Assembly: GCA_903825575.1 (NCBI GenBank)
Contig: CAIKAW010000047.1
Span: 21,891-85,890, forward strand
Length of the DNA stretch: 64,000 nucleotides
Reading direction: 5' to 3'
Source: an uncultured bacterium
GTDB lineage: Bacteria; Actinomycetota; Actinomycetes; S36-B12; CAIKAW01
The notes beneath the pieces are model-generated. The model ran no database searches and had not been told where the DNA came from. It was given only the letters and a program-made list of their open reading frames with translations. Below, piece by piece: positions 1-64,000 of the stretch. Within the stretch, counting starts at the first letter, position 1. The number at the start of each line of letters is the position of its first letter. A program made the position numbers and the translations under genes.

Positions 1-114
1 CTTCTTGCCGATCGAATGGACCCCGGCCGCTAAGAGCGCCACGGTGCCCGATTCGGGATCGCCCGCAGCAGCCTTCCTGCTTAACTCGGCGAACAACTCA
101 TCAAAGGTCTTCAT
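1..114 (-). CDS. hisE: phosphoribosyl-ATP pyrophosphatase HisE, N-terminal fragment (gene runs off the window start)
   Basis: The reverse complement of 1..114 reads [38 protein letters not shown], a typical HisE N-terminus. It is absent from the ORF track because the window edge truncates it. Confidence 0.75.
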
Positions 115-151
115 GCCCAGAGGATACGGAGACCCGCGGACTGACTAACAG

Positions 152-625
152 TCAGGCTCCGGCGGACCGCAAGGCCAAAGCTGTGACCAGGGCTGCTGCG
201 GTCGCCTCGTACCCCTTGTCTTCGACCGAGTCCGGCAGCCCGGCCCGAGAAAGCGCCTGCGCCTCGTCGTCGCAAGTAAGCAATCCGAATCCGATCGGCA
301 CTGCCGTATCAAGTGCAACCCGAGTCAGGCCATCCGTCGCCGCACGACACACATACTCGAAATGTGGCGTGCCACCGCGGATCACCACGCCAAGGGCGAC
401 AACAGCGTCGAATCCCCCGCGGGCGCAGTGCTGAGCCATGATCGGCAATTCAAACGCTCCTGGGACCCTTACCAGTTCGTAGGAAACACCGGCAGCAGCA
501 GTGGCACGCACCGCACCGGCAATCAGCCCCGCCATGACTTGTTCGTGCCAAGCGGCCGCGACGATTGCAATGCGGAGCCCGGCTGCGTTGGGTAGCTCCA
601 GTTGCGGGGAACCAAGACCACTCAT
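152..625 (-). CDS. ribH: 6,7-dimethyl-8-ribityllumazine synthase
   Basis: 157-aa ORF with a lumazine synthase-like sequence ([17 protein letters not shown]). It is the last gene of the rib operon and its start overlaps the ribBA stop. Confidence 0.93.
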
Positions 626-1872
626 GACTGCACTCCATCCAACTCGAATTCGCCGGGCAATTGATGTCCCATGCGGTCACGCTTGGTCTGCAAGTACCGC
701 CGATTATGGTCATTGGGCTCAATTTCGATCGGTACGCGTTCGATAATCTGCAGCCCGTACCCCTCAAGCCCAGCCCGCTTAGCCGGATTGTTTGTCAGCA
801 GCCGCATGGTGCGTACGCCCAGATCAACGAGAATCTGTGCACCAGTGCCATAGTCACGACTGTCGGCGGGCAATCCAAGTTCCAGATTCGCATCGACGGT
901 GTCTGCGCCAGCATCCTGCAATTCGTACGCTCGCAGCTTGTGAAGTAACCCAATGCCTCGACCCTCGTGGCCGCGCATATAAAGGAGCACTCCCCGGCCT
1001 TCATCCGAGATTCGCGCAAGGGCCGCCGCTAATTGTGGTCCACAATCACAGCGCAAGGAGCCGAGCACATCACCGGTCAGACATTCCGAATGCACGCGTA
1101 CGAGTAGATCGGTGCCGTCACCGACATCGCCCAAGACAAGTGCGATGTGCTCAACGCCATCCACGGTGCTGCGATACCCGCTGGCCACGAAATCCCCGAA
1201 CAACGTGGGCAAAGTTGTTGTGGCTATCAGTTCCACTTGCTGTTCATTGTGCTTCCGATAAGCGATCAGATCAGCTATCGAAATCATCGCCAGCCCGTGC
1301 TCGTCGGCAAACGCTCGACATTGCGGTGCGCGCATCATGGAACCGTCGTCATTGACCAATTCACACAGCGCGCCTGCTGGGGCTAGGCCAGCCATCCGCG
1401 CTAGGTCGACACCAGCTTCGGTGTGTCCGGCGCGCCTTAGAACGCCGCCCTCCAGGGCGCGCAATGGCACGACGTGGCCCGGGCGCGTGAGTTCCCAGGG
1501 ATCGGTGGCAGAGTCGCAGAGGACCTTGATCGTGTGCGCCCGGTCACGGGCCGAAATGCCAGTGCTGATTCCGTCGCGAGCATCGACTGTCACCGCATAT
1601 GCGGTGCCTTTGCGATCTTGGTTGACATGCGTCATCGGAGGAAGTCCGAGCCGATCTAGTTCGGCGCCCTCCATCGCTACGCAGATGAATCCTGATGTGT
1701 GGCGAATCATGAATCCGACCAGTTCGGGAGTCGCTCGTTGCGCAGCGAAGATCAAGTCGCCTTCGTTTTCGCGGTCTTCATCGTCGACGACCACTACTGG
1801 ACGGCCTTCACCCACACGCTGAATTGCCAACTCAACCGAGTCGAGACGAATAGTGCCGGCACCGGCCATCAT
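622..1872 (-). CDS. ribBA: bifunctional 3,4-dihydroxy-2-butanone-4-phosphate synthase / GTP cyclohydrolase II
   Basis: DHBP synthase N-half ([11 protein letters not shown]) fused to a GTP cyclohydrolase II C-half ([12 protein letters not shown]). I moved the start to ATG 1872, which forms ATGA with the ribE stop. The ORF-track start at 1884 is TTG. Confidence 0.93.
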
Positions 1873-2480
1873 GAAGTCCTCCAACTACTCAATCGCTCGA
1901 CGTACTTAGCCACAACATCCACTTCAAGGTTTACTGAATCGCCGGGCGCCACAAACCCCAAAGTCGTGTGAGAAAGCGTGGTCGGGATCAACGACACTTC
2001 GAACCAATGCTGCTGATTGGTGCAGCCCAAGGCGCTGACCGTCAGCGAAACTCCATCGACCGTAATCGAGCCTTTCTCAACGACGTACTTGGCCAAATCA
2101 GTCGGGAGGGATAATCGGAGAACATCCCAGTTCTCGCTATGTTCGCGCGACGCCAGAGTCCCGATTCCGTCGACGTGCCCTTGTACCAGATGTCCGTCAA
2201 AACGACCGTCAGCAGCCATTGGTCTCTCAAGGTTCACCACAGCACCCACGCCGAGCGATCCAAGCGAAGATCGCCGCAACGTCTCGCGCATGACGTCGGT
2301 CGTGAACGTTTCGCCGTTCGAGCTAACGACTGTCAGACAGACACCGTTCACTGCGATCGAGTCACCGACTTTGGCATCGGCCAGAACCATCGGCCCGCCA
2401 ATAGTTAGCGTCGCCGATTCATCGGCCAGTTCGACCACCGCCCGCAACGTTCCGAGTTCGGCAACAATCCCGGTAAACAT
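1869..2480 (-). CDS. ribE: riboflavin synthase alpha chain
   Basis: 203 aa with the MFTGIV N-terminus and the internally duplicated lumazine-binding halves. The ATG overlaps the ribD TGA by 1 nt. Confidence 0.92.
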
Positions 2481-3502
2481 CAGGTCAACCCCTCAAATCT
2501 GGCGTCGATCCGCACATCCGGGCCGACTTGGGAAACCGCAGTCACTTGCAACCGACGTATTGCACCGACATCGGTGACACCGATATCACCCAGCGCGTTA
2601 GCGCCGGCGCCAAGTAGGGCAGGGGCGACGTACCAAATCACCCGGTCAACCAACCCGGCAGAGACAAATGCCGAAGCTAGCGTCGGGCCACCTTCGAGTA
2701 AGACATGGCGAACATCTGATTGGTACAGGAGTTGTAGCGCCTCGCGCGGATCACGCGTCACAAGTTGCACAGTTGGCGCCGCGCCGTCGAGAAGCTTTGC
2801 ATCAGCTGGAATCGGGCGAAGTCCCATCACGGCCCGAACCGGTTGGCGAACTCGAAGCGAACCATCATCGCTGCGCGAAGTCAGGGCTGGGTCGTCGGCC
2901 AGCACGGTGCCCGTGCCAACCAACACGGCATCTACTTCATCCCGAAGCGTATGCACCTGCGCTCGAGCTTCCGGCGAAGTGATCCAACGACTTGAACCGT
3001 CAGCCGCGGCAATTCGGCCGTCAAGAGTTGCGGCAGATTTCCACGTTACGTATGGCCGTCCCCGTCCCACCGCGATCGTCCACGGCACATTTAGTTCTTC
3101 GGCCATTTCTGATAGCACCTCGGACTCCACTGCAATCCCAGCAGCCCGCAATTCATCGGCGCCGCCGGCTGCGATTGGATTCGGGTCGGATTGAGCGAAC
3201 ACAACCCGAGCGATCCCGGCACCAATCAGAGCCGAAGTGCACGGCCCGGTCCTTCCCGTGTGACGACACGGCTCGAGAGTCACGACCACGGTGGCACCGA
3301 GGGCAGCAGCGCCGGCTTGGGCGAGCGCTACCACTTCGGCATGAGGGCTTCCTGCGCCGCGATGAAATCCTTGAGCTATCTGGGTCCCGATCGGATTCAG
3401 GATCACGCAACCAACCCGCGGATTTGGGCCCAACGCGACACCGGGGGTGCGTGCCAAGTCGATGGCGCGACGCATCGCGTCGACTTCTTCGGGTGAGGCC
3501 AT
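2480..3502 (-). CDS. ribD: bifunctional diaminohydroxyphosphoribosylaminopyrimidine deaminase / 5-amino-6-(5-phosphoribosylamino)uracil reductase
   Basis: Deaminase zinc motifs (HAEV, PCRHTGRTGPC) plus a C-terminal reductase domain. I moved the start to ATG 3502 (MASPEEVD) so that the riboswitch lies outside the CDS. Confidence 0.9.
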   Translation of the reverse strand: MASPEEVDAMRRAIDLARTPGVALGPNPRVGCVILNPIGTQIAQGFHRGAGSPHAEVVALAQAGAAALGATVVVTLEPCRHTGRTGPCTSALIGAGIARVVFAQSDPNPIAAGGADELRAAGIAVESEVLSEMAEELNVPWTIAVGRGRPYVTWKSAATLDGRIAAADGSSRWITSPEARAQVHTLRDEVDAVLVGTGTVLADDPALTSRSDDGSLRVRQPVRAVMGLRPIPADAKLLDGAAPTVQLVTRDPREALQLLYQSDVRHVLLEGGPTLASAFVSAGLVDRVIWYVAPALLGAGANALGDIGVTDVGAIRRLQVTAVSQVGPDVRIDARFEGLT

Positions 3503-3566
3503 CTCATCCCCCGTTCCGCAGCAGGGCGCGGTTCCGGGGTGCGACGGCACGCACGGACGTACCGTC

Positions 3567-3691
3567 GCGTGCACCTCCCATCCGGACTTTAACCGTCGGT
3601 CCAGGAATCACACCTGGTCAACCGACCGATGGCTTCGGTCGGGTCGCGGACTTTAACCGCCGGTTCGGGATTACACCGACCCCGGGCACGC
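3567..3691 (-). promoter_or_regulatory. FMN (RFN) riboswitch in the ribD leader
   Basis: The minus strand reads GCGUGCCCGGGGUCGGUGUAAUCCCGAACCGGCGGUUAAAGUCCGCGACC...GGUUGACCAGGUGUGAUUCCUGGACCGACGGUUAAAGUCCGGAUGGGAGGUGCACGC. Both conserved RFN halves are present, and a P1 helix GCGUGC/GCACGC closes the element directly upstream of ribD. Confidence 0.85.
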
Positions 3692-3701
3692 AGGGATAAG
3701 T

Positions 3702-4376
3702 CTACGCCTGAGTCGGGGCGGCGGCGCCCTGGGCCATGGCCCGCAAGGCTGTAACGGCAGCGGCTGGGTCGGCGGTGGCGAAAACCGCGTTGCCCGCGAC
3801 GAAGACATCAGCGCCGGCTTCGGCGCAACGCTCAATTGTCGAAGCCGACACGCCCCCGTCCACCTGGAGCCAAACTTCGCCGCCAGACTTGGCGATCAGC
3901 GCGCGGGCCCGGCGAATTTTGGGCAGCATGATGTCGAGGAAGGCTTGTCCCCCGAAACCAGGCTCCACGGTCATGATCAGGAGCATGTCGAGTTCGGGCA
4001 GGAGTTCCTCGTACGGTTCCACTGGGGTCGCTGGGCGCAGTGCCATGCCGGCCCGCGCTCCCAAGGCCCGCAAGTTTCGCGCCAAACGCACTGGTGCGGC
4101 AGCAGCTTCAACGTGGAAAGTGACCGAGCCCGCACCAGCCTCCGCATACGCCGGTGCCCAGCGGTCAGGATTCTCGATCATGAGGTGGCAGTCCAACGGC
4201 AACGCTGCCGCCGCCTTGAGGGCCTCAACCACCGGGAGGCCAATGGTGATGTTGGGGACGAAATGATTGTCCATCACATCGACATGAAGCCAATCGGCGA
4301 CCGGAGCGACTGCCGCACACGCCGCGGCAAGGTTGGCGAAGTCGGCCGAGAGCAGGCTCGGCGATATCTGCAGCAC
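3702..4376 (-). CDS. rpe: ribulose-phosphate 3-epimerase
   Basis: 224 aa with SLLSADF and [12 protein letters not shown] motifs. Confidence 0.93.
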
Positions 4377-4385
4377 GCCCGCAGC

Positions 4386-5732
4386 CTAGTCAGATCGACG
4401 TAGCAACGCGAGGAACATGGCGTCGGTGCCGTGGCGGTGCGGCCATAGTTGGATGGCCGGTCCGGCGCCGGTATTTGTGCCGGCGAGCTCAGGAAGCCAC
4501 GGACGAACATCGAGTTGCTCTACATCAGTTCGACCGGCTAGCACCTGAGCCACAAGGTCGGTCGTCTCGCTCAGGTGCGGCGAACAGGTCGCGTAGCCGA
4601 CTACTCCCCCAGGGCGCACTGCCACCAAAGCGGCACGGAGTAATTCGCGTTGCACCGGTCGCAGCCGGTCGACGTCGGCCGCCTCCCGTCGCCAGCGGGC
4701 TTCCGGTCGCCGCCTTAGCGAGCCCAAACCGGTACATGGTGCATCAACGAGAATCCGATCGAACGTGCCCGGCCGCCACGGCGGGCGACCACCGTCGGCC
4801 GCGATTACACCAAGCAGGCCAGGCAGATTGCGCAGACTGCGGGCCACCAATTCGGCTCGGTGATGGCGCACGTCCGACGCCAGAAGCTGTCCACCACGCA
4901 AATGAGCCAACCCAGCGAGCAGTGCTGCCTTACCGCCCGGGCCAGCACACATGTCGAGCCAGAGTGCGTCGCTTCCTGATATGTCGACGCGCGAAAGCGC
5001 CAGCGCTACCAGTTGGCTTCCCTCGTCCTGCACATTGGCTCGATGCTCAGCCACGGCAGCAATGTCGCCCGGGCGACCGCCCGGGAGCGTTACCCCATAA
5101 GGCGACCACCGTCCCGGGGTGGCACCGGCTGCGAGCAGTTCGGAGACATCGCATAATCCAGGTCGCACGGCCAGACTCACACCGGGTGCGGCGTTGTCGG
5201 CAGCCAGCAATTGGCCCAATTCGTCCTGCGCTGCACCCAAGGATTCGCGCAAGGCGGCGACGATCCATCGCGGATGGGAATAGCGCACTGAGTAATGCCC
5301 ATCCGGGTCAAGATCCAGTGCCGGTACGACGCGAGTGCGCCATTGAGCCTGGTCATTACGCGACATCTTTCGCATCACCGCGTTAACAAACTTGGCCGGA
5401 CCTTCGCCCGCCACCGAGCGGGCTAGTTCGACCCCCGAACTCACGGCCGCGTGTGATGGCACCCGAAGTTCGAGCAACTGATATGCGGAGAGGCGAAGCA
5501 CATCGCGTAACCGCGGATCGACCTTCTCGATCGGACGATCAAGACACCCTGCGATGACCGCATCCAGCCAGCCGCGCTGTCGAAGCGTGCCGTAGCAAAG
5601 CTCAGTCGCGAAGGCGGCATCACGAGTGTCAAGTTGCGCGACGATACGCGGAACGATCAGGTTGGCGTACCCGTCGGCACGAGCAATCTCATGCAGCGCG
5701 TCATATGCCGCGCGCCGCGCCGGATCAGCCAT
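4386..5732 (-). CDS. rsmB: 16S rRNA (cytosine967-C5)-methyltransferase (Sun/Fmu)
   Basis: NusB-like N-domain plus a SAM methyltransferase (DMCAGPGGKA, DAPCTGLG). I moved the start to ATG 5732 (MADPARRAAYD), just after the fmt stop. Confidence 0.88.
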   Translation of the reverse strand: MADPARRAAYDALHEIARADGYANLIVPRIVAQLDTRDAAFATELCYGTLRQRGWLDAVIAGCLDRPIEKVDPRLRDVLRLSAYQLLELRVPSHAAVSSGVELARSVAGEGPAKFVNAVMRKMSRNDQAQWRTRVVPALDLDPDGHYSVRYSHPRWIVAALRESLGAAQDELGQLLAADNAAPGVSLAVRPGLCDVSELLAAGATPGRWSPYGVTLPGGRPGDIAAVAEHRANVQDEGSQLVALALSRVDISGSDALWLDMCAGPGGKAALLAGLAHLRGGQLLASDVRHHRAELVARSLRNLPGLLGVIAADGGRPPWRPGTFDRILVDAPCTGLGSLRRRPEARWRREAADVDRLRPVQRELLRAALVAVRPGGVVGYATCSPHLSETTDLVAQVLAGRTDVEQLDVRPWLPELAGTNTGAGPAIQLWPHRHGTDAMFLALLRRSD

Positions 5733-5740
5733 TTCAAGGC

Positions 5741-6664
5741 TCACTCGAATCGCTCCGATGTCTCTGGTCTGATTCCACGAACCCAATCCGTAGCCGACAT
5801 TTGGCGGCGGCCGGCAGGTTGCACGGTCGACAGAATCACGTTTGCGGTGGCGGTTCCAACTACCACAGCATTGCGTTCAATCCGCAGTTCCGCTGGCGCC
5901 AAGTCCTGGGCTTCCTGACACTGCACGGGGCCCAGCCCCAGCCGCTCCCCGCGAAATTCGGTCCACGCACCGGGGTCAGGAGTGCACGCGCGGACGCGGC
6001 GATCAACGCCGAGCGCCGGTTGTGTCCACTTGATCCGAGCCATCTCGGCCGTGATCTTAGGCGCCAGAGAAATTCCATCAGGTCGCTGCGGCTCGGCGAT
6101 AATGGTGCCCGCAGCCAGTGCGTCAACCGTTGCAACAAGTAACCCGGCACCGCTGCGAGAAAGGCGCTCAAGAAGTGTTCCTGAAGTGTCAGTAGCGGTC
6201 ACATTCTCCGTCAGGCGGCCATAGACAGGACCGGTGTCCAGCCCCTCGTCAAGCCGGAATGTGGTAGCCCCCGTTATGTCGTCGCCATAAAGCAATGCGT
6301 GCTGAACTGGAGCCGCGCCGCGCCACGCGGGTAGCAACGAGAAATGCAAGTTCACCCATCCGAGTGGCGGAACTTCTAACAACGCGGCGGGCACGAGTGC
6401 TCCGTACGCAACCACAGGAATGCAGTCCGGTTCTAGCTCGGCCAAACGCGCCACGAAATTGTCATCTGACAGCGACGTCGGCGTGAGAACTTCGATGCCG
6501 TTTTCGTCGGCGAGGGCGTGGATCGGTGAATGTGCCAGCAATCTGCCGCGTCCGGCACGCGCAGGCGGTCGGGTCAGCACGGCTGTGATTTCGTGCTGAC
6601 TGGCGAGCAATGCCTCCAATGAAGGCAGCGCGGCTGATGGTGTGCCCGCAAAGATCAGGCGCAC
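5741..6664 (-). CDS. fmt: methionyl-tRNA formyltransferase
   Basis: RLIFAGTP N-terminus and HFSLLPAWRGAAP motif. The GTG at 6664 lies 5 nt after the def stop. Confidence 0.9.
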   Translation of the reverse strand: MRLIFAGTPSAALPSLEALLASQHEITAVLTRPPARAGRGRLLAHSPIHALADENGIEVLTPTSLSDDNFVARLAELEPDCIPVVAYGALVPAALLEVPPLGWVNLHFSLLPAWRGAAPVQHALLYGDDITGATTFRLDEGLDTGPVYGRLTENVTATDTSGTLLERLSRSGAGLLVATVDALAAGTIIAEPQRPDGISLAPKITAEMARIKWTQPALGVDRRVRACTPDPGAWTEFRGERLGLGPVQCQEAQDLAPAELRIERNAVVVGTATANVILSTVQPAGRRQMSATDWVRGIRPETSERFE

Positions 6665-6668
6665 GGGC

Positions 6669-7214
6669 TCAGAGCCAACGACTGGAGATCGGGTGTGGGC
6701 TGACCTTGACTGGCGGAATCGCGGCGCCAAACCATTCGGCTTCTCGGATCGCCTTCATCGCTTGCTTCCGGGTCTCATCATCGAGGCGATCAACAAATAG
6801 GATTCCGTCGAGATGATCAGTCTCATGCTGGACGCAGCGAGCAAGTACTTCGCTGCCTTCAACAACCATCGGCTCGCCAAATTCGTTGAAACCTTTGGCA
6901 ACTACCCGCATGGCCCTAGTGGTCGGATACGCCAGCCCCGGCAGCGAAAGGCAGCCCTCATCGCCCTCTTGCAGCTCGTCGGACAAATCCAGCACAGGAT
7001 TAATCAGGTGGCCTATCTCGTCGTCGATATCGAACGTGAAGACCCTCAGCAAAACCCCTAGCTGAGGGGCCGCCAACCCGGCTCCGCCTGCCTCGAGCAT
7101 GGTGTCTGTCAGATCGCTGACCAGTCGCCGTAGTTCCTTGTCGAAAGTCTGGACCGGAAGTGCAGCACTGCGCAGCACTGGATCGCCAAAGAGGCGAATC
7201 TCCTGCACTGTCAC
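6669..7214 (-). CDS. def: peptide deformylase
   Basis: 181 aa with all three deformylase motifs (GAGLAAPQ, EGCLSLPG, QHETDHLDG). Confidence 0.94.
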   Translation of the reverse strand: MTVQEIRLFGDPVLRSAALPVQTFDKELRRLVSDLTDTMLEAGGAGLAAPQLGVLLRVFTFDIDDEIGHLINPVLDLSDELQEGDEGCLSLPGLAYPTTRAMRVVAKGFNEFGEPMVVEGSEVLARCVQHETDHLDGILFVDRLDDETRKQAMKAIREAEWFGAAIPPVKVSPHPISSRWL

Positions 7215-7275
7215 AACTACTCCGATCGACGCGACCGTGGTTCGGTCTAGGTGCTAATTGTATGGATGCCCAGAC

Positions 7276-9213
7276 TCAGCCCAACACGATCGGGTCCAGG
7301 CGCGTTTCCACGCCAGGACCAGACTTACGCGCGCTGCGAAGCGCCATGGCTGCCTTAAGCGCGGCCGCCAGTTGTGCACCATCGGCAACTGGTGCCCCGA
7401 TCATCACCCGAACCGGGTCAATCACCTCGGTTAGGCGAACACCTAGGTCAGGAACTGGCCCAAGCACCCGAGCGGACGCCGGCAAATTGCACTGATCCAA
7501 AAGGTCAGTTACGGCCAGCGCGGCACCTCTTATCAATGCCACCCGCGCCGCTGGAGGCAGACCCAGTTCAGAGCGCTCAGCTAATTCACGTTCGGAAAAC
7601 CCAATCGGATCAAGGCGAACTAGCGCCTGGACCGCGCGATTGGCTGCATCGGCCCCAGCCAAGACCACGGCCCCTCCACTTCGGACCAACGCGGCCGCGT
7701 TCAGCCAACGTCGCAAGGCTTCCTCGCCCGCGCGAAGGTCCGGGCGCGCCAACAAGACGCCGGCATCGAGCAACACCGCCGCGGCATAACCGGACAGGGC
7801 CACCGGTTCGGCACCAGGAGTTGCAATAACTAGAGCGGACTCAGATCCAACTTCGGCTTTGACTTCGGTACCTGCAGAGTTGATCACTTGGGTCCCAGGA
7901 AACGCTCGTCCAAGTTCTTCCGCGGTGCGGGAACTGCCGACGGATACCGCACGCAGTTGGCCTCGTCCGCACTCCGAGCAGTTCCAGTCACCTGCTATTC
8001 GACCGCACCAAGTGCACGTGGCGATCGCGTGGCCAGTAGCCAACTGCAATGGACCGGCGCATTGCCCGCAACGAGCCAAAGTCCGGCATTCCCGGCATGC
8101 AACTGCCGGCAAATACCCCCGACGCGGAACCTGAACAAGGACCGGCCCAGCGCGAAGTCCATCGCGAATCGCCCGCCAGGCTGTGCGCGGGATTCTGCCC
8201 GCAGTGGCTACGTCGGCCTCGGAGGCGACAGCGACGCGGGGCCCTCGACTCCGTAGTACCTCGCGGCTGACCGAAACCGACCGCAGCCAACCGGTGGTCA
8301 CTAGCCGCTGCACTTCAGCAGTCCGGCCATGGCTGGCGAAAACCAAGCTCATTCCAGTTTGGTGAGCTCGCAACGAGAGAACTTCCCGAGCGTGCCAGTA
8401 CGGCGCATGAGGCTCAGAGTGCAAGTCGTCGCCGTCGTCCCACAGCACCAGCAGCCCAAGATCCGCCACCGGCGCGAACGCGGCCGCTCGGGTACCGATG
8501 ACCACCTTCACCTGGCCCCGCGAGATCCGCAGAAACGCCCGATAACGGGCGGCCGGGCCAAGACCGGCGCTAAGGACTTCAAACTGACCAGGAACCAATT
8601 GCGATAGGACAGCACCAACTCGAGCCACATCGGTCGCATCGGGCAAGACCACAAGCGCGCCGTGGTCGCCAGACATCGCAGTTACAACCAGTTCAGCAAG
8701 CATCCGCGGCCAATCATCACCGGGCAGCACATTCACACCCGCTCGAGCCGGCGTCCCACTTGCGATTCGGTCGAGCAGGCCACCGGCGCCGGAGTACTCG
8801 GACCAGTGACTTGCGTCCGGTCGGGTCGGCCGACTCAGAACTTCGCCCGCCGCCTCTGCTGTCCTCGCTGCAGCTTCGATCCGGGCGGCGCGCGGCGGGA
8901 TGGCGGTACGAATTACGTCGGACTTAGTCCCCGCGTAGCGCTCGGCAACCGCCCGGATCAACTCTGCGATCTCCGGGTGCAGCACTGGCTCAGCAGAGAC
9001 CACCTTCACCAGAGGCGCGAGGGTACCCACATGGTCGCTGTGATCAGTGCGCGCGACGACGAACCCATCGACCAGTCGCCCGGCGAAACGCACTCTTACC
9101 CGCGCACCTGGCACGGCTAAGTCGATTAGCCCTTCCGGTACCGCGTAATCGAAATCCCGGTCAAGGTGTGGCAACGGGACGTCAACCCAAACGCGGGCGA
9201 CGTCCAAACTCAT
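7276..9213 (-). CDS. priA: primosomal protein N' (replication restart helicase family)
   Basis: Cys-rich zinc-binding insert ([17 protein letters not shown]...CTWCG...CSECG) in a PriA-like architecture. I moved the start to ATG 9213, which forms ATGA with the metK stop. Confidence 0.85.
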
Positions 9214-10403
9214 TCGCCGATGGCGATGCGCAGTGCTGCCGCGCGATCGGTTCGCTCCCAAGTGAATTCGGGTAGCTCACGACCAAAATGTCCGTAGGCA
9301 GCGGTTCCCTGGTAGATCGGCCGCAAAAGATCTAAGGCCGCAATGATTGCTGCCGGACGCAGATCGAATACTTCGTTCACAGCGTCCTGAATTCGTTCGT
9401 CAGGAAGAATCCCGGTGCCGAACGTTTCGACGAAGAGGCCGACCGGGTGCGCCTTGCCGATCGCATACGCAACCTGTACTTCGCAACGCGTTGCTAATCC
9501 GGCAGCTACCACGTTCTTAGCTACCCAGCGCATGGCATATGCAGCGGAGCGGTCGACCTTCGACGGGTCCTTACCGCTGAACGCGCCACCTCCGTGACGA
9601 GCCATGCCCCCGTACGTGTCGACGATGATCTTGCGACCGGTTAGGCCCGCGTCACCCATCGGACCGCCGGTGACGAAACGCCCAGTTGGATTCACGAGCA
9701 GCCGATAGCCGACAGTGTCGATGCCCAGAGCCGCGAGTTCGGGCTCAACTACGTGTTTACGAATCTCGGGAGTAAGCAGACCGGCAATGTCGACATCGTC
9801 AGCATGCTGGCTCGAGACCACGACGGTGTCTAACCGGACTGGGCGATCACCGTCGTATTCGATGGTCACCTGAGTCTTGCCGTCGGGTCTCAGGTAGGGG
9901 GCCAAACCGTCCTTGCGGGCGGCCGTCAAACGCGCCGCCAAGCGGTGTGCGAGTGCGATCGGTAATGGCATCAGTTCAGGCGTATCAGTGCACGCGTAAC
10001 CGAACATCAGGCCTTGGTCGCCCGCACCCTGACGGTCGAGGGGATCGATCGATCCTTCGGCGCGCTCTTCGAAGGCGTCGTCGACGCCTTGGGCGATGTC
10101 TGGCGATTGGGTCCCGATCGAGACGGAGACCCCACACGATTCCCCATCGAAGCCCTTTACCGAGGAGTCATAGCCGATGCCCAGCACCACGTCGCGCACA
10201 ATCTTGGCGATGTCGACGTACGCGGTTGTGGTGACCTCACCAGCGACGTGCACCTGACCGGTTGTCAGCATCGTCTCAACTGCGACCCGCGAATTGCGGT
10301 CTTGGCTGAGAATCCCGTCGAGGATCGCGTCGCTGATCTGGTCAGCCATCTTGTCCGGGTGGCCTTCGGTCACCGATTCGGACGTAAACAGGCGCGTGGA
10401 CAA
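9210..10403 (-). CDS. metK: S-adenosylmethionine synthetase
   Basis: [13 protein letters not shown] and GGGAFSGKD motifs. I moved the start to TTG 10403, which has GGGAG 5 nt upstream. The longer ORF-track N-terminus has no homology-like sequence. Confidence 0.92.
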
Positions 10404-10482
10404 TGAAACTCCCTGACAGCCGGCGCAACCACCTGCGGCTGCGGATCTTGCGAAGTCTAAGCCCCAGCCAAGCCGGGCTGGC

Positions 10483-11706
10483 CTAACGCCACAGGTCGCG
10501 AACGCCATCCCAGATCGCGTCTGAAAGCACTTCCTTGGCGCCAAGGCCAACTTCAACGCTGCGCCCATCCGGCCACAGCAGTGTCGCGGCGTTATTCAAT
10601 TGGCCGAATACCGCCCCACCTGACACGTCGTTGACTACGAGCAGGTCGACACCCTTGCGAACCAATTTGGCCTGCCCGTGCTCCAGTGCCGTGTGCTGCG
10701 AATCGCCGGTTTCGGCAGCAAAACCTACGAGTACCTGTCCAACTGGTCGGCACCCAACTAGTTCGGCTAAGACGTCCGTCGTCGACTCAAGCGCCAGATC
10801 AAGTCCGGCACCCTGCTTTTTGATCTTGTGAGAAGCCGGCTGACTGGGTCGGAAATCGGCAACTGCCGCCGCCATTACAACCGCATCGGCATCGGAAGCT
10901 GCCGCCAATACTGCTTCGCGTAACTCGGAGGCAGATTCCACAGCCACTAAGTGCACACCTGCCGGAATGGGAAGTTGCACGTTGGCCGCAACCAGCACCA
11001 CCTCGGCACCTCGGGCAACGGCGGTTGCTGCAAGCGCCAACCCTTGCCTGCCACTGGAGCGATTACCCAAGAAGCGCACTGGATCGATCGGTTCGCGGGT
11101 CCCGCCTGCGGACACAACTACCTTGTGTCCAGCCAGGTCAGCAGCCAGACCATCGCGACCCCGCGCCAACACTCTCAGGGCTAGTTCGACGATTGAGTCA
11201 GGCTCTGGCAACCGGCCCGGGCCGGAGTCAGACCCGGTAAGTCGCCCGTCGGCCGGATCGATTACCAGGGCCCCCCGAGATCGAAGCGTGGCAACGTTGG
11301 CCACTGTGGCCGGGTGCTCCCACATCTCGGTATGCATTGCTGGCGCGTATATGACCGGCGCTCGGGTGGTTAGTAACACCGAAGTCAGCAGGTCATCGGC
11401 CCGGCCGCTGGCCGCGCGAGCGAGTAGGTCAGCGGTTGCCGGGACGACGATCACCAGATCGGCTTGCCTACCTATGCGAACGTGCGGTACGTCCGAGACC
11501 TGAGCCCACACATCTGTAGCCACCGGCTGCCCCGAAAGGGCCTCCCATGTGGCCTTGCCGACAAAACGCAGCGCGGCATCGGTCGGTACGACTCGAACCT
11601 GATGGCCGGACTCAGTTAGTCCGCGCAGCACTTCGCAGGCTTTATAAGCCGCAATGCCACCGGAAACCCCAAGGACCACATTGGGACTCGAGGTGCTCGC
11701 ACTCAT
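10483..11706 (-). CDS. coaBC: bifunctional phosphopantothenoylcysteine decarboxylase / phosphopantothenate-cysteine ligase
   Basis: Flavoprotein N-domain ([10 protein letters not shown]) plus a C-terminal ligase domain. The start is ATG 11706 or TTG 11718, and I could not decide between them. Confidence 0.9.
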
Positions 11707-11738
11707 GGGCACCGCCAAGGATTGGAAAAGCCGCTGGC

Positions 11739-12011
11739 TCAGTTGGCCGGTTCTTCGATGGTTTCGGCGGTCAGGAGCCCAGCGTCGATCTCACGCAGCG
11801 CGATCGAAAGCGGCTTCTCTTGCACGTGAGTTTCGACCAGCGGGCCGACGTTCTCAAGCAGTCCCTCACCGAGTTGTGAGTAGTAGGCGTTGATCTGGCG
11901 CGCCCGCTTGGCTGCGTAGATTACGAGTCGGTACTTCGACTCGGCGGCCTCAAGCAAGTCGTCGATCGGGGGGTAGGTGATGCCCTCGGGCCGAACGCTG
12001 GTACCGGACAC
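11739..12011 (-). CDS. rpoZ: DNA-directed RNA polymerase subunit omega
   Basis: 90 aa with the [10 protein letters not shown] core, in the conserved gmk-rpoZ position. Confidence 0.9.
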
Positions 12012-12032
12012 AGAAGACCTCTCACAAGTAAG

Positions 12033-12596
12033 TCAGTGGGGATAGCCCAATAAGTCTAGCAAGGCCGAGGCGGCTGCTTCGACCGATGAGTTCACGATCG
12101 TGACATCAAACTCCGCTTCGGCGGCTAATTCGACTCGCGCGACCCCCAGCCGACGCTCTACCACCTCAGGGGCTTCGGTGCCTCTACCGATCAGTCGACG
12201 GACCAACTCGTCCCAATTTGGGGGTGCCAGGAAGACCAGCAGAGCATCAGGATCGACCAATCTGAGCGTCCGGGCCCCCTGCAACTCAATCTCGAGCAAC
12301 ACCGAATACCCGGCCGCGAGATGAGCCTCAACCGGCTCGGACGTGGTCCCGTACCGGTTTCCTGCGAACTCGGCCCACTCCAGAAAGGCCCCGGTCGATA
12401 CCAGTTGGTCGAATTGGGCGTCGCTGACAAAGTGATACTCGCGGCCGTCAAGTTCGCCAGGTCGCGGCGCACGTGTCGTCGTAGAGATCGAGAGCCAGAT
12501 CCGCGGCTCTAGGCCACACACGCAATTCACGACCGTGCTCTTTCCAACTCCGGAAGGACCCGAGAGCACGACCAAGCGCGGCGTCGGTTCGCTCAT
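12033..12596 (-). CDS. gmk: guanylate kinase
   Basis: 187 aa with P-loop GPSGVGKST and TTRAPRPGE. Confidence 0.93.
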
Positions 12597-12904
12597 CCGA
12601 CGAGCCGTAACAGCTCTTGGCGCTGACCGACACCCAGACCACCCACTCGACGATTGGCGGCGATTCCAACTTCGGCCATCAACTCCCCAGCCCGGACCGG
12701 ACCAATCCGCGGTAGGGCTGCCAGCAAGCCGGGAACTCCCATCCTGGCCACGATCGGATCTGTTCCAGCCAACTCAAAAACATCACCCAGCCGCAGCCGC
12801 CCGGCCTTTAGATCGGCCTTAACAACTGCTCGCCGCCCACGTGCTGCAGAGGCTGCGGCGACGGCTAGGGCCCGGCCCGCTGCATCCATCGGCGTCAGAG
12901 TCAT
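12593..12904 (-). CDS. mihF: actinobacterial integration host factor
   Basis: 103 aa, a mIHF-like sequence in the conserved pyrF-mihF-gmk context. Confidence 0.82.
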
Positions 12905-13620
12905 GCCAAGTCCACGTCTTTGGCTCGGTCCGACAACAGGCCCTCGGCGATTGCCGCAGCAGCAGCACCTGGGTCGGAGGCAGCGGTGATCGGACGACCG
13001 ATTACAAGCAGGTCTGCCCCGGCTGCCAGAGCGGCCGCCGGCGTAGCGACTCGGGACTGATCACCCAATGCCGAATCTGCCGGTCGTACCCCTGGGGTGA
13101 TCAGAACAATGCTTGGCCCGACGGCCGCACGCACCGCAGCTACTTCCAAGGGGGAGCACACGATCGCCCGGGCGCCAGCGGAAACGGCCGAAACCGCAAG
13201 TCGGCGAACGAGTTCGGTTGGGTCGTCCCGCCAGCCGAGTTCCGCTAGCTCGTCGGCCCCCAAAGAAGTCAGGACGGTCACGGCCGTTATCAGCGTGTCC
13301 GGCAAAGCGGTCGCGGCAGCTTCGATCATTGCCCGGCCACCGGCCGCGTGGACCGTGAGGAACCGTGGCGCAATGTCAGCTAAGGCCCTTGCAGCACCTG
13401 CGACTGTGGCTGGAATGTCATGCAGCTTTAGGTCAAGGAAGAGGTTGGTATCGGGAGCGCCTTCGCGCGCGGCAACCACGGCAGCTCGACCATCTCTAAG
13501 GAAGGTTTCGAGCCCTACCTTCATCGTGGCGACGATCGGTCCGGTTGCGACCGCCCAAGCCCGCAGGGTGGCTAGGTCTGGAGCGTCAAGGGCAACCGCG
13601 ATCGGGGCAACTACGGCCAC
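12901..13620 (-). CDS. pyrF: orotidine 5'-phosphate decarboxylase
   Basis: 239 aa with ALD...DLKLHDIP motifs. The start is GTG. Confidence 0.9.
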   Translation of the reverse strand: MAVVAPIAVALDAPDLATLRAWAVATGPIVATMKVGLETFLRDGRAAVVAAREGAPDTNLFLDLKLHDIPATVAGAARALADIAPRFLTVHAAGGRAMIEAAATALPDTLITAVTVLTSLGADELAELGWRDDPTELVRRLAVSAVSAGARAIVCSPLEVAAVRAAVGPSIVLITPGVRPADSALGDQSRVATPAAALAAGADLLVIGRPITAASDPGAAAAAIAEGLLSDRAKDVDLA

Positions 13621-14654
13621 CGGGGCACCGGGCCGGAATGATGCTCTGCGCCCAGCTCGGGTTCCGGCTCAACATCGGCACCCCGATGAGCATGTCCGAC
13701 GGCATCGGTCAGGCGTTCAAACCCACGCAGTGCCAACTCGTGACGTAGTTCGCTGAGCACGCGAGCCGGGGCCGCCGGATCGTTGAAGGTCGCGGTACCT
13801 ACGGAAACAGCACTTGCTCCGGCCAGGATGAATTGCAATGCATCCACTCCGTTACGGATGCCACCCATGCCAAGGATCGGAACCTCGGGCAGCGCCTGGT
13901 GCACCTCCCAAACGCAACGAACGGCAACTGGACGGATGGCCGGACCTGAGAGCCCGCCGGTGATTCCGGCAAGTTGCGGCCGCATCGTCGTCGTATCTAT
14001 CACCAGCCCTAGGAGCGTGTTGATCAGCGCTAAACCGTCGGCCCCGGCTCGCACACAGGCACGCGCGATCTCGACGATGTCAGTGACGTCCGGGGAAAGT
14101 TTGGCAATCACCGGGATATCGGACGGCGTATTCCGACGCACGTTCGTAATCACGGCAGCCGCTGAAGCCGGATCTCGAGCGAAGATCAACCCCTTGTTTT
14201 CGACATTCGGGCAAGAGATGTTCACTTCGATAGCAACAATCTCGGGAACGTTGCGCAACTTCTGAGCCAACTTCGTGTACTCGTCGGCATTCGAACCTGC
14301 GATCGACACCACAGTGCGCACCCCGCGCTCTCGCAACCAAGCCAAGTCGTGCTCAATAAACCCGTCGATTCCGGGCCCCTGCAGCCCGATGGAGTTGAGC
14401 ATGCCGCTTGGGGTCTCGGCCATTCGTGGAGTTGGGCGCCCCGACCGCGGTGCCAGCATGATGCTCTTGGTCACCAATGCACCGATCTTGGTGATGTCAA
14501 AGAATGTGTCTAACTCGCGGCCAGAAGCGGCGCAACCACTCGCGGTCAGCACCGGATTGGGCAGCCAGGTGCCACCAAGTTCGGCAGTCATATCGACGTC
14601 ATGCCCAAGCTGCTCAACCGGAATCGGACCATATGAGATGACTGCGCGCGTCAT
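13611..14654 (-). CDS. pyrD: dihydroorotate dehydrogenase, class 1B catalytic subunit
   Basis: ASGCA and NISCPN motifs. ATGA overlap with the pyrK stop. Confidence 0.9.
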   Translation of the reverse strand: MTRAVISYGPIPVEQLGHDVDMTAELGGTWLPNPVLTASGCAASGRELDTFFDITKIGALVTKSIMLAPRSGRPTPRMAETPSGMLNSIGLQGPGIDGFIEHDLAWLRERGVRTVVSIAGSNADEYTKLAQKLRNVPEIVAIEVNISCPNVENKGLIFARDPASAAAVITNVRRNTPSDIPVIAKLSPDVTDIVEIARACVRAGADGLALINTLLGLVIDTTTMRPQLAGITGGLSGPAIRPVAVRCVWEVHQALPEVPILGMGGIRNGVDALQFILAGASAVSVGTATFNDPAAPARVLSELRHELALRGFERLTDAVGHAHRGADVEPEPELGAEHHSGPVPRWP

Positions 14655-15502
14655 GCCTTACTCCCCGGTGCTCCGTAACAGTCTGCGGGAATTGTGTCGA
14701 GGTCATCCCAGCGAATTCGGTCGCCTCGGAACACCGGCCCGTCAACGCAGGACCGCAGCATGCGTGTCACGCCATCGTCTCCGATCACCGGCAACACGCA
14801 GGTCATGCAAACGCCGATTCCGCAAGCCATGGACTCTTCCACGGCGGTTTGGACATGGGCACCGTGACTGCGTGCAAGTTCGGTTACCGCAGCCAACATT
14901 GGCATGGGGCCGCAGGCATACACGACATCGGTATTTGTGCGGGACATGATCTCGGGCAAGACATCGGTGACTCGTCCCCGAGTGCCTGTGGACCCGTCGT
15001 CAGTGGTGATCGTCAGGGTTGATGCCATCCGCTTGGCGTCAAGCACGTTAAACAATCTGTCTTCTGTGGCAGCACCCAAAACAACGTCAACCCGACAGCC
15101 GCGAGTGCGCAATTCTTCGGCCAGCATGAAAAGCGGTGCAGCTCCATAACCGCCGCCAACAAGCAGCGCCGAGACTGGCTGCTTGGGCAAGGCAAATGGG
15201 CGCCCAAGCGGCCCAACGACATCGATCGGATCGTGCCGATGCAGGTTGGCCAACCACTGGGTACCGGGACCGGCAACTCCAACAGCAATGTCGACCGTGC
15301 CGCCGTAAACCCCACGCAGAGTCACACCGTGAATAGAGAAAGCCCGCCGCAGCAACATGGCGGAGTTATCTCCACCGACGGCCAGCGCAACAAAGTGCCC
15401 TGGGCGCGCGGCTTCGGGCACCCCGGGGGCGGTGATGGTGAGCACGTGATACGAACCGACCCGGCGAGTGCCGAGCAGTTCGCCGCGCACTTGCACCGGC
15501 AT
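14651..15502 (-). CDS. pyrK: dihydroorotate dehydrogenase electron-transfer subunit (FAD, 2Fe-2S)
   Basis: Ferredoxin-reductase-like fold with a C-terminal cysteine cluster (MACGIGVCMTC...C). It lies immediately upstream of pyrD. Confidence 0.88.
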   Translation of the reverse strand: MPVQVRGELLGTRRVGSYHVLTITAPGVPEAARPGHFVALAVGGDNSAMLLRRAFSIHGVTLRGVYGGTVDIAVGVAGPGTQWLANLHRHDPIDVVGPLGRPFALPKQPVSALLVGGGYGAAPLFMLAEELRTRGCRVDVVLGAATEDRLFNVLDAKRMASTLTITTDDGSTGTRGRVTDVLPEIMSRTNTDVVYACGPMPMLAAVTELARSHGAHVQTAVEESMACGIGVCMTCVLPVIGDDGVTRMLRSCVDGPVFRGDRIRWDDLDTIPADCYGAPGSKA

Positions 15503-18500
15503 CAGAGTCCAGCCTTCCCGTCGATCGACCTTGCGAGTGCGTCCCTAGCTCTCAAGGTGGCCAAGTCGCTGGCGAATTCTTGCAGCGACCTGACCCGAGT
15601 CGTACCGCGGAGCAGCGATTCGATGCCCTGCACCGCCGCCGCCAAACCCTGCACGGTGGTGACACACGGCACGCCCTTGAGGACCGCAGCCGTTCGGATC
15701 TCGTACCCGTCGAGCCTAGGACCAACACCGTACGGGGTGTTCACGATCAGATCTACGTCCCCGTTGAGGATCGCCTCAACTGCTGTGGGGGCTCCAGAGA
15801 GGCTTGGCCCGTCGTGGTGCTTGCGCACGACGGTAGCGACTAGGCCGTTGCGCCGAAGTACTTCGGCGGTTCCGGCGGTAGCGAGAATCTCGAACCCTAG
15901 ATCCGCCAGACGCTTGACCGGAAACACCATCGAACGTTTGTCGCGGTTCGCAACCGAGATGAAGGCCCGGCCCGAGGTCGGAAGGCCACCGGCGTAGGCG
16001 GCGCTCTGGGATTTGGCGAACGCCGTGCCGAATTCGGCATCGATGCCCATCACCTCGCCCGTCGAACGCATCTCAGGGCCGAGGACCGTGTCGACGCCAT
16101 GGAATCGCCCGAACGGAAGCACCGCCTCTTTGACTGCGATGGGAGCACCGATCGGCAGGGTGCCCCCGTCGCCAAACTCCGGTAGCAACCCTTCAGTCCG
16201 CAGTGAGGCGATGGAAGCCCCAAGCATCACACGCGCGGCCGCCTTTGCTAACGGCACCGCGGTTGCCTTAGACACGAATGGGACGGTTCGCGAAGCCCGG
16301 GGGTTTGCTTCAAGCACATAGAGCACATCACCGGCCAATGCGTACTGCACGTTAAGCAGGCCCAGAACTCCAACTCCACGCGCGATCGCTTCGGTGCTGA
16401 TTCGGATGCGCTCGATCTCTTCTTGCCCAAGTGTGATCGGAGGCAATGCGCAGGCCGAGTCCCCAGAATGAATTCCGGCTTCTTCGATGTGCTCCATCAC
16501 TCCACCGAGGAATAGCTCGTTTCCGTCAAAGATCGCATCGACATCAATCTCGATCGCGTCGTCAAGGAATCGGTCGACGAGCACTGGATGCTCCGGACTG
16601 ACTTGGGTCGCCCGATCGATGTACCCGGCCAACATCGGCTCGTCGTACACGATTTCCATACCGCGACCACCTAGGACATACGAGGGACGTACAAGCACCG
16701 GATACCCGATCTCAGCGGCAATCGCCTGCGCCTGTGCGAATGATGACGCAGTGCCATGCCTAGGGGCTGGGAGGCCGGCCTGGGCCAGCACTCGTCCGAA
16801 TGCCCCGCGTTCCTCGGCCAGATGGATAGATTCCGGCGACGTTCCCACAATTGGGACGCCAGCATCTTTTAGCGCCTGAGCCAACCCGAGCGGCGTCTGG
16901 CCGCCAAGTTGAACAACAACTCCGACCACTTCGCCGGAGGTCCTTTCCGCGTGCACCACTTCAAGGACGTCTTCCAACGTCAAAGGCTCAAAGTAAAGTC
17001 GATCCGAAGTGTCGTAATCGGTAGACACGGTCTCAGGATTGCAATTGACCATGACCGTCTCATAGCCAACGTCGCGCAATGCCATTGCAGCGTGTACGCA
17101 CGAATAGTCGAACTCGATCCCTTGCCCGATTCGATTCGGACCCGACCCCAGGATGATCACCTTCGGCTTGGTACTCGGCGCAACCTCGGTCTCTTCGTCG
17201 TACGTCGAGTAGTGGTACGGCGTCGAAGCCGCAAACTCGGCAGCGCAGGTGTCGACGGTCTTGTACACCGGTCGCACGCCGAGACTGTGCCGCAATTGAC
17301 GCAATTCGGCTTCGCTGCCGCCACGTAATTGCGCCAACTGACGGTCGGAGAATCCATTCCGCTTGGCAACGAACATTAGGTCCGCACCCAAATCAGATGC
17401 AGCCCGAATTTCATCGGCTAGGTCATTGATATCGCAGAGTTGGTCAAGGAACCAGGGATCAATCCCGGTTACCTCGAAGACGTCTTCGATGGTTGCTCCG
17501 GCCCATAAAGCGCGTTGAACGAAGGACAAGCGGCCGTCATGGGGAACCGCCGCCGCCGCCAGAGTCGCCGTGAGGTCCACCTCACTTCGGTTACTTGGCC
17601 ACGTGAAGGGCGCACTGGGGCTTTCAAGACTTCGCAGGGCCTTCTGCAGTGCCTCGGCGAAGTTACGACCGATGGCCATTGCCTCCCCGACGCTCTTCAT
17701 TGTGGTTGTAAGGCGCGGGTCAGCAGCCGGGAACTTCTCGAACGCGAACCGCGGCACCTTTACGACCACATAGTCAAGCGCTGGTTCGAAGGACGCTGGA
17801 GTCTCACGGGTGATGTCATTGGGAATTTCATCGAGGGTGTAGCCAAGGGCCAACTTGGCGGCGATCTTGGCGATTGGGAACCCCGTCGCCTTTGACGCCA
17901 GCGCGGATGACCGCGACACCCGTGGGTTCATCTCGATGACGATGAGTCGGCCAGTTGCCGGTTCAACCGCAAACTGAATATTGCACCCGCCAGTGTCTAC
18001 CCCTACCGCGCGGATGATCTGGATACCGACGTCGCGCATGTGCTGGTATTCGCGGTCGGTCAAGGTCAGGGCTGGCGCAACAGTGATGCTGTCGCCGGTG
18101 TGAACACCCAGCGGATCTAGATTCTCGATCGAACACACCACGACGACGTTGTCGTTGCGGTCGCGCATTAGCTCGAGTTCATATTCCTTCCAGCCCAAGA
18201 TCGATTCTTCGAGCAGGATCTCGCTAGTTGGGCTAGCCGATAGCCCGAGGCCGGCGATCTGGCGTAAGTCGTCTTCGTCATAGGCAATCCCAGAACCCGC
18301 GCCACCCATAGTGAATGAAGGACGCACCACAACCGGATAGCCCAGTTCTTGAGCGCCAGCAACGACTTCATCCATCGAATGACAAATCACTGAGCGGGCG
18401 CTTTCGGCGCCCAGCGCAGTAACTATCTTCTTGAACAGTTCGCGGTTTTCGCCAGACTGGATCGCATCGATGCTGGCACCGATCAACTCGACCCCGTACT

Positions 18501-18828
18501 TCTCAAGTACACCGTTCTCGTGCAGGGCGACTGCCGCATTCAGGGCAGTCTGACCGCCGAGGGTCGCTAGCAAAGCGTCTGGACGTTCGCGGGCGATGAC
18601 GGCCTCGATGTACTCCGGTGTGATCGGCTCAACATAAGTCGCGTCCGCGAGTTCGGGGTCTGTCATGATCGTGGCCGGATTGCTATTGACCAGAATCACG
18701 CGAATACCTTCTTCGCGCAGAACTCGGCAAGCCTGGGTACCCGAGTAGTCGAACTCACAGGCTTGCCCGATCACGATCGGACCCGAACCGATGACCAAGA
18801 CGCTGTGGATATCTTCACGACGCGGCAC
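15502..18828 (-). CDS. carB: carbamoyl-phosphate synthase large subunit
   Basis: About 1108 aa with duplicated ATP-grasp halves. I moved the start to GTG 18828 ([23 protein letters not shown]). Confidence 0.95.
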
Positions 18829-19957
18829 GACTTGCACCGCCTTCAACTAGCTGGACGAAGCGATCAAACAGGTAAGCGGCATCGTGCGGTCCGGCAGCAG
18901 CTTCGGGGTGGTACTGGACGCTGAAGGCTGGCACATCCAGGCACTTCAGGCCTTCGACTACGTTGTCGTTCAGACACACGTGACTGACCGCTGCAAGTCC
19001 ATGTGGTGTCACTAGCGGACCATTTGTCGGGGCGGCCACTGCGAAGCCGTGGTTATGAGCGGTGACCTCAACTTTCCCGGTTGAAAGGTCCTGCACCGGC
19101 TGATTGATTCCGCGATGCCCGTAGCGAAGTTTGTAGGTTTCGAAGCCGAGCGCACGACCGAGCACTTGGTGGCCGAAGCAGATTCCGAAAAGCGGCCGAC
19201 CGGCGTTCAAGACGGCGCGCACTAGTTCGACGGCGTGATCCGCGGTTCCCGGATCGCCAGGTCCGTTCGAAAGGAAGATTGAGTCGGTGTTCAGCGCCAG
19301 CAGCTCGGTGGCAGTGATTCCGGCAGGAACTACGTGGACGTCGACACCACGTTCTGCCAACAAGCGGGGCGTCATCGCCTTGATCCCAAGGTCTATGGCC
19401 GCGACACTAAAACGCTTTGGCCCAACCGCTGGAACTAGGTAGGGCTTTGGCGTTGTGACATCGGCAGTCAAGTCGGCACCGAGCATTTCCTGACTATCGA
19501 GTACTGCCTGCAATAGCTCAGCCTGCGAGCGGTCAGCGGCGGCCCCGCTGAATAGGCCAACTCGCATTGCCCCCCGTTCGCGCAAGTGTCGCGTCAACGC
19601 GCGGGTATCGATATCGCACACTCCCACGATGCCTTCGGCGAGCAAGCGCTCATCAAGGGAACCGCGTGACCTCCAATTCGAAGGACGGTGGACCGGATCG
19701 CGAGCCACATAGCCACTTACCCAGATCCGCGCGGACTCGTCGTCTTCATCGTTAATTCCGGTATTGCCGATGTGCGGCGCGGTCATCACGACAACCTGCT
19801 TGTGATAAGACGGGTCAGTCAACGTCTCTTGGTATCCGGTCATTGCGGTGTTGAACACGGCCTCACCGAATGTTTCCCCGATCGCACCGTAGGCCCGCCC
19901 GCGGAAGGTTCGACCATCCTCGAGGACGAGCAGTGCCGGCTCGCGACTGCCTCTCAA
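18815..19957 (-). CDS. carA: carbamoyl-phosphate synthase small (glutaminase) subunit
   Basis: LVLEDG N-terminus and a class-I glutamine amidotransferase (GICFGHQ). The TTG start overlaps the upstream stop. Confidence 0.93.
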
Positions 19958-20523
19958 CTGCCCTCCTCTAACCCGGATTGTCCGCCAAGCATGCCGCGAA
20001 TCATGAGTACTATCCCTGACCGGTCGGCTTCTGAGTCAGATCGGACCCCGGTATCGACGAGGTGTCCCCCTAGTCGCCAGGACACGATAACCACGCCGTC
20101 TGTCTCGAACTCTTTTCCAGCTAGGCCTTTAGCCCGGCGTACACCTGCGATGGAGTTGACTGGGATCGCAAGATCGAGCGCACCAGCGCGAGTGAAGAGC
20201 AGTCCGGCACCTAGCGCGGCAACAGACACGGGACCGGCCACGCTCAGATCGTGTGCCCTGATCCGAGCAAGCCAATCGCCAGAACGAGTGGTTCCCAAAT
20301 ACTTTCCCACGAATGGACCACCAACCAGGCCCCCCGGTTCATCGAAAGCAACTAACGGTGGGGGCACCTCCCGAAGAGCCGCGCCACGATTGGTCCGACT
20401 CCGCACGGCCCACAAAGCCCATGCGATTAGCACCAAGATCAGGCCACTAATAAGCATTCGCAAATTGTTCGATGTCTGCCCCGCGACAGCGATTAGGGCT
20501 CGCGTCGAATTGCTTGTAGTCAT
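19954..20523 (-). CDS. membrane protein embedded in the pyr operon (function unknown)
   Basis: 189 aa with one N-terminal transmembrane segment. ATGA overlap with the pyrC stop and overlap with the carA start indicate co-translation with the operon. Confidence 0.6.
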
Positions 20524-21824
20524 ACGTTCGACCTCGCAACTAACTCGCCGTCGAGCACCGTCGGATCACCGTGTAGGAAGGTGGCTCGCACACGTCCGGT
20601 GAGTTCGCGCCCTGCGTATGGATTGTTCCGACTGCGCGACGCGCCTGCATTCGGATCGACAACGTATGAAGCGCTTGGATCGAAAATGACTAGGTTCGCC
20701 GGTTCCCCGACTGCAATCGGGCGGCCATGCTCGCTCAGTCGACCAATCCCAGCGGGCGCAACTGACATCCGGGCTGCCACGCCGGCCCAATCCAAACGGC
20801 CGGACTCCACCATCGTGGTGTTCACCACGGCCAAGGCATCTTCAAGACCCAGCATGCCGGGCGAAGCGTCGGCCCACTCACAGTCCTTGTCTTCAATCGG
20901 ATGCGGCGCATGGTCCGTGGCAACCGCGTCGATCGTCCCGTCGGCAAGTCCGTCTCGCAGCGCCTCGACGTCGGCTGCCGTGCGCAATGGCGGATTGACC
21001 TTGTACCGAGGGTCATAAGTAGCGACTAGATCGTCGGTGAGCAGCAGGTGGTGGGGCGTGACCTCGGCTGTCACATCGATGCCGCGAGACTTGGCCCAAC
21101 GGATGATTTCAACAGATCCGGCCGTACTGACGTGGCACACATGTAACCGCGAGCGCACGTGCTCGGTAAGCAGCACGTCGCGGGCGATGATCGCCTCTTC
21201 AGCAACCGCTGGCCAACCTGTCAGTCCCAAAAGGGCCGACATCGCCCCTTCGTTCATCTGAGCACCTTCGGTGAGCCTGGGTTCCTGCGCATGCTGGGCA
21301 ATTACGCCGTCGAATGCCTTCACATATTCCAGCGCCCGCCTCATAATTACGGCATCCCAGACACATTTGCCGTCATCGCTGAAGACCCGAACTGCGGCCG
21401 GGGAATCGGCCATCGCACCAAGCTCGGCAAGTTGCGAGCCTGCCAACCCCAGGGTTACTGCGCCCACTGGTCGCACGTCGCACCAACCTGACGCTCGGCC
21501 CAGCCGCCACACCTGTTCGACCACACCGGCCGTGTCAGCTACCGGGTCTGTATTGGCCATCGCATGGACGGCCGTGAATCCTCCGAGCGCCGCAGCCCGG
21601 GTACCTGTCTCTACAGTTTCGGCATCCTCGCGACCGGGTTCGCGCAAGTGAGTGTGCAAGTCAACCAACCCGGGCAGCAGGACCATTCCGGCCCCGAGCA
21701 CCTCGATTGCACCGTCTGTCGCGATTGTGCCCGAGAGTTCAATCGCTGAAATTCGACCGGCAGAAATACGAATATCAACTTCGGCTCCACCAAGCGGACG
21801 CACGTTTCGCAGCACAAAGCTCAT
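20520..21824 (-). CDS. pyrC: dihydroorotase
   Basis: 434 aa with the [10 protein letters not shown] metal-binding motif. Confidence 0.93.
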
Positions 21825-22801
21825 AGCGGCCTGCCTTCACTGACTGGAACGCCATTGGAACCGTCTGAGAGTTCGCTGCCCCCGAGTAACAAATACAGCA
21901 CAGCCATTCGAACGCTGACGCCGTTCGTCACCTGCTCAACGATGACCGATCGCGGCGAGTCAGCTACCTCCGCGGCAATCTCCATGCCCCGATTCATCGG
22001 ACCTGGATGCATCACAATCGTGTGCGGTTGCAGCAGTTTCATACGGTTGACATCTAGTCCGTAGCGACGACTGTATTCGCGGGCACTTGGGAAATATGCG
22101 GCACTCATCCGCTCGCGCTGCACCCGCAACATCATTACGACATCGGCCGTCGGAAGTGATGAATCGAGGTCATACGACACCGAACAAGGCCAGAGTTCGA
22201 CGCCCACCGGCAGCAGGGTCGGCGGGGCAATCAGCGTGACCTTGGCACCCAAGGTACGAAGTAGCAGCACATTGGAGCGAGCTACCCTGCTGTGCAGGAC
22301 ATCGCCAACGATTACGACATCCAAGCCAGCCAGATCCCCGACGCCACCGGCGAGGTGCCGGCGCATCGTGAATGCATCAAGGAGAGCCTGTGTCGGATGT
22401 TCGTGGGTGCCGTCGCCGGCATTGACGACGCTGCCCCGAATCCATCCGGAGGTGGCCAGTCGATGTGGTGCGCCGCTAGCGCTATGCCGAATGACCACGG
22501 CATCGGCACCCATCGCTTCTAACGTCAATGCAGTGTCCTTGAGACTTTCGCCCTTGGACACACTCGATCCTTTTGCTGCGAAGTTGATCACATCCGCCGA
22601 AAGTCGCTTCGCGGCGGCTTCGAAAGAGATCCGGGTACGCGTTGAGTCTTCGAAGAACAAATTGACCACCGTGCGTCCGCGCAGCGTCGGGAGCTTCTTA
22701 ACTGGCCGATCGGCAACGGCGGCTAGCTCGGCCGCCGTATCGAGGATCAAGAGTGCGTCCGGAAGATCAAGGTCGGCGGCAGAAAGCAGGTGGCGTTTCA
22801 T
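21821..22801 (-). CDS. pyrB: aspartate carbamoyltransferase catalytic subunit
   Basis: 326 aa with STRTR and HPTQ motifs. Confidence 0.94.
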
Positions 22802-23361
22802 TCGGGCGTACCTTCCTCATCGGGCCCACCGAGCAGGACTCCGTCGACCCCGTCGATCTCAACGAGTTGCACCCGAACGTTTTCACGCAGTGATGTGGGC
22901 AGGTTCTTACCTACGTAGTCGGCTCGGATGGGCAGTTCGCGATGACCACGATCGACTAACACGGCCAGTTGGACCGACCTAGGGCGCCCAATGTCGCCAA
23001 GTGCGTCCAGAGCAGCCCGGATCGTGCGACCGGAGAAGAGCACATCATCTACGAGTACCACCACGGCGCCGTCAATACCGCCTGGAGGAAGCTCTGTGCG
23101 CTCAAGAGCCCGGGCCGGGCGTAATCGCAGATCGTCGCGGTACATGGTTATATCCAACGAGCCGACCGGGATTTGGTGCCCAACGACATCGGCAATCCGT
23201 TCGCCGATTCGGTTGGCGATTGGAACGCCACGAGTAGGGATCCCGAGCAGAACGACGTCACCGCCGCGAGTGCGTTCAACAATTTCGTGTGAGATGCGGG
23301 TCAAAGCCCGGCCCACATCGGCGGCGTCGAGGACCGGCCGCATTTCTTGGTTGGCAGACAT
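22798..23361 (-). CDS. pyrR: bifunctional pyr operon regulator / uracil phosphoribosyltransferase
   Basis: PRTase motif [14 protein letters not shown] moved the start to ATG 23361, which is preceded by GGAGG. Confidence 0.9.
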
Positions 23362-23378
23362 GTCTGTCGACCTCCTTC

Positions 23379-23397
23379 CCCGCCTCACCGGACGGGT
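23379..23397 (-). promoter_or_regulatory. candidate PyrR-binding RNA hairpin next to the pyrR ribosome-binding site
   Basis: The minus-strand RNA reads CCCG-UCCGGUGAGG-CGGG followed by GAAGGAGG. The loop resembles the PyrR binding-loop consensus UCCAGAGAGG, with 2 differences. Confidence 0.5.
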
Positions 23398-23556
23398 CGT
23401 TAAAGGATGTCTGAACAACCAGACCCTAGCAGCGCCGCGGCCTCCTTACCGGAGACCCCCCACCGGACAGTTTGACTACCAGGCGTGACCACCGCGGCCC
23501 CCTTGGCAATCTTGGTGCCATGTTGTTCTATCAAAATCCCATAACTCTGGGTAGTC

Positions 23557-23569
23557 TCACTCCGGGTTA
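23557..23569. promoter_or_regulatory. BldD-box-like palindrome upstream of bldD
   Basis: TCAC-TCCGG-GTTA fits TNAC-N5-GTNA. It lies 27 nt upstream of the bldD ATG, next to a TAGTCT -10-like hexamer. Confidence 0.4.
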
Positions 23570-23595
23570 CCGGGGGCTACAGAAAGGCACTACCA

Positions 23596-24084
23596 ATGCC
23601 AAGTGACTACGCCAAGGCTCTTGGGGCGAAACTGCGGGCGATTCGCCAGCAGCAGGGACTCTCGCTGCACGGGGTTGAAGAACGCAGTAGCGGCGTGTGG
23701 AAAGCGGTCGTAATCGGTTCCTACGAGCGTGGCGATCGCGCCGTGACCGTGCAGAGGTTGGCGCAACTAGCCGACTTCTACAAGGTCCCGGTAGCCGAAC
23801 TCCTGCCTGAGGCTTCCGCTGGGGCAAACGCCGAGCCGGCCCCACGGCTGGTTCTCGATCTCGAACAACTTTCGGCAGTTCCTGCAGAGAAGGTTGGGCC
23901 GCTGGCTCGGTACGCAGCGGCAATTCAAGCTCAGCGCGGCGACTACAACGGTCGCATCCTGTCGATCCGCCAGGACGATTTGCGCACCTTGGCAGTGATC
24001 TACGACGAACCACCGAGCTTGTTGGCCGACCAACTGATTGCCTGGGGCGTTCTGAACCCAGAAGCCCGCGGTGCGATGGACTAG
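23596..24084 (+). CDS. bldD: BldD-family developmental transcriptional regulator (XRE-type HTH plus c-di-GMP-binding C-domain)
   Basis: 162 aa, MPSDYAKALGAKLRAIRQQQGLSLHGVEE...GSYERGDRAVTVQRLAQLADFY, a very close match to BldD as I recall it. It contains RGD-X8-RQDD. Confidence 0.88.
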   Translation: MPSDYAKALGAKLRAIRQQQGLSLHGVEERSSGVWKAVVIGSYERGDRAVTVQRLAQLADFYKVPVAELLPEASAGANAEPAPRLVLDLEQLSAVPAEKVGPLARYAAAIQAQRGDYNGRILSIRQDDLRTLAVIYDEPPSLLADQLIAWGVLNPEARGAMD

Positions 24085-25520
24085 TTGGTTCGGCCGCGCC
24101 CTTCAGGTCCGGAACCCATTAGGTGCACGCGCATTCCGTTCGTGGTGCCCGGTACGCCAGGCGGCACTCCGCCCACTAGGACGACCCGTTCACCCGGCAG
24201 ACTGCGCCCGTTCGCGATCAACGTCGCATCGACCCGAACCGCCATGTCGTCGGTGTGCATGACCGGCTCAACCAAGAATGTTTCCACGCCCCACACCAGC
24301 GCCAGCTGAGAACGCACCCGAGGCTTGGGTGTGAATGCAAGCAACTGAATGTGAGACCGATGGCGCGCCATGAGCCGCGCGGATCGGCCGGTCTCGGTAA
24401 ATGCCACCAGATATGCGGCCTCAATCTCATCGCCGACCTCGGCTGCCGCGCGCGTAACCGCCCGAGTCGTTCCACCACCCGATTCAGGCGGCAACGCAGG
24501 AAGTTGGCGCTCGGTCTGTACTTCAACGTATTCGATAATCCGCGCCATTGTCTCGACAACCAGCACCGGATGTGCGCCCACACTGGTTTCTCCCGAGAGC
24601 ATCAACGCATCGGCGCCGTCAAGCACGGCGTTCGCCACATCGCTGGCTTCGGCTCGGGTGGGCCGCGATGAAGTTTCCATCGAGTCCAGCATCTGAGTGG
24701 CGACAATCACCGGCTTGCCCGCAGTTCGAGCCAACATAACCGCACGCTTCTGCACCACCGGCACTTGCTCAAGTGGCAACTCAACTCCAAGGTCACCGCG
24801 GGCAACCATAATACCGTCGAAGGCCGCGATGATCTCGTCAAGATTGTCTACCGCCTGCGGCTTTTCAATCTTCGCCAGCACCGGAACGCGAATGCCTTCT
24901 TCGTTCATGATCTCCCGCACGCGATCGAAATCACTCGCGGTACGAACAAAAGACAATGCGATCATGTCAACGCCTAGCCGCAGCGCCCACCGAAGATCGG
25001 CGACGTCCTTTTCACTTAGCGCTGGCACCGAAACGGCGACACCAGGAAGGTTGATGCCCTTGTGATCAGACATCGTTCCTCCCTCGACCACGACGGTCTC
25101 AACTTCGGTAGCCGCGACTCTGGTCACGCGCAGGGAAATGCGCCCGTCGGCGACAAGAATTGGATCACCTACCGAGCAATCACCCGGCAACCCGGCATAT
25201 GTCGTTGAGCATCGGGCCCGGTCCCCTGGAACATCTTCGGTTGTGATGGTGAACGTATCGCCAACCTCGACATCTACTGGACCGTTGGCGAACGAACCCA
25301 ATCTGATCTTTGGTCCCTGCAGGTCGGCAAGAATCCCAACGCCGTGCCCAGATTCATCACCAGCGCGGCGGACGTTGTGATAAGCGGTCTCGTGATCGGA
25401 GTAGTCGCCATGCGAGAGGTTTAGGCGCGCGACGTTCATGCCCGCGGCAACGAGTGCGAGCACCTCATCGAAAGTGGAACAAGCCGGACCTAAGGTGCAG
25501 ACAATCTTCGCGCGACGCAT
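24081..25520 (-). CDS. pyk: pyruvate kinase
   Basis: I moved the start to ATG 25520 (MRRAKIVCTLGP). MVARGDLGVE motif present. Confidence 0.93.
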   Translation of the reverse strand: MRRAKIVCTLGPACSTFDEVLALVAAGMNVARLNLSHGDYSDHETAYHNVRRAGDESGHGVGILADLQGPKIRLGSFANGPVDVEVGDTFTITTEDVPGDRARCSTTYAGLPGDCSVGDPILVADGRISLRVTRVAATEVETVVVEGGTMSDHKGINLPGVAVSVPALSEKDVADLRWALRLGVDMIALSFVRTASDFDRVREIMNEEGIRVPVLAKIEKPQAVDNLDEIIAAFDGIMVARGDLGVELPLEQVPVVQKRAVMLARTAGKPVIVATQMLDSMETSSRPTRAEASDVANAVLDGADALMLSGETSVGAHPVLVVETMARIIEYVEVQTERQLPALPPESGGGTTRAVTRAAAEVGDEIEAAYLVAFTETGRSARLMARHRSHIQLLAFTPKPRVRSQLALVWGVETFLVEPVMHTDDMAVRVDATLIANGRSLPGERVVLVGGVPPGVPGTTNGMRVHLMGSGPEGRGRTN

Positions 25521-25603
25521 AAGTTCGACCCTAGCCTGCCGATTTGCTAACCAGCGACACGAATCCAACCCGCAACCCGGTTTTCATCGTGGTGTTAATC
25601 ACC

Positions 25604-27029
25604 TCAGACAACCAGTGACCGCTCGCTCGGCTGCACCGGGGACGGCAGATTCGTTGCCCCGGTCAGATAACTATCGACTGCGGCAGCTGCCGCGCGACCC
25701 TCCGCGATCGCCCATACGATCAGCGATTGCCCGCGGCCGGCATCTCCAGCCACAAAGACACCAGGCACCGAAGTGGCGTATGCGGCATCCCTAGCCAGGT
25801 TCCCGCGCGAATCAAGAGCCAGCCCGAGTTGGTCTGCGATGTGACTTGCATCAGGGCCGACGAAGCCCATGGCAAGCAAGACTAGGTCGGCCACAATCTC
25901 GTGTTCGGTTCCCGCAATCGGCGCGAAACTCGCATCGACCTGCACGATCCGTAGCGCACGAACCCGTCCGGACCCATCGTCGAGGAATTCAGTGGTGCTC
26001 ACGGCGAACACTCGATCGCCGCCTTCTTCGTGGGCGCTGGAAATTCGCAGAATTGTTGGGTACGTCGGCCACGGCGTCGCAGGTGGTCGCGTCGCCCCCG
26101 GTTGCGGCAAGATCTCAAGTTGCGTTACGGATGCAGCTCCTTGGCGGTGAGCTGTGCCAAGGCAGTCCGCGCCGGTATCACCGCCTCCGATGATTACGAC
26201 GTGCTTGCCGGCTGCGTCAATCGGCGAGTCGACCGGGTGGCGGTTAGCTGCCGGCAGGTACTCCATCGCCTGGTGCACGCCCGCAAGTGTTCGTCCTGGG
26301 ATGGGCAGATCACGGGCGATTGTTGAACCGATTGCGAGCACCACTGCGTCATGGCGACGACGTAGGTCCGCGCCCGTTAGGTCAACCCCAATTTCGATAC
26401 CGGGCCGAAACTTCACGCCCTCGGCTTCCAACTGAAGCAAACGACGATCGACGTGATGCTTCTCGAGTTTGAATTCCGGAATGCCGTACCTCAGCAGTCC
26501 GCCAATTTGATCGGCGCGTTCATACACCGCGACCGTGTGCCCGGCTCGGGCAAGTTGCTGCGCGACGGCCAATCCCGCGGGCCCGGATCCAACAACACCC
26601 ACCGTGCGACCCGAAAGGCGTGACGGCGGTTGCGGACGCACCGCACCATCATCAAATGCGCGGTCAATGATCGATACTTCGACTTGTTTGATTGTTACGG
26701 CATCGCTGGCGATCCCAACGACGCAGGCACTCTCGCATGGTGCTGGGCAGAGTCGTCCGGTGAACTCCGGGAAGTTATTCGTGGCGTGCAAACGCTCTGA
26801 TGCTCCGGCCCAGTCTCCGCGGAAGACCAGGTCGTTCCAGTCTGGGATGAGATTGCCCAGCGGGCAGCCCGAATGGCAGAACGGAATCCCACAATCCATA
26901 CAGCGCCCTGCTTGCGCACCAATGTCCAGGGTCTGTTCATCGGCATACACTTCGCGCCAGTCGCTCAGTCGAACATCGACCGGACGTCGTACCGGCGATT
27001 CCTTGGCAGTAGTCAGGAATCCTCTTGGG

Positions 27030-27037
<8 letters not shown>
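25604..27037 (-). CDS. gltD: glutamate synthase small subunit (NADPH)
   Basis: 477 aa with N-terminal Fe-S cysteines and two GxGxxG dinucleotide folds. The GTG start overlaps the gltB stop. Confidence 0.92.
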
Positions 27038-31598
<4,561 letters not shown>

Positions 31599-31936
31599 CT
31601 GCGGTTTCTCCTGCGCGTCGAACGACCTTGGTCGGGACGACGCTGGCCCGAACCACTGAGCGGCAGCCTAACCGATATCCCCGGGCGGTCGCGACCCGAT
31701 TTGCGGACTGCCCGCCAATCTCGAGCCGTAACCCATGAGGCCTTGCAACGCGCGATTCCACCTGCTTGCAACCGTGGCGGGCCTTGTGAGTCGGATTCCA
31801 TCCCCCAAGGTGAACGCTAGGTAAACAGCGCATGGCCGCTTTGCTGCATTCGGGTGAATCGGGACGTTCGTCCCTCATTGCTTCGGCCGAAGCCGTCGAT
31901 ACCGGAGTTGCACCAAGGTTGCAGGAGGCGGTCAGG

Positions 31937-32386
31937 ATGCGTGGAAGCAGGGTCCTACTAGTTGGAATCAGCGCCCTTATGGCAACACCGATAGCAATCG
32001 GTGTTGCCACGTCCGCCCTTGGCGCACAGTTGGCGCCCCGCACCTCCCTCTTGGTTAGCCAACCTGCAGCAGCGGCCCCAGTAGCCGCACAGACCGGTGG
32101 CTCCGACGTTTCAGTTGGGATTCCAGCGATCGCTTTTCAGCGCGATATTGCCGTAAAGGACGGACAGCTAATGGCAGCAGTGTTGGTAAATGCTGGCGAA
32201 CCGGCCGGCACGGTTCAAGTCGTGTCAGCCAGTGGCCAAGTCCTTGTCGCTGCAACAGCCACGCCGGGCGTTGCCTTGCGGATCGATATCGCAGTATCCC
32301 AGCAGCAGCGGGCTGGCCTTCACATCGACGTTAAGTTGGCCAACGGAATAACGGCCTCACGACTGGTGTCTCCGGCAACAAACTAA
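31937..32386 (+). CDS. secreted hypothetical protein
   Basis: ATG 31937 is preceded by AGGAGG. Signal-peptide-like MRGSRVLLVGISALMATPIAIGVATSALGA. I recognised no family. Confidence 0.55.
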   Translation: MRGSRVLLVGISALMATPIAIGVATSALGAQLAPRTSLLVSQPAAAAPVAAQTGGSDVSVGIPAIAFQRDIAVKDGQLMAAVLVNAGEPAGTVQVVSASGQVLVAATATPGVALRIDIAVSQQQRAGLHIDVKLANGITASRLVSPATN

Positions 32387-32417
32387 GGGCCACCGCAGTT
32401 AGCGCAGCGGAACTCGA

Positions 32418-32630
32418 CTACGGCTTGGTAGTAACTGTCGTCACAACCGAGCTGCCTGGTTTTGGAATCGAGGTGCCACCGGCCTTGAACGCCATGAACA
32501 TGCAAACCAGAAGTAGAGCAACTAGCGGTAGAAACCAGGGGCGGCGGATCAAAGAGCGAATCCCACGTGATGAGCGCCTCTTCTGGCGTTCAGCCCGCAT
32601 CCGCGCTGATCGAGTTATATCGCTGCTCAT
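32418..32630 (-). CDS. small single-pass membrane protein (hypothetical)
   Basis: Basic N-terminus (RMRAERQKRRSSRGIRSLIRR) followed by one transmembrane helix. It is the last minus-strand ORF after the surface-protein block. A mirror ORF exists on the plus strand. Confidence 0.35.
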   Translation of the reverse strand: MSSDITRSARMRAERQKRRSSRGIRSLIRRPWFLPLVALLLVCMFMAFKAGGTSIPKPGSSVVTTVTTKP

Positions 32631-32741
32631 GTTTATGTATCCTACGGTGGCGCTACCCACTCATTGAAATCCCAGCCGAGTTCAGGCTAGCCCCGCAGCT
32701 GGCTTGAACAACCTCCGCGGATCGGCATCGACCCAACAATG

Positions 32742-32779
32742 AACGGATGGGGCCGAAAGAATCTCCGACCCCATCCGTT
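32742..32779 (-). terminator. hairpin terminator downstream of the 627-aa surface protein gene
   Basis: 11-bp inverted repeat AACGGATGGGG/CCCCATCCGTT starting 16 nt after the TAG at 32795-32797. The U-tract is weak (UUCAUUGUU). Confidence 0.5.
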
Positions 32780-32794
32780 TAGAACCGCTTGTTT

Positions 32795-34630
32795 CTAGTG
32801 GACCAACACGCCAACGCTGGTAGCCACCCCGGTCAGGTAGCCAGCCTTGAACGCCGATACATATAGCGTCAAGACCTTCCCCTTGTCCGCTGCGACTGCC
32901 TTGTACGTCGTCGCTGTGGCGCCCGAACGCACGATTACCGTTCCACGCTTCCAGACATACAAGTAGCTCGTCGGAGCCAATGTCCAAGTGCCGCGACTGG
33001 CCGTAAACGTCTTGCCCACCGCCGCGATACCCGTGTAGACGATCTTTGGCTTTACGCTCGCAACTGGGGCAGCCCCTGCTGCCACCAACGCCACGGCACT
33101 GGAGGCCGGCACCGAACTCGTGGGGTTAGCCGCCGTCACCGTGCAAAGCACGCTCTTACCGACGTAAGACGCCGTGAGAACGCCCAAACTTGATGACGTG
33201 GCACCCACGATAGCCACCCCATTTAGCGCCCAGGCGTAGGAATACACGCCTGCGTACGTCCACGTCCCGGGGTTACAGCTGATCGCAACGCCAACGCGCG
33301 CCGCACCAAGTGCTGGTGCGATCACGTTCGCCGGCGCGGGCAGGGTCACCGTGTAAGTGATCGGCGAACCGGTCGAGTCAGAAGCAGCGAAAAGCCCGGT
33401 CGGCACGTAGGTAGCGGTGAATGAGTGCGCACCGATGCTTAGTGTCGAAGCAGCAACGGTCTTCACCGCAACACCCGAGCCGTTCAGTGCCACCCCAGAT
33501 GCGAGGACTGTGACGCCATCGCTAAAAGTGACGGACCCGGGAGGCACTGTTGCCGGCGTCGTCGTGTCGCTGACGGTCGCGGTCAGCACAACGGGGGTGC
33601 TGGTGTCCGCAGACGAGACTGGCGCGGCCACCAACACCGTTGAGGTTCCGTCAGGGTTGACGACGTTGAAGGTCAACGCGGCTGACGCCGACGCCGCATA
33701 AGACGCCGGCACCGACGCCGTGAAGGCAGCTGTAATCGAGTGGGACGCCACCGAAAGTGTTTGCCCAGAGAGACTGGCCAGACCAGTACCTGTGTTGTAA
33801 GTGGCAGCACCTAGATCAGTAACACCGTCGAGGAAGTGGACCGATCCAGCAGGGTGCGTGCTGTCCGCAGCGTTGACAGTCGCCTGGAAGGTAACTGCCG
33901 AGCCAGACGCAGTCGGGTTGGTAGCAGGCACAACTACTGGCGTGGTGATGCTCGTGGTCGTGGCAGCCACCGGCGGTACCGGGTAGACAACCTTCCAACT
34001 CCCGGCGGCCAGACCATCCCCGAGTGCTGACGCGCCCGTGTTGTACTCAATGTCGGCCGACCAGAAGTACTTGGCGTTGTTTAGTGCGCTGCTTGGAACA
34101 CCGATTCCACTGTCCTTCAGGCGGACTTGGATGATGTTCGCGTAGCCTGCCGTGGCATCCAAGGTCGCAACCTGTGCCGGCGCCTGGACGTTTCCGTCGG
34201 TGGCCGTAAGAGAGGCAACTGGGTCCGTAGACCCGAGTGCGGCAACGGGCGCCGGTGAGGCAACCGGGAAATTCGTCGAGGCCGACCCACTTACCGCGGC
34301 CCAAGTAGTGCTGTCGGCCTTGGTGTGGTCAGGGAAGGCGTAGCTAAGGGTTGCGAGGCTCGCGTTGGTCCGTGCCGGCGTTCCAGTCGTCCCTACAAAA
34401 TCGGAAATGTGCGTCAGGTCATTTCCGCCTGTGATCACACTTCCGGACGCGTCGTAGAAGACCAGGCCGCCCTTGGAATTGGGATCAAGATTTGAGCAGT
34501 TGAGCGCAGCAGTGAACAAACAGGGTCCCGTCTCCCACGGAGGTGCTGCAGTTGCTGACGCAGGTCCTGCCGCAGTCAGCAATGATGCAACGACGACCGC
34601 GGAGCCAGCTGTCGCTAGCAGGTGCCGCAT
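32795..34630 (-). CDS. secreted surface protein: N-terminal ~190-aa domain shared with the 637-aa paralogue, two bacterial Ig-like repeats and two C-terminal ~85-aa repeats
   Basis: ATG 34630 gives the signal peptide MRHLLATAGSAVVVASLLTAAGPASATA. The Ig-like units follow the pattern G.VTF.A.V...GSV.F.DG...L...H.ITA. Confidence 0.8.
   Translation of the reverse strand: MRHLLATAGSAVVVASLLTAAGPASATAAPPWETGPCLFTAALNCSNLDPNSKGGLVFYDASGSVITGGNDLTHISDFVGTTGTPARTNASLATLSYAFPDHTKADSTTWAAVSGSASTNFPVASPAPVAALGSTDPVASLTATDGNVQAPAQVATLDATAGYANIIQVRLKDSGIGVPSSALNNAKYFWSADIEYNTGASALGDGLAAGSWKVVYPVPPVAATTTSITTPVVVPATNPTASGSAVTFQATVNAADSTHPAGSVHFLDGVTDLGAATYNTGTGLASLSGQTLSVASHSITAAFTASVPASYAASASAALTFNVVNPDGTSTVLVAAPVSSADTSTPVVLTATVSDTTTPATVPPGSVTFSDGVTVLASGVALNGSGVAVKTVAASTLSIGAHSFTATYVPTGLFAASDSTGSPITYTVTLPAPANVIAPALGAARVGVAISCNPGTWTYAGVYSYAWALNGVAIVGATSSSLGVLTASYVGKSVLCTVTAANPTSSVPASSAVALVAAGAAPVASVKPKIVYTGIAAVGKTFTASRGTWTLAPTSYLYVWKRGTVIVRSGATATTYKAVAADKGKVLTLYVSAFKAGYLTGVATSVGVLVH
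32798..33340 (-). repeat. two tandem ~85-aa protein repeats (VG...GTWT...Y.Y.W...G..I..GAT...Y....GK.L...V.A)
   Basis: By-eye alignment of aa 447-535 against aa 538-627 of the 627-aa ORF. Confidence 0.55.
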
Positions 34631-34726
34631 CTTCACGTTGATTCCCTTCTTGGTTCTCCAGGTCCGGCGGAGCGCCATCCCTGGTTCTTGCGTTTAGCGA
34701 AAAGCCGTGCACTTGCCGGTCAGAAA

Positions 34727-35587
34727 TCAGTCAGGGGTCCTTGTTGCTGGTCGGCGCCTCGCCACGACGAAACCCAGACCAACTCCCAGCACAGGAAGAA
34801 CGATGAGGGCAACGAATACACCGGTGGAGATCCCTGCGAATCCCTTGCTGCCGGTTGACGACGCGAGCGCCAAGTTCACAGTTGCTCCGGTCTCCGAAGT
34901 TGACGGCGCCCCGGTTCCCACGATCTGCGGGGCCTCGGTGCCACCAATCAGCGTCGGCGCCACCGTGGGAATAGAGGAAGCGGGCAACTGCTGCACTTCA
35001 TCCGAAACCCCGGTTCCGTCCGTGCATGACACCGATCCGCCGCTAACAACCGTCCAGGTACCTCCGGTCACTTTGATCACAGTGGCCGGGTAGGGGCGGA
35101 GGTGCGGTACCGCGTTGACGTTCGAGTAGATCAGACGCAACTGGAGCAGCCCGTCCCACAATGGGGCGATGCTCGTGAGATCGACTAGCGGCGGGTCCAA
35201 GTACGTCGACTGGGCCATGGGGTGTTGCACGTTTGAGTACGAAGTTGAACCGGTGAACTGCTTGCCGCTCCACTCCCCTGAATTAACATTCTGTCGAGGC
35301 TGATAGATGGCCAGTGTCACCTTGCCTAGCGGGCCGACATAGCTCTTTGGCGCAGGAGTCGACGACACCGCGCGCCAAACAAATGGAATGTCGGTGGTCT
35401 TGCCAGAGGTGACCGGATGCCCCGACTTATCACACAGTCCGATGAAGCCCTGCGCATTGGCATCCGCGAAAGGTAGCGCCGGATCGGCAGCCTGTGCGGG
35501 CACAGCAAGCACCGCCGAGCCAACCAACAGCGCCAACACACCGAGCACTCGAATGATCATGTTGCGTCCTACGGATCCCATGTTCAC
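34727..35587 (-). CDS. secreted protein with C-terminal transmembrane helix and RRR tail (hypothetical)
   Basis: Signal peptide ending AQA/ADP. The C-terminus is ...GFAGISTGVFVALIVLPVLGVGLGFVVARRRPATRTPD. GTGA overlap with the upstream DUF916-like stop. Confidence 0.75.
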   Translation of the reverse strand: MNMGSVGRNMIIRVLGVLALLVGSAVLAVPAQAADPALPFADANAQGFIGLCDKSGHPVTSGKTTDIPFVWRAVSSTPAPKSYVGPLGKVTLAIYQPRQNVNSGEWSGKQFTGSTSYSNVQHPMAQSTYLDPPLVDLTSIAPLWDGLLQLRLIYSNVNAVPHLRPYPATVIKVTGGTWTVVSGGSVSCTDGTGVSDEVQQLPASSIPTVAPTLIGGTEAPQIVGTGAPSTSETGATVNLALASSTGSKGFAGISTGVFVALIVLPVLGVGLGFVVARRRPATRTPD

Positions 35588-36738
35588 CTTCCGTGCCTTC
35601 GTGGCCCCGCCGAAACAAGGTCGGACGATTTGTCGGACTCACCTTCAGCGGACTTGCCCCGACGTCCATGGTTCGGTACCGGCCGCGCGCCTCGGATTGA
35701 GCGCAGGTACATCACCACCAAGAAGAGCAATAGGAGTAGTCCGCCATCGCTCCACGGGACGGCCCAAATCCCAACCGCAGCCCTTGCCGTTGCTGCACTG
35801 GGATCTGCATCGCCGGCCGGAACCACGGGGGTCACTTGAACCTGGGCAGTCAGGTGCACCAATGCGGGCACACCAGTGACTGTGACGCTGACGACGGCGG
35901 AACCGCCCGGCAACAGCATCGGAAGGTCAGCGACTGCGGCCGCCGGGTAGGACAGTCCAACCAGCGAATGCAGCACCACCTGTTGCTGCCCGCCGAGGCG
36001 CACGTTGCCAGAGTTGCGCACCCGGTAGGTCACCACGGCTGCGCCGGTGCCGAATGGATTCACCGTACCGACGAAGTGCGCCTTCAAATTATCGACCGTG
36101 AGTTGGCCCTGGATAGCGCCGGCGACTCGGATCGCAAGTCGGATGGCAATTCGTTGCTCGAGTTTGAGATTCGCGGCGTGGCTGCCGTTAGCTTGACTCT
36201 CAGATACCACCGAGGCCACGACGCCGGCGAGATGGTCGCCGATGTATGCCTCAGGTGGTACCTGAATCGTGAAGTTCACGATGACTGTCGTGCGTGCGGG
36301 CACGACGACAAAAGGTTTTTCGCCGGGAGTGTGGAACGTAACCCAAGTCGCCACATCGGTCGGCTTGGCCAATCGGGGATCAAGTGCAAGGGAACCATCC
36401 GCAGCATTCCGAATGGTCGCGGCATACAGATTGAGCCTAAGTGCGTGCTGGCTCAGGTTCACCAATGCGATCTGATCGGAGATCACTCCGGTTCTGGCCT
36501 GGACGAAGTCGAAGTTGGCGCGTCGATCGACCTTGCCGTTGGTGGCCGGTCCGATCCCAAATGTGTCAACCGCGGGGGTCGCGATGGACGTCGACGCAGC
36601 AGGTGACGGGGCTGGAGTCCCGGCCGCCAGGGCCGCAGCATTAGGGGCCGCCGCTAGTGCACACGCCAAGGCCAAGGAAGCACCCATTCGACTTGAGTAA
36701 CCTGACCGCGCCACCTGCTCATCACATCTTGTCGACAT
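35584..36738 (-). CDS. DUF916/DUF3324-like cell-surface protein with C-terminal membrane anchor (CscA-like)
   Basis: The pattern NFDF...G.ISDQIALVNLS...L.LNLY...W.TF...FVVVPARTTVIVNFTIQVP...GDHLAGVVAS, plus a late transmembrane helix and a basic tail, resembles DUF916 proteins of WxL clusters. The start is uncertain. I chose ATG 36738 because it lies downstream of a strong hairpin. The ORF-track start is 36825. Confidence 0.65.
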   Translation of the reverse strand: MSTRCDEQVARSGYSSRMGASLALACALAAAPNAAALAAGTPAPSPAASTSIATPAVDTFGIGPATNGKVDRRANFDFVQARTGVISDQIALVNLSQHALRLNLYAATIRNAADGSLALDPRLAKPTDVATWVTFHTPGEKPFVVVPARTTVIVNFTIQVPPEAYIGDHLAGVVASVVSESQANGSHAANLKLEQRIAIRLAIRVAGAIQGQLTVDNLKAHFVGTVNPFGTGAAVVTYRVRNSGNVRLGGQQQVVLHSLVGLSYPAAAVADLPMLLPGGSAVVSVTVTGVPALVHLTAQVQVTPVVPAGDADPSAATARAAVGIWAVPWSDGGLLLLLFLVVMYLRSIRGARPVPNHGRRGKSAEGESDKSSDLVSAGPRRHGR

Positions 36739-36780
36739 GACTGGCAGCCCACGGGACGGTGAACGCCGGATTACGGAAGT

Positions 36781-36804
36781 GGGGCGAACCCGAAGGTCCG
36801 CCCC
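36781..36804 (-). other. stable intercistronic RNA hairpin with cUUCGg tetraloop
   Basis: The minus-strand RNA reads GGGGCGGACC-UUCG-GGUUCGCCCC (10 bp, one G-U pair). It starts 45 nt after the 637-aa gene stop and has no U-tract. Confidence 0.55.
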
Positions 36805-36848
36805 ACTTCGTAATGCTCGATCCATGAATACCGGACCGAGCTTTGGAT

Positions 36849-38762
36849 CTAGCTACCGAGAACCGTGAAGGTCAAGGTTCCTAGGTAGGTGCCATCAACC
36901 GTGTTAGTTGGGGCGTTGATCGACAGAAGTCCGTGGATGACCGTGGTGCCCTGACCGCTGTTCGCGTGAAGGACCTCGTGTCCACTTACTCCGCCAAGGC
37001 CAGCACTGCCCGTGTCTGATGCTGACAGGTGTGCACCTGCAGCGTTGTCAAACGCGGAGAAGTTCTGCCCAGTCGTGCTCGCACCGATCGCCAAGCTGCC
37101 CAAGAACGTGCTCGGGGTTGCGTTCGTCGAGGTGAGCAGGAGGTTGGTCAAGCCGACGTTCTCGCCACTGATCTGCTGAGCATTGCTCGGCGAACCGCCA
37201 ATACCCTGCTTGACCAAGTTCGATGCCAGCGCGCTCAACGTGTACGCCAGGTTACCCGGACGGGTGTCCAGCACCGAAATGCCAGCGAACTGACCCGAGG
37301 TCGAGTAGTTCGTGACGTTCGAGTCGATCGTCATGTCGGGAAGAACCAGCGGCGACCCAGTCGAGTAAGGCGTCGACAGCGTGATTGTTCCGGGCTGGAT
37401 GGTCGTCTCGATGCCCGCCACTGCCGGGGTGTATGCCGGCAGAGCAACCACGAGTGAGGCTGCACTGCTCTGCGACGACTGGTAGGTCAGCGAGTCCGTT
37501 GGCGTAAACACAGCGTAAATGTTGCTGTGCGTTGCCACGGTCAGGCTGCTTGACGACACATTGAACGTGAAGGGCGAGGAAGCGGCCGTCAAACCGATCT
37601 GCACTCCGTTGTCAAACAGAGCAACGGTTCCAGCGGTCAGTGGGCTTCCACCAACCGTTACGACCGCCGTGACCGAGAAAGCGTCAGGCTGATTGACCGT
37701 GCCGGTGCCGTCAACACTTGTGATGTTGCCGAGTGTGGTCACGGTCGCAGCAGCTGCCGTGTGGTTCACCCGGAACGTCAAAGCCGACGACGTGCTGCTG
37801 CCCAGGTCGCTGAAAGCAGCCGGAGTGAACGCAGCCGTGATCGTGTGGTTCGTAAAGGCGCCCGACTCTGAAAGGGCAGACGTGGTCACGCCGAGCGTCT
37901 GGCCGGCCGAGGTGATCGTCTGGGCTGCGCCCAAGGCGACGCCGCCGTCGTAGAACTGGACCGAACCACTGGCCGGGTTAGTGCCGGTGGCAGCCGTGAC
38001 CGAGGTTGAGAAGGTCACGCTTGTGCCTGCGTACTGTGGGCTGGCCGGGCTAGCCGTAGGAGTCGCCACCGTGGTCGTGCGGATAACGGCCGCCGGGTAG
38101 ATGACCTGCCAGTTACCCGGCGCCAAACCATCGGAGAGCGCTGATCCACCGTTGTTGTACTCAATGTCGGTGGACCAGAAGTAGTTCGGGCTGTTGACGC
38201 CAGTGGAAGCCAGGCCAATGCCACCGTCCTTAACCCGAACCTGGATGACATTGGCGTAGCCTGCCGACGAATCCAGCGAGGCAACACCAAGCAAGTTGGT
38301 GAGGTTGACATCGCTTGACCCCAGCGTGACGACCGGCACCGTGGTGCCGAGCGCCGCAAGGTTCGACGGTGAGCCGACGGGGAACGAGGTCGACGCCGAT
38401 CCCGAGAAGGTTGCCCACGTGAGCGAGTTGGCCTTGGTGTGGTCCGGTACGCCGAAAATGACGTTGGCGAGGTTTGCGTTGGTCCGGGCCGCTGTTCCGG
38501 TCGTCGAGACGTAGGCGGCCAAGTTGGAAAGGTTTGTTCCGCCGGTGATCACGTTGCCCGAAGAGTCGTAAAAAATGATGCCACCCTTGGAGTTTTGGTC
38601 AAGGTTGGGGTAGTTCAGTGCCGAGGAGAAAAGGGTGTTGCCCGTTTCCCAAGCCGGGGTGCCCGTGTATGCCGAAGCACCAGTCACCCCCGCGACGATG
38701 CCGACGCCTGCGAGCGCCAGAGCTGCAGTCGAAGCGATAGCAGCCTTTCGGAGTTGCTTCAT
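36849..38762 (-). CDS. large secreted surface protein: shared N-terminal domain, two Ig-like repeats and a C-terminal degenerate WxL-like domain (CscC-like)
   Basis: Signal peptide MKQLRKAAIASTAALALAGVGIVAGVTGASA. The N-domain is about 60% identical by eye to the 627-aa paralogue. The C-terminal ~185 aa follow the WxL layout (GTITLS..., ISVLDTRPGNLAYTLSA, ...GTYLGTLTFTVLGS). Confidence 0.8.
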   Translation of the reverse strand: MKQLRKAAIASTAALALAGVGIVAGVTGASAYTGTPAWETGNTLFSSALNYPNLDQNSKGGIIFYDSSGNVITGGTNLSNLAAYVSTTGTAARTNANLANVIFGVPDHTKANSLTWATFSGSASTSFPVGSPSNLAALGTTVPVVTLGSSDVNLTNLLGVASLDSSAGYANVIQVRVKDGGIGLASTGVNSPNYFWSTDIEYNNGGSALSDGLAPGNWQVIYPAAVIRTTTVATPTASPASPQYAGTSVTFSTSVTAATGTNPASGSVQFYDGGVALGAAQTITSAGQTLGVTTSALSESGAFTNHTITAAFTPAAFSDLGSSTSSALTFRVNHTAAAATVTTLGNITSVDGTGTVNQPDAFSVTAVVTVGGSPLTAGTVALFDNGVQIGLTAASSPFTFNVSSSSLTVATHSNIYAVFTPTDSLTYQSSQSSAASLVVALPAYTPAVAGIETTIQPGTITLSTPYSTGSPLVLPDMTIDSNVTNYSTSGQFAGISVLDTRPGNLAYTLSALASNLVKQGIGGSPSNAQQISGENVGLTNLLLTSTNATPSTFLGSLAIGASTTGQNFSAFDNAAGAHLSASDTGSAGLGGVSGHEVLHANSGQGTTVIHGLLSINAPTNTVDGTYLGTLTFTVLGS

Positions 38763-38789
38763 GTAAAGTCCTTAATTGGAAGTGGCAAG

Positions 38790-38831
38790 GAAAATCCTGG
38801 GTGGGGCTGGGGGCAACCCGCCCCACCCAGG
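38790..38831 (-). terminator. intrinsic terminator between the second PstS-like gene and the 637-aa gene
   Basis: Perfect 12-bp GC-rich inverted repeat CCTGGGTGGGGC/GCCCCACCCAGG, followed on the minus strand by AUUUUCCUU. Confidence 0.75.
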
Positions 38832-38897
38832 TCATTTCGGTGCCGACCGGAGCCGGCTTAGTTCACACTTCAAACGCAGCTTGCGTTTAGACCTAGA

Positions 38898-40352
38898 TCA
38901 GTCGGCTGAGGTCACCGTGTTGAGGAACGAGTACGCCGGGGTGAACCCTGACGACGAGATCAGGGCCGAAGCGGCCGCTGTATCGAAGTAGGGCGCCCCA
39001 CCAGGTCCAAATGTGTTCGTTCCATCGGTCGTGCAACCTTGTGAACCGGCTACCCCAAGCAGCGCCACGTTACCGAACGAGGTGCCCGAGCAAGGGTTGG
39101 CGAACAACGTACGGATCAGGTTCTGGTTGATGCCAGGCTCAAACTGGTCCGCGTGGTTACTGATTTCCGCGTTGCGGAAGTAGATGTAGACATCGCGCGT
39201 GGTCTTCCACCAGCCAGCACCGGTCTGCTGCGTGACTGCCGGCGCCCAAGCTGCAGGCTGTGGGAAGTTGATTGACGACACTGCGCCAACACCACACGAA
39301 ACGTTGGTCGTACCGTAGCCCGTGCCACCGGCGCTTCCGACAGCGTTGCTGCCGTAGGTGCAGGAGGGGTCGACGAAGTACGGGTAGGCGCTCGAACCGG
39401 CGTTGTTCGTGCCATCACCCTTGAGCCCGAGGAAAAGGTTCATACGGGCACCTGAGATTGGTTCGATTGCGTCAGCCTTTGAAGTCACCTGGGCGATCGC
39501 TTCGGGGTCGTTCTCTTCAACGGCGGTCGCGCAGTTGCCTGGCACGAGCGCGGTAACCTGACCGACTCCAGTGGTAGCCGAGGCGAAGAAGCTGAACGTG
39601 CCCGAGGCAGTCTGCGGGTAGAGCGGCACGATGACGTTGGCGCTACCACCGCTGTTGCCGGCGATCTCGTTCCAAGTCACGCAACCTGTGCCACCGAAAC
39701 CGTTCGTGCCACCTGTAGTGGCAGAGTAGATCTTGTAGATGTCCGCGGCTGAAAGCGCGACCGCGTGAGTGGTGGCTGCGGTAAGCATGACGAAGTTCTC
39801 GGTGCCGACAGTGATTCGGGAAGTCGAACTAGGTGTCGTGAACGAACTACCCTTTTTGGCCGAGGACCGAGCAAAGTCGATGTTCTTCAACGCACCAACA
39901 ATGTCATTGTTGAGAGCTCCTACGCCGGCACCTGAGCCATTCGGCCGCTGAACTGGGCGCAACCCAGCGCGCAAGACGATCGTCGGGTTCAGCTGGCAAA
40001 CCGTGTCAACGTGGAACACGCTGGCCAGGCCGGTACCAGTCTTCGTTCCAGTGCCCGGCGAACATGAGCCCTGAGTGGATCCGACAACGCCGTAAGCCAG
40101 GCGCGCATTCGCGTCGGCGGTGGCGTCAAAGTTGATGAGTCGGTTGACGTTGCCGAGGGCGTTGAAGCCGGTGGCGCCGAGGTGATTTCCATCGGCGACG
40201 AAGTCGACGAGGTACTGCAAGGTGTCGGAACCAACGCCGACGGCGTCGCCCGTACCTGGTGCGTAGTCGGCCGAAGCCGGACCTGCGGTTAACACGGATA
40301 GCGCGAGGGCTCCCGCGGCAGCCGCGGTTACCGCGAGCTTCTTGATCTGCAT
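38898..40352 (-). CDS. secreted PstS-family / type-2 periplasmic-binding-protein-like protein, Cys-rich, no anchor
   Basis: ATG 40352 gives the signal peptide MQIKKLAVTAAAAGALALSVLTAGPASA. PstS-like motifs are present: VGSDTLQYL, NGSGAGVGAL...IDFARSS, VTWNEIAG, ASGTFSFF. It has 8 Cys. Confidence 0.72.
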   Translation of the reverse strand: MQIKKLAVTAAAAGALALSVLTAGPASADYAPGTGDAVGVGSDTLQYLVDFVADGNHLGATGFNALGNVNRLINFDATADANARLAYGVVGSTQGSCSPGTGTKTGTGLASVFHVDTVCQLNPTIVLRAGLRPVQRPNGSGAGVGALNNDIVGALKNIDFARSSAKKGSSFTTPSSTSRITVGTENFVMLTAATTHAVALSAADIYKIYSATTGGTNGFGGTGCVTWNEIAGNSGGSANVIVPLYPQTASGTFSFFASATTGVGQVTALVPGNCATAVEENDPEAIAQVTSKADAIEPISGARMNLFLGLKGDGTNNAGSSAYPYFVDPSCTYGSNAVGSAGGTGYGTTNVSCGVGAVSSINFPQPAAWAPAVTQQTGAGWWKTTRDVYIYFRNAEISNHADQFEPGINQNLIRTLFANPCSGTSFGNVALLGVAGSQGCTTDGTNTFGPGGAPYFDTAAASALISSSGFTPAYSFLNTVTSAD

Positions 40353-40531
40353 TTGCTGTCCCCTTCCGGACAGAGGCGTTTGAACAGGATCAAATTGGCA
40401 GGGCAACACAACGACCGGGCATGCCTACTCTTAACAATGAGTGAACCGATCAGGTCAACTTCAAGATCCGGCTCAGGAACGGTGCCAGATAGTCCGATGG
40501 AGCCAGGTTCGCCCGCCGACGGGGACAGGCG

Positions 40532-41383
40532 TTACAGCAGATTTGGCAGCAGGCGGATCGCTGATTCACTGGCCAACCAGAGTCCGGCGAGGACGAGCGG
40601 CAGTCCTAGCAGCCAGGTTTGCCACCTTCCCCAGCGGAACCAAGCCCAAACCACCAACGCCGCAATCGCGATCAGCAAGGGAAGCGCCAAGGCCAGTGGC
40701 AGCAAGCCATTGGGATCCACTTGCAGCGCCTGTTCGGAGAGGGGGACCGCTGCAGGCCGTCCCGGAAGTGTCGCTAGACCCGTACCCTTCAGTGCCGCAT
40801 CTATGTAGAGCAAACCTCGAGCGGACAGTCCTGCAAACCCGAGGTGGCTGCCCGTTACAAGCGTGAGTCGGCCACCGCCGAGCGCCAGTGCCGGCGGCAA
40901 GTTGTCGCCGCCCTGTCTAAGTCCGGACACCGTGTAGGAAAAGACGCCCTGCCCCGTCGTGGCGGTGATCGTGTCGCCCACCTTGATGCGGGCCAAAGCC
41001 CCGAATGGGCCGCCAAACAAGGTCGCGCGACCGTAGAGCACCGAGTCGCCCGACTGCCCCGGCAACGGAGTATCCCGTCGGTGTCCTACTCCAGCCTCGA
41101 GGTCGCCGGCAGCGGTCCCTTCGATAACAACAGCATTGGTCAGGCCAATCGCGGGGACTGTGAGCAAAGCGACCGGAGATCCCGGGGCGATGCTCCCACC
41201 CAGCGGTGCAGTTTGGGCGGCCAATTGCGCCCGCAGGCTCGAATACAGGCCAGCTTGCTCGTGGGCGGTCTGCATCGGCGTGAGGAACACTGCGTAGGCG
41301 ACGAACCACAGCGAGAGCGCGGAAACGGTTCCGAGTACCCAGGCAGAAACTCCTCTAGGTATCGAAACTGGTCTACGCGCCAT
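40532..41383 (-). CDS. sortase-fold membrane protein lacking the catalytic Cys/His/Arg (pseudo-sortase)
   Basis: N-terminal transmembrane helix, then LLTVPAIGLTNAVVIEGT...GVGHRRDTPLPGQSGDSVLYGRATLFGGPF...IKVGDTI...FSYTV...RLTLVTGSH. This parallels class E sortase blocks, but AGHR is replaced by YGRA and TLVTC by TLVTG. The protein has no cysteine at all. Two extra C-terminal transmembrane helices follow. Confidence 0.7.
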   Translation of the reverse strand: MARRPVSIPRGVSAWVLGTVSALSLWFVAYAVFLTPMQTAHEQAGLYSSLRAQLAAQTAPLGGSIAPGSPVALLTVPAIGLTNAVVIEGTAAGDLEAGVGHRRDTPLPGQSGDSVLYGRATLFGGPFGALARIKVGDTITATTGQGVFSYTVSGLRQGGDNLPPALALGGGRLTLVTGSHLGFAGLSARGLLYIDAALKGTGLATLPGRPAAVPLSEQALQVDPNGLLPLALALPLLIAIAALVVWAWFRWGRWQTWLLGLPLVLAGLWLASESAIRLLPNLL

Positions 41384-44088
41384 CAGGCTCGACTCCAGAA
41401 TCCGGTGATGATGGTGCCGATACCGCTCACCAGAGCAAGGACTAGCAGGGCGGGCAGCACCAGACCAGCCCCACCTTGTGGCGAACCGGCGGTTTGCCCC
41501 ACCGCTGCGATCGCCGACATTGACGGCAAGGCCGAAGGTGTGACCGACACAGTTGGGGTCGGGCTCGCAACGGGACTACTCGTAGCCGTTGCTGCAGGAG
41601 TCGGCGACGGTGTCGGCGGCCTTGATGATCCGTCCACTGCGGGCACGTAGCCCTGCTGAGCCAGGATCGCCGCACCTGCCTCTTGGTCGTACGCCAAAAG
41701 CGAGCCAGCTCCATTGGCTAGCGTCAATGGAAGGAAGCCGCCCGGCAATTGCCCATTGGCCGGTCCCGGCGATTGACCGGTCGTTGTGGTCCAGTCCAGC
41801 AACGTGGCGAATCGCTGAGCATCTGCCACAGCCAGTCCCTGAGTCGGCACATCCAACGTGAAGATCATCGTCCCGGGGTAGCCCGCGGATCCAGCCTTAC
41901 TCGCCAGCAAGTCATAAGGCACGGGCCAGGCCTGCACCGCCTTAACGGGCTGGAACAGTTTCAGCGCCGCCCGTAGCGATGCGACTGTCGGCGCCACGAA
42001 TAACCTGCCAACGGCGCTGGTGAAAGCGGTGCCAGAGCCAGAAGCAACCGACGATTGCAGGGACGCCGTGTGGAATTGGTAACGAGATGCGTCCGCCAGC
42101 GACACCAGCCCTAGGACGAATCGCTTGGTTGGGGTTTCCCGGCCAATCGATGTCAACTTTTGATTCGACTGCCCCGGATTTGTGCACACGATCTGTGAGT
42201 TGGCAATCGCGAACTGCATGTTCAGCGACACCAAGGCGGGATCGCTCACAGGTGCCGCTGCCAAGTTGAGCCACGGTGTCGGATTTGCGCCAATGCAAGG
42301 ATTGATAGTCGCCGTATACGGGGATATGAAAGAGTCTCGCAATGTCCAGCCTTCGACCGGCAACGTGATGTGATCGTAGTTGGGGTTGACTCGCATCCCC
42401 CAAGGGTCGGGTTGACCATTGATGAATGCTCTCGCCTCTGGATCGGCAGCTAGGTAAGCCGTAAGCGACCGGATCATGTCCGAGTCACTGTTGACAGTGA
42501 AGAGCGTCGATGCTGCGACCGTGCTGTAGCCATCGTTGAGAAGGGCCGGATTCAACGCCCGGAACTCAGGGTCGCGACCAAGGTCGAGCGGATTGCCGCG
42601 CACCCCGATGTATTCCCCCGACAGCGTCGGATTTGACGCGTAGGACTGCGTTAGCAACTTGGCCAAGAGTCGTGGAGTTAGGTTTAACGTAGTGAGCGGC
42701 TGACCATTCGCCCCGTCAATCGAGAAGGCGATGGCAAAACCACTCACGGCGATCGGTGCCTGCACAATTGGTTTCGTGAATGGCGTCAAAGGTGCAGCCC
42801 CGGCGAAAGCTGCACTGATATTGCCGACGTTAAGAAGATTCTTGGCTTCCGGCTCGCTGGTCTGAACGTGCTGAAACCGGAACAACTTGGGATCGGTACA
42901 GAAGGTTGGCTGCCATTGGAGCGTCGCCTGAACCAGGGCCTGCGAACCGTAGATCAGGGACGGTGCCGCGGAAGACGCCAGATCGCAGACGTTCGAAGGC
43001 GGTACGAAACTCAGCGGGAAACTAATCCGATTGCGCCAGTTCGACGCGGACCACCACAGTTCGCCGGCCACGGCCATGTCTTCGGAGCCGTTTTGCACCG
43101 GCGCAGGAATGGCTGGATCGTAGTGCCCGGTCGCCGAGCACGTCTTGAAGTACATGGCCCGAAACTTCGCTTGCGGTTGGTCAACCGCGGGTAGGTCGGC
43201 GCCGACGACATCGCAGCTAATACCCATGATCGGGATAACGACCAGCGAACACGGCACGGTCGAGGAGCAACCTAACGACGCGTTTGACTCGGCAGTGTTG
43301 ATCACGAACTTGGCAGCGCCGTTGCCCGAAAGATCGGTGCTGGCGTAGGTCGTGTTCTCCGGAATCTGGGCCTGTTCGACACTTGCCTCTGGCGCCATTC
43401 CACCGCAGCCGTTTGGACCTCCGGGATACACGGTTCCGTTCGCCGTAACGAAAGGAACCCAGTGGTCTGTTCCACTCGACGTACCGACGCAGGCTGCCGG
43501 GACGGGATCAGGGATGCCGACCCGAAACTGTCGATCCAGCGAACTCGCGTAGCGGTCCACCCGAAATGGAGGGAACGGCGAGTTCACTGAAAGCATCCGC
43601 TCGTCGGGAACCTGGGTCCAACACGTACTGGGGTCAATCCGCTTTGCTGCCGCGACACTTGCGCTATCAATCCCGCGACATTCCATGATCACAACCGGGT
43701 ATTCCAAGCTAGCCGCGAGCAAGGAGTTCGGATCGGTTACGAAGCCACCGGTCGGGTGCGCACCACTCCAACTGACGTTAACCGGCTGCCGGTTGCGCAG
43801 GTTAGTAGTCACATCGACTGACACAGTCACGTTCCGGGTGTCAGCAACCTGGTCGGCCCCATTAACTAGGTGCACGCGGGTGACAGTCACTGTCTTGGAG
43901 ACCGCCGAAGCGGCGGCTGGAATCGCGGCCTTCCTGACCTTGGGGCTAGTCGCGGCACCGTAGGCCGGAGCGACGACAACGAGGCCAACAGCGGCGGCCA
44001 CGAAGGTGCAAAGAAGAATGCGGAAACTCGTTCGATCGGTATGCATTCGTCTTTTCGACCTGCCAAGTCGATTGCGTACCGAAATCAC
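41383..44088 (-). CDS. 901-aa Cys-rich secreted protein: N-terminal unknown domain, degenerate PstS-like binding-protein domain, Pro/Thr/Ser linker and C-terminal transmembrane anchor
   Basis: GTG 44088 forms GTGA with the upstream stop; an alternative ATG lies at 44046. Signal peptide present. Residues ~375-815 align by eye to the PstS layout. The linker is PPTPSPTPAATATSSPVASPTPTVSVTPS, followed by a hydrophobic helix. Confidence 0.75.
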   Translation of the reverse strand: MISVRNRLGRSKRRMHTDRTSFRILLCTFVAAAVGLVVVAPAYGAATSPKVRKAAIPAAASAVSKTVTVTRVHLVNGADQVADTRNVTVSVDVTTNLRNRQPVNVSWSGAHPTGGFVTDPNSLLAASLEYPVVIMECRGIDSASVAAAKRIDPSTCWTQVPDERMLSVNSPFPPFRVDRYASSLDRQFRVGIPDPVPAACVGTSSGTDHWVPFVTANGTVYPGGPNGCGGMAPEASVEQAQIPENTTYASTDLSGNGAAKFVINTAESNASLGCSSTVPCSLVVIPIMGISCDVVGADLPAVDQPQAKFRAMYFKTCSATGHYDPAIPAPVQNGSEDMAVAGELWWSASNWRNRISFPLSFVPPSNVCDLASSAAPSLIYGSQALVQATLQWQPTFCTDPKLFRFQHVQTSEPEAKNLLNVGNISAAFAGAAPLTPFTKPIVQAPIAVSGFAIAFSIDGANGQPLTTLNLTPRLLAKLLTQSYASNPTLSGEYIGVRGNPLDLGRDPEFRALNPALLNDGYSTVAASTLFTVNSDSDMIRSLTAYLAADPEARAFINGQPDPWGMRVNPNYDHITLPVEGWTLRDSFISPYTATINPCIGANPTPWLNLAAAPVSDPALVSLNMQFAIANSQIVCTNPGQSNQKLTSIGRETPTKRFVLGLVSLADASRYQFHTASLQSSVASGSGTAFTSAVGRLFVAPTVASLRAALKLFQPVKAVQAWPVPYDLLASKAGSAGYPGTMIFTLDVPTQGLAVADAQRFATLLDWTTTTGQSPGPANGQLPGGFLPLTLANGAGSLLAYDQEAGAAILAQQGYVPAVDGSSRPPTPSPTPAATATSSPVASPTPTVSVTPSALPSMSAIAAVGQTAGSPQGGAGLVLPALLVLALVSGIGTIITGFWSRA

Positions 44089-45740
44089 GACGTGGACCTA
44101 CGGCGTCGGATGAAGTAGAAGTAGATGACCGGAGGCAACGCGAGCAGCGCGATCAGTTCCAAAGCCACAACAGGAGCTAACTGGCTGGTCAGATCGATCG
44201 CTCGGTAGGGACCAACCTCGGTGACCGTGCCAGTCACGTCGGCCGCGGAAACACCCCCATTCCCATTTCCACTCGTGCCAGTGCCAGTGCCTGAGCCCGT
44301 GCCGGTCCCTGTTCCCGTGCCAGTCCCCGTCCCAGTGCCAGTACCCGTTCCAGCACCAGTACCAGCACCCGTTCCAGTGCCCGTACCCGTACCCGTTCCA
44401 GTGCCAGTACCAGTACCCGTCGTGCCGTTGTTGCCGCCGTCCGTGCACGGCCCGGTGCCGCCCTTGTCGCACGATGGCGGCTGCGGAGCGATTTCGGCCA
44501 AGTAGTTACGCGTCGGTTGGCCCGCAACGAAGGTCGGGTTGTGGCAGGTCGTGATGTTTCTTGACGTCAAGTCAACGCCCGAGTCGGCGGTCTTGAGTTT
44601 GGCCGTTTGTTCGAAACTTGCCTGCACCAGGTTGACAGGCAAAGGCGAATATCCGATGGGTCCCATCTCGGCTTGCCCTTGGCAGATCGAGTAATAGAGG
44701 AAGTCAGCCAGCGTCTGGCGCTTAGCCGTTGTCATCCTGGAGTCGTTCGATGCAGTTGGAATGATCATGTAGGAGTACGAGGACAACGGATACGTCCGTT
44801 TGTCGCTGTAGGTGTAGACCTTGTCCAGATTCTGCAGCAAGTAGTCCGGCGAAGTCTTATTTTGATTGATCTGGGCCTGCGTCAACGCCACGGCCACGTT
44901 GTATTGCGTCGGCAAAGTGAAGTAGCCGGCAGTGTTCTCGATCTTGGCAACCGGGTAGTTCTTTGACAGCGCGTACGAGAATTCGTCGTAGCCGATAGAC
45001 CCATTGGCCGCCCCAGAACTGATGAAGTTAATCACGCCGTCCGAACCGTTTTGGGCGATCGCGCCACCGCGACGGGGAAAGTACTCAGTTAGACCCGACT
45101 GACCAAAGAACGGACGCCAGATGGTGGGGTACTGCTTATCCAAGTAACGGGTGAATTGCGCGCTGGAACCTGAGCCCTCCGAGTGCACCACCGGGATGAT
45201 CTGAAGTGACGGCAACTTGCGCCCGTTGTTGTCGGTCGTGATGGCCGGGTCATTCCAGTTCGTGATCTGGTTCGTGAAGATCTTTGCCAGCGTAAGGCCA
45301 GAGAGACGAAGGTTGCGAACAAGCTGCCCCGCCACCTGAATCTGATAGGGGAAGGACGTGCCACCCGCCACCACAGGAAGGTAGGCGAAGCCTCGGCAGG
45401 TCGTCTTGTCGGCCGGGTTAAGGCATGGTGAGTCACTGTCGCTAGTTACTGCGTCCACACCTTGATATCCGATGTCGGAAACGGCGTAATCGGTAGTCCG
45501 ATTCGTGAAGTCCTTGCGCCCCTGCGCTGAACCTGTCGAGGTGTAGACAACCTGCAAACCGCTGGAAGAAACATCGGCCACCCACTGGTTGACTGCATTA
45601 GCACTCCAGCTTGAGCCGGACCCTGTGATCTGCGCATGGCTACCAGCGGCCGTTGCCGCTGGAACGGTGGCCACCAGCGCCGTGCCGGCCATCGCGAAGA
45701 CTGCCAGAAGCAGCCGGACTCCGCGGGCGGTGGGTTTCAT
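44085..45740 (-). CDS. pstS: PstS-like phosphate-binding protein with Gly-Thr repeat stalk and C-terminal transmembrane anchor
   Basis: ATGA overlap with the pstA stop. AxA signal peptide with no lipobox Cys. PstS blocks are present: ITGSGSSWS, STGSAQG, DYAVSD, ITNWNDP, VVHSEGSGSSAQFTRYL, GSIGYDEFSYA, YPLSSYSYMIIP. These are followed by a ~50-residue (G-T)n tract, a hydrophobic helix and an RRRRSTS tail. Confidence 0.82.
   Translation of the reverse strand: MKPTARGVRLLLAVFAMAGTALVATVPAATAAGSHAQITGSGSSWSANAVNQWVADVSSSGLQVVYTSTGSAQGRKDFTNRTTDYAVSDIGYQGVDAVTSDSDSPCLNPADKTTCRGFAYLPVVAGGTSFPYQIQVAGQLVRNLRLSGLTLAKIFTNQITNWNDPAITTDNNGRKLPSLQIIPVVHSEGSGSSAQFTRYLDKQYPTIWRPFFGQSGLTEYFPRRGGAIAQNGSDGVINFISSGAANGSIGYDEFSYALSKNYPVAKIENTAGYFTLPTQYNVAVALTQAQINQNKTSPDYLLQNLDKVYTYSDKRTYPLSSYSYMIIPTASNDSRMTTAKRQTLADFLYYSICQGQAEMGPIGYSPLPVNLVQASFEQTAKLKTADSGVDLTSRNITTCHNPTFVAGQPTRNYLAEIAPQPPSCDKGGTGPCTDGGNNGTTGTGTGTGTGTGTGTGTGAGTGAGTGTGTGTGTGTGTGTGTGSGTGTGTSGNGNGGVSAADVTGTVTEVGPYRAIDLTSQLAPVVALELIALLALPPVIYFYFIRRRRSTS
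44270..44425 (-). repeat. Gly-Thr dipeptide repeat tract encoded with mixed synonymous codons
   Basis: The minus strand reads GGN-ACN repeats with occasional Ala/Ser. All three GGN/ACN codon variants are intermixed. The tract creates spurious repeat ORFs in the other frames. Confidence 0.9.
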
Positions 45741-46849
45741 CGCTTACCGACCTTCTGTCTGGCGAGGAATCGCGTGATCACAAAGAGAATCAGAACAAGT
45801 GCGAGAAGGACGCTGGCTGCGCCGAATCCGCGCGCGATGAACTCTGGCTCACCACTTCGTACGGCCGAGAACACATAAAGCGGCAATGAGTTCATCGGCT
45901 CCTGCAGCGGGTTCACGTTCGTGTACGTAGATGCACCCGACGTAAGGAGCACCGGCGATGTCTCCCCAACCCCTCGGGCGATACCCAGAATCAGCGCAGT
46001 CGCGAGGCCTGAACGCACGGTAGGAATCACAACCTGTCGAACGGTCTGCCACTTCGAGGCACCCAATGCAAGGCTCGCCTCGCGCAGTCCACCAGGCATC
46101 ACACGTAGCACGACATCCGCAGACCGAGCGATAATCGGAAGCATCATCACCGAGATTGCCGCAGCGGCCGCGATCCCCGTGCGGGAGATGCCAAGCATCA
46201 CAATCAGGATTGTGTAGATGAAGAGTCCGGCAACGATCGACGGTAAAGCGGTCATGGCTTCCACAAGGGTGCGAACAACTTTCGAGAACCGTCCGCCGAC
46301 TTCGTTCAAATAGATAGCAGTTCCGACACCCAGTGGAAGCGTTACTGCGATCGCGATACCAATCTCGATAACGGACCCGAGAACGGCGTGCAAGATGCCA
46401 CCGCGGCTTAGCGCATCGGTGGGTCGGACGCCGGCCATGTCCTTGGTGAAGAAGTTCAAGTGAGTCAAGGCCGGGAAGCCCCGGACGAAGGTGAACATGA
46501 TCGAGGTGAAAAGCGCGAAGAAGACGAGCGCCGCTGCGCCACGGATTGCGGCCCCCACCACTCGATCAACTACGACCTGACTGGGATTGCCCACCGCAGT
46601 AGCCCCAGCAAAAAGGGCAAGGAATAGGCAGTACCACAGCACCAAGAACCCCAACGTTCCTGAGAACGGCAGGATCTTCGTGTAAAGCAGCCAATCGAGC
46701 GCCAGGGCTCCGGCGACGGCGCCTACGAACGAGAAGAGATCGTCCTGGGTGCGGGACTTAGTGGCACGCGGATGGTCTGGTTCGGCGACGGGCAGAATGC
46801 CAGCATTGGCTTCTTGCGGATTCTCACGGAAGTCCAGTTGATCAGTCAT
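45737..46849 (-). CDS. pstA: phosphate ABC transporter permease PstA
   Basis: 370 aa with EASLALGASKWQTVRQVVIP...ARGVGETSPVLLT, a PstA-type signature. Confidence 0.9.
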   Translation of the reverse strand: MTDQLDFRENPQEANAGILPVAEPDHPRATKSRTQDDLFSFVGAVAGALALDWLLYTKILPFSGTLGFLVLWYCLFLALFAGATAVGNPSQVVVDRVVGAAIRGAAALVFFALFTSIMFTFVRGFPALTHLNFFTKDMAGVRPTDALSRGGILHAVLGSVIEIGIAIAVTLPLGVGTAIYLNEVGGRFSKVVRTLVEAMTALPSIVAGLFIYTILIVMLGISRTGIAAAAAISVMMLPIIARSADVVLRVMPGGLREASLALGASKWQTVRQVVIPTVRSGLATALILGIARGVGETSPVLLTSGASTYTNVNPLQEPMNSLPLYVFSAVRSGEPEFIARGFGAASVLLALVLILFVITRFLARQKVGKR

Positions 46850-46857
46850 CAGCGTTC

Positions 46858-47886
46858 CTAGTCCGTAACCGCGCCACTACGACTGCGACTTACGATCGTG
46901 GCAGCCAAGGTGTTCACAATCAGCGTGATGATGAACAGCACGAATCCGGCCGTAAGCAGTGCCGACAATTGAGCTGAGGTGGCTTCGCCAAACCGGCCAG
47001 CGATCAATGCGGAGACGGTACTGGTCCCGACCTCAAGCGGACGGAACTTGATGTCAAACGACGGCGAGATAATCAGGACCACTGCGATCGTCTCGCCAAG
47101 GGCCCTACCCATGCTCAGCATCGTCCCGCCGATGATGCCGCCACGGCCAAAGGGCAACACGACGGTGCGGATCATCCCCCACTTGGTGGACCCCAAAGCC
47201 AAAGCCGCTTCCCGCTCGCCCAACGGCGCTTGCGAGAAGACTTGCCGCATAACAGCAGCAGCCATTGGCAACACCATCATCGAAACGGCGATGCCGGCGA
47301 TAAAAGCTGAGGCCGCGTAACGGGATTGAGCCCACACGGGCGCATTCGGATCGGTATCAACGTGAAAGAACGGAAGAAACCCTAAGTTCACATTCAGCCA
47401 GTGCGCCAAGTTGATAGCCCGGGGCTGCAACAGGAAGAAACCCCAAAGTCCCCAAACAATGCTTGGAATCGCGGCCATGAGGTCGATCATCGAAACCAGC
47501 AGCCCCTTGATCCGCGGGACTGCGTACTCACTGATATATAGCGCAACGCTCAGAGCTAGCGGGAACGCAATCGCGAGGGCCACCACCGCCACAGTGAACG
47601 TTCCGAGCAGGACAGCTGATATGCCAAGGATGTCTCGTTCTGGCAACCACTGGTTCTGTGTGAAGAAGGACAAGCCGTAGCGCTTGAACGTAGGGATTGA
47701 CTGCACACCCAGAAAGACGCCGATGGCGCCCATGATGAGGAGGACCAGCACCCCGACCGCTCGTGCCCCGGCATAGAAGATCCGATCGACCCGAGGCAGT
47801 GCCGGATCAATCGCTCGCGGACGGTCTTCGTCAACTCCACTTGGATCAGGCAATGGGGTCTGACCTAGATCGATCAGAATCGTCAT
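46858..47886 (-). CDS. pstC: phosphate ABC transporter permease PstC
   Basis: 342 aa with EAALALGSTKWGMIRTVVLP...GRALGETIAV, a PstC-type signature. Confidence 0.9.
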   Translation of the reverse strand: MTILIDLGQTPLPDPSGVDEDRPRAIDPALPRVDRIFYAGARAVGVLVLLIMGAIGVFLGVQSIPTFKRYGLSFFTQNQWLPERDILGISAVLLGTFTVAVVALAIAFPLALSVALYISEYAVPRIKGLLVSMIDLMAAIPSIVWGLWGFFLLQPRAINLAHWLNVNLGFLPFFHVDTDPNAPVWAQSRYAASAFIAGIAVSMMVLPMAAAVMRQVFSQAPLGEREAALALGSTKWGMIRTVVLPFGRGGIIGGTMLSMGRALGETIAVVLIISPSFDIKFRPLEVGTSTVSALIAGRFGEATSAQLSALLTAGFVLFIITLIVNTLAATIVSRSRSGAVTD

Positions 47887-47964
47887 TGCGTCCTCCTAAT
47901 CCGGACTGGCGCAGGTAGCACGGCCCCCACGGGGCACATCAACAAATCCACGGCAAGATCAGGC

Positions 47965-48786
47965 TCAGCCGAAGCGGCCATTCACGTAGTCGGCTGTCCG
48001 TTGATCAACAGGACTTTGGAAGATCTGTTCGGTGTCACCGACTTCGACGATCCCACCTGGCGTCCCTTGCTCAGCGAGGAAGAACGCGCACTGCTGAGAC
48101 ACGCGAGCAGCCTGCTGCATGTTGTGCGTCACGATCACAACGGTGACTTGTTCGCGAATCTCAGAGATGGTCTCTTCAACGCGACGGGTCGATGTCGGAT
48201 CCAGTGCCGAGCAGGGCTCATCCATCAAGAGCACCTCGGGCTCGACCGCTAGCGATCGAGCGATGCACAACCGTTGCTGCTGACCACCAGATAGTGCGCT
48301 TCCCGGCTCCTTCAGGCGGTCTTTCACTTCCTTCCACAACCCTGCGCGCGTCAAACTCGTCTCAATGATCCAGTCACGGTCGCTACGCCAGTTCTTCACG
48401 CCAGCCAACTTGAGTCCCGATACAACGTTGTCTGCGATCGACATGGCTGGGAATGGGTTGGGCTTCTGGAAGACCATGCCAATCCGCTTGCGCGTGGCGG
48501 TGATGCGGTGGCCCGTCGCGTAGATGTCCTCACCGTCAAGAAGCACTTCACCATTAAGTCGGGCAGACGGCACCAACTCGTGCATCCGGTTGAGCACGCG
48601 CAAGAATGTTGACTTGCCGCAGCCGGACGGCCCGATGAGCGCAGTCACTGTCTTCGCTGGCATGTCGAGAGATACCCGTTCAAGGACCTTGTTGCTTCCG
48701 AACCAAGCTGAAACGCCTTGGGCTGAAAGGACGCCGCCTGAGAAATCGGTGACCCGGCCGGTGGCGGGACTCAACAACACGCTCAT
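47965..48786 (-). CDS. pstB: phosphate ABC transporter ATP-binding protein PstB
   Basis: [42 protein letters not shown] and YVNGRFG motifs. I moved the start to ATG 48786, preceded by GGAGAGAGGAAAGG. The ORF-track start at 48810 is TTG. Confidence 0.93.
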
Positions 48787-48868
48787 GCCTTTCCTCTCTC
48801 CAGCGGTCAACGTTGAGGCCTACTAGGCCCGCGTTTGCTGGAATCAAACTTGCCTCAGCGGTTACAAC

Positions 48869-48912
48869 GACGTGCCGACCCAAGGTGAACAGAAGGTGTC
48901 CATTTCATGAAC
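48869..48912 (-). promoter_or_regulatory. PHO-box-like array: four 11-nt direct repeat units upstream of pstB
   Basis: The minus strand reads GTTCATGAAAT GGACACCTTCT GTTCACCTTGG GTCGGCACGTC. The unit starts at 48912, 48901, 48890 and 48879 are exactly 11 nt apart. The array ends about 83 nt upstream of the pstB ATG. Confidence 0.65.
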
Positions 48913-48923
48913 CCTGCTCACCG

Positions 48924-49487
48924 CTAGCCAATCTTCAGCAGGTCCACCACAAAGACCAGGGACTCGTTCACTCCGAGTCCGCTGCCGGCTGGAGGCGTTG
49001 CTCCGAATGCCTCAGCCCCTGGGATCACTAGAACCCGTCGGCCGCCCACCTTCATGCCCAAGACACCCCGCGAAAAGGCCGAGAAGTTGACCCGTGACGG
49101 CAAGAAGACAAAAGGTTTTCCTCTGCCCCAAGAAGAGTCAAACTCGCGCTTGGATTTGACGCTGCGGGCAAGGTATTCGACGCTCACTTTGTCCTTGGCG
49201 GTCACACTGGCGCCTGATCCGAGGATGAGGTCGTAGCCAAGGAACTTGCTGGCATCGATCGTGTCGCTCAGTTGCGTGACTGGGGCAACTCCGAAGGAGC
49301 CGCTCACTGCGATCCCGTCGAAGACTTGCGCTCCGGGGATCGAATTGATCGGCGTTGCTGAGGCGCTCGGCGTCGCGGCGATAGGAGCAGTAGTCGAGCA
49401 AGAGGTGATCGCCGCAGTACTGGCAACGAGCGCGACTGCGAGAGACAACTTCAGTCCGACTAACGAGCGATTGCCAATCAACTTCAT
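48924..49487 (-). CDS. FKBP-type peptidyl-prolyl cis-trans isomerase lipoprotein
   Basis: Lipobox AITSC after a signal peptide. FKBP core at the C-terminus (FDSSWGRGKPFVF, GMKVGGRRVLVIP, LVFVVDLL). Confidence 0.85.
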   Translation of the reverse strand: MKLIGNRSLVGLKLSLAVALVASTAAITSCSTTAPIAATPSASATPINSIPGAQVFDGIAVSGSFGVAPVTQLSDTIDASKFLGYDLILGSGASVTAKDKVSVEYLARSVKSKREFDSSWGRGKPFVFLPSRVNFSAFSRGVLGMKVGGRRVLVIPGAEAFGATPPAGSGLGVNESLVFVVDLLKIG

Positions 49488-49559
49488 GACCCCAATTCAG
49501 CTCCGGTAGGGAGTCAAGTTTGCTATACAGAAGGTTCCACCCAAGTCACCTAGCAAGAC

Positions 49560-49581
49560 TGCAGGTGAACACAAGATGAAA
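49560..49581 (-). promoter_or_regulatory. second, weaker PHO-box-like pair upstream of the FKBP lipoprotein gene
   Basis: The minus strand reads TTTCATCTTGT GTTCACCTGCA, with unit starts 11 nt apart. It lies between the lgt stop (49595) and the FKBP ATG (49487). Confidence 0.35.
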
Positions 49582-49594
49582 TGCCGTGGCGAGC

Positions 49595-50458
49595 TCAGGA
49601 TTCTGGAACGACCGAGGCCGAATCCGACAAGATCTCACCATTGGCCAAATCCTCGCGCCCGGGATGCCGGCGGGCCGAAATCACCAGGTACGCAACCGCA
49701 CCCACGCCCACGATCAGTGACGTCCAATCGTTTAGGCGCAGACCGCCAATGCGGTGCGCCGAGTCAATGCGCAGCGACTCAATCCAGCCTCGGCCAATCG
49801 TGTAGAGCAGCACATACAGCGCAAAGACCCGCCCGTGTCCCATCTTGTAGCGCCGGTCGGCCCAGATCACTACAGCCGCAACGCCCAAACACCAAAGCGA
49901 CTCGTACAGGAACGTCGGGTGGAAGGTCGCGAAGTTCGCGTAACCCACGGGGCGGTGCGCCGCGTCAATGTGCAATCCCCAAGGCAACGACGTCGGGCGG
50001 CCGAACAACTCTTGGTTGAACCAGTTGCCCCAACGTCCCATTGCTTGAGCGATCGCAACAGCTGGTGCAATCGAGTCAGCGAACGGTGGCAGCGCCAGTC
50101 CGCGACGCCGGCAACCGATCCACGCACCCACTCCCCCAAAGGCAACCGCACCCCAGATCCCTAGGCCCCCGTCCCAGATCTTCAGTGACGCTAGGAAACC
50201 GCGACCGCCGGGGCCGAAGTAGATCTGGTGATCAGTGATGACGTGATAGATCCGGCCGCCAATGATGCCAAACGGGACCGCCCAGATCGCGACGTCGCCA
50301 ACCATGCCGGGCTTGCCACCACGCTCGCGCCAGCGTCGCTCGCCAAACCAGACCGCAAAGATAATCCCAGCAAGGATGCACAATGCGTAGGCGCGAATCG
50401 GGAACGGCCCTAGAAACCAGACGCCCTGATGGGGGCTAGGCAAATACGACCGGACCAC
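49595..50458 (-). CDS. lgt: prolipoprotein diacylglyceryl transferase
   Basis: 287 aa, polytopic, with the IGRWGNWFNQELFG-type motif (MGRWGNWFNQELFGRPT). It sits in the conserved position after trpA. Confidence 0.92.
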   Translation of the reverse strand: MVRSYLPSPHQGVWFLGPFPIRAYALCILAGIIFAVWFGERRWRERGGKPGMVGDVAIWAVPFGIIGGRIYHVITDHQIYFGPGGRGFLASLKIWDGGLGIWGAVAFGGVGAWIGCRRRGLALPPFADSIAPAVAIAQAMGRWGNWFNQELFGRPTSLPWGLHIDAAHRPVGYANFATFHPTFLYESLWCLGVAAVVIWADRRYKMGHGRVFALYVLLYTIGRGWIESLRIDSAHRIGGLRLNDWTSLIVGVGAVAYLVISARRHPGREDLANGEILSDSASVVPES

Positions 50459-50466
50459 CGACGTGA

Positions 50467-51276
50467 TCAGCTGTGGCTTGGTGACGGTGCCGGACCGGCC
50501 GCTGCGATTGCTGCAGCCAAAGCGCTCGGGCTGAACAGCGTCGCGCTCTGAACCTCGACACCGTTGAGGTAACCGGTCGGAGTTCCGGGCACGGCCCGCT
50601 GCTGGAACTCATTCTCGGAGTTGATTACCCACTGCTGGTACTTCGCGCCGGTGAAACAAGTCTGGAAGGTGGAGAAGTCGTTGCCAGCGATGCCGACCTG
50701 TTGTGCAAGATTCAAGAACTGAGTGTCGGTATACCCGCCACCTTCGGTCTTGTTCTGCATCGCGAAGATGCCGCTGTGGTACTCGGTCACCTTGCCAGAA
50801 TCGATCGCGCAGCCCCAGGCGTACGCGGCTCGTGTCGATGACAAGTTGGAGTTCGGGAACTTGGCTTCGATGAAGTTCGCGGGGTGCCAATACAACTGCA
50901 CCTTGCCAGCGTCCGCCAGCGCCTTTAGCGATGCGCCATTGGCCGTTTCGAAATCCTTGCAGATTGGGCACTGGAAGTCTTCCCAGAGATCAAGTCGCGG
51001 CGCGGTCGCAGGAGCCGTGCCGTACTTCACGCCATAGTCGACGCTGTTCACACCCTTGGGCAGCGCAGCATTGGCGTTTACCGCCGGGGCCTTCTTCTGG
51101 CCGAGGATCACCATCGCCACGATTACGCCGACCACGGCGAGGACGACGACGGCACCCACTAGCCGAACGGTGCGGTCGCGACGGCGTTCGGCAGCCAATG
51201 CGCCGGCCCGCGCCTCAGCGGCCTTCTCACGCGCCGTGCGCTTGGAGTCGACGGGCTTCTTTGGCTGCGGGCTCAT
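50467..51276 (-). CDS. DsbA-family thiol:disulfide oxidoreductase, membrane-anchored
   Basis: N-terminal transmembrane segment and a thioredoxin fold with CPIC (FQCPICKDFE). Confidence 0.82.
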   Translation of the reverse strand: MSPQPKKPVDSKRTAREKAAEARAGALAAERRRDRTVRLVGAVVVLAVVGVIVAMVILGQKKAPAVNANAALPKGVNSVDYGVKYGTAPATAPRLDLWEDFQCPICKDFETANGASLKALADAGKVQLYWHPANFIEAKFPNSNLSSTRAAYAWGCAIDSGKVTEYHSGIFAMQNKTEGGGYTDTQFLNLAQQVGIAGNDFSTFQTCFTGAKYQQWVINSENEFQQRAVPGTPTGYLNGVEVQSATLFSPSALAAAIAAAGPAPSPSHS

Positions 51277-51788
51277 GCGGGCTGATCCTCCGGTTCGGGT
51301 ATGCGGTCAAGCGAGAACAGGGTACGTGGCCGCCAGATCAACCACACACTCAACAGCGCAAACGCCGTGTCGCGGGCGATCTCTTTGGTGTAACGAAGGT
51401 TGCGCCCCGCAGCCGACGTGTCCCCTCCGCCGCCGAAACAGCCGCAGTCGATGTTGTAGCCGCGGGCCCACACGCTGGCGATCCCGGCGACAAAGGCGAG
51501 CATCAGCAGGGCACTAGCGATGGCGGCTAGGCGGGTAAAGATGCCAAGCAGCAGGAAAAGACCGATTACCACCTCGGCCGCGGGCAACGCGTAGCCAAGC
51601 GGCGTCACCAAACTGGGTGGGAAGATCCGATAGGCGATTACAGCTAGCCGCGCACCGCCCGGCTCGAACAACTTCACCAGACCGGCATACAGCCAAACTG
51701 CCGCGAGGATCAGCCGAACCACTAGTCCAACAGTGGGAAGGTGCTCGCGCCATCCGAGCCCGGTGCGACGAGAAGTGGCTGGCGGCAT
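51273..51788 (-). CDS. MauE/DoxX-family redox-associated membrane protein
   Basis: 171 aa with four transmembrane segments and the IDCGCFG motif. ATGA overlap with the DsbA-like gene start. Confidence 0.75.
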   Translation of the reverse strand: MPPATSRRTGLGWREHLPTVGLVVRLILAAVWLYAGLVKLFEPGGARLAVIAYRIFPPSLVTPLGYALPAAEVVIGLFLLLGIFTRLAAIASALLMLAFVAGIASVWARGYNIDCGCFGGGGDTSAAGRNLRYTKEIARDTAFALLSVWLIWRPRTLFSLDRIPEPEDQPA

Positions 51789-51856
51789 GGGGTCAACTCT
51801 CTCACGCGAGCCCTAGACTTAGGTGAACCGTCCAGTGGGGGGCCAACTACGGGAGC

Positions 51857-52786
51857 GTGACCGTGACAGGCGATGCCCACCTGAAGTGGGAAAACGGTCA
51901 TTGGTGGTGGTGGAGCGGAACGGCCTGGTCGTGGTGGAACGGCACCGACTGGGAACTGTTCGAGGCTGGCGAGCCGGTGGCCGAGGCCCTGCCCGAGCCG
52001 GTCTCCGAGGTCCTTACGCAGCCCGTCATCTCTCGGATTGCGTTGCCCGACGTGACACCTCCGGCAGCCACCTCGCTTACTGACCAGATGATCCCGTTCG
52101 ATTCGGCTTATCAAGCCCATTTATCGCCATCCATCAATGAGAAGACGATCACAATCCCGCGGGGTAACCACACCGGTCGACGAGTGCTTATCGGATTGGT
52201 GTTGTTGGCTTTGCTTGGTAGCGGAATCTACGCAGCGGTGGCGAAACTGCCGCCATTCAAGGCCAGCCCGCAGCCATCTGTCATCCCCACATCGTCGAAC
52301 AGCGCCAGTGCGACGAGCAGCAGCAACGCTGGAACTGCCCTTGGTCTTGGCTCATCGCTTAGCGACTTTCAAGTGGCCCACACGCTGGCACCGGGCTATC
52401 CAGCGGGCACCGCCTTCGACCCGGATCCCCAACTGCCAGCGCTCGGCGGCCAGCCAGGGGCACGTTTCTCGCTGGTGGTAGCAGCTTCCGGTCAGATCAC
52501 GTCGTACCGAATCACACTGGCTCCTGGATCGGACATCATCTCGGCCAAGGTCAAAGTTGCGGACACGCTGCCCAGCGATGCAGTGCAAGCCTGGGTCCAA
52601 GCCAAGAGTGCTTGTCTCATCGTTGGAATGACGTCTGCAGTAATCGGCACCAAAGTGGTCGCTGATCCATCCGGCGGAGTGATTGTGGTTTATCAGTCAG
52701 GCACGGTCACCTTCGATGCGACAAACGTTGTGACCGCCCGGGTCTACGCCGACGCAGCCAGCAACGAGCCGACTGGTTTGTGCTGA
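51857..52786 (+). CDS. membrane protein with Trp-rich N-terminal segment (hypothetical)
   Basis: GTG start at 51857 or 51863, after GGGAG. N-terminus KWENGHWWWWSGTAWSWWNGTDWELF, one transmembrane helix, and an extracytoplasmic Ser-rich linker plus domain. Confidence 0.6.
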   Translation: MTVTGDAHLKWENGHWWWWSGTAWSWWNGTDWELFEAGEPVAEALPEPVSEVLTQPVISRIALPDVTPPAATSLTDQMIPFDSAYQAHLSPSINEKTITIPRGNHTGRRVLIGLVLLALLGSGIYAAVAKLPPFKASPQPSVIPTSSNSASATSSSNAGTALGLGSSLSDFQVAHTLAPGYPAGTAFDPDPQLPALGGQPGARFSLVVAASGQITSYRITLAPGSDIISAKVKVADTLPSDAVQAWVQAKSACLIVGMTSAVIGTKVVADPSGGVIVVYQSGTVTFDATNVVTARVYADAASNEPTGLC

Positions 52787-52845
52787 GGTCGTTCGGACCG
52801 GGTCGCTGCCCAGGCAAGGCCCGTTCCTGACTAGTTCTACTACGG

Positions 52846-52890
52846 AAATCGCCAACTGCGCTTTCCTAGTGAATGCGTAGTTGGCGTTTC
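52846..52890. terminator. hairpin between convergent genes (W-rich protein gene and trpA)
   Basis: CGCCAACTGCG / CGTAGTTGGCG, an 11-bp stem (one G-U pair on the plus-strand RNA) flanked by AAAT and TTTC. Confidence 0.45.
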
Positions 52891-52939
52891 GCACATGCGG
52901 GTTAGGTGTCTCGGAAGCCCCGAGGCACTGGCGTTGACG

Positions 52940-53749
52940 TCAACGTGCCCGAACGCCTTCGGCCAACTCGGCAGCCAGACGACCGACGGCAGCAGCGCCG
53001 GCCGCTTCGTCGGGTGCATCAAGCAGAAGTCGCACAAATGCAGAACCGACGATCACTCCGTCAGCGAAAGCGGCCAGTTCAGCAGCCTGCGCGGCGTTCG
53101 AGACGCCGAGTCCGACCGCGATCGGCAAGTCCGTGACGGCCCGAGTTCGCGCCACCAACGTTTGCGCCGCACCCGATACCTGATTGCGAGTGCCCGTCAC
53201 GCCCATCGTCGACGCCGCGTAAACGAAACCGCTGCTAATGCTGGTGACTAGGGCCAATCGCGTGTCTGTGCTGCTCGGTGCAACCAGGAAGACCCGGTCG
53301 ATTCCGGCGCCGGACGTAGCCTCGATCCAGGGTCCGGCTTCTTCGGGAGTCAGGTCCGGTGTGATGACTCCGCTACCGCCAGCGGCGGCGAAATCGGATG
53401 CAAACCGTTCGACGCCATAGCGCGCAATGGGATTCCAATACGACATCACGAGAATGGCAGCGCCATCCGAAGTCGCACGCACCGATTCGATCAAGTCGGG
53501 CACTGTGCATCCTGCTGCTAGTGATGCTTCCACGGCCGCTTGGATGGTCCCGCCATCCATCACAGGATCCGAATACGGCATCCCGATTTCGACCGCGTCG
53601 ACCCCATTCGCCAACATCGCCTTGATCGCAGCGACTGCACCCGAAACCGACGGGTAGCCGGCGGGCAAGTACCCAATCAATGCTGCGCGATTCTCCGAAC
53701 GTGCCGTAGCAAACACCGCAGCAAGCCGACTCATCGTGGCATCGCTCAT
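52940..53749 (-). CDS. trpA: tryptophan synthase alpha chain
   Basis: I moved the start to ATG 53749, which forms ATGA with the trpB stop. YLPAGYP and PYSDPVMDG motifs. Confidence 0.92.
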
Positions 53750-54963
53750 GGTGTCACCGTCTCGATGCCGAACCACTTCGCGGCGGTGTCGACATCCTTG
53801 TCGCCGCGGCCGCTCAGATTCACCAAGATGATTCCCTCTGGGCCAAGTCGCTTACCTAAGTAAATGGCGCCCGCTAATGCGTGCGCCGATTCGATCGCGG
53901 GAATGATGCCTTCGGTCCTGCATAGCAAAGCAAACGCATCCATCGCCTCGGTGTCGGTGATCGGGTGGTAGGCGGCTCGGCCGGTGTCGTGAAGAAATGC
54001 GTGCTCAGGACCGACCGACGGATAATCCAATCCAGCACTAATCGAGTGCGATTCAACAGTCTGGCCGTTCTCGTCCTGCATCACATAGGTGCGGGCGCCA
54101 TGTAGGACACCTGGAGAGCCGCCCGTTATCGACGCCGAATGCCTGCCAGTCTCGATGCCGTCGCCAGCCGCTTCGTAACCATGCAATTCAACGTCATGAT
54201 CGTCCAGGAACGCTGCGAAGATGCCAATCGCATTACTACCGCCCCCCACACACGCAGCAATCGCATCCGGCAAACGACCTGTGAGTTCCAGCACTTGGGT
54301 GCGAGCCTCGTCGCCAATTACTCGATGGAACTCGCGCACCATTTCAGGAAATGGTGCCGGACCGGCCACTGTGCCCAGCAAATAGTGCGTTGAATCGACA
54401 TTCGTCACCCAGTCGCGCATAGCTTCATTGATCGCGTCTTTAAGTGTGCGACTGCCGGCAGTTACCGGGATCACCTCAGCGCCAAGCAACCTCATACGCG
54501 CGACGTTGAGCGATTGCCGGTGCGTGTCGTCCTCACCCATGTAGACGACGCAATCGAGTCCCAACAAGGCCGCGGCGGTGGCCGTTGCGACGCCGTGTTG
54601 CCCCGCACCAGTTTCAGCAATGACCCGGGTCTTGCCCATCCGCTTGGCAAGCAAAGCCTGGCCCAGCACATTGTTGATCTTGTGCGATCCGGTGTGGTTG
54701 AGATCCTCACGCTTTAGCAGGACGCGCGCTCCCCCGGCGTGTTCGGCAAAACGTGGGGCTTCGGTCAGGATGCTCGGGCGGCCGGTGTAAGTGCGGTTCA
54801 AATGATCGAGCTGGGCCAGAAACAACGGATCAGCCTGAGCGGTGCGGAACTCCGCATCCAGTTGATCAAGTGCCGCCATTAACGCCTCGGGCACAAAGCG
54901 CCCACCGTACGGTCCGAAATGACCGCTGGAGTCAGGCGACGACATCGGACTATTGCCGGACAT
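53746..54963 (-). CDS. trpB: tryptophan synthase beta chain
   Basis: 405 aa with [24 protein letters not shown] and GGGSNAIG motifs. Confidence 0.95.
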
Positions 54964-54965
54964 GA

Positions 54966-55775
54966 CTACGTCCGCCCGTGTCGAACAGCCGGGTGAGCCC
55001 CCGCGGTAACCAAGTCGTGAACAAGTTGGCGCGGGTCCTTGCCCGTCACCAGACTCTCGCCGACAAGAACCGCATCGGCACCGGCATTCGCATAGGCGAT
55101 CAAGTCATGCGGATCGCGGACGCCGGATTCAGCAATGCGGAGGCAATCAGAAGGTATGCGGGGTGCCAGCCGGGCAAACGTGGACCTGTCCACCTCAAGG
55201 TTGTGCAGATTGCGGGCGTTCACTCCGATCACGGTCGCGCCGGCATCGAGAGCACGCAGAACTTCGTCCTCATCATGAACTTCCACCAGCGGAGTCAGTC
55301 CGAGCGAAATCGCTCGTTCGATCAAACTCACGAGCACGGACTGCTCCAGCGCGGCGACGATCAACAGCGCAAGGTCGGCCCCGCAGGCGCGGGCCTCCCA
55401 CAGTTGGTAGGACGTCACGATGAAGTCCTTGCGCAACACAGGAACATCAACGGCGGCCCGAACCGCTTTGAGGTCGGCCAAACTTCCGCCAAACCGTCGC
55501 TGCTCAGTCAGCACGCTGATGCAATGTGCGCCGCCTGCTTCGTAATCGCGGGCTAGCGCAGATGGATCGCCAATCTCGGCCAGTTCACCGCGACTCGGAC
55601 TTGAGCGTTTAACTTCGGCGATGACCGATACACCTTCGACTCGAAGAGCCGCAGCGCCATCCAGCGCCTTGGGAGCAGCGGCAACCTTCTCTTTGAGCGA
55701 CTCGATCGGAACAAGATCTTGGCGCACGGCCAGATCGGCACGGACCCCCGCGACGATCTCTTCCAGCACGCTCAC
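54966..55775 (-). CDS. trpC: indole-3-glycerol phosphate synthase
   Basis: 269 aa with [11 protein letters not shown] and LRKDFI motifs. The start is GTG. Confidence 0.92.
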
Positions 55776-55865
55776 GGCTACCCCGTCCCGTGGATTCGTC
55801 GGCGGTACCGGCGAAGCTTGAGGTCAATCTAGCCAGCGGCCTGCGCTGGGGCTTAAAGGGGGCGG

Positions 55866-56291
55866 TCAGTGGACCGAGCCGGATGCTAGAGCCGCCCCAA
55901 CGGGCAGATTGCGGATCAACATGAACAAGATTGCGATGGCAAGCAAGGCCAGTTCTTCCCTGGCCACTTCTCGGCGATCTCGCAGGGGGGCCGGCTCACC
56001 GCGCCATTCGCGCCGAAGCCAAAGCACCCACCCAAATGCGACGAATGGCAGCGCCAAAGCCACCAGTGCGTTGTGGTGCAAAGCCGCAGTGACGTGTCCA
56101 TGCGTTAGCGAATGAACCGCCCTCAGGCCGCCGCAGAATGGGCAGTCAAGTCCGGTCAAATACTTGGTGGGGCACAACGGGTAGTGGCCATGATTCGGGT
56201 CGACGAGGGCGACAAAAGTGGTTGCGGTAGCAAACCCAAAACCAATCAGCAGCGGCCGCCGGATTCGTAAGAACCGGGTCGGGCGCGGCAT
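55866..56291 (-). CDS. DUF2752-like membrane protein
   Basis: 141 aa with CPTKYLTGLDCPFCGGLRA, typical of DUF2752. Confidence 0.65.
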   Translation of the reverse strand: MPRPTRFLRIRRPLLIGFGFATATTFVALVDPNHGHYPLCPTKYLTGLDCPFCGGLRAVHSLTHGHVTAALHHNALVALALPFVAFGWVLWLRREWRGEPAPLRDRREVAREELALLAIAILFMLIRNLPVGAALASGSVH

Positions 56292-56301
56292 GGGCTTGGC
56301 G

Positions 56302-56529
56302 TCAGGCGACGACGTCGGAGTGAACCTGCTTGCCCATGCCCATCATGGCCATAACCTTGCCGACAATTGCGCCAACGGCTAGCAGCGCGATCCCAACCCA
56401 GAACAGCCAAGGCTTGGCCACCATCACGCCGATAGTGCCGACGAGGAAGCCAACAATCATGATGAGGACGGCAGTCCAAGCAGCCGGGGTGTTTCCGTGG
56501 TGATTCTCGCCGTGGTGCTCGGTCGACAT
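56302..56529 (-). CDS. HGxxPAAW-family small membrane protein
   Basis: ATG 56529 is preceded by AAGGAG. The sequence is MSTEHHGENHHGNTPAAWTAVLIMIVGF... with two transmembrane helices. Confidence 0.65.
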   Translation of the reverse strand: MSTEHHGENHHGNTPAAWTAVLIMIVGFLVGTIGVMVAKPWLFWVGIALLAVGAIVGKVMAMMGMGKQVHSDVVA

Positions 56530-56634
56530 CTCGCTCCTTGTTGGTGACGCCCGGTGCGGGTGGCCCAATGATGCCATCTCGGGGGGTAGCGACTGACAAC
56601 AGTGCCGCCGTGGTCACACAGGCTCGGGCCCGTT

Positions 56635-57216
56635 TCACACAGTCGGGTCGTGCCCGGACTCCAGCGTCGACCATAGGTCGTCAGCGGCGCCAGCGGAGGC
56701 TGCTGCTGAAGCAGGGTCGCCGACCGGATCAGCGATGCCCTGGGCAGCCGCACCGTGCGCTAGGGCGCTTGGATCGATTCCCGTGGCCAGAACGATCAGC
56801 AGACCTGCGACCACAAGCACGCCACAGCACGTTGCCGCCACATACGGCCAGGGCGTGATGTGCCCGGCCACAGTGCCGCTCGCCCCTGTCCCCGCCAGGC
56901 GCACAGCACCTCGTGGATCGACCACTCGGGAGAGCAACAGGGCGACAGCGCCCATCTGAATCAAAGCCAGCAGCCCGGCAAGCATCCGACGCCACCAACC
57001 CTTGGTGAGCACGATGGCCGCCGCTCCCGCTAGGCCAAGCAACCCGAAGGCGGCCGACGCCGGTGCGACGCTGTGGCCGCCCAGCGACACGTGAACGACA
57101 GGCAGCCCAGTCTCGGTAATTGTGCCGACAATCCACTCGCGCCCAGCCGCAAATAGCAATCCCGCTGAGCCAACGACCATGAGCAACCAGCCCACAGTGA
57201 AATAGCGTCGGTTCAT
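56635..57216 (-). CDS. Trp-operon-associated membrane protein
   Basis: 193 aa, polytopic. It sits in the conserved actinobacterial position directly after trpE, and its start overlaps the trpE stop. Confidence 0.7.
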
Positions 57217-58742
57217 GCGATCGGCTCGATCGCGCCAGCCATGGCGATAGCCCGCAATACCGCTGCGGCCTTGTTCTCACACTCTGCGTGCTCGCTTTCG
57301 GGCACGGAGTCGGCGACAATCCCGGCCCCAGCTTGCACGTAGGCGATGCCATCACGAAGTAACGCAGTTCGGATCGCAATCGCCATGTCTAGGTCACCGG
57401 CAAAGTCGAAGTAGCCCACGGCTCCGGCATACAAGCCTCGACGAGCCGGCTCGAGTTCTTCGATCAACTCCATCGCCCGAGGTTTTGGGGCCCCGGACAG
57501 TGTCCCAGCGGGGAAGGTTGCACGCAGTAAGTCATAGGCGCACAACTTTGGATCAAGTTGGCCAACGACCGTCGAGACCAAGTGCATAACGTGGCTGTAG
57601 CGCTCGACCTGCATGAAGTCGATAACCTCAACGCTGCCCGGCCGACAGACTCGGCCTAGATCGTTGCGTCCGAGGTCCACCAACATCAGATGTTCGGCTC
57701 GTTCCTTCTCATCTGCAAGAAGTTCATCGCCCAGCGCAGCATCAAGTTGCGGAGTAGCTCCGCGGGGACGCGTACCCGCGATCGGATGCATAACCGCCCG
57801 CCCGCCCGTCAGAGTCACCAGCGCCTCGGGGCTCGAACCGATGACATCGAAACCCACTTGGTCGAGCCCGTCCGGGTGAGGGAAGCGGATCAGGTACATG
57901 TACGGGCTCGGGTTGGATTGGCGCAACACTCGGTAGATATCCAAAGCTGTGGCCGAGGTCGGCGTCTGGAAGCGTTGCGAGACAACGACTTGGAAGGCCT
58001 CGCCAGCCGCGATCTCTTCTTTCACGCGGGCCACTGCGGCCAAGTAGTCCGGCTTCGGTGTCCGCGCAGTCACACTCTGCGTCGGATTCGAACCGAAGAC
58101 CGACACGGTTGAACTGATCGGTTCAGCTAGGTCGGCCTGCATACGATCAAGGCGTTCGACAGCATCCGTCCACGCCCAATCGACCCGGTCGCTTGACGCG
58201 TCATAGTTGACTGCATTGGCTATAAGCAGAACGGACCCGTCTGAATGGTCGAGCACTGCCAGATCAGTAGCGAACAGAAAAGACAGTTCGGGGACGTGCA
58301 ATTCATCAGGTAGCAGGTCGGGCAACCGCTCAAACCGGCGCACCGCGTCGTACGACAGCATCCCCACCATGCCGCCAGTAAGCGTTGGCAGGCCCGGTAG
58401 TGGTTCGGTCTGCAACAGTTCGACCGTTGCCCGTAAAGCTTCCAGTGGGTCGCCCGACATGGGCACTCCAACCGGCGCCTTCCCTAGCCATTGGGCTCGC
58501 CCGTTGCGTTCGGTCAGGACTGCGGCGCTGCGCACTCCTATGAACGAGTAGCGCGACCAAGAACGGCCGTGCTCGGCGGACTCAAGGAGAAAGGTCCCGG
58601 GTCGCTCTTTCGCCAGCCGCCGGTACAGACCAACCGCGGTTTCACCGTCGGCCAAGAGTTTGCGAACAACAGGCACCACACGTCGGACAGCAGCAAGTTC
58701 GCGGAATGTCGCCAAGTCTGGCGAGACTGATTGACCGTTCAT
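57213..58742 (-). CDS. trpE: anthranilate synthase component I
   Basis: 509 aa with LLESAE and [20 protein letters not shown] motifs. Confidence 0.94.
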
Positions 58743-59119
58743 GCCGGTTCCGCTTTCAGTGGCAATGTGCGTCCGTCAAAACAAGTGCGGGTGCCCTCAT
58801 GGCAAGCGACGCCTTGCTGTTCGACTTTTAGCAGCAGCGTGTCTCCATCACAGTCCAGTGACACTTCGCGAATCTGCTGCGGGTTGCCCGAGGTCTCACC
58901 CTTAACCCAGTATTCGCCGCGCGATCGGCTCCAGTAGGTAGCGCGACCGGTTGTCAACGTCCGATGTAGCGCTTCGTCATCCAACCAAGCGAGCATGAGT
59001 ACCTCGCCGGTGTCCCATTGCTGCACGATGGCGGGGATCAGACCCTCGGGATTGCGGCGTAACTGATCAGCGATCGTCGGATCAAGCGGCGAGGGCGGAA
59101 GCTGGACTGTCATGGCCAC
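58739..59119 (-). CDS. hisI: phosphoribosyl-AMP cyclohydrolase
   Basis: 126 aa with [16 protein letters not shown] and CDGD motifs. It overlaps the trpE start. Confidence 0.92.
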
Positions 59120-59157
59120 ATTGTGCCGGTTGGTCTACTAGCGCCTAGCATCGGCAG

Positions 59158-59787
59158 ATGTCCTCCTTAGCCGCGACCGAACGCGCCTCCCTTTGCGACC
59201 TGCTAACCGAGTTGGGCCCTGACGCGCCGACACTTTGCGAAGGTTGGACCACCCGCGACCTCGCAGCCCATCTGATTGTCCGCGAGGGGCGTCCGGACGC
59301 AGTGCCGGGTGTTCTAATCAGCATTTTCGCTGGGCACACCAAGAGCGTGCAGGATGCAGTAGCTATCCGACCCTACGAAGAACTAGTTTCGAAGGTTCGA
59401 AGCGGGCCGCCGCTGTGGAATCCGATGCGGATTGGTCCGATCGCAGACGCCGTCAACAGCTTGGAATTCCTGGTCCATCACGAAGATGCGCGACGCGGTT
59501 CCCCGGATTGGGTGCCGCGCGAGTTGCCCGCTGAAGTTCAGGACCAGGCATGGTCGCGACTACTGCGCGTGGCCAAGTTGAATTTCAAGTCGAGCCCGGT
59601 TGGAGTTGTTTTGCGGCGCCCTGACGGTACGACGTCTACTGCGCGCAAGGGCGATGCGGTCGTGACCTTGACCGGAGATCCGGTCGAACTGGTGCTCGTC
59701 GCGTTCGGGCGCACGGCAAACCAAGTTCGCATCGATGGTGACGCGGATGACATTGCCCGCTTTAAAGCGAGCAAGCGCGGAATCTGA
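59158..59787 (+). CDS. DinB/mycothiol-dependent maleylpyruvate isomerase-like metal-binding protein (TIGR03085-like)
   Basis: 209 aa, ER..L.DLL..LGPDAPTLCEGWTTRDLAAHL. Confidence 0.65.
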   Translation: MSSLAATERASLCDLLTELGPDAPTLCEGWTTRDLAAHLIVREGRPDAVPGVLISIFAGHTKSVQDAVAIRPYEELVSKVRSGPPLWNPMRIGPIADAVNSLEFLVHHEDARRGSPDWVPRELPAEVQDQAWSRLLRVAKLNFKSSPVGVVLRRPDGTTSTARKGDAVVTLTGDPVELVLVAFGRTANQVRIDGDADDIARFKASKRGI

Positions 59788-59810
59788 GCCGCTGGAATCT
59801 AAACAGCGGT

Positions 59811-60572
59811 TTAGCGGACCGGACGACCCGCGGCTGCCAAGGCACCCTTAATGTCAGCGATTCGAAGGGTGCCAAAGTGCAGAACGCTGGCTGCCAGCAC
59901 CGCGTCCGCGCCGGCTGCAATCGCCGGCTCGAAGTCAGCAAGCGATCCAGCTCCTCCGCTGGCGATGATCGGAACGCGGACTACTGGGCGCACGGCCCGG
60001 ATCAACTCAAGGTCGTAGCCGGCCGTCGTGCCGTCAGCATCCATGGCGTTTAGCAGCACTTCGCCGGCGCCAAGTTCGGTCGCTCGCCGAGCCCACACGA
60101 CTGCGTCTATCCCGGTACCGGTGCGCCCGCCGTGCGTGGTGACCTCGAAACCACTATCGGTTGTTGCACAACGACGAGCGTCAACCGAGATCACAATGCA
60201 CTGAGCACCGAACCGGTCGCTGGCTTCGGTCAGGAATTCAGGTCGGTCGAGTGCGGCCGTGTTTACTCCGACCTTGTCGGCACCGGCTCGCAGGAGCCGA
60301 TCAATGTCGGCCACGGTCCGCACCCCGCCACCTACCGTCAGCGGAATCGACAGCATTTCAGCGGTACGGCGCACAACGCCCAGCGTGGTTTCCCGATTGC
60401 TGCTGCTCGCGGTGATGTCGAGGAAGACGATCTCATCAGCACCTTCCGCGTCATAGAACGCGGCCAGTTCGACCGGGTCTCCTGCGTCGCGAAGGGAGGC
60501 AAAGTTGACGCCTTTGACAACGCGACCTGCGTCGACATCCAGGCACGGGATCACCCGCACTGCCACCGTCAC
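59811..60572 (-). CDS. hisF: imidazole glycerol phosphate synthase cyclase subunit
   Basis: 253 aa with VIPCLDV and [15 protein letters not shown] motifs. Confidence 0.94.
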
Positions 60573-61303
60573 AAGTCCACCTCAGCGACGGCTACCAACG
60601 CCTCGCGCAGCGTGAAAGCCTGCGCGTACAGCGCCTTGCCGACAATCGCAGCCTCAACGCCGATAGGTCGCAGCGCTGCTAGAACACGCAGGTCTGCCAA
60701 TGTGGAGACACCGCCACTGGCCACCACCGGTCTGCTGGTGGCAGCACACACGCTCGCTAGCAGCTCGAGGTTTGGGCCCGTCAGCGTTCCATCACGGTTT
60801 ACATCGGTCACGACGTAGCGAGCGCAACCTTCGGCATCCAGGCGGGCCAGGGTTTGAAACAACTCCCCGCCGTCTTGGGTCCAGCCCCGTGCCGACAAGG
60901 TGGTCCCACGCACGTCAAGCCCCACGGCTACCCGGTCGCCGAATTCCGCGATCGCGCCCGCGCACCATTGCGGATTTTCAAGGGCGGCGGTGCCGATATT
61001 TACTCGATGGCAGCCCGTTGACAGTGCGGCCCGCAGCGACTCATCGTCGCGAATCCCACCGGACATCTCGACCCGAACATCAAGGCGACCAACGACATCG
61101 GCCAACAGGTCGCGATTCGAGCCTCTTCCGAACGCTGCATCCAAGTCAACTAGGTGAATCCAGGTTGCGCCCTGTTCCTGCCACGCCAACGCTGCATCCA
61201 GCGGACTGCCATAGTCGGTTTCTGAGCCGGCGGCGCCTTGGACTAACCGCACTGCGCGCCCATCGGACACGTCTACGGCCGGGAGCAGCTCGAATGCGTC
61301 CAC
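60569..61303 (-). CDS. hisA: ProFAR isomerase of the actinobacterial HisA/PriA type (possibly dual HisA/TrpF)
   Basis: 244 aa with LLPAVDV and the (beta-alpha)8 barrel pattern, located between hisH and hisF. Confidence 0.9.
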
Positions 61304-61924
61304 TTATGCCTCCGTCAGAGTGTTCACCCAGTTGGTAAGCAACCGAGCCCCAGCCGCACCGGACTTCTCCGGATGAAACTGGGTCGCAACAACCGGGCCG
61401 TCTTCGACGGCAGCTAGGAACCGTGAGCCATGTTCGGCCCAGGTCAGCAGGGCCGCCCTTCCAGTCCAATGCTGCACAGCAAACGAGTGAACAAAGTAGA
61501 ACCGTTCACCACCGACTCCCGCGAATAAGCGGGATTCGGCTGGCGCCGCGACAGTGTTCCAGCCCATGTGCGGAAGAACCGGAGCTACCAGTGGTTCGAC
61601 GACACCGGGCCAGATCGCAATTCCGGCGCCGTCATTGCCATGCTCGACGCCGCTTGCGAATAGAACTTGCATGCCAACGCAGATTCCGAACACTGGGCGA
61701 CCGGCCGCCACGCGTGCGGCTACCAGCTGCGGGCCCCCGACACCCCTCAGGCCTGCCATGCAGGCGCCAAATGCCCCGACGCCGGGTACAACTAGTCCGT
61801 CGCATTCGGCCGCCAGGGTTGAATCCGCTGTGACCATTACCTCGGCGCCCGCCGCCACCAAGGCGCGTTCAGCCGAACGTAGATTGCCGGACCCGTAGTC
61901 GAGCACGACGACTTTTGGCGCCAC
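61304..61924 (-). CDS. hisH: imidazole glycerol phosphate synthase glutaminase subunit
   Basis: 206 aa with VPGVGAF and GICVGMQ motifs. Confidence 0.93.
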
Positions 61925-61926
61925 CG

Positions 61927-62514
61927 CTACAACGATCCCTTCGTTGATGGCACACCCATGACACGCGGGTCTATAGCAACGGCCGCCCGCAAGGCACGGG
62001 CAACTGCCTTGAATTGAGCCTCAACAATGTGGTGAGCGTTGCGTCCAGAAATCACTCGCACGTGCAAACAGATTCCGGACCCGGCGACGAACGACTCCCA
62101 GATGTGGCGAGTCAAGGTCGTGTCGTACGTACCAATCAGTTCGACCAGATCGGGTTCGTCGTGAACCAAGTACGGACGGCCAGAAACGTCCACGACGGCC
62201 TGCACCAGAGTCTCATCAAGTGGCACCAGCGTGTCGGCAAAGCGAACCAGTCCAACCTTGTCGCCTAATGCCTGCTTGAATGCCTGGCCAAGTGCAATCG
62301 CGGTGTCTTCGACGCTGTGATGAGCGTCGATATGTAAATCACCTTTGGTGCTCACCACTAGATCAAGGCCACCGTGGCGGCCAAGTTGGTCGAGCATGTG
62401 GTCGAAGAACGGGACACCCGTGGAGATCTGGGTCTGGCCCGTACCGTCCAGATCTAATTCGACCAGAACATTGCTCTCCTTGGTAACGCGTTCAACCCGA
62501 CCCGTGCGACTCAC
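61927..62514 (-). CDS. hisB: imidazoleglycerol-phosphate dehydratase
   Basis: 195 aa with FFDHML and HHSVED motifs. Confidence 0.93.
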
Positions 62515-62544
62515 CCTGACTCCTTTACGAGATTCGAATTCATA

Positions 62545-63141
62545 TCAGCCGCCCGGGTGGAGCAACTCGTGTAGCACCGGACGCACATCCAGTGAAACCC
62601 ATACGACCAAGGCTCCGATCGGCCACCCCGTGATAGCCACTAGGGAGCGCAATTTGAGTGCGGCTAGGAGGTGAACTCCGTCGGCTAGGTGCTTGGCCGC
62701 CGTTAACGGATCAGCATGCCCGATTACGGAGCCAGTCACTGCGGTGATCGCCGCACCCGCCAGACCTCCTAGCACTAGCCCGAGAACAACCCCGAGACCA
62801 GCGCCCGGGACCCGCCATCGTGCGATTGCGCCCGAGACCAGTCCAGCCACGAATACAACGGCGAAGAACATCGCATCAGCGCCCATGAATCCGGCCGGTT
62901 CGGCCGCCACGAAATCAACTGAGTGGCCCGTAACGACCAGTGCCACTCTCGGGGCGAAAGCGGCCCAACAAGCGCCGGCAAGCAAACCCAACAACGCTGA
63001 ACCTGTAACCACGCGGGCGAAATCTGGCAACTCGCCCCGTTGGAGCCACGGTTCGGGCAGCAACTGTTCGTCATCTGCTATCCCAATGGGATCTTCGTCG
63101 CTCACGATGCAGACAACACCGGGTCGACCGAGCCTAGACAA
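62545..63141 (-). CDS. polytopic membrane protein (hypothetical)
   Basis: 198 aa with about four hydrophobic helices. An alternative GTG start at 63105 forms GTGA with the dnaE stop. Confidence 0.55.
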   Translation of the reverse strand: MSRLGRPGVVCIVSDEDPIGIADDEQLLPEPWLQRGELPDFARVVTGSALLGLLAGACWAAFAPRVALVVTGHSVDFVAAEPAGFMGADAMFFAVVFVAGLVSGAIARWRVPGAGLGVVLGLVLGGLAGAAITAVTGSVIGHADPLTAAKHLADGVHLLAALKLRSLVAITGWPIGALVVWVSLDVRPVLHELLHPGG

Positions 63142-64000
63142 CTTGCACCCAACAAGGCTTTCAAGTCGCCGTACAGGGCCGGCGATGGGGTGACTCGATA
63201 CTTGTCGTCGAGCCTTAGGACGGTGGTGCGCGCACCGTTCTGTAGTTGTAGTTGAACCTCAGTTACGCCCGGGTGAGTTGCAAGGACTGCCTTCAGTGCA
63301 TCCACAACCGGCGGCACACACCGCGCCGCCGGCAAGGTAATTACTACGGGTCCGGCAGCGACTTCATTTAGGTCCGGCACACTGATCTCGAGTGCGACAA
63401 CCTTGGGACTGTCTTCTTCGCGCAGGTCAAGACGGCCCTTAACTACCAGTACGACATCGTCAACGAGCTGCGTGCCGACCGTCGCGTACAAGTGCGGGAA
63501 GATCATGATCTCAACGGCGCCCTCAAGATCTTCCAACGTAACGATGGCCCACGGATTGCCGCCGTTGCGAGTCATCTTGCGAGCAACGCCAGTAACGAGC
63601 CCTCCCACCGTGACGATGGCTCCGTCGGTACGGACCTCGGCCAGCAGTGTCCCGATCCCCATGTCAGTTGAAGTGGCCAGCAGGTGTTCAACCCCATAAA
63701 GCGGGTGGTCGCTGACGTAGAGACCGAGCATTTCTCGCTCGTAGGAAAGAAGCGTTCGCTTATCCCATTCCCCGAGCGGGACGGAAAGTTCAGCTCCGAT
63801 TCCAAAACCAGCCTCAGGCGCGTTGTCTTCAGCGGCACCGAAAAGGTCAAACTGGCCGATCGCCTCGGCTCGTTTCACGTCCAAAACCGAATCGACAGCT
63901 TCGGCGTGGATCGAAATCAAACCCTTGCGGGTGTGGCCAAGAGAATCAAAAGCGCCGGCTTTGATCAACGACTCAATCGTCCGCTTATTGCAGGCCACCT
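63102..64000 (-). CDS. dnaE: DNA polymerase III alpha subunit, C-terminal fragment (gene continues beyond window end)
   Basis: A KAGAFDSLG...YEREMLGLYVSDHPL sequence and an OB-fold region typical of the DnaE C-terminus. The reading frame is open to the window edge. Confidence 0.9.
   Translation of the reverse strand, partial: VACNKRTIESLIKAGAFDSLGHTRKGLISIHAEAVDSVLDVKRAEAIGQFDLFGAAEDNAPEAGFGIGAELSVPLGEWDKRTLLSYEREMLGLYVSDHPLYGVEHLLATSTDMGIGTLLAEVRTDGAIVTVGGLVTGVARKMTRNGGNPWAIVTLEDLEGAVEIMIFPHLYATVGTQLVDDVVLVVKGRLDLREEDSPKVVALEISVPDLNEVAAGPVVITLPAARCVPPVVDALKAVLATHPGVTEVQLQLQNGARTTVLRLDDKYRVTPSPALYGDLKALLGASCLGSVDPVLSAS

Follow-up and report, generated by a model that had tools for sequence, protein, structure and literature searches.

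The window analysed here, a stretch of 64,000 nucleotides, carries on its minus strand an open reading frame (44085-45740, whole gene including the stop codon) that encodes a PstS-like protein of 551 amino acids. Its features, all on the same strand, begin with a Sec-type signal peptide without a lipobox cysteine (about residues 1-33; 45642-45740), recognised by hydropathy and motif scan, followed by a ligand-binding domain with the PstS fold (residues 34-377; 44610-45641), delineated with phmmer against PstS crystal structures and with an AF2 model submitted to Foldseek. A conserved C-terminal extension of this domain (residues 378-432; 44445-44609) leads into a low-complexity, disordered stalk (residues 433-517; 44190-44444), a C-terminal transmembrane helix, LAPVVALELIALLALPPVIYFYFI (residues 521-544; 44109-44180), and a basic tail, RRRRSTS (44088-44108).

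The PstS fold of the head is supported by a Pfam match to PBP_like_2 (PF12849; residues 30-353, E 2e-33) and by the AF2 model, whose top Foldseek matches are PstS crystal structures with TMt values of up to 0.79. The best E-value is obtained for M. tuberculosis PstS3 (4lvq, TMt 0.78) and the highest TMt, 0.79, for 8ods and 7xg8. With the PstS equivalog model TIGR00975 the protein scores 183.1 bits, under the cut-off of 205, and with NF008171 it scores 98.7 bits against a cut-off of 339. The model is of moderate quality (pLDDT 68.5) and poor in the N-lobe, where residues 24-82, the region carrying two binding loops, have pLDDT values <50; the pocket geometry was therefore not taken from it. A sub-cut-off Pfam match to TrAA12-like (residues 358-502, E 0.0013) was treated as a low-complexity artefact. 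Cysteines are found at positions 106, 115, 353, 399, 424 and 432, of which C353, just upstream of the C-terminal extension, and C399, C424 and C432 within it are invariant among 45 homologues; the CCCC pattern is retained across the wider family. C424 and C432 both fall within PPSCDKGGTGPC. The four conserved cysteines presumably pair in disulfides.

Only two hydrophobic segments are detected by hydropathy, the signal peptide (about residues 5-32) and residues 515-545. The signal peptide ends in ...PAATAAG/SH at the putative cleavage site, and the pattern A-x-A...SH.xI.GSGSSW is common to homologues, immediately past the predicted site. The motif scan found no lipobox ([LVI][ASTVI][GAS]C) in the protein, the first cysteine being residue 106, and an lgt gene scoring above the TIGR00544 cut-off is located at 49595-50458. 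With the same type of scan, LPXTG and LAXTG motifs were found neither in the PstS-like protein nor in the C-terminal parts of its neighbours in the cluster. None of the curated C-terminal sorting-domain models of NCBIfam (PGF-, PEP-, GlyGly-, MYXO-CTERM and similar) scored above threshold, and the sole match, to Heimdall-CTERM, reaches 13.1 bits against a cut-off of 24 (E 0.097).

The stalk, delimited from the TRF array, the pLDDT profile and the linkers of the family, is a disordered linker of about 90 amino acids containing a 51-residue (GT)n tract (residues 439-489; 44274-44426), whose DNA is a tandem repeat of period 6 (44274-44420, TRF score 140). In the AF2 model, residues 440-516 are disordered with pLDDT <50 and a helix spans residues 518-549. 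Across the family, linkers are 74-165 amino acids long and rich in G, T, A, S and P, and at least five consecutive GT repeats occur in 3 of 150. The regular Gly-Thr repeat is lineage-specific and the G/T/A/S/P-rich stalk the general feature. Ahead of the helix lies a motif, DVTGTVTEVGPYR (44202-44240), whose columns are conserved in 180 non-redundant C-termini, with the family consensus D[VL]xG[VT]PT[ED]L[AS]A; no known sorting-signal model matches it. In the same set of C-termini, Pro536 of the helix is 99% conserved, the next Pro 79% and the helix Glu 42%. The helix is found in 73 of 74 genome-encoded homologues, and all 74 have at least two Arg or Lys among their last 20 residues; following the positive-inside rule, the basic tail would be cytoplasmic.

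These results bear out what the preliminary description had read from the sequence: a complete PstS-like domain followed by two close cysteines, a signal peptide ending in AATAAG without a lipobox cysteine although lgt is nearby, a G-T tract of about 50 residues, a hydrophobic helix and an RRRRSTS tail. It had also considered that the helix might be absent and that the tail might come from a frameshift or fusion artefact. The frequency of the helix and of its Pro residue speaks against the former; the latter is ruled out, since the stalk, the helix and the basic tail are conserved features of the family as a whole. The PstS-like protein is probably attached to the cell through a long flexible stalk that leads to a membrane helix at the C-terminus, and not through a lipid anchor. 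The layout of motif, helix and basic tail also resembles that of cleaved sorting signals, so that the mature protein may have lost the helix.

This architecture is common to more than 2500 homologues of 530-630 amino acids, with related genes in the genomes of at least 183 species of Actinomycetota; the identical sequence is absent from the protein collection searched. Among the carriers are lineages of fresh water and soil (Nanopelagicales, Frankiales, Nocardioides, Acidimicrobiia). Some PstS-like heads of the wider family are fused to WxL-like or Ig-like C-termini, which replace the helix. The architecture defines a large actinobacterial family and is no isolated case among Gram-positive bacteria. 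The preliminary description had associated the tethering design with archaea rather than Gram-positive bacteria; the archaeal precedent is real (PMC3387779), but the restriction to archaea does not hold for a design found throughout this family. The open-access literature searched on pseudo-sortases, on PstS with a C-terminal TM segment and on PstS, sortase and WxL proteins in Actinobacteria yielded no description of the family or of its gene cluster.

In the ligand pocket, the block H186-S-E188-G-S-G-S192 (45165-45185) takes the place of R-x-D-G-S-G-T. Alignments to PstS structures in the PDB and to E. coli PstS make His186 equivalent to Arg135, Glu188 to Asp137 and Ser192 to Thr141, confirming the earlier reading that the Arg of the clamp is absent. 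The His and Glu are invariant in 121 of 121 close-homologue sequences, and a subclade has Gln-Glu (Q-x-E) instead. The remaining phosphate contacts are retained (T10 to S44, F11 to W45, S38 to S71, D56 to D89, S139 to S190, G140 to G191 and T141 to S192), R135 to H and D137 to E being the only contact changes relative to E. coli PstS beyond this kept or conservative set. The alignment of the 121 sequences shows conservation of D89, S71, S44/W45 and S190-G191-S192. In PstS, the Asp equivalent to Asp89 selects protonated phosphate. Among 150 representatives of the wider family, the clamp pair is RxD in 87, HxE in 39, QxE in 4, RxE in 3 and HxD in none, so that R goes with D, and H or Q with E; with this pairing, the pocket looks maintained rather than decayed. 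An RxD-clamp member that also has a TM tail (P0252) is encoded in the same type of cluster.

Upstream of the PstS-like gene, on the same strand, lie genes for a pstB-like ATPase, the first gene of the operon (47965-48810; TIGR00972, 348.7 bits, cut-off 343.2), a pstC-like permease (46858-47886; TIGR02138, 242.6 bits, cut-off 196.45) and a pstA-like permease (45737-46849; TIGR00974, 207.7 bits, cut-off 193.45). The TIGR00974 match covers residues 104-365 only, and the pstA-like permease has two extra N-terminal hydrophobic segments (37-56 and 59-88). Its stop codon overlaps the start of the PstS-like gene (ATGA), which is translationally coupled to the pstB/C/A-like genes. The order pstC-pstA-PstS-like is identical in 81 of 82 related loci, the remaining one being a short contig with the PstS-like gene only. 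The pstB gene is directly upstream in 51 of these loci; in those of the Nocardioides/Marmoricola type it occupies the distal end of the cluster. In a single genome (locus L044), a canonical pstS-pstC pair adjoins the cluster, the sole such locus seen; this makes the system an additional one, with a substrate that could be something other than plain phosphate.

A consensus scan located a PHO-box-like array of three 11-nt direct repeats (GTTCATGAAAT GGACACCTTCT GTTCAC...) 5' of the pstB-like gene (48885-48912, minus strand), the only match in the 64 kb, with none in 100 shuffles. The reference consensus is G[G/T]TCAYYYR[G/C]G (PMC2275107), and the array is a candidate site for PhoP binding. In 8 of 59 related loci, the third PBP gene is preceded, at a distance of 35-50 nt, by exact GTTCAY-N5-GKTCAY pairs, and about 10 of 51 have convincing repeats upstream of pstB. 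A recognisable box is absent from most related loci in this simple scan, and PHO-box regulation is therefore supported for part of the family only.

Downstream, the cluster continues on the minus strand with a gene (41383-44088) for a 901-aa secreted protein composed of an N-terminal beta-rich region, a PstS-fold domain, a Pro/Thr/Ser linker and a C-terminal TM helix, as assigned by AF2, Foldseek and hhalign. This protein has no match in Pfam or NCBIfam; its AF2 model (pLDDT 85) has only PstS structures as top Foldseek matches, with TMt of about 0.7, and hhalign aligns it with the PstS-like family over 295 columns. The gene is directly downstream in 69 of 82 related loci, and nearly all of the others are contigs that end before it. 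Next comes a sortase-fold pseudoenzyme of 283 amino acids (40532-41383), always encoded two genes downstream of the PstS-like gene, with one N-terminal and two C-terminal TM segments. The match to the Sortase model of Pfam is confined to profile positions 1-83 of 125, and with a family profile the closest structure is the class E sortase 5go6 (E 1.5e-18). In 62 sequences of this pseudo-sortase, the catalytic Cys position is occupied by S in 29, A in 28, G in 3 and T in 2, and the His position by R in 50, K in 9 and H in 3, the window copy having Arg; 23 of the 62 have no Cys at all. An active sortase next door is ruled out by three alignments, in which the catalytic His and Cys (TLxTC) are missing.

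The third PBP-like protein (38898-40409; 503 amino acids), secreted and without an anchor, aligns with the PstS-like family in hhalign with a probability of 88%, and its orthologues have PBP_like_2 on record. It is followed by a WxL-type wall-protein module (32795-38762) that encodes a Big_3_5/WxL-like protein of 637 amino acids, a WxL-interacting-protein-like protein of 413 amino acids with a TM segment, a 286-aa TM protein and a Big_3_5 protein of 627 amino acids, assigned by Pfam with the help of orthologues. WxLIP_PGBD is matched by 8 of 14 orthologues of the 413-aa protein (best 1e-7) and WxL by 3 of 16 orthologues of the 637-aa protein (best 3e-5), the window's own copies being under the Pfam thresholds. 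Related loci have the module on one side of the core or the other, upstream or downstream, and the order of the cluster is kept in the approximately 80 loci examined. In this comparison of gene neighbourhoods, the PstS-like family always shares one cluster with a transporter of the phosphate type and a sortase that is catalytically dead. The conserved neighbours (pstBCA-like genes, second anchored PstS-fold protein, pseudo-sortase and WxL-type module) were not part of the preliminary description and change the context of the protein.

We consider it reasonably probable that the PstS-like gene encodes the tethered substrate-binding protein of a second, Pst-type ABC importer controlled by phosphate starvation. 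The protein would use the Sec pathway for export and be processed by signal peptidase I, its single C-terminal helix keeping it at the membrane with the Arg tail in the cytoplasm. The flexible Gly/Thr stalk of about 90 residues, possibly O-glycosylated, would let the PstS-fold head roam the cell wall and come back to the PstC/PstA-like permease, whose genes lie immediately upstream. Orthophosphate is the most likely ligand, bound through the conserved Asp89 and the Ser/Gly loops, and the His186-Glu188 pair would take over the role of the usual Arg-Asp pair. Phosphate starvation probably switches the operon on through PhoP. The conservation of the helix, with its near-invariant Pro, and of the pre-helix motif suggests that the tether may also dock onto partner membrane proteins of the cluster, with the pseudo-sortase, the PstS-fold protein of 901 amino acids and the additional hairpin at the N-terminus of PstA as candidates. 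Against this reading stand the low confidence of the modelled N-lobe, the lack of a recognisable PHO box in most related loci, the resemblance of the tail to cleaved sorting signals, the canonical pstS-pstC pair beside the L044 cluster, the sub-cut-off TIGR00975 score (183 vs 205) and the canonical clamp Arg, which is missing in every close homologue.

The TIGR00975 score and the missing Arg favour a different ligand for the same fold and tether. The His/Glu pocket would then bind, and the importer take up, another phosphorus oxyanion or a phosphate ester, such as wall teichoic-acid or glycerophosphate fragments, pyrophosphate or polyphosphate ends, phosphite or arsenate. The canonical pstS-pstC pair next to the L044 cluster would fit such a division of labour, and the two further PstS-fold proteins and the wall-binding WxL-type proteins look as if the substrate were wall-associated. 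However, Asp89 and all hydroxyl and backbone contacts are retained, sister members of the same cluster type have the canonical RxD clamp, and the permeases and the ATPase score as PstC, PstA and PstB equivalogs. Moreover, the phosphite and phosphonate binders known so far belong to a different protein family, and we regard a ligand other than free orthophosphate as unlikely. A scaffold, adhesion or sensing complex at the surface, in which the PstS-fold proteins would be binding modules for phosphate-containing wall polymers or signal receptors and transport would be secondary, could account for the co-inheritance of three PstS-fold proteins, a pseudoenzyme and a WxL-type module, and for the wider-family heads that carry WxL-like or Ig-like C-termini and no helix. 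It seems very improbable given a full ABC importer gene set above equivalog cut-offs and tightly coupled to the PstS-like gene, PHO-box-like repeats that fit a nutrient-scavenging regulon, and pocket residues conserved as expected of a small-anion site.

The fate of the C-terminus bears on the tether itself. Motif, helix and Arg tail could form a sorting signal whose helix is cleaved after export, leaving the protein released, lipid-modified or wall-attached by a machinery to which the adjacent sortase-like protein belongs or which it guides. Signals for sortases, archaeosortases and exosortases have this tripartite layout, the motif and the helix Pro are conserved far beyond the needs of a passive anchor, a sortase-fold gene is invariably nearby, and a haloarchaeal phosphate-binding protein has a predicted archaeosortase signal (PMC3387779). 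We nevertheless judge this improbable, as neither an LPXTG/LAXTG motif nor a sorting-domain model above threshold is found, the conserved motif lies about 8-13 residues ahead of the helix rather than abutting it, and the adjacent sortase homologue lacks the catalytic Cys in 62 of 62 sequences and has Arg or Lys at the His position in 59 of 62. Tentatively, the cluster of about 11 genes might be an undescribed actinobacterial phosphate-harvesting surface machine, in which three PstS-fold proteins (one tethered by stalk and helix, the 901-aa one membrane-anchored, and one free or wall-associated) capture the ligand and relay it through the wall to a dedicated Pst-type importer under PhoP. WxL-type proteins would fix them in the wall, and the dead sortase, re-purposed to recognise the pre-helix motif and the Pro-containing helix without cutting, would organise them in the membrane.

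Gram-positive binding proteins are usually described as lipoproteins. In many Actinomycetota, a PstS-type protein appears instead to be carried on a long stalk and anchored by a C-terminal helix, a design documented earlier for archaeal binding proteins. The paired, family-wide clamp change from Arg-Asp to His-Glu is a natural experiment on PstS affinity, selectivity and possibly pH dependence. The fixed tie to a sortase homologue that has neither of its catalytic residues suggests that the sortase fold has a role other than catalysis, and the tie to two more PstS-fold proteins and to wall proteins of the WxL type points towards an unexplored organisation of nutrient capture in a thick cell wall. 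Phosphate is often limiting for the freshwater and soil lineages that carry the cluster, and the existence of cultured carriers, among them Nocardioides sp. Root1257 and Jatrophihabitans sp. DSM 45814, makes these ideas testable.

Compared with known systems, the protein is closest to the PstS of PstSCAB (E. coli PstS, M. tuberculosis PstS1-3, Streptomyces PstS), with which it shares the fold, the Asp and Ser/Gly phosphate contacts and the adjacent pstC, pstA and pstB homologues, as well as PHO-box-like promoter elements as upstream of Streptomyces pstS. It differs from PstS in the His-Glu pair that replaces the Arg-Asp clamp, in its TIGR00975 score, in the missing lipobox, with a predicted mature N-terminus that begins right at the binding loop, and in the added four-Cys extension, long stalk and C-terminal TM helix; the gene order is B-C-A-S here and S-C-A-B in canonical pst. 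Another PstS-family protein without the clamp Arg is SphX of Synechocystis (S-type), which has Pro at this position and binds Pi about 26-fold more weakly than PstS1 (PMC13614923), so that the Arg is dispensable. SphX, a soluble periplasmic protein, has Ser in place of the low-barrier Asp and an Asp-Arg-Thr triad (PMC13614923), whereas the PstS-like protein retains the Asp (D-type) and changes the Arg-Asp pair only.

Among the neighbours, the 283-aa protein is most similar to the class E sortases of Actinobacteria (PDB 5go6, 5cuw; LAXTG substrates) but lacks the catalytic Cys and His, and the PstS-like tail has the hydrophobic helix and basic tail of sortase substrates without their LPXTG/LAXTG motif. 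The downstream module recalls the Firmicutes loci that combine WxL with WxL-interacting, DUF916-type membrane proteins, in that orthologues match WxL and WxLIP_PGBD, small TM proteins are encoded and some relatives of the PstS-like head end in a WxL-like segment. We know of no linkage of those loci to an ABC importer, PstS-fold proteins or a pseudo-sortase, nor was one found described in the open-access literature searched. The archaeal oligopeptide-binding proteins of Sulfolobus and Aeropyrum (PMC3387779) belong to another binding-protein family and another domain of life, their tail is non-homologous, and their Ser/Thr stretch is glycosylated, which is a possibility for the stalk here. Nevertheless, their combination of an SPase I signal, a Ser/Thr-rich linker and a single C-terminal TM segment as anchor recurs in the sequence features and the AF2 model of the PstS-like protein, and a surface machine built around it would be a functional parallel to the archaeal bindosome.

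Analysis of the open reading frame at 44085-45740 (minus strand, 551 residues) revealed a PstS-like protein with a predicted C-terminal membrane tether. Hydropathy gives only two hydrophobic segments, the N-terminal signal peptide and residues 515-545, and the AlphaFold2 model (mean pLDDT 68.5) places a helix at 518-549, behind a disordered region at 440-516. Residues 30-353 match PBP_like_2 (2e-33); against the PstS equivalog TIGR00975 the protein scores 183 bits, below the cut-off of 205, and the solved structures that best match the AlphaFold2 model are all PstS proteins (TMt at most 0.79). A motif scan of the protein found no lipobox, no LPXTG or LAXTG motif and no cysteine before residue 106. 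The Gly-Thr tract of about 50 residues spans positions 439-489, and the DNA behind it is an imperfect repeat of period 6 (44274-44420). All the elements listed for this protein in the preliminary description, including a signal peptide lacking a lipobox cysteine, the PstS-like domain, the tract and the C-terminal hydrophobic helix, were found in this reading frame, and lgt, which had been placed about 4 kb away, lies 3.9 kb upstream of the gene (49595-50458) and passes TIGR00544.

Among the candidates scored, a protein search gave at least 2500 matches at E <= 1e-5. The best 120 of these are 493-633 residues long, and nearly all combine a signal peptide and the start SH.xI.GSGSSW with a low-complexity region, a hydrophobic helix and an end rich in Arg. 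When one genome per species was scanned with two patterns, relatives were encoded in at least 183 species genomes, a lower bound because both patterns fit only the subfamily of the PstS-like protein; the lineages include Frankiales/Jatrophihabitans, Nanopelagicales, Sporichthyaceae, Pseudonocardiales, Nocardioides, Marmoricola, Dactylosporangium and Acidimicrobiia. Cultured carriers include Nocardioides sp. Root1257, N. hankookensis, Dactylosporangium spp. and Jatrophihabitans sp. DSM 45814. Four cysteines (353, 399, 424 and 432) are invariant in 45 homologues. The stalk is rich in G/T/A/S/P and 74-165 residues long (median 95.5), with GT runs of five or more repeats in only 3 of 150 family linkers. 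Across 180 non-redundant C-termini, the motif D[VL]xG[VT]PT[ED]L[AS]A sits ahead of the helix and a proline inside it (Pro536 here) is kept in 99%. An artefactual origin of the tail was ruled out, the helix being present in 73 and the basic tail in all 74 of the 74 complete genome-encoded homologues. The gene is called at 551 residues in two assemblies and at 549 in another (related locus L083 and two ENA/NCBI assemblies, from the same or a near-identical organism) with identical neighbours, which suggests that the Gly-Thr repeat varies in length.

The PstS-like gene takes fourth place in a compact operon on the minus strand. It follows pstB-like (47965-48810), pstC-like (46858-47886) and pstA-like (45737-46849) genes, each above its NCBIfam equivalog cut-off, and its ATG overlaps the pstA-like stop. 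Behind it lie the reading frames of a 901-aa protein (41383-44088) and a sortase-like protein (40532-41383) and, past a short gap, a 503-aa PBP-like gene (38898-40409) and a further module (32795-38762) encoding a 637-aa Big_3_5 protein, 413-aa and 286-aa membrane proteins and a second Big_3_5 protein, all on the minus strand. By tblastn, the order pstC-pstA-PstS-like is kept in 81 of 82 related loci. The 901-aa gene comes next in 69 of them, and 62 have the sortase-like gene after it; where one of these two is missing, the contig nearly always ends first. The pstB gene immediately precedes pstC in 51 of the 82 loci, and in loci of the Nocardioides/Marmoricola type it stands at the cluster's far end; the PBP/Big/TM module is found on either side of the core. 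Core metabolism genes flank the cluster (12901-31598 and 49595-51788), with lgt and probable trp genes upstream and, downstream, gltBD (glutamate synthase large and small subunits), pyk (pyruvate kinase), carAB (carbamoyl-phosphate synthase) and the pyr genes for dihydroorotase, dihydroorotate dehydrogenase and OMP decarboxylase. Window GC is unremarkable, and no compositional sign of recent transfer of the cluster was seen. Related locus L044 has a canonical pstS (VVAHRSDGSGT) followed by pstC (19283-21240, minus strand), encoded opposite to the cluster and a few kb away from it, so at least that genome holds the cluster as a second system beside a standard Pst system.

Three consecutive 11-nt direct repeats (GTTCATGAAAT, GGACACCTTCT and GTTCACCTTGG) occupy 48880-48912 (minus strand), some 70 nt ahead of the pstB-like start, and fit the direct-repeat consensus of Streptomyces PhoP, G[G/T]TCAYYYR[G/C]G (PMC2275107; PMC7866108). 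This array is the sole site of its type in the 64-kb window and was matched in 0 of 100 shuffles. Good repeats precede pstB in about 10 of 51 loci, and an exact two-unit PHO box (GTTCAY-N5-GKTCAY) precedes the third PBP gene by 35-50 nt in 8 of 59 (L002, L005, L006, L009, L034, L036, L041 and L072); the window's version of the latter, near 40426-40447, is weaker. Such sites support, short of proof, the assignment of the cluster to the phosphate-starvation regulon.

The 901-aa protein has no family match. Its AlphaFold2 model (pLDDT 85), whose best structural matches are PstS proteins (TMt about 0.7), supports a PstS-fold domain preceded by a beta-rich N-terminal region of about 300 residues, in agreement with a profile alignment to the PstS-like family over 295 columns; at its C-terminus a Pro/Thr/Ser linker leads to a TM helix. 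The 503-aa protein (hhalign probability 88% against the PstS-like family, orthologues recorded with PBP_like_2) is a third PBP-like protein, unanchored. The sortase-like protein has three membrane segments and is nearest class E sortases (family profile against 5go6, E 1.5e-18), with Arg at the catalytic His site and Gly at the Cys site of TLxTC. Because both catalytic residues are replaced across orthologues (S/A/G/T at the Cys site in 62/62, R/K at the His site in 59/62), 23 of the 62 having no Cys whatever, it is a conserved pseudo-sortase. P0235, a 1211-aa database protein, joins the 901-aa protein to a pseudo-sortase that has Arg in place of the His and Ala in place of the Cys, with consistent membrane topology; this single sequence may reflect a genuine fusion or read-through from an overlapping stop/start. 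The downstream module is an actinobacterial WxL-type wall-protein set, since orthologues of the 413-aa protein match WxLIP_PGBD (8 of 14) and those of the 637-aa Big_3_5 protein match WxL (3 of 16); both Big_3_5 proteins have WxL-like ends (...GTYLGTLTFTVLGS), and the module always co-occurs with the Pst-like core, on either side. The PstA-like permease carries about 100 extra N-terminal residues outside the PstA model, hydrophobic at 37-56 and 59-88, and pstA-like genes in related loci are similar in size (378-391 aa). The tether helices might dock at these extra segments.

Pocket residues were placed by aligning the PstS-like protein to PDB PstS sequences and E. coli PstS. S44/W45, S71, D89 and S190-G191-S192 fall at T10/F11, S38, D56 and S139-G140-T141 of the E. 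coli protein, and the departure from R-x-D-G-S-G-T noticed earlier is borne out, with His186 at Arg135 and Glu188 at Asp137. The clamp His and Glu show no variation across 121 sequences; Gln-x-Glu stands in their place in an Acidimicrobiia-like subclade. When 1.8 billion cluster representatives were searched with HMMER, 514 clusters passed E <= 1e-30, and among the best 150 of these the clamp pair is RxD in 87, HxE in 39, QxE in 4, RxE in 3 and HxD in none, so that the two positions covary as expected of a maintained interacting pair. As P0252, a database protein with an RxD clamp and a helix tail, shares the cluster type, the His-Glu clamp is a derived state of an ancestrally canonical pocket. 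The altered clamp raises the alternative that a ligand other than Pi is bound. SphX, with Pro at the clamp Arg position, still binds Pi, with an affinity about 26-fold lower than that of PstS1 (PMC13614923); given this and the canonical ancestral pocket, sequence comparison points to orthophosphate as the most likely ligand.

Less probably, the tail is a sorting signal that is cleaved. The cluster does encode a sortase relative, the catalytic pair of which is replaced, and the PstS-like protein carries neither of the sortase motifs sought. In the wider family the helix is sometimes replaced, and the PstS-like head ends WxL-like (...GTYTSTLTLTLVS) or with Ig-like domains (P0266-P0270, P0309, P0316, P0332, P0361-P0363, P0373, P0378 and P0385, and locus L085); the P0309 gene adjoins a WxLIP_PGBD-like gene. 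Since these relatives bear the same four-Cys head without a TM helix, the head is displayed through several kinds of anchoring. A further alternative gives the cluster a mainly structural or sensing role; its gene content combines a pseudo-sortase and putative wall proteins with pstB-, pstC- and pstA-like genes behind a PhoP-type repeat array.

From the features of the protein and its cluster, we infer a tethered phosphate-binding protein that would work as follows. Sec export and cleavage by SPase I would leave a mature N-terminus SH-AQITGSGSSW, right at the first binding loop, and the head would fold with disulfides. The C-terminal helix would stay membrane-embedded, leaving the RRRR tail inside the cell, while the stalk of about 90 residues, several nm as a random coil and at most about 30 nm fully extended, would let the head explore the wall space and come back to PstC/PstA. 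Asp89 and the Ser/Gly loops would hold Pi together with His186, which would be protonated and positioned by Glu188. The near-invariant helix proline and the pre-helix motif may serve for docking onto partners from the cluster; the pseudo-sortase, the 901-aa protein's helix and the two additional PstA segments are candidates.

Family members are publicly annotated as PstS or "substrate-binding domain-containing protein", and none of the curated models for families or sorting signals covers the PstS-like family. Searches of the open-access literature gave no account of a bacterial PstS anchored by a C-terminal helix, of the pseudo-sortase or of the cluster, and as a whole the cluster may be an undescribed system. 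Glycosylation of PstS in Streptomyces and Mycobacterium, cited in the preliminary description, is indeed reported (PMC7866108), and O-mannosylation of the stalk is plausible; the context there is Pro-rich, unlike the Gly-Thr repeat, and is matched by the Pro/Thr/Ser linker of the 901-aa protein. The tether design had been linked to archaea rather than Gram-positive bacteria. Archaeal binding proteins are the nearest documented design (PMC3387779), but the predicted architecture recurs in the relatives encoded in these Actinomycetota genomes.
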